In this document: positions 1 through 26,141 of the stretch, piece by piece | Numbering within the stretch: position 1 is the first letter of the stretch | Layout: every line of letters begins with the position of its first letter | NCBI GenBank assembly: GCA_964544425.1 | Contig: CAZJCX010000006.1 | Location: forward strand, 7,128 to 33,268 | DNA from: an uncultured Verrucomicrobiota bacterium | GTDB lineage: Bacteria; Verrucomicrobiota; Verrucomicrobiia; Palsa-1439 | DNA: 26,141 bases | Reading direction: 5' to 3' | Made by a program: the position numbers and the translations under genes | The notes under the pieces: model-generated | Told to the model about the DNA's origin: nothing | What the model saw: only the letters and a program-made list of their open reading frames with translations | Databases searched by the model: none

Positions 1-1
1 C

Positions 2-928
2 GACACACTGCAAACCAACCTGAAGTCCACGATCAACAACAATGGCTTCCGTGCTGGTTCAATCCTCGGCTTGGACACCAGCAACGCCACCGGCGGCAAT
101 TTCACCTACAACACCGCCATCGGGAATTCCACTGGTACCGGCTCGGGCGCCGTCGGCCTGACCAAGCTGGGCACCGGTAAACTGACGCTGGGTGCTGCAG
201 TTAGTACGTACTCCGGCCCGACTACCGTCAGCGCCGGGGAGTTGGTTGTCAATGGCAGCATTGCTAACAGTGCTTTCCAAGTCGCCAGCGGTGCGATCCT
301 CTCCGGGACCGGCATCACTGGAGCCTTGAGCGGCAGCGGTTTGGTCAGCCCCGGCAATAGTCCCGGCATCCTGACGGCCACGCAGTTTGATCCTGCTGGC
401 GGAATGGACTACGGATTCGAATTCACCCAACTTAACGATCCGACATGGAGTAACGCTTCTGCCAGTGGCAATGATGTCCAGCGCCTTACCCACGGAACGA
501 CTCCGTTCGGGGCGGGCGCCACTCCGGCCAACCTGACGGCGGCGAACGTGTTGAACATCTACTTTAACTTGGCACTGCTCACGTCAGGCGACGTGTTCCG
601 CGGCGGCTTCTTCACCGACCTGAACAACGATTTCACCACGGCGGTCGGCAGCGCGACTTATAACTTCTTCGTCCTTGGCGATGGCAACGGAACCGACGCC
701 ACCTTCAACAGCGTCTCGTACTATTCACTCGCCAACTACGATCCCAATGCCTCGATTAACCAGACGGTTGTGCAGGTGCCATCCGCGAACTTCAGCGGCG
801 GGACCGTGCTGAATGGATGGGTCCAACAGTTCGAAGTCACCATCATCCCCGAACCCAGCGGCATCTTCCTGATCCTCTGCGGCGCGCTCACGATGGGCTG
901 GTACTACCGGCGTCAGCGATCCGTGTGA
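2..928 (+). CDS. PEP-CTERM sorting domain protein with autotransporter-associated beta-strand repeat (5'-truncated by window)
   Basis: Frame is open from position 2 (DTLQTNLKSTINNNGFRAGSILGLDTSNA...). It contains LTKLGTGKLTLGAAVSTYSGPTTVSAGELVV (passenger-associated repeat) and ends IPEPSG + hydrophobic helix + RRQR, the classic PEP-CTERM signal. Confidence 0.9.
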   Translation, partial: DTLQTNLKSTINNNGFRAGSILGLDTSNATGGNFTYNTAIGNSTGTGSGAVGLTKLGTGKLTLGAAVSTYSGPTTVSAGELVVNGSIANSAFQVASGAILSGTGITGALSGSGLVSPGNSPGILTATQFDPAGGMDYGFEFTQLNDPTWSNASASGNDVQRLTHGTTPFGAGATPANLTAANVLNIYFNLALLTSGDVFRGGFFTDLNNDFTTAVGSATYNFFVLGDGNGTDATFNSVSYYSLANYDPNASINQTVVQVPSANFSGGTVLNGWVQQFEVTIIPEPSGIFLILCGALTMGWYYRRQRSV

Positions 929-995
929 TGCGCAGACAGCCACGGATGGACGCACCGACTGCGCCTGATCATTCTGTCGGCGTCCCGCTTTGCGC

Positions 996-1023
996 TTGCC
1001 TGTCTTGACGCGCGGCCTATAGT
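996..1023 (+). promoter_or_regulatory. Putative sigma70 promoter for aconitase
   Basis: TTGCCT(996-1001)-16 nt-TATAGT(1018-1023). ATG is 10 nt downstream and there is no SD. Confidence 0.55.
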
Positions 1024-1033
1024 CGCGGGCGCT

Positions 1034-3702
<2,669 letters not shown>

Positions 3703-3708
<6 letters not shown>

Positions 3709-3776
3709 CGGCGGTCTATGACCGCCGCCCGGCTCGCGCCGTAGAAAACAGCGGCGCTCACAGAGCGCCGCTACAG
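3703..3776. repeat. REPIN-like element: two inverted 25-nt GTAG-type REP hairpins
   Basis: 3703-3727 is CTGTAGCGGCGGTCTATGACCGCCG and the reverse complement of 3752-3776 is CTGTAGCGGCGCTCTGTGAGCGCCG (22/25 identical). Each is GTAG followed by an 8-bp perfect hairpin, with a 24-nt spacer between them. Confidence 0.8.
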
Positions 3777-5552
3777 TAACCGCCGCGCCTTCCGCAACTC
3801 TTCCGCCAATGCGCGGGCTTGAGGATCGCCGGGATTGAGACGAGACGCCGCTTCCGCGTGCGGTAAAGCAGCGGCGGGCTGTTGCATATGCACCAGCGCG
3901 AGCGCGAGATTGAAATGCGCGGCGGCATGGCCGGGATCTTCGGCGATCACCAAACGAAACTCCTCGGCCGCGCGCGACCAGTCGTGCTGCTTGCCGAGCG
4001 TGACGCCGTGATTGTACCGTGCCGCCGTCAGTTCCGCCCGCGCTTGCGGCAACTTGGCCGCTGCAATTTCGTACTGCGCGACAGCCTCAGTCCACCGGTT
4101 TTCTTGCGCCAGCAGCTTCGCCAGATTCAGCCGAAACTCGGCACGGAGCGGCGCGAGTTCGCTGGCGCGCTCGATGGCCGCCCGCGCCTCGTCACGTCGA
4201 CCGGTCGCGAGCAATACATTGCCGAGATTGAAATGCGCCAGCGCATGATTCGGCCGCAGCACGATGGTCTTGCGGAATTGGGCCTCGGCCTCCGCCAGCC
4301 GACCGGCCTCGAAGTACGCGGCGCCGAGGTTGTATTGCACGCGCGTCTGACGAGGCGTGGCCTGCACCCCCGCGCTCCAATACGTGATGGACGACTCGTA
4401 AATCAAGCACTGCCGCCACGTCAAGACGCCCAACACGACCACCAACCCGGTCGCCACCACCGCGCGCTGCCAACCGGTAACCCAGCGGGTCACCCCCCCG
4501 GCCACCAACGCGCACACAGCCAGCAACGCGATGTGTTGCAGATGGTCAGCGCGCGGCGCGGCGCGCCACGAAACCACTACGCCCAGCCCGACGACCGGTG
4601 CCAGTGCGACGAGATAAAACGCGCCGGCCACGGCGAGCGGTTTGCCCCACCCGCGCCGCCTCCACCACAGCACACCCGCCGTGACGATCACGAGCGCTGC
4701 CGGCACATAGTCCAGCCACTTACCGGGATCCGGGTGGGGGTGTCGGTAAAATGGCGCCAAACCGACCGGCCAGATCGCCTTGCCGAGGTAAAACCAGATG
4801 GCCGAGCCAAACGTTTGAATCTTCATCCACACACTTCCTTTGACTTGGATGCGGCTGAGGTCGTCCACGACGGGCGTGCGTCCCTGCAGGCCCAGCGATA
4901 CGAGCCCCGCAACCAATCCAATCGCGAGCAGCGGCGCGACGCGCTGCCAGTCGCGCCGCTCCCACCGGCCGCGTTGCCACCAACTGCCGAGCAGAATGGC
5001 GACCGGTAACACGACGGCGGTGGATTTGCTCAGCACCGCGAGAACGAATAGCGCCAGCGTCCAATTGTAGTGCAGACGGTGGCCCGTTTCCTCGAACCGC
5101 AAGTACCGCAGCCACGCGGCGAGAAAGAACACGAGCGTGAGGACATTCTTGCGCTCCGAGATCCACGCCACTGATTCGACGTTGACCGGATGCACGGCGA
5201 AGAGCAATCCGGCGAGCCACGCCCCCGGCACATTCAGCCGCAACAGCAACCGCCACAGCAACACACAACCGGCCGCGTGGAGTAAAATGTTCGTGACGTG
5301 ATAGCCGGTGGCGTTCATCCCCCACAACCGCCATTCCACCCAAAACGTCGTCCACGTCACCGGGAAATACTGCGGCATGGCCGTCGTCACCCACACGCGC
5401 CACCAACCGTCGGCATCCTGGATGAGCGGATTGGCCGTCAACAGCGTGTCATCGTCCCAAATAAATCCGGCCCGCCACGCCGGGACGTACGCAGCCAGCG
5501 CGACGAGCAGAATCGCCCACCCGCGCCACCACGTTTGCCGGTCCGCCGCCAT
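3771..5552 (-). CDS. TMTC-like GT-C membrane glycosyltransferase with C-terminal TPR repeats
   Basis: Start chosen at MAADRQTWW (5552). Has FIWDDDTLL (acidic DD loop after TM1), GYHVTNILLH, FAVHPVNVESVAWISERKN, multiple TM helices, and TPRs such as YNLGAAYFEAGRLAEA, FNLGNVLL and YNHGVTL. Confidence 0.8.
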   Translation of the reverse strand: MAADRQTWWRGWAILLVALAAYVPAWRAGFIWDDDTLLTANPLIQDADGWWRVWVTTAMPQYFPVTWTTFWVEWRLWGMNATGYHVTNILLHAAGCVLLWRLLLRLNVPGAWLAGLLFAVHPVNVESVAWISERKNVLTLVFFLAAWLRYLRFEETGHRLHYNWTLALFVLAVLSKSTAVVLPVAILLGSWWQRGRWERRDWQRVAPLLAIGLVAGLVSLGLQGRTPVVDDLSRIQVKGSVWMKIQTFGSAIWFYLGKAIWPVGLAPFYRHPHPDPGKWLDYVPAALVIVTAGVLWWRRRGWGKPLAVAGAFYLVALAPVVGLGVVVSWRAAPRADHLQHIALLAVCALVAGGVTRWVTGWQRAVVATGLVVVLGVLTWRQCLIYESSITYWSAGVQATPRQTRVQYNLGAAYFEAGRLAEAEAQFRKTIVLRPNHALAHFNLGNVLLATGRRDEARAAIERASELAPLRAEFRLNLAKLLAQENRWTEAVAQYEIAAAKLPQARAELTAARYNHGVTLGKQHDWSRAAEEFRLVIAEDPGHAAAHFNLALALVHMQQPAAALPHAEAASRLNPGDPQARALAEELRKARRLL

Positions 5553-5559
5553 CGCCCCG

Positions 5560-5587
5560 ATAGTAGCGGCTCGCCGCGGGGCGTCCA
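5560..5587 (-). promoter_or_regulatory. Putative sigma70 promoter (leaderless) for the TMTC-like gene
   Basis: Minus strand TGGACG-16 nt-TACTAT, then 7 nt to ATG. No SD. Confidence 0.45.
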
Positions 5588-5623
5588 CTCCGAAACGGGC
5601 GGGTTCGCGGTGGTTGACCGGTG

Positions 5624-5632
5624 TGCTATTCT
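5624..5632 (+). promoter_or_regulatory. Putative extended -10 promoter (leaderless) for the ABC ATPase
   Basis: TG-C-TATTCT, 8 nt upstream of ATG 5641. No SD. Confidence 0.45.
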
Positions 5633-5640
5633 GCGCTCGC

Positions 5641-6399
5641 ATGGCTGAGTTCATCGTGGCAGTGGATCATCTGCGGAAGGAGTTTAACGGCACCGTCGCA
5701 GTGGCGGACCTGTCGTTCACTGTGGCGCGCGGCGAAATTGTGGGTTTGCTGGGCGCGAATGGGGCCGGCAAGACCACGGCGATTCAAACGTTGCTGGGGC
5801 TGATCAAGCCAACGGCCGGGACAGTGCGAATTTTCGGCCTCGACCTGGAGAAGCACCGGGTGGCGATTCTGCAGCGGGCGAATTTCTGCTCGGCCTATAC
5901 CGGGTTGCCGTCGAATCTGAAGGTGTGGGAGAATCTGTTCATCTTCGCGCGGATTTACGGCGTGGCGGATCACAAGCGCAAAACGGCGGAGTTGCTCGAT
6001 CTGCTGGAGATCGCACATTTGCGCAAAGCGATTACCGGACACCTGTCGTCGGGCGAATCCACCCGCGTCAACATCTGCAAAGCGTTGCTGAACGATCCGG
6101 AATTACTGCTACTCGATGAACCGACCGCGAGTCTTGACCCGGACATGGCCGACAAATTACGCAAGCTGCTGCGGCGGATCCAACGCGAGCGCAACATCAC
6201 GATGATCTATACCTCGCACAACATGCGCGACGTGCAGGAAGTCTGCGACCGGGTGCTGTTCATGCACAAAGGCAAAATCATCGCCCAAGGCACCCCGCAA
6301 CAGGTGATGGATCAGTTCCAGCAAACCTCCCTCGAAGACGTCTTCATCAGCGTCGCGCGCGGCGGAGATGTGTTGGAGGCTGACGCGGCGGCGAAATGA
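5641..6399 (+). CDS. ABC transporter ATP-binding protein (ABC-2/CcmA-like export type)
   Basis: Walker A GANGAGKTT, signature variant LSSGE, Walker B LLLLDEPT and H-loop YTSH. Start at MAEFIVAV (5641). Confidence 0.9.
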   Translation: MAEFIVAVDHLRKEFNGTVAVADLSFTVARGEIVGLLGANGAGKTTAIQTLLGLIKPTAGTVRIFGLDLEKHRVAILQRANFCSAYTGLPSNLKVWENLFIFARIYGVADHKRKTAELLDLLEIAHLRKAITGHLSSGESTRVNICKALLNDPELLLLDEPTASLDPDMADKLRKLLRRIQRERNITMIYTSHNMRDVQEVCDRVLFMHKGKIIAQGTPQQVMDQFQQTSLEDVFISVARGGDVLEADAAAK

Positions 6400-6592
6400 T
6401 CTGCAGCAGCTCGGAACGCATCACGTTTTTGGTGACGCGTGGAGGATGTCCGCTTACAGCACCGTGCAGGCGGTTGAAAACTTCTTTATCGCGGGAGGCA
6501 GCGACCACTCAAACAGCTGCACGCGCAGCCGGTCCACTGCTCATCAGAGTCTGTGAGCACGGCTGCCGGGTGCGGGCAGACTGAATCGTCAC

Positions 6593-6628
6593 AAAAGGAA
6601 ACCGGGCGCTCCCAGCGGAACGCCCGGT
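6593..6628 (-). terminator. Intrinsic terminator of gap
   Basis: Minus-strand RNA ACCGGGCGUUCC-GCUG-GGAGCGCCCGGU followed by UUCCUUUU. The 12-bp stem closes with a U-G wobble only on this strand, 22 nt after the gap stop. Confidence 0.8.
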
Positions 6629-6650
6629 CTCGTGAATGTGAAATGACGGT

Positions 6651-7764
<1,114 letters not shown>

Positions 7765-7773
7765 ACGCAAATC

Positions 7774-7802
7774 TCGACGGCGCCCCACCGGGCTGCTACG
7801 AT
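7774..7802 (+). promoter_or_regulatory. Putative sigma70 promoter (leaderless) for the LolA-like gene
   Basis: TCGACG-17 nt-TACGAT with a TGn extension. ATG is 7 nt downstream and there is no SD. Confidence 0.5.
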
Positions 7803-7809
7803 TTGTGCC

Positions 7810-8592
7810 ATGAAACATTTTGTAATCGTCATGGCCGTGGTCTTTCTCCTCAGCCACCGGCTGGCGGGCGAAGATCTCACCGAGGTGGAGCGCATCCAAA
7901 AGTTCACAACCACGAAACTGACCGGCTACAAATCGTGGACGGCGGATTACATCCAAACCATGTCCGCGATGGGGGCGCAGATGAACATTACCGGCGATGT
8001 GCAGTGCGAGCCGCCCAAAAAGATGCGCATGGAAATCGCCTTGGAGATGATGGGCCAGCCGATGACGATGACGATGGTCATGGGCGAGGATCAGATCATG
8101 TGGCAAGACATGCACATGGGCGGCCAGCGGCAAGTCATGAAGATGGACATGAGCAAGATCGGTCCCGCCACGGCGGCAAAGTTTGGGTTGGGCGGCGACC
8201 CCGCGCAGAACATGGATCCGGTCAAACAGTGGGAGCACGCGCAGCAATTGTACTCGTTCACCGCCTTACCGGCCGCCGAACTGCACGGCCAAACAATGCA
8301 CGTCCTCGAAGGCACGTTGAAGCCGGGCGCGCTGACGAATCATCCCGCCGCCGCGATGCTCGGCAAGTTACGCATGCACATCGGGCAGGCGGATGGATTC
8401 ACGCACCAAATTGAAATGTTCGACAAAGCCGGGACGGCCGTGGTGATGCGGCAGGAATTCACCAACCTGAAATTCAACGAAACATTGCCGGCGGAAACCT
8501 TCACGTTCACGCCGCCGACCGGCGTGCCGGTCGTGGACATGACGGACATGGTGATTCAGATGCAGGGCGCAACGTCACCGGCCGGGAAGTGA
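7810..8592 (+). CDS. Exported LolA-like (lipoprotein carrier/sorting fold) protein, methionine-rich
   Basis: Signal peptide MKHFVIVMAVVFLL. The pattern SWTADYIQT...PPKKMRME and the C-terminal FTNLKFNETLPAETFTFTPPTGVPVVD match LolA-family termini. Contains 28 Met in 260 aa. Confidence 0.65.
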   Translation: MKHFVIVMAVVFLLSHRLAGEDLTEVERIQKFTTTKLTGYKSWTADYIQTMSAMGAQMNITGDVQCEPPKKMRMEIALEMMGQPMTMTMVMGEDQIMWQDMHMGGQRQVMKMDMSKIGPATAAKFGLGGDPAQNMDPVKQWEHAQQLYSFTALPAAELHGQTMHVLEGTLKPGALTNHPAAAMLGKLRMHIGQADGFTHQIEMFDKAGTAVVMRQEFTNLKFNETLPAETFTFTPPTGVPVVDMTDMVIQMQGATSPAGK

Positions 8593-8597
8593 CCCGG

Positions 8598-9170
8598 CTA
8601 CCGGCCGAGTCCCAATTCCGTTTCGATGGATTCCAGCAACGCATGGAGCAGCAGCGTATGCGCTTCCTGAATCCTTCCCGTCTCCGTGCCGGCCACGATC
8701 AGTTCCAAATCGGCCTTTCCTTTGGCGGCGCCGCCGTCCTTGCCGAGCAGCGCCACGGACCGGCAGCCCCTTCGGCGCGCGGCGGCAAGGGCGAGCACGA
8801 TGTTGGGTGAGTTGCCGCTGGAGGTAAAAACGACGAGCAGGTCGCGCGGCTCCGCAAGGCCTTCGACTTGCCGGGCGAAAACCTGGTCGAAGCCGTAGTC
8901 GTTACCGATGCAGGTCAACAATGCGGGATCGGCGTTCAGCGAAACAGCCGGTAGTGCCCGGCGGTTACCACGATAACGTCCTAGTAATTCTTCTGCTAAA
9001 TGAAGGGCATCCGCCGCACTGCCGCCATTCCCACAAGTGAGAATCTTACCGCCCGCACGCAAGGCGTGGACGGCAGCCGCCACAATCTGGTCAAAAACTG
9101 CTTGGTGTCCTTTGAGCGATTGCAGCGTCCGGCAGCTTTCATCCACAAACTGAGCCAATGTATCGCGCAT
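8598..9170 (-). CDS. gmhA: D-sedoheptulose 7-phosphate isomerase (SIS domain)
   Basis: KILTCGNGGSAADALHLAEEL, GNDYGFDQVFARQVEG, FTSSGNSPN, GKDGG and RIQEAH. Confidence 0.93.
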   Translation of the reverse strand: MRDTLAQFVDESCRTLQSLKGHQAVFDQIVAAAVHALRAGGKILTCGNGGSAADALHLAEELLGRYRGNRRALPAVSLNADPALLTCIGNDYGFDQVFARQVEGLAEPRDLLVVFTSSGNSPNIVLALAAARRRGCRSVALLGKDGGAAKGKADLELIVAGTETGRIQEAHTLLLHALLESIETELGLGR

Positions 9171-9176
9171 GGCGCC

Positions 9177-9206
9177 ATCCTAACGCCTCCGGCGTGAAGT
9201 TGCCAA
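9177..9206 (-). promoter_or_regulatory. Putative sigma70 promoter for gmhA
   Basis: Minus strand TTGGCA-18 nt-TAGGAT, 6 nt before ATG. The AGGA could alternatively act as an SD. Confidence 0.35.
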
Positions 9207-9289
9207 CGTGAAAAGAATTTGCTTGCAACAATTCGCGCCTCGCGGTTGAATCCCCTCAGTCAAGGAGTTAGCGCAACATTTTTAGGATA

Positions 9290-10357
9290 ATGAGAATCAT
9301 GGACTCGACCAACACATTGACCTCCAACGCGGTACCCGTTGACAACTGGCCGGTGGACAGCGCCGGCTTCAGCCCCCGCGTCGTCCATTGTCTCACACAC
9401 GCAGGGGTCAAAACCGTGGGTGACCTCCGGAACTGGAGCGACGACCAACTGCTGCGGCTCCGTCACTTTGGCACGGCCTCCCTCGAAAATGTCCGGTGGT
9501 TTTTCCGTCTCAGCAAACACGCCGAAGCCCGCACCACACATTTCCCCCACTTTCATGCCTTGCTGGGCGAGTTTCTCAACAAGCAGGAAATCTTCGTCCT
9601 CGAGCACCGCTTCGCCCTCAAGGACCCGCTGTTCCGGCCGCACATGCGGCGCAAGACGTTGCAGGAAATTGCCGAAATGATGGGCGGCATGACGCGCGAA
9701 CGCGTCCGCCAAATTGAAGAAGAAGGCATCCTCACCCTGCGATCGCATTTGTGCCGGCAACTGACCATGCCCATCGAACTGCACTGGGTCAACCAGATCC
9801 AACAACGCGGCGGCGTCATCACCAATGCGGAACTAACCGACTGGGCGACAGACACCAAATTTGGCGGCTACCAGCCGTGGGGCACGTTGCTCCTGCTCAG
9901 TGAAGTCAGCGATTCGCTGCACTACCACTTTGACTACTTTGCCACAATCACGCCGAAAGCCCTCGGCCGGATCGAAACCCGCATCTTCGAAGTCCTCAAC
10001 GCGGCCAATGGACTCGTGCCCTTCGACACGATCCGGCAGGCGGTGGCGGGGTTGATTGACGATCCGCACGACCATCTTGTCCGCGTCCTCACCGTGATGC
10101 TCAACCACCACCCGGACATCTGCGGCACGGCGGATGGCCGATATTTCCGGCCTGAAGTCGGCACGCCGTTGATCGTCCGCGCCATCTTCGAAGCGGAAAA
10201 CAAACCGCTGCATTTCCGTGACCTGACCGAACTCTACAACGCGCGCATGTTGCCCACGAGCCACCGCCGCACCGGATTCATCTTGCGGACACTCAATTTG
10301 ATGCCGGAAGTCCAGCGCATCAGCCGCGCTGTGTACCAGTGGCAACCGGCCCACTGA
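9290..10357 (+). CDS. RNA polymerase alpha-CTD / sigma70 region 4 / winged-helix (HARE-HTH/RpoE-delta-like) fusion protein
   Basis: N-terminal PVDSAGFSPRVVHCLTHAGVKTVGDLRNWSDDQLLRLRHFGTASLENV matches the alpha-CTD pattern. Central LNKQEIFVLEHRF...KTLQEIAEMMGGMTRERVRQIE matches sigma70 region 4. C-terminal IFEAENKPLHFRDLTELYN...QRISRAVYQW is wHTH-like. The start could be 9290 or 9299. Confidence 0.75.
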   Translation: MRIMDSTNTLTSNAVPVDNWPVDSAGFSPRVVHCLTHAGVKTVGDLRNWSDDQLLRLRHFGTASLENVRWFFRLSKHAEARTTHFPHFHALLGEFLNKQEIFVLEHRFALKDPLFRPHMRRKTLQEIAEMMGGMTRERVRQIEEEGILTLRSHLCRQLTMPIELHWVNQIQQRGGVITNAELTDWATDTKFGGYQPWGTLLLLSEVSDSLHYHFDYFATITPKALGRIETRIFEVLNAANGLVPFDTIRQAVAGLIDDPHDHLVRVLTVMLNHHPDICGTADGRYFRPEVGTPLIVRAIFEAENKPLHFRDLTELYNARMLPTSHRRTGFILRTLNLMPEVQRISRAVYQWQPAH

Positions 10358-10370
10358 CGCCGCGCGTCTC

Positions 10371-11449
10371 GTGCGCATCCTCAACCGATACCTGCTGCGG
10401 GAATTCCTGCTGCCGTTCTTCTACTGCCTCGACGCCTTTGCGTTGCTCTGGCTGGTGATGGATCTGTTCGGGCGGCTCGACGACTTCATCGAGACCAAAG
10501 CCACGTTCCTCCAAGCCGCCCGGTACTATCTCGTCCTCTTCCCCGAAGCGCTCGTGCAAATCATCCCGATGGCCTTGCTCCTCGGCCTGCTCTTCAGCCT
10601 CGCCAACCTCGCCAAACACAATGAACTGCTCGCCATGCGCGCCGGCGGGGTCAGCCTGATCCGATTGGCCGCCCCCCTCTGGGGCATCGGTCTGATCGCG
10701 TCGCTCTTCGTTTTCGGCGTCAACGAGGTCTTCGTTCCCGGTGCCCGCGAAAAGGCCAACACCCTCCTGAAAATCTACCGGGGCAAGGCCACGACGTGGT
10801 GGAGAACATCTTCTTCACCAACCTCCAAGCCCATCGCGACTGGTACATCCCGCGCCTCAACACCCGCACGGGGGAACTGCTCGCCCCGGAAGTCCACGAA
10901 CGCAATCCCGACGGCTCACCGCGCCGCGACATCTTCGCCCAACGCGCCTACTGGAACGGCGCGCAATGGATTTTTCAAACCGTGGACGTGTACGACCACA
11001 CCGCCGCCGTGTCGCCGCCGCCCGTGGAACGGTTCCAGCAGATGTCTTTTCCGCAACTGAATGAAACCCCGCAGCGGCTCGTCACCGAAAATAAACTCCC
11101 CGTGGAAATGACCTCGCGCGAACTCCGCCGCACCATCCGCGCCTTCGACCGCGCCGGTCACGAGACCCGCACGCCCCCGCTCCGCGCCACGCTCCATCAC
11201 CGCTACGCTTTTCCCGCCACCTGTTTTTTCGTCATGTGGATCGCCCTCCCCCTCGGCCTCCAGACCCGCCGCAGCGGCGCGCTGCTCAGCGTCGGCACCG
11301 CGCTGATCCTCGTAGTCGCCTACTACATCGCCAGCCAGATCACGTTCAAACTCGCCGCGGGCGGCCACCTCCCGCCACCCTTGGCCGCCTGGCTCGCCAA
11401 CCTCGCTTTTCTCGTGGCCGGTGGTGTCCTGCTGTGGCGCATCCGGTGA
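10371..11449 (+). CDS. LptF/LptG family LPS export permease (one frameshift at ~10796, probably a sequence error)
   Basis: MRILNRYLLREF...NELLAMRAGGVSLIRLAAP (N-half) and HHRYAFPATCFFVMWIALPLG...LPPPLAAWLANLAF (C-half) lie in two frames that join at ACGACGTGGTGGAG. Confidence 0.88.
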
Positions 11450-11470
11450 CGGAGCGCCGCTCGCCACGAT

Positions 11471-11514
11471 GGTGGGCCGAGCGTCCCCCCGCTCGCGGGA
11501 ACGCTCGCGTTACC
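11471..11514. repeat. Degenerate or internally deleted palindromic repeat (second REP-like family)
   Basis: Arms CGAGCGTCCCC / GGGAACGCTCG are 10/11 complementary. The left end GGTGGGCCGAGCGTCCCC matches 24843-24860 at 15/18 nt. Confidence 0.5.
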
Positions 11515-11531
11515 GGCGCCGCGACGAACGC

Positions 11532-11560
11532 TTGCGGGGCTGGGGCTGTGCGACTACCAT
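11532..11560 (+). promoter_or_regulatory. Putative sigma70 promoter (leaderless) for the sigma54 regulator
   Basis: TTGCGG-17 nt-TACCAT, 7 nt before ATG 11568. Confidence 0.55.
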
Positions 11561-11567
11561 GCACGCC

Positions 11568-12974
11568 ATGCAGAAGATTTTAGTGGTGGATGACGAGGCT
11601 GATATCCGGCGGGCGTTTCGGCGCAATCTGGAAGGACCGGACCTGACGGTTGTCGAGGCGGGGGACGGGACAGAAGCGATCCGCGTCATTGCCCAAGAAC
11701 AACCGGACTTGGTGTGCATGGACATCCGGATGGGGGGGACGAACGGGCTGCAAACGTTGCGCAAACTGCGCGAGCTGAACCCGAAGTTGCTGATCATCAT
11801 GATGACGGCGTATGGGACGACGCAGACGGCCATCGAGGCGATGAAGCTCGGCGCGTATGATTACATTCTGAAACCGTTCGACGTGCCGAAGCTCAAGGCT
11901 TTGATCGCGGCGGGGTTGAAGGCGGCGCGCGACATGAAACAGGTCGTGAGCTACCAACCGTTGCTCGACAAGGAAGACTACGCCGAGGGAATCGTCGGCA
12001 GGAGCGAGCCGATGCAGCAAGTTTTCAAGCTGATCGGCCAAGTGTCGCAGTCCGACGCCACGGTCTTGATTACCGGGGAAAGCGGCACCGGCAAGGAACT
12101 CGTCGCGCGCGCCATCTATCACCACAGCGCTCGCGCCGGTCGGCCGTTTCTCGCGATCAACTGTGCGGCGATCCCGGAGCAGTTGTTGGAGAGCGGGTTG
12201 TTCGGCCACGAAAAGGGTGCGTTTACGGGGGCGAATGACCGCCGGATCGGGAAGTTCGAGCAATGTGACAAAGGGACGATCTTCCTCGACGAAATCGGCG
12301 ATATGCCGCCCGCCACGCAAACGAAAATCCTGCGCGTGCTGCAGAACGGTGAGTTCCAGCGCGTCGGCGGCAACCAGACGATCAAAGTGGATGTCCGCGT
12401 CATCGCGGCGACGAACCGGGAACCCGAACGACAAGTGGCGGAGAAAAAGTTCCGCGAGGATTTGTACTACCGGCTCAATGTCGTCCGCATCCACCTCCCC
12501 CCGTTGCGCGAGCGAGGGGAGGATTTGCCGGTGCTGGTGGATTACTTCATCCAGAAATCACAGAAGGTGAAGAGCATCGCCCCCGCCGCGTTGGTGTTGC
12601 TGCAGAAGCATACCTGGCCCGGCAACGTGCGCGAGTTGGAGAATGCGATGCAACGGGCGATTGTCGTGGCGCGCGGCGACTGCATTTTTCTCGAAGACCT
12701 CCCCGGTGACGTGCGGGATCCGCGTCCCGTGAGCGTGCCGCGCGAGCAGGTGGAGACCACGGTGGACGCGGCGGTCGCCACGCTCTTCGACCTGGCCAGA
12801 CGCGATCCGAAGTTCAGGCTGATTCTCGCCGTGGAGCGCGAGTTGATTACGCGCGCGCTGGCCGAGACGAGCGGCAATCAGGTGCAGGCGGCGAAGTTGC
12901 TGGGCATCACCCGCGCGACGCTGCGCAAGCGCATCGAGAAGTTCGGCATCGAGCGGCGGTTGGAAGTCATGTAA
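11568..12974 (+). CDS. Sigma54-dependent response regulator (NtrC/AtoC family: REC-AAA+-Fis HTH)
   Basis: [77 protein letters not shown] and NQVQAAKLLGITRATLRKR. Confidence 0.95.
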   Translation: MQKILVVDDEADIRRAFRRNLEGPDLTVVEAGDGTEAIRVIAQEQPDLVCMDIRMGGTNGLQTLRKLRELNPKLLIIMMTAYGTTQTAIEAMKLGAYDYILKPFDVPKLKALIAAGLKAARDMKQVVSYQPLLDKEDYAEGIVGRSEPMQQVFKLIGQVSQSDATVLITGESGTGKELVARAIYHHSARAGRPFLAINCAAIPEQLLESGLFGHEKGAFTGANDRRIGKFEQCDKGTIFLDEIGDMPPATQTKILRVLQNGEFQRVGGNQTIKVDVRVIAATNREPERQVAEKKFREDLYYRLNVVRIHLPPLRERGEDLPVLVDYFIQKSQKVKSIAPAALVLLQKHTWPGNVRELENAMQRAIVVARGDCIFLEDLPGDVRDPRPVSVPREQVETTVDAAVATLFDLARRDPKFRLILAVERELITRALAETSGNQVQAAKLLGITRATLRKRIEKFGIERRLEVM

Positions 12975-12985
12975 CGCCGCGGCGG

Positions 12986-14332
12986 TCACGGCACCCACGT
13001 GGTGCCGGACTGGCGAAGTTCCTGCCAACTGACGACGGTGTAGCCGGTTGAGCCGGTCACGTTCTGGAGCGATTCGTCGTAGTGGAGATTGGCGTTGCCA
13101 CTGAAGGTGATTGAGTTGGCGACCACCGCCCCTTGCACTTCGCCATTGCCGCCGACGGAGAGCGCGGCGTTGGGCGCGTACAGCGTCCCGACGAACGAGC
13201 CGTTACCGGCGATGCTGGCGGAGGCGCAGGTGGACAGGCCGTGCCACTGATTGTCTTCGGCCCGGTTGTTATTCACAACCCCATTACCGGCCAGTGAAAT
13301 GGAACCGCCGCAATACACCTCGAGCCGGGCACCGGGAGAGATGCTGATCCGTCCGTTGCCGGTGATGCTGGTGTTGCCCGTGACGTAGAGTCGAACGGTG
13401 CCGGTAATGGTGAGGGTGCGATTGGCGGCGAGACTGATGCTGGAGGCCTGCCAATCACCACCAGCGATGGTCATGTTATTGTTGATCGTTCCGCCCGGCA
13501 CGGTCGGCGCACCGGCCAAGCCGGTCGGCAACGTGGCATCCGGCACGTCCACGTCGAAATCATTGCGAATCCAGCCATTGGCGGTGCCCGCCGCAACGGT
13601 GGTGGCGCGGTCGCCACTCACGAACGTGGGGCCAACACTGCCGTTCGGCCCCATCGTGACGGTGCCACTGGGGCCGGTGTAGGCGTAGCCGTAGATGTCG
13701 GCGTTGCCGATGTTAAGGCTGTTGATCAATTCACTATTGGTGGCCACGTTGCCGTTGGGCTGTTTCTTTGTCGCGTCGTATTGCCCCCCGGTGGACTTGG
13801 CGGGATCGGTCGAGTCAAAACTGTCGGCGTACATGTTGTTGCCATTCAGATTGATGGTGCTTTTGGACATGATGCCGACCGGATATTTGCTGCTGTTGGC
13901 GAGTTTGACGCGGACAGCGCGCGCGACGCTGCCGCCAAAACCGGCCGTGGTGATGGTGCCGACGCCGTCAATTTGCGGGGTGCTGCCGCCAACATTGCTG
14001 ACGGTGACCTGGGCAGCACCGACGACCTGGTTGAGGGCGTTGGTGACGGCGATCGTTTTGACATAGGTCCCGCTGCCGCCGCTCCAACCGCGGGAACTTT
14101 GAAAACCGGTGCCGCCGGCGGTGTATTGGTAGGTGTATTCGGCGAGGCCGGTCTCAATGGCGGCTTCGGCCAGATGCAACGATTGCGTCCAGTCGTGCGA
14201 CCGGAAATTGAGCCGCGCTTCGTTGGCCATGTAGGTGAGCAACCCCGCTACGACGATGGCGAGGATGGACGAGGAGACGGCCGCAGCGGTGATGGCGGAG
14301 CCGCGTTCGCTATGAAGCTGGCGGTGATGCAT
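12986..14332 (-). CDS. PilX/GspK-like tip minor pilin with large C-terminal repeat domain (module 2)
   Basis: Basic leader + RGSAITAAAV hydrophobic helix lacking Glu5. SLHLAEAAIETG is a PilX N-terminal motif. About 300 aa of S/T/G/N-rich repeats follow, ending in SWQELR. Confidence 0.75.
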   Translation of the reverse strand: MHHRQLHSERGSAITAAAVSSSILAIVVAGLLTYMANEARLNFRSHDWTQSLHLAEAAIETGLAEYTYQYTAGGTGFQSSRGWSGGSGTYVKTIAVTNALNQVVGAAQVTVSNVGGSTPQIDGVGTITTAGFGGSVARAVRVKLANSSKYPVGIMSKSTINLNGNNMYADSFDSTDPAKSTGGQYDATKKQPNGNVATNSELINSLNIGNADIYGYAYTGPSGTVTMGPNGSVGPTFVSGDRATTVAAGTANGWIRNDFDVDVPDATLPTGLAGAPTVPGGTINNNMTIAGGDWQASSISLAANRTLTITGTVRLYVTGNTSITGNGRISISPGARLEVYCGGSISLAGNGVVNNNRAEDNQWHGLSTCASASIAGNGSFVGTLYAPNAALSVGGNGEVQGAVVANSITFSGNANLHYDESLQNVTGSTGYTVVSWQELRQSGTTWVP

Positions 14333-14339
14333 GGGGACC

Positions 14340-14876
14340 TCATGGTTTGTTGCGCATGTCGAACCGGGCGGAGAGATAGTCCTCGGACTGGATCTGGCTG
14401 ATGACCTGTTTACGAAGCTGAAGATCCACTTGGATGCCTTTGGCGGTGCTCAGGACGGTGGTGTTGGAGCCGACCTTGTCGTAGAGGTAAAAGGTCAACG
14501 CGTGAATATTGGTGGCGAGCATCCGCGTGCCCGTGGTGGACTCGGTCCGGTAAAGCCCACCGTGGTTGACTGAGTAGGTGATCGTTTTGGAAGTGGAGAC
14601 GCTGCCGGACGTCGTGAACGCTGTCGGTATGGTGACGACGAGGTTGGACGAGTTGAACGAGACGATGGAATTGACCGCCCGCATATCGCGCGAGAACCAG
14701 TCAATAGCTGACCGGCCGCTGGCGTGGATCTCCGTGTAATTACTGATCGCTTGAAAACCTTTGACGGACATGATGTAGGTGGTCGTGATCCCGCCCATGA
14801 CGATCCCGCCGATGGCTGCCGTCAGCAATAGCTCTGGGAGAGTGAAGCCTGCCGTGTTGTGGCGATGCCGTTTCAT
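14340..14876 (-). CDS. PilW/GspJ-like minor pilin (module 2)
   Basis: MKRHRHNTAG|FTLPELLL class III signal peptide, followed by GRSAIDWFSRDMR. Confidence 0.8.
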   Translation of the reverse strand: MKRHRHNTAGFTLPELLLTAAIGGIVMGGITTTYIMSVKGFQAISNYTEIHASGRSAIDWFSRDMRAVNSIVSFNSSNLVVTIPTAFTTSGSVSTSKTITYSVNHGGLYRTESTTGTRMLATNIHALTFYLYDKVGSNTTVLSTAKGIQVDLQLRKQVISQIQSEDYLSARFDMRNKP

Positions 14877-14878
14877 GG

Positions 14879-15298
14879 TCAGAAGATGTAGGTGTTGATG
14901 CCGCCGTTGCCGACGAGTGACGTGAGAGTGTTGGTGACCGGACGGCCGGTCTGACTGCGCCACGTCAGGGTCAGGGTGACGCACTTGACCGTCGTCGCGC
15001 CGTTAAAGCTGTCCACCGTGGTTTGCGTGACTTGCCCGGTGTACACGCCGATGGCTGTGTCCACGAAGTTGGTCGGATAGACTGCCAACTGCGACCAACT
15101 CAACAGCCGGATGTCTTCCATGCGTTGCTGCAGGATTTGCGACGCTCGCGCTGCCCGGCGGAAGTCCGCAACGTACCGGGTCGCATGAGAGGTGACCGCC
15201 AACACAGAAGTGAGAGCCACCGCAAGAATGACGGAAGCCAGCAGCACCTCCAGCAACGCAAAACCACCGGTTTTCCGCAGATTTCGTCGGATTATCAT
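14879..15298 (-). CDS. PilV/GspI-like minor pilin (module 2)
   Basis: MIIRRNLRKTGG|FALLEVLLA class III signal, followed by ASQILQQRMEDIR. Confidence 0.8.
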   Translation of the reverse strand: MIIRRNLRKTGGFALLEVLLASVILAVALTSVLAVTSHATRYVADFRRAARASQILQQRMEDIRLLSWSQLAVYPTNFVDTAIGVYTGQVTQTTVDSFNGATTVKCVTLTLTWRSQTGRPVTNTLTSLVGNGGINTYIF

Positions 15299-15315
15299 CG
15301 GTGCCGCCGGAGTAG

Positions 15316-15332
15316 AAGCATCGCGAGTACCG
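15316..15332 (-). promoter_or_regulatory. Putative sigma54 promoter for minor-pilin module 2
   Basis: Minus strand CGGTACTCGCGATGCTT (GG-N10-GC) in the 68-nt gap between the modules. Confidence 0.55.
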
Positions 15333-15366
15333 CGCGCGGCACCGACAGGCCTCGCACTCGTGCGAC

Positions 15367-16695
15367 TCAGGGTACCCACGAGCCGCCCGACGGCCGCAGT
15401 TCCTGCCACGAAGCGATGCTGTACGATGCGCCACCAGTCGAGGCGTTCAACGATTCGTCGTAGTGGTACGACCCGTTGCCCGATACGGTGATCGAGTCGG
15501 CGACGAGCGCGCCGGAAAAGTTGCCGTTGCCACTCGTCGAGATCGCCGCCTGCGGGGCGTAAATGGTGCCGACCCAATCGGCATTGCCGCTCATGCTGAC
15601 GGACGTGCAGCCCGGTAGACCGAACCACTGATTCTGCGTCGGCGTGACCCCGTTGTTCAGCACGCCGTTACCGGAAATGCTGATCGCACCGGTGGTATAG
15701 ACTTCCAGCTTCCCGCCGGCGTTGATCTGGATTTTGGCGTTACCCGAAATGCTGGTGCTGCCGTTCACATACAGGCGGACGGTGCCGTTGATCTGCACCG
15801 TGCGGTTGCCAGACAAACTGATCCCGCTGGCCTGGTAATCGCCGCCGTTGATCGTGGAGGAAGAGTTGATCGTGCCGAGCGAGGGCGCGCTGCTCAAGCC
15901 GGACGGCAATGACACATCCGAGACGGTCGTGGAATTGTTCTGCGTGAACCAGCCGTTGGCCGCTGCCGTGGCCGCGTTGCTAGCCTGCCCCGTAAAGGCG
16001 GGCCCGACCGCCGCGTTGCCGCTCATCGTCATCGTCCCGCTGCCGCCGACCCCGGCGGTGCCGTGGATGTTCGCATTACCGCTAAGTGTGATCGGTGAAC
16101 CGCTCGTCGCCATCGCGCCGACGTTGCCATTCGCCTGTTTCTTGGACGAATCGTACGCCCCACCGGTGGATTTCGTCGGATTGCTCGAGTCGTAGCTATC
16201 CACTGTGGCATTACCGGACATGGTGATCGTACTTTTCGACAACAAGCCCATCGGGAACATGCTGCCCCCCGCAAAGCCCACCCGCACGGCCCGCGCGACG
16301 TTGGCCGTGCCGACCACCGATGTGACGGTGCCGATCCCGGTGATCTGCGGCGTCCCAACGCCAATCCCGGTGGCCTGCACGGTCAGATGGCCGACGCTCG
16401 CGCCGCCGTTGTTGGTGAAATTGCTGACGGTTTTGGTGTAGCTGCCGCCGCTCCCGCTCCAACCCCGGCCCGATGTGAAACCGCTCCCGCCTTGCAGGTA
16501 CTGGTACTTGTACTCCGCAATCCCGATTTCCGCCGCCGCTTCCGCCAGTTGCAACGCCGACGCCCAGTAGTGGGAGCGCCGGTTGAGCCGCTCCTCGTTG
16601 ACCGTGTAGGTGAGAAACCCGGCCACGAGGATGGACACAATCGCCGCGCTGACCGCGGCCGCCGTAATCGCCGAACCTTGCGTGTAAGACTTCAT
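15367..16695 (-). CDS. PilX/GspK-like tip minor pilin with large C-terminal repeat domain (module 1)
   Basis: MKSYTQGSAITAAAVS, ALQLAEAAAEIG, nine SGN turns and the ending SWQELRPSGGSWVP. Has an ATGA overlap with the upstream gene. Confidence 0.75.
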   Translation of the reverse strand: MKSYTQGSAITAAAVSAAIVSILVAGFLTYTVNEERLNRRSHYWASALQLAEAAAEIGIAEYKYQYLQGGSGFTSGRGWSGSGGSYTKTVSNFTNNGGASVGHLTVQATGIGVGTPQITGIGTVTSVVGTANVARAVRVGFAGGSMFPMGLLSKSTITMSGNATVDSYDSSNPTKSTGGAYDSSKKQANGNVGAMATSGSPITLSGNANIHGTAGVGGSGTMTMSGNAAVGPAFTGQASNAATAAANGWFTQNNSTTVSDVSLPSGLSSAPSLGTINSSSTINGGDYQASGISLSGNRTVQINGTVRLYVNGSTSISGNAKIQINAGGKLEVYTTGAISISGNGVLNNGVTPTQNQWFGLPGCTSVSMSGNADWVGTIYAPQAAISTSGNGNFSGALVADSITVSGNGSYHYDESLNASTGGASYSIASWQELRPSGGSWVP

Positions 16696-17234
16696 TTGTT
16701 CCGCATCTCCCACCGGGCCGAAGTTGTCGCCACGATGTTGGTTTTGCCGAGCACGCGTTTGCGAAGGTTGAGCGCGGCTTCAATTCGCTTCACGCTGCCG
16801 GTCGCGGACGTGGCGCTGCCGGCGCTGTCGTAAAACGAAAACGTCAGGCTGGTCACGTTCGTCGCCAGCATCGTCGTCACCGTGCCGGTATTCACTTCGC
16901 GCCGGTAGACCATCCCGTTCTGAATCCAATAACTGACCGTCTTGTTCGACACGACACTGCCGTTGCTGAACGCCGTCGGCACCCGCAAGGCCACGTTCGT
17001 GCTCAACGCCGTCGTCACTGCGCTGGAGGCCCGCACGTCGCGCCCCATCAAATCCAATATCCGCCGTGTGTCACCGTGCATCTCCGTATAATTGGAGACG
17101 TGGGCGAAACTGCGCGCGGAGAAAATGTACGTTGACATGATCGCCGTCAGCACCAGCGCCCCGATGGCGGCCGCCACCAAGACTTCCACGAGCGTGAAGC
17201 CCGCGCGCTGCCGGATGACCGGGTTACATGACAT
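16692..17234 (-). CDS. PilW/GspJ-like minor pilin (module 1)
   Basis: RQRAG|FTLVEVLVA class III signal, followed by TRRILDLMGRDVR. Confidence 0.8.
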   Translation of the reverse strand: MSCNPVIRQRAGFTLVEVLVAAAIGALVLTAIMSTYIFSARSFAHVSNYTEMHGDTRRILDLMGRDVRASSAVTTALSTNVALRVPTAFSNGSVVSNKTVSYWIQNGMVYRREVNTGTVTTMLATNVTSLTFSFYDSAGSATSATGSVKRIEAALNLRKRVLGKTNIVATTSARWEMRNK

Positions 17235-17652
17235 ACGTGTTCAACCCGCTGTTGGTGATCAAGGTGGTCACGGAATTCGTTTGGACCCGGTAGGCCTTGT
17301 TCGTCCACGTCGCGCTGATCGTCACCCGCAGTACGGTGGTTGAACTGCTGTACGTGTCGTAGGCCGCCGTCGAAATCAACCCCCGAAACTTGCCGGCCGT
17401 GTCCGTCGAGTCGGTGAACGTGCTCGGCAACGCCTGCACCTGCGCCCACGACATCGTCCGAACCTCTTCCGCCTTGCGTTGGACGATCTGCGACGATTGC
17501 GCGCTCCACCGGACATTCGCCATCAGCCGGGCCGCCTGTGACGCAACCGCGAGCACCGATGTCAACACGAAGGCCAGGATGACCGTGGCGATCATCGCCT
17601 CGATCAACGTGAACCCCGCGCGTCCGCTGAGTCGTTGTCGCTGCCTGACCAT
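17224..17652 (-). CDS. PilV/GspI-like minor pilin (module 1)
   Basis: SGRAG|FTLIEAMIA class III signal, followed by SSQIVQRKAEEVR. Confidence 0.8.
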   Translation of the reverse strand: MVRQRQRLSGRAGFTLIEAMIATVILAFVLTSVLAVASQAARLMANVRWSAQSSQIVQRKAEEVRTMSWAQVQALPSTFTDSTDTAGKFRGLISTAAYDTYSSSTTVLRVTISATWTNKAYRVQTNSVTTLITNSGLNTYVM

Positions 17653-17674
17653 GTTGCCCGTCGCGGTCCGCCCG

Positions 17675-19108
17675 CTAGCGCGGCCCGAAATTGGTTTGTG
17701 TTTCGCCGGCTTTGACGTCGTCCGTCTTGTCGTTGGCCGGTGCCTTCAGCAGTTGGCGCGGCTTGGCGTTATCCCCCGGCATCCACTTGTCGTTGGCGTA
17801 CACTTCCTCCGGCACCATCCCACCAATCTGGGTTTCGTACCCGGTTTGTTGATCAGGTCCGATGATCGTCGGCGTCAGAAAGATGAGCAGGTCACGCTTG
17901 CTCTTGTTCAAACTCTTGCTGCGGAACAACCGCCCCAAACCGGGCACATCTCCCAGTAACGGCACTTTGGTATACCGATCATCCACGTCCGTCCGCATCA
18001 ACCCGCCGATGGCCAGCGTGTGGCCGCTCTTGATCAAGACTGTCGTGCTGGCGGTTCGGGTGTTGACGATCGGAATCTCCACCGCCGAGCCGCCTCCGCT
18101 CTGGAGCGTCGCGCTCTCCGTCGAGCTGCTCGCTTCCGGCTGCACTTCAAGTGTGATGTAACCGTTCTTGTTGATGCGCGGGGTGACGTTCAGGATGATC
18201 CCAATGTCCTTGTACTCGAAGCCCGAGATTTGCAGCGAGGCGGTCTGCTCACTGAAGGTAAAATTCGGGATCGGGAACTGCGTCGCGATGGAAATCTTCG
18301 CCTTGCCGTTGTCCGTCGTCACGATCCGCGGGCTGGCCAGCAACTCCGTGTCCGCGTCGCGATTGATGAACGAGAACACCGCCTTGGCCTGGCCCAGGTT
18401 CAGGAACGCCGTGGCCGGTGTCCAACTCCACGGCCCGCCGTTGATGTTGTGCTCCAGCGTGAAATCCTGCGTGGAGACTTCGTGGTTCAACAGTGTGTCC
18501 GTCCAGTTGATCCCCAAGTCCTTCTTCGGATTCTTCGTGGTCTCCACAAATTTCGCCTCGATCATCACTTGGGGTGTTTCGGAATCCAGTTGCTGGATCA
18601 ACGGCAACAGTTTCGCGAGGTTCGAGGGTGTATCCGAAAGGATCAGCGTGTTGCTCCGAGCATCCACCTGCGCTTTGCCGCGCGCCGTCAATACCGGCAG
18701 CAGTGCGGTCTGAATCTCGGTCGCCTTCGCATAGTTCAGCGTCACCAACCGCAACTCCACCGGCTCGGTGTCCAACAATTCCTTGGACTTGATCTTCACC
18801 ACTTTGCCATCGGGGACGTACGCGAACCCTTTCGATTCGACAATCAACTTCATCGCGTCCTCGTAGCTGACGTCTTCGAGATGAACTGTGACCTTGCCCT
18901 GCACTTCGTCGCCGAGAATGAGATTCACTCCGGCGCGCGACGCGAGCGAACGCAGCACGTTTTGAATGTCGGCCTCGATATACTCAATGACGACTTTATC
19001 GTCCGCGGGTGCCCCCTCCGTTGCGGGAGCCGGTGCCGCTTCTTCCGCCGCCTGGATGGGTAACACCGCGCTCATCAAACCGAGGGCCAAATACGTAATC
19101 ATTTTCAT
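17675..19108 (-). CDS. pilQ: Outer-membrane secretin (PilQ/GspD family)
   Basis: Start MKMITYL with SD GGAG. N0-like ADIQNVLRSLA...GKVTVHL, N3-like DARSNTLILSD, and secretin core PQVMIEAKFVE, LASPRIVTTDN, VTPRIN, KVPLLGDVPGLGRLFRS and LLIFLTPTII. Confidence 0.9.
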   Translation of the reverse strand: MKMITYLALGLMSAVLPIQAAEEAAPAPATEGAPADDKVVIEYIEADIQNVLRSLASRAGVNLILGDEVQGKVTVHLEDVSYEDAMKLIVESKGFAYVPDGKVVKIKSKELLDTEPVELRLVTLNYAKATEIQTALLPVLTARGKAQVDARSNTLILSDTPSNLAKLLPLIQQLDSETPQVMIEAKFVETTKNPKKDLGINWTDTLLNHEVSTQDFTLEHNINGGPWSWTPATAFLNLGQAKAVFSFINRDADTELLASPRIVTTDNGKAKISIATQFPIPNFTFSEQTASLQISGFEYKDIGIILNVTPRINKNGYITLEVQPEASSSTESATLQSGGGSAVEIPIVNTRTASTTVLIKSGHTLAIGGLMRTDVDDRYTKVPLLGDVPGLGRLFRSKSLNKSKRDLLIFLTPTIIGPDQQTGYETQIGGMVPEEVYANDKWMPGDNAKPRQLLKAPANDKTDDVKAGETQTNFGPR

Positions 19109-19122
19109 AGCAACTCCTTGCC

Positions 19123-19139
19123 TAGCAGGCGTCAAGCCA
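19123..19139 (-). promoter_or_regulatory. Possible sigma54 promoter upstream of the secretin
   Basis: Minus strand TGGCTTGACGCCTGCTA (GG-N10-GC) in the 43-nt gap. The predicted start would leave only ~5 nt of leader. Confidence 0.4.
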
Positions 19140-19151
19140 GCGACGAAATCG

Positions 19152-19718
19152 CTACTCGGACGCGGTTGCGCGGTTGGCAGCCCCCAGCCGCAGTTCCAAT
19201 TTCTGCCCGCCCACTTCCAACAGCACAATTTCGCGCGTGATCTCCAGTGCACGAACTTGCAAGTCGCCGTGCGCCGTCTTCACCGTCACCGGCTTGTTCA
19301 ACTCGACCACTTTATCGTTCACCAACGCGGCTGGCCGCGTGGCATGATACAAAATGCCTTTCAACTGCAACTCCACCGGCACCGCCACCGCGATGGGCGC
19401 GGCGCCAGCGGTCGGCTCCGCGACTGGCTGATTTCCAAACGGGTCGCGTGGAACCGAAGGAGCGTACTCGGAAGCGTGCAATTCCAGCGGATTCGCCGGC
19501 GGTTTGGCGTAGCCAACCGCACAGAGAAACAGAAAGATCACCACGAACAGCGCGATCTGACCAACCGCCAACAAACCTGCCCACCGCAATGCCGACGGCA
19601 ACCCGTCCACGCGTTCCGCGCAGTCCGCGACGGCGACCGGTCGCCGGACGGAAACTGGCGCCGTGACGGCTGTCGCTGCCGCCACCGGCCACGGCAGGGA
19701 AGTTGTCTGCGTTTTCAT
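19152..19718 (-). CDS. PilP/GspC-like alignment protein
   Basis: Start MKTQ has an ATGA overlap with the pilO stop. One TM segment, RDPF motif and LQLKGILY...AALVNDKVV beta domain. Sits between pilO and the secretin. Confidence 0.65.
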   Translation of the reverse strand: MKTQTTSLPWPVAAATAVTAPVSVRRPVAVADCAERVDGLPSALRWAGLLAVGQIALFVVIFLFLCAVGYAKPPANPLELHASEYAPSVPRDPFGNQPVAEPTAGAAPIAVAVPVELQLKGILYHATRPAALVNDKVVELNKPVTVKTAHGDLQVRALEITREIVLLEVGGQKLELRLGAANRATASE

Positions 19719-20298
19719 GATGCGTTGGCCTCCGGTTTCTTCGCCGGCTTTTCCGGCTGAATCAGCAACCGCAAATCGAGCACCGCATTGTGACGCCCCT
19801 CCGCCTGCCCGGTCACCGCGAGGGACCGAATCTCCGCCGTCGGAAACCGATTTTCCAAATCCCGAATGAACGCGCCGAGTTGGTCGTAGTTGCCGGTGAT
19901 TTCCAACCGCGTCAGGTAGGTGGGATACTTCGGCCGGTTGGCTGGTTCGCCTTTCGTGCCGGGCCGCAGGCCAATCACTTGAATCGGATGTTCCTCCGCC
20001 AGCAGGGTGATCTCGCAAACGGGTGGCCGCTGATCATTCCCGCCTCTTGCGCGGCCACAAAAGCTCGCACCTCATCCCGGAACTCCTCGTTGGCAGCTGC
20101 CAACTGCGCCTTCTTTTCCGCTTCGGCAATCTGATCTCTCAAGGTGGCGACTTTGTCCCGCGCCGTTGCGCGGGTGTTCCATTGGTTGAGCACATAGAAC
20201 TGAAACACGCCCGCCACCACTGCGAGCGTGACGATGCCAATCAGCACCACTTGCTGCTTCTTCTCTTTCGGCAACGCACGCACCGTGGCCAGATTCAT
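19715..20298 (-). CDS. pilO: PilO/GspM-like protein (frameshift at ~20015)
   Basis: N-half MNLATV...TM...coiled coil and C-half EITLLAEEHPIQVIG...LEITGNYDQLGAFIRDLENRFPTAEIRSL are in different frames. ATGA overlaps with both neighbours fix the ends. Confidence 0.75.
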
Positions 20299-20957
20299 TG
20301 TTTCTCCTTGTACCGGCACTCAATGACGAAGAACGCCGAGTTCACGGTGCTGCCCGGTGTGGCGCCTTCGGCCGAAACGCGGGCGATCGAGCGCAGTTGA
20401 ATGTCCGTGACGACCGCGCTAAACCGCGCGTCCGTCCGCAACGTCTGCAAAAACTTGTCCACTTCCAACTCCGGCCGGGCCGCCAGCGCCTTGCCATCCA
20501 ATCGCAAGGTCAGGCGTTCCGCGCGTTTCGGGCGGGCTGGCTTGCCGGTCGGATCCTCGTCAGGGTTGGCCTCCACCGCCGTGTTCTCGGTCGCGATGGC
20601 AAAATCGAAGCGCGAAAGCTGAATCGTGGCGGGCACCACATCTTTCAACAACGCCAACTGCGGCGCGCACAACTGCCGCGCGCGGTTGCCGGCCACGATG
20701 TCATCGGCCAGCCGCTTCACAGTCTGAAATTCCCCTTCACCGGCGCCGATGCCTTCCAACTCGTGCCAGCGGGCTTCCAACGCTCGCGCCTCGGCGACCG
20801 CACGGCTGGCCACGATCCCCGTCACCGCTCCCAGCGTCGCGACCGTTGCGGCCACGCCGAGACCCAGCGCCAGGAACAGCTTGACCGGGTCCTGCGCGCG
20901 CTGTTCCTGTGCGTGCTGCTCCTGGGCCAGCAGATTGAGTGTGATTGCTGTCATCAT
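20295..20957 (-). CDS. pilN: PilN-like protein
   Basis: ITLNLL N-terminal PilM-binding-type motif, a TM helix, a coiled coil and a ferredoxin-like C-terminus (LTLRLDGKA...EVDKFLQTL). Follows pilM. Confidence 0.75.
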   Translation of the reverse strand: MMTAITLNLLAQEQHAQEQRAQDPVKLFLALGLGVAATVATLGAVTGIVASRAVAEARALEARWHELEGIGAGEGEFQTVKRLADDIVAGNRARQLCAPQLALLKDVVPATIQLSRFDFAIATENTAVEANPDEDPTGKPARPKRAERLTLRLDGKALAARPELEVDKFLQTLRTDARFSAVVTDIQLRSIARVSAEGATPGSTVNSAFFVIECRYKEKQ

Positions 20958-20964
20958 GATTCCC

Positions 20965-22005
20965 CTACGAAAGCCGCGCCATCACCACGCCGACTGCCGC
21001 CGCCAGCGACGGTCCCAACGCCGTCACCCGCGGCGTCTCGCCATTGAAACCGCTCACATCCAGCGACGTCACCGGATTCCAACACTCGACCTTCATGCCG
21101 ACCGCTTCGCTGAGGAATCCGAGCAGATCCGCCGAAGTGGCCGACCCGCCACAGGCGAAGATCTGCCGGACCCGGTGGTCGTGTTGGCGCTCAAAGAAAT
21201 CAATCGAAGACCGGACTTCACGGGCCAGCGGCGAAATGGCCGAGCGCACCAGCTCTTTGACCGGCTCGGACATCTTCAGCTTTTCCTCCTCGGCCTCGCG
21301 CAGTTCGAGCATCAGAATCTGGCTGATGTATTCGCTGAGCTGCTCGCCACCGAAGTGCATGATGCGGGTGATCAACGGCACCCCGTTCTGGATGAAATTG
21401 ATACTGGTCGTCCGCGCCCCGATGTCCACCAGCACGACCACGTCTTCCGGTGGCAGGGGGTGCGCCATGTGAAGGGAGTTCATCACCGAGACAGCCGCCA
21501 GTTCAATCGCGTCCGGCTTGATCTTCGCCGCCACCAACGCATCCCGGCAGGCGTCCACTTCTTCTTTGTTTGCGCCGCCCACGAGCACTTTGGTTTTGGC
21601 GGTGTCTTTCGACTCGCCGTTTTGCAGCGCGACGGCATCGAGGTAATACGAGGAGAAGTCCCGGCGGAGATACTTGGCGCTGTTGAATTTTAGGGCGTTT
21701 TTGATTTCCGGCAACGGCATCGGCGGAAATTCGGTCTGGCACACCATCGCCGATACGCAGCTGACCGTGACAAAGGCGTGCCGGTCGGAAATCTTGAGCC
21801 CATCCACCAACGCCTGCAGTTCCGTCACCGCATGGGGCTCGCGATATTGCTTGCCGTTGCCCGCCGGCAGAGCCCGCACGGCGTATTCGACCAACTCGAA
21901 TTTGTCGCCATGCCGGCGAACGACCGCCGCCTTGATCTGGCTGTTGCCGAGATCGAGACCGAGCGCGACGTTTTTCTTAACTTGCTTGTTTCGACGAAAG
22001 ATCAT
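20965..22005 (-). CDS. pilM: Type IV pilus assembly protein PilM (actin-like)
   Basis: LGLDLGNSQIKAA, VLVDIGARTTSINF, FGGEQLSEYI, EVRSSIDFF, IFACGGSA and WNP. Start chosen at MIFRR (22005). Confidence 0.9.
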   Translation of the reverse strand: MIFRRNKQVKKNVALGLDLGNSQIKAAVVRRHGDKFELVEYAVRALPAGNGKQYREPHAVTELQALVDGLKISDRHAFVTVSCVSAMVCQTEFPPMPLPEIKNALKFNSAKYLRRDFSSYYLDAVALQNGESKDTAKTKVLVGGANKEEVDACRDALVAAKIKPDAIELAAVSVMNSLHMAHPLPPEDVVVLVDIGARTTSINFIQNGVPLITRIMHFGGEQLSEYISQILMLELREAEEEKLKMSEPVKELVRSAISPLAREVRSSIDFFERQHDHRVRQIFACGGSATSADLLGFLSEAVGMKVECWNPVTSLDVSGFNGETPRVTALGPSLAAAVGVVMARLS

Positions 22006-22029
22006 GCCATCATTTCCCAGAGATGTGAG

Positions 22030-22046
22030 TAGCACGTGATGTGCCG
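22030..22046 (-). promoter_or_regulatory. Putative sigma54 promoter for pilMNOP
   Basis: Minus strand CGGCACATCACGTGCTA (GG-N10-GC, GGCAC core) in the 44-nt gap after pilin 2. Confidence 0.65.
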
Positions 22047-22049
22047 CGG

Positions 22050-22424
22050 CTAATACACTCCCCAGTCCACGTCAATTCCGGTCATCGCGCTCTTCGTGGT
22101 CGTCGAGATCTGCACCTGGTTGGTGCCCACTTTATTAATGATGAAGGGATTGCCGAGTGTATCGGTCGTCGGTACCACGCCGGTCTTGGTGTAGGACGCA
22201 ACTTCCGTCAGGTCCACATCGTCTCCATCAGCTTTGCTTTTCTCCATCGCCCACTCGTCAATCGCCGTATCAATGATCCGCACGTCGTTGAGAATGCGTT
22301 TGGCTTGGGACTGCTTGCGAACTTTGATGAAACTGGGGCTGGCCAGCGCCGCGAGCAGACCAATGATCGCGACGATGATCATGATCTCCAACAGCGTGAA
22401 GCCGGCCCGCTTCAAGTACCTCAT
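22050..22424 (-). CDS. Type IV pilin 2 (major-pilin paralogue)
   Basis: MRYLKRAG|FTLLEIMIIVAIIGLLAALASPSF with a strong SD AAAGGAGG. Confidence 0.92.
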   Translation of the reverse strand: MRYLKRAGFTLLEIMIIVAIIGLLAALASPSFIKVRKQSQAKRILNDVRIIDTAIDEWAMEKSKADGDDVDLTEVASYTKTGVVPTTDTLGNPFIINKVGTNQVQISTTTKSAMTGIDVDWGVY

Positions 22425-22470
22425 CACACAGCCTCCTTTCGTCAGATTGCGGTTGCCATCCCCGTTTGTG

Positions 22471-22499
22471 AAAAAGGCAGGTGGGGTCGCCACCTGCCT
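22471..22499 (-). terminator. Intrinsic terminator between pilin 1 and pilin 2
   Basis: Perfect 10-bp stem AGGCAGGTGG/CCACCTGCCT with a 5-nt loop, followed on the minus strand by a U run (TTTT). Confidence 0.85.
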
Positions 22500-22534
22500 G
22501 AATCACACCGCGCAGTCAGCGCGTGCAGACGGAC

Positions 22535-22915
22535 TTAGTACGTGCCCCAATCAATGCCCACGCCCGTCAGCGCGGTCTTGGTGGTGGTCGCGACCGTAAT
22601 CTGGTTCGTGCCGACGGTGCCGACGGCAAACGTGTTACCCAACAGGTCGGTGGTCTTCCAGCTACCCTTCAGGTAGGTGGCCGCACCGGACGTGCTGACG
22701 GTCGCGCCGTCGCTCTGGCCGGTTTCCAACGCCCACTGGTCAATCGCGGCATCCATCTGACGAACGTCGTTAAGAATGCGGCGACCTTGCGATTGCTTAC
22801 GGGCTTTCACGAAGCCCGGCACGGCGAGCGCCGCGAGCAACCCGATGATGGCCACCACGATCATGATTTCCACCAACGTGAACGCTGCGCGGCTCTGACG
22901 AATCTTGCTGATCAT
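22535..22915 (-). CDS. pilA: Type IV major pilin (PilA-like)
   Basis: MISKIRQSRAA|FTLVEIMIVVAIIGLLAALAVPGF with SD AAAGGGAG. First gene of the locus, with its own promoter and terminator. Confidence 0.88.
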   Translation of the reverse strand: MISKIRQSRAAFTLVEIMIVVAIIGLLAALAVPGFVKARKQSQGRRILNDVRQMDAAIDQWALETGQSDGATVSTSGAATYLKGSWKTTDLLGNTFAVGTVGTNQITVATTTKTALTGVGIDWGTY

Positions 22916-22954
22916 ATCTCGACTCCCTTTCTGGTTATGACGTTATGTATGTTT

Positions 22955-22972
22955 GCAGGTCAAACGACCCGC
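22955..22972 (-). promoter_or_regulatory. 5'-terminal stem-loop of the predicted pilin mRNA
   Basis: Minus-strand GCGGGUC-GUUU-GACCUGC (7 bp with one G-U) begins at the +1 predicted from the sigma54 motif (~22971). Confidence 0.45.
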
Positions 22973-22980
22973 ACCACGTT

Positions 22981-22997
22981 AAGCAGCGCCGATGCCA
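22981..22997 (-). promoter_or_regulatory. Putative sigma54 promoter for pilin 1
   Basis: Minus strand TGGCATCGGCGCTGCTT (TGGCA-, GG-N10-GC). Confidence 0.75.
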
Positions 22998-23084
22998 CCG
23001 CCGCCGCGTGCGGGAGCGACCATGGTGGCTCGCGAAATTGTCCCGCCCGGCTGCCAAATCTGTCCGCGCCCTGACAATTCCCGG

Positions 23085-23100
23085 TGGCATCACCACTGCT
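23085..23100 (+). promoter_or_regulatory. Putative divergent sigma54 promoter for the TMTC-like gene
   Basis: TGGCATCACCACTGCT has the same TGGCATC...CTGCT frame as the pilin promoter. Predicted +1 is ~23111, 3 nt before ATG. Confidence 0.65.
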
Positions 23101-23113
23101 CAATCTTGCGACA

Positions 23114-24784
23114 ATGCGTATCTCACCAGTGCGATCCATCATTTTTGTCATCGCCGCCACGCTGCTGGCTTACGTCAACAGCCTGCCCAACGATTTCGTC
23201 TGGGATGATGAAACACTCATCAAAACCAATTCCCACATCCGCAACTCCACCTACCTCGCCACCGTCTTCACGTCCGACCTCGCGCACCATTCCCACGCCG
23301 GCACCGCCTACTACCGGCCGCTCCAAACCGTCACCTACATGGCGGACTACTATTTCTGGGGGCTGAACCCCACCGGCTATCATCTCACCAATCTCCTGCT
23401 CCACGCCTTCTGCGCCATCCTTGTCTTCTTCACCGTCCGCCACTTCACTGACCAGCCGGTCATCCCGCTGGCTGTCGCGCTGCTCTTTGCCGTCAATCCG
23501 CTCAACTCCAGCGCTGTCACCTACATTGCCGGGCGGGCGGATTCCCTGGCGCTGGCCGGAATGCTCGGCGCATTTCTATTTCATCAACACTACCGGGCCG
23601 CGCCGAACCGATCGGTGCTGTACTTCATGGCCGCCCTCCTCTGCTACGTTGCCGCCCTCCTCAGCCGCGAAAGCGCCATGCTCTTTCCCGCCCTCTTCCT
23701 CGTCGCCGCCGGTCGGCCTTATCGCCGGGTGCTGCCCTTTCTCCTGCTCCTCGGCGCGTTCCTCCTCTGGCGCCACGCCGTGATTCAACTGCTCGACAAA
23801 CCGCTCGTGGCCCCGTGGGATGTCTCCCTCGCGCAACGCCTCGAAATCTTCTGCCGCAGCGTCGCCACTTACCTCGGACTGCTGTTCTGGCCGGTGCATC
23901 TGCAAATGGACCGCAGCGTCGTCCACGCCTCCCACTGGCTCACGGCTGCCGGAATCGCGGGCCTCATCGCCCTCGCGCTCGCCTTCTGGCGCGGCACCAA
24001 GCCGGTGCGCCTCGGTCTCGCCTGGTTCGGCGTGGCGCTCCTGCCCATGACCGGTCTGCTCAACCTCGTCGCCACCGTCGCGGAACACTGGCTTTACGTC
24101 CCCATGATCGGGTTTTACTTCGCCCTCGCCAGCCTCATTCCTTGGCGCAAAACGACCAGCCTCGCCGCGCTGCTCCTCCTCGTCGTGCTGACCGGCCGCA
24201 CCGCTTTGCGCAACCGCGACTGGGCCGATGGGGCGACACTCTTCGCGCGGCAGACCGAATCCGCCACCCACAGCGAACGCGCCTTCACTAACCTCGGCCA
24301 CACCCAATTTGCCGCCGGCGACACCACCAGCGGCCTCGCCACGCTGCGGCGCGCGGAACAACTCAACCCCCGCAGCACCACGGCAAAATTCAATCTCGCC
24401 GTCGTCCACCTCAAACGCGGCGAAAACGATCTGGCCCGGCAAAAACTCGAAGAATGTGCCGCGCTGGATCCGACCGACGAAACGCTCTGGGAACTCGTCG
24501 CCCAAATCCACGACGCCCAAGGCCACGCCGGCCTCGCCACCCGCTACTACCGGACCGCGCTGGCCTGCACCCGCGATGTCGGCCTGCGGCTCCGGTACGC
24601 CCGCTTCCTCGTCCGCCACAGCCGCGCCAAAGAAGCTCTCGCCATTACCGAGGAAAGTCTCTACCTCGAACCCGGCAACGCGGAAGTCTTCTACTTTCTC
24701 GCCGAGATTCTCACCCACATCGGCCACCACGCCCGCGCCGCCGAAGCCCGCCACCTCGCCACGACGCTTGACCGGCATTCGTGA
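23114..24784 (+). CDS. TMTC-like GT-C membrane glycosyltransferase with TPR repeats
   Basis: AYVNSLPNDFVWDDETLI (DD loop), YYRPLQTVTYMADY, GYHLTNLLLH, LFAVNP...VTYIAGRADSL, EHWLYVP, RNRDW and TPRs (FTNLG, FNLAVVHL). Start at MRISP (23114). Confidence 0.82.
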   Translation: MRISPVRSIIFVIAATLLAYVNSLPNDFVWDDETLIKTNSHIRNSTYLATVFTSDLAHHSHAGTAYYRPLQTVTYMADYYFWGLNPTGYHLTNLLLHAFCAILVFFTVRHFTDQPVIPLAVALLFAVNPLNSSAVTYIAGRADSLALAGMLGAFLFHQHYRAAPNRSVLYFMAALLCYVAALLSRESAMLFPALFLVAAGRPYRRVLPFLLLLGAFLLWRHAVIQLLDKPLVAPWDVSLAQRLEIFCRSVATYLGLLFWPVHLQMDRSVVHASHWLTAAGIAGLIALALAFWRGTKPVRLGLAWFGVALLPMTGLLNLVATVAEHWLYVPMIGFYFALASLIPWRKTTSLAALLLLVVLTGRTALRNRDWADGATLFARQTESATHSERAFTNLGHTQFAAGDTTSGLATLRRAEQLNPRSTTAKFNLAVVHLKRGENDLARQKLEECAALDPTDETLWELVAQIHDAQGHAGLATRYYRTALACTRDVGLRLRYARFLVRHSRAKEALAITEESLYLEPGNAEVFYFLAEILTHIGHHARAAEARHLATTLDRHS

Positions 24785-24842
24785 CCAGCACTCTTCGCCC
24801 GCAGTGCGGACGCCATGCCGCCCCCCCCGCTACACCAGTGAC

Positions 24843-24900
24843 GGTGGTGTGAGCGTCCCCGCGAGCGGGTGACCGGTCTCGCGGGGATGCTCGGTCAACC
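24843..24900. repeat. Palindromic REP/REPIN-like element (second family)
   Basis: Arms GAGCGTCCCCGCGAG (24851-24865) and CTCGCGGGGATGCTC (24878-24892) are 14/15 complementary, with outer ends GGT...ACC. Related to 11471-11514. Confidence 0.6.
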
Positions 24901-24922
24901 TCCGTCGCACAACCGGCCAAGC

Positions 24923-24954
24923 AAAACAGCCGGGAGGCAGTGCCTCCCGGCTGT
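24923..24954 (-). terminator. Intrinsic terminator of the second sigma54 regulator
   Basis: Perfect 13-bp stem ACAGCCGGGAGGC/GCCTCCCGGCTGT with a 3-nt loop and a short U run on the minus strand, 17 nt after the stop. Confidence 0.75.
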
Positions 24955-24971
24955 GATGTCGCTTACGATGA

Positions 24972-26141
<1,170 letters not shown>

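Follow-up and report, generated by a model that had tools for sequence, protein, structure and literature searches.

A TMTC-like GT-C glycosyltransferase gene divergent from a major pilin gene in Verrucomicrobiota: a candidate pilin O-glycosylation locus

Known systems and layout of the locus

Pilins are modified in the periplasm by PglL and PilO(TfpO), polytopic inner-membrane O-oligosaccharyltransferases of the Wzy_C-type family that transfer preassembled glycans en bloc, and tfpO also lies beside pilA. The PilR/RpoN-dependent pilA promoters of Pseudomonas, Myxococcus and Geobacter are of the -24/-12 type, with the PilR-type activator encoded nearby. In Pseudomonas aeruginosa Pa5196/PA7, group IV pilins receive D-arabinofuranosyl residues from TfpW, which combines an 11-TM GT-C domain carrying a DDX motif with a TPR domain in the periplasm. 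Its gene stands beside pilA, and the enzyme, acting on Thr/Ser of the pilin, is both necessary and sufficient for pilin glycosylation (10.1101/2020.04.19.049825). The animal proteins TMTC1-4 (CAZy GT105) are O-mannosyltransferases of cadherins and protocadherins (PMC7801869). Verrucomicrobiota, Planctomycetota and Omnitrophota encode GT-C/TPR ("TMTC-like") proteins in very large numbers, and a literature search for substrates of bacterial TMTC/GT105 proteins or for Verrucomicrobial pilin glycosylation returned nothing relevant.

The window (the whole stretch of DNA analysed, 26,141 nt) originates from a hot-spring Verrucomicrobium, and the features of its pilin locus are collected in Table 1. 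The GT-C gene is flanked by the major pilin gene and a PilR-like activator gene and would be read divergently from a sigma54 motif of its own. The major pilin was recognised by a Pfam N_methyl match and partial NCBIfam GspG/PilA matches, and each of the two minor-pilin sets of the operon ends with a 448-aa DUF7305 protein. On metagenome contig L010, the gene after the orthologue of the PilR-like activator encodes a PilC-like T2SSF protein, and the orthologue itself has a receiver domain; a second activator gene of the window occupies positions 11421-12974.

Table 1. Features of the pilin and GT-C locus, in window positions
Feature	Position	Strand	Description
Remaining pilus operon	12986..22035	-	PilM, three unnamed genes, secretin, two minor-pilin sets (Pfam PilM_2, Secretin, N_methyl, DUF7305)
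Second, paralogous pilin gene	22050..22427	-	58% identical to pilin 1
Major pilin gene (pilin 1)	22535..22915	-	126 aa; prepilin AFTLVEI N-terminus, Cys-free, C-terminal DWGTY
Sigma54 -24/-12 motif, pilin operon	22982..22997	-	TGGCATCGGCGCTGCT (TGGCAT-N5-CTGCT); ~66 nt before pilin ATG
Inter-motif spacer, candidate shared enhancer	22998..23084	.	87 nt; putative activator-binding role
Sigma54 -24/-12 motif, GT-C gene	23085..23100	+	TGGCATCACCACTGCT (TGGCAT-N5-CTGCT); 13 nt before ATG 23114
TMTC-like GT-C glycosyltransferase gene	23114..24784	+	556 aa; 11-TM domain residues 1-370, periplasmic TPR domain 373-556
G+C-rich hairpin terminator, between convergent activator and GT-C genes	24926..24954	-	13-bp stem, 10 G-C pairs, T tail
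PilR-like sigma54 enhancer-binding activator gene	24972..26141	-	Pfam Sigma54_activat, AAA_lid_14, HTH_8; N-terminus beyond window

The GT-C enzyme

The listed open reading frame of the GT-C gene opens at GTG 23084, within the promoter motif, and the conserved start is ATG 23114. The AF2 model of the 556-aa protein has a pLDDT of 91.3, and all 14 of its top Swiss-Prot fold matches were animal TMTC1-4, aligned over the full length (E 1e-21 to 1e-25, TM by query 0.64-0.74, identity 19-22%), the next match being TPR-only at 1.7e-7. Using VIA-align, with which the GT-C fold is visible, the membrane domain (residues 1-383) was superposed on Pmt1/2, Pmt4, AglB and ArnT with Z 18.6-19.2 over 310-333 residues (Pmt1/2, Z 19.2; ArnT, 5f15, Z 18.6); Foldseek of the model against the PDB gave TPR matches only. 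Pfam and NCBIfam, searched with the whole enzyme and with residues 1-369, likewise returned TPR matches only, and sequence searches of the PDB with the enzyme or with a membrane-domain profile built from 36 sequences returned TPR matches or none. Residues 1-369 had no Pfam match at E values up to 10, hence none to DUF1736 (PF08409), which is carried only by the distant homologue P0113.

The acidic loop of the enzyme reads F28-V-W30-D31-D32-E33, and D31/D32 are kept in 36/36 homologues together with YRP67-69, R141xD143, [RK]185-E186, [DE]266, P311 and E324-H325-xx-Y328, amounting to seven invariant catalytic or ligand-binding positions that correspond to TMTC motifs M1-M7 (PMC7801869). M1 (DD), M3 (RxD) and M4 (KE..) are present in the enzyme and in all 36 homologues, and M2 (SHKSYRP), M5 (DW), M6 (PxxP) and M7 (ERxxY) are partial (YRP; [D/E]266-R267; P311 alone; E324-H325-x-x-Y328). 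Fold, architecture and motifs thus bear out the preliminary description of a TMTC-like gene product with its WDDE loop intact, and on the model the assignment to TMTC-like GT-C enzymes is almost certain. Judged by modelled fold and motifs, the protein is a bacterial GT-C glycosyltransferase of the TMTC type whose catalytic residues are intact. The genome encodes at least six GT-C/TPR paralogues including the pilin-linked enzyme, and the remaining five all lie away from pilin genes.

Promoter motifs, linkage and pilin composition

The two 16-nt sigma54 motifs are divergent, have a common frame and stand exactly 87 nt apart, confirming what had been read from the sequence beforehand. The common frame has two matches in the window and none in 100 shuffles; both motifs fit GG-N10-GC with TGGCAY / YTGCW flanks, and the looser TGGCAY-N5-YTGCW finds these two sites only in the window and 17 only in the 3.5-Mb genome. 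Seven of the genome's 17 strict sigma54 motifs stand 12-18 nt before an ATG, the genes behind the set being diverse, and rpoN is present in the genome (C49). The intergenic region contains imperfect inverted repeats (23023-23042 / 23073-23092), and part of the 87-nt spacer is conserved between the window and contig L009. A sigma70-like site was sought in the enzyme-side region and none was found. From the enzyme-side motif a 5' UTR of ~3 nt is predicted, implying a near-leaderless mRNA, since the motif abuts the start codon.

Among relatives, all 30 loci have a motif of the pilin-side form, placed 61-82 nt upstream of the pilin ATG, and both motifs are conserved down to ~45% enzyme identity. 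L009-L013 and L017 retain the enzyme-side motif at 12-20 nt upstream of the ATG, and L018 has a weak variant. Of the pilin loci, 5 of the 7 with the enzyme and none of the 23 without it carry this motif, which is confined to one subclade and is absent in G005/L015, G006/L014 and G001/L131, though the linkage persists there. That this motif is a mere piece of the pilin enhancer was rejected because all 23 enzyme-lacking loci are without it. Metatranscriptome contigs, representing RNA of other organisms, were compared with positions 22000-23400; most matches fell on the pilin N-terminus, which is conserved in many organisms, and a run from a hot spring contained a pilin contig ~93% identical. 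All matches lay in pilin coding sequence, and neither the intergenic region nor the enzyme gene was matched by any contig. The shared sigma54 control proposed in the preliminary description is strengthened by rpoN, the adjoining activator gene and the conservation of the motifs in relatives, and weakened by the missing enzyme-side motif in part of the clade; sequence comparison makes sigma54 co-regulation of pilin and enzyme probable in this lineage.

The pilin, at 72-92% identity, is found in 42/47 genomes of the order, and an orthologue of the enzyme in only ~11 of the 47. Recurrence of the divergent pilin-TMTC pair, a point raised beforehand, was established in 9 of the 11 ortholog-bearing genomes, spanning at least five genera and two families, and metagenome contigs L009-L011 show the same arrangement; the orthologue in G007/L016 is not beside a pilin. 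Approximately 32 of the 47 genomes retain the pilin and lack the enzyme, and there an activator orthologue, ~70% identical, directly adjoins the pilin on its upstream side. From this distribution the enzyme is an accessory gene, lodged in what is presumably the enhancer region of the pilin. The pilin-linked orthologues form one clade on the tree, on which the divergent linkage has a single origin. Most members of the large GT-C/TPR family are not near pilin genes; among 72 distant members, five (Planctomycetia, Omnitrophota), scattered on the tree, abut co-directional pilin genes.

The composition of the pilins had been noted beforehand alongside the proposed glycosylation. The major pilin does have 16 Thr in residues 65-126, and Ser+Thr make up 20-25% of the minor and tip pilins against ~10% in the long ORFs of the genome. 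However, Thr richness is equally a property of pilins from genomes without the enzyme: the Ser/Thr count of the C-terminal part is 10-20 with and 12-20 without it, and no Ser/Thr column separating the two groups of pilins was found. The tip pilins, also noted beforehand as rich in Ser/Thr, do not follow the enzyme either: the DUF7305 proteins do not co-vary with it.

Proposed function and comparison with described systems

The reading favoured here is that a catalytically intact TMTC-type enzyme is co-activated with the pilin and most likely O-glycosylates pilins; it is held tentatively, as a little short of an even call. The enzyme is predicted to span the membrane with 11 helices, its active-site loops facing the periplasm and its periplasmic TPR domain following, and the donor is presumably a polyprenyl-phosphate-sugar. 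Because the two motifs flank one 87-nt spacer, a single activator probably turns on pilin and enzyme jointly. The most likely modification would be Ser/Thr O-glycosylation on the periplasmic globular domain of membrane-anchored pilins, prior to assembly, and the TPR domain would serve to recruit the pilin, as in TfpW with Pseudomonas group IV pilins. As acceptor, the pilin is a good but unproven candidate. No donor-sugar synthesis genes were found in the locus, and the predicted complex of the enzyme with pilin residues 30-126 scored 0.00, a value obtained without controls that counts neither way. Of the dedicated, co-regulated pilin glycosyltransferase envisaged in the preliminary description, the TMTC-like nature, the motifs and the linkage stand, and the argument from Ser/Thr content falls with its equality in genomes lacking the enzyme.

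The enzyme may instead be switched on with the pilus yet act on different proteins of the periplasm or the cell surface, for instance the secretin, the minor pilins or envelope proteins unconnected with the pilus, its gene merely borrowing the pilin enhancer region. The family paralogues in the genome suggest broad protein glycosylation, most family members are free of pilin linkage, the Ser/Thr load of the pilins does not depend on the enzyme and the sigma54 motif set spans diverse genes; nevertheless, the major pilin is the sole constantly adjacent partner, the tip pilins fail to follow the enzyme, independent pilin linkages exist in two further phyla and TfpW provides a precedent for a pilin acceptor, and this alternative is considered somewhat unlikely. 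A non-protein acceptor is improbable: an ArnT-like transferase could decorate lipid A, peptidoglycan or exopolysaccharide during surface attachment. ArnT and Pmt fit the membrane domain about equally well, and ArnT is the closest solved TMTC homologue (PMC7801869), but it has no TPR domain, a domain tied to protein acceptors in TMTC and TfpW, and the full-length architecture with its C-terminal TPR domain is far closer to TMTC1-4 than to anything else.

The adjacency could be devoid of functional meaning, a single insertion into a permissive intergenic region having simply been inherited and the enzyme-side motif being no working promoter, as the single origin of the linkage and the loss of that motif in part of the clade would allow; the probability of this is low, given that the linkage persists to 39% enzyme identity and across two families while the flanking genes change, that the GG-N10-GC spacing and the distance to the ATG stay constant while adjacent sequence diverges, and that the motif is missing from every enzyme-lacking locus. 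Least probable is that the protein helps to build the pilus without catalysis, serving as a TPR scaffold or as a pilotin like PilF, PilW or TadD. Several homologues carry the JGI annotation TadD or PilF and the TPR domain weakly matches PilW/PilF models and structures, but these matches reflect generic TPR similarity (PilW model 37.8 bits, cutoff 154), the catalytic and ligand motifs are all invariant, the predicted protein is polytopic in the inner membrane (11 TM helices before the TPR domain) and not an outer-membrane lipoprotein, and most relatives have the pilus locus without the enzyme.

For pilin O-glycosylation by a co-activated TMTC-type enzyme, a clade locked to a major pilin gene and a putative sigma54 enhancer offers a concrete, testable acceptor, and close relatives whose pilins are nearly the same, but of which only some have the enzyme, constitute a natural comparison set. 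With one of them abutting a start codon, the back-to-back sigma54 motifs could serve as a small model system for leaderless sigma54 transcripts and for the control of two promoters by a single enhancer. The locus also connects two usually separate literatures, on TfpW-type pilin glycosylation and on eukaryotic TMTC O-mannosylation. A wider claim is speculative and, taken whole, somewhat unlikely: that with this clade a bacterial TMTC-type enzyme would for the first time be given an acceptor (Thr/Ser on a type IV pilin beta-sheet domain, a prokaryotic counterpart of cadherin beta-strand mannosylation), with TfpW in the same TPR-guided GT-C superfamily and a near-leaderless sigma54 transcript sharing one enhancer with the pilin promoter. 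TfpW had initially been set apart from TMTC-like enzymes, a separation that does not hold, since TfpW is itself an 11-TM GT-C enzyme with a TPR domain (10.1101/2020.04.19.049825); a pilin substrate for such an architecture is therefore not unprecedented, and with a proven pilin glycosyltransferase of this kind already known beside pilA the novelty is moderate.

Compared with TfpW as described, the enzyme shares the GT-C domain with DDX in periplasmic loop 1, the 11 TM helices, the periplasmic TPR domain, a gene immediately next to that of the major pilin and an accessory occurrence in some lineages only. The TfpW proline motif YX6PFX7P gave no regex match in the enzyme, even with relaxed spacing, and the sugar may not be D-Araf, since a search of the genome, which is 77% complete, revealed no DprE1-type ALO domain (PF04030). 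The gene arrangements also differ, tfpW lying downstream of pilA and the enzyme gene upstream and divergent with its own sigma54 motif. With TMTC1-4 the entire architecture superposes (11-TM GT-C domain and extracytoplasmic TPR domain), and the enzyme keeps DD (M1), YRP of M2, RxD (M3), [K/R]E (M4) and E..Y of M7. Unlike TMTC1-4, it has no Pfam DUF1736 match, does not conserve H/K of M2, has [D/E]-R in place of D-W in M5 and an invariant His in place of the M7 arginine, is shorter (556 aa, ~5 TPR pairs) and would use a bacterial polyprenol as lipid carrier. From PglL and PilO(TfpO) it is distinguished by the lack of Wzy_C or any other non-TPR Pfam match. As in the PilR/RpoN-dependent pilA systems, the major pilin gene has a -24/-12 motif and a PilR-type activator gene nearby; unlike in those systems, the region upstream of the pilin gene contains another sigma54 motif, which points the opposite way and stands 13 nt from a start codon.

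The pilin locus and its divergent promoter motifs

The major pilin, with 16 Thr within residues 65-126, is encoded by the first gene of a minus-strand pilus operon that continues with a second pilin, PilM, three unnamed genes, the secretin and two minor-pilin sets, each ending with a 448-aa DUF7305 protein. The source assembly (G000) is a MAG, 77% complete, and its DNA occurs in hot-spring metagenomes. A contig ~93% identical to the pilin gene (window 22530-22873) was present at a word depth of 88 in the hot-spring metatranscriptome run X7, and the pilin sequence of a close relative is therefore present in this RNA library. A genome of the order can carry as many as six scattered pilin copies (60-84% identity), many of them solitary and distant from the pilus operon. 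Two other genes of the window, for aconitase (1034-1516 / 1471-3708) and for an LptF/LptG-family permease (10371-11060 / 10796-11449), are each split in two overlapping frames by frameshifts, which are assembly errors or pseudogenes.

Features of the pilin locus and the second GT-C/TPR gene of the window
Feature	Position (nt)	Strand	Remarks
Second GT-C/TPR paralogue	3771-5654	-	29% identical to the enzyme
Prepilin, 126 aa	22535-22915	-	Pfam N_methyl match
Sigma54 motif, pilin side, TGGCATCGGCGCTGCT	22982-22997	-	~66 nt before the pilin ATG
Sigma54 motif, enzyme side, TGGCATCACCACTGCT	23085-23100	+	13 nt before ATG 23114
TMTC-like GT-C/TPR enzyme, 556 aa	23114-24784	+	
Strong hairpin terminator	24926-24954		Separates the activator and 556-aa genes
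Sigma54 enhancer-binding activator	24972-26141 (cut by window end)	-	3' of the 556-aa gene, convergent with it

The two divergent sigma54 motifs reported in the preliminary description were recovered at their positions with the 87-nt gap between them, and their common frame occurred in none of 100 shuffles. The consensus TGGCAY-N5-YTGCW matched exactly these two sites in the window and 17 sites in the whole 3.5-Mb assembly, in which rpoN was also found; no sigma70-like promoter was detectable across 22400-25000. The enzyme ORF is listed from GTG 23084, within the motif, and the conserved start is ATG 23114. Imperfect inverted repeats are carried by the 87-nt spacer, within which no activator binding site could be defined; from the motif geometry we infer that one enhancer probably co-activates pilin and enzyme. 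A weaker GG-N10-GC motif, CGGCAC-N5-GTGCT (22031-22046, minus strand), precedes an in-frame ATG of the PilM ORF by 25 nt and could serve the pilus operon as an internal sigma54 promoter. A third motif, TGGCATCGGCGTTGCT (G000:C6:34861, minus strand), near-identical to the pilin-side motif, lies ~1.6 kb past the right end of the window, upstream of a partly masked stretch, and may be the promoter of the PilC/activator unit.

Among related loci, the pilin-side motif was found in 30 of 30, 61-82 nt ahead of the ATG. The enzyme-side motif is kept in the window and in the relatives' loci L009, L010, L011, L012, L013 and L017, where the GG-N10-GC spacing, the CTGCT end and a distance of 12-20 nt to the ATG are constant while the surroundings diverge; L018 carries a weak variant (TGGTTT-N5-TTGCT), and the motif is absent from L014, L015 and L131. 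An opposite-strand motif within 500 nt upstream of the pilin was present in 5/7 enzyme-bearing and 0/23 enzyme-lacking loci, which assigns the enzyme-side motif to the enzyme gene and rules it out as a piece of the pilin enhancer. In enzyme-lacking loci of the largest genus (L095-L120), a conserved, recurrent palindrome, TTGCAG-AA-CTGCAA followed by GAATTCTCAGG, precedes the pilin sigma54 motif by ~75-95 nt and could be where the PilR-like activator binds; no such palindrome was recognisable in the window.

In the standard -24/-12 numbering the C of GC is at -12, and the transcription start is therefore predicted ~11 nt past the motif. The enzyme mRNA would then have a 5' UTR of ~2-10 nt, which leaves no room for a Shine-Dalgarno sequence. 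In G000, seven of the 17 strict sigma54 motifs have their end 12-18 nt ahead of a long ORF's ATG (C1:5718, C149:3826, C171:5231, C18:1020, C187:2751, C244:1494 and window 23085), the products being a receiver protein, a PilT-like ATPase, a radical-SAM/SPASM protein, an unnamed 184-aa protein that matches no Pfam family, an acyl-CoA synthetase-like protein, a FadL-type porin and the GT-C enzyme. Such proximity to an ATG is not peculiar to the enzyme gene, and points to frequent use of near-leaderless sigma54 transcripts in this Verrucomicrobium.

The enzyme as a TMTC-like protein

The acidic WDDE loop ascribed to the enzyme was located as FVWDDE at residues 28-33. Searches of sequence libraries returned matches to the TPR half only. 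A confident AF2 model built on 36 homologues (pLDDT 91.3, pTM 0.91) was read, by its secondary-structure layout, against the TMTC topology of PMC7801869, and agrees with eleven membrane helices, three loop helices and, from residue 373 onward, a TPR superhelix at the C-terminus. Among Swiss-Prot models, the best 14 matches were all animal TMTC1-4 with full-length alignment (E 1e-21 to 1e-25, TM by query 0.64-0.74), the next being the OGT TPR domain (1.7e-7). Residues 1-383 could be superposed on the solved chains of Pmt1/Pmt2 (Z 19.2), Pmt4, AglB and ArnT (Z 18.6).

The ligand and catalytic motifs (M1-M7) defined for TMTCs in PMC7801869 can be located in the enzyme, and D31-D32, Y67-R68-P69, R141-x-D143, [R/K]185-E186, [D/E]266, P311 and E324-H325-x-x-Y328 are kept in 36/36 homologues. 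Three motifs differ from those of animal TMTCs: the M2 His/Lys is not kept, M5 is D/E-R instead of D-W, and the M7 Arg is replaced by an invariant His. Since these motifs depart and no Pfam DUF1736 match was found, the protein is termed TMTC-like rather than a TMTC, an assignment from sequence and model that we consider solid. The modelled topology would place the DD loop and the TPR domain in the periplasm, the compartment that, before assembly, contains the globular domain of membrane-anchored prepilins. Besides the second GT-C/TPR gene of the window, at least four further paralogues are present in G000 (contigs C224, C119, C4 and C169), and no pilin-like gene was found near any of the five.

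Linkage of pilin and enzyme in relatives

On the contigs of the 86%, 65% and 55% identical homologues, one or more pilin genes are divergent from the enzyme gene. The pilin was found in 42/47 genomes of the order (72-92% identical at the best locus, often multicopy) and an enzyme orthologue (at least 39% identity) in only ~11 of the 47, belonging to genera g1, g2, g3, g11 and g14 and including one genome of a second family. By comparison of coordinates, the orthologue is divergent from and adjoins a pilin gene in 9/11 genomes, the exceptions being G004, at a contig edge, and G007, where it lies elsewhere. The orthologues form one clade in a quick maximum-likelihood tree (SH-aLRT 94). The recurrence of divergent pairs, suggested as a check in the preliminary description, is thus real and conserved, but confined to this clade.

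Where the orthologue is missing, the pilin is immediately preceded, on its own strand, by an orthologue of the window's activator (~70% identical); the enzyme gene thus sits in the intergenic region between activator and pilin. Its site is the upstream region of the pilin promoter, and the pilus as such does not require the enzyme, a pattern shared with known accessory genes for pilin modification. Of 72 distantly related members of the family (27-35% identical; Omnitrophota, Planctomycetia and others), five have one or two abutting same-strand prepilin genes (L033, L056 and L086 in Planctomycetia; L042 and L069 in Omnitrophota). These five are scattered across the tree, and their linkages are apparently independent; the enrichment of pilins is modest, roughly threefold over flanks, and most family members have no pilin neighbour.

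The pilin as candidate acceptor and comparison with known systems

The observation behind the proposed pilin O-glycosylation system is confirmed, with the identity of the enzyme and the promoter motifs on firm ground; the interpretation is supported in part. Two of its arguments fell away. Thr-richness of the pilin does not discriminate, Ser+Thr in the C-terminal part numbering 10-20 in enzyme-bearing and 12-20 in enzyme-lacking genomes, with no Ser/Thr column separating the two groups of pilins, and is a property of the whole pilin family. Nor do the DUF7305 tip pilins, which are rich in Ser/Thr, track the presence of the enzyme: most enzyme-bearing genomes lack them, and several enzyme-lacking ones have them. 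In favour of the pilin as acceptor are the constant position of this accessory gene beside the major pilin gene throughout the clade, the recurrence of pilin neighbours in two other phyla, the predicted periplasmic TPR domain and the one strong precedent of TfpW. No donor-synthesis gene was found in the locus. The pilin is the best single hypothesis for the acceptor, although a tentative one that is drawn from context only.

PglL/TfpO-type enzymes are a different family, and no Wzy_C signal was detected in the enzyme by Pfam search. A literature search found no paper assigning a substrate to a bacterial TMTC/GT105-like protein. TfpW, for which ArnT is the best structural template, is a 646-aa GT-C enzyme whose N-terminus is cytoplasmic; it has 11 TM helices, a DDX motif in periplasmic loop 1 that is essential, and a large TPR domain in the periplasm; tfpW adjoins pilA, and TfpW is necessary and sufficient for glycosylation of the pilin on Thr/Ser (10.1101/2020.04.19.049825). 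The contrast previously drawn between TMTC-like and TfpW-type enzymes does not hold for the architecture, TfpW itself being an 11-TM GT-C/TPR protein (10.1101/2020.04.19.049825), and the system described here is not a new principle, because such an enzyme encoded beside pilA is already known to glycosylate pilin. Compared by the preprint's description of TfpW, the two share architecture and genomic logic; the differences are that the TfpW motif YX6PFX7P is missing from the enzyme, that, unlike tfpW, the enzyme gene lies upstream of the pilin, divergent and with its own sigma54 motif, and that no DprE1-type gene was found in the incomplete (77%) genome. The value of the locus lies in this compact divergent sigma54 promoter pair and in the access that it gives to bacterial TMTC-like proteins, a large orphan family.
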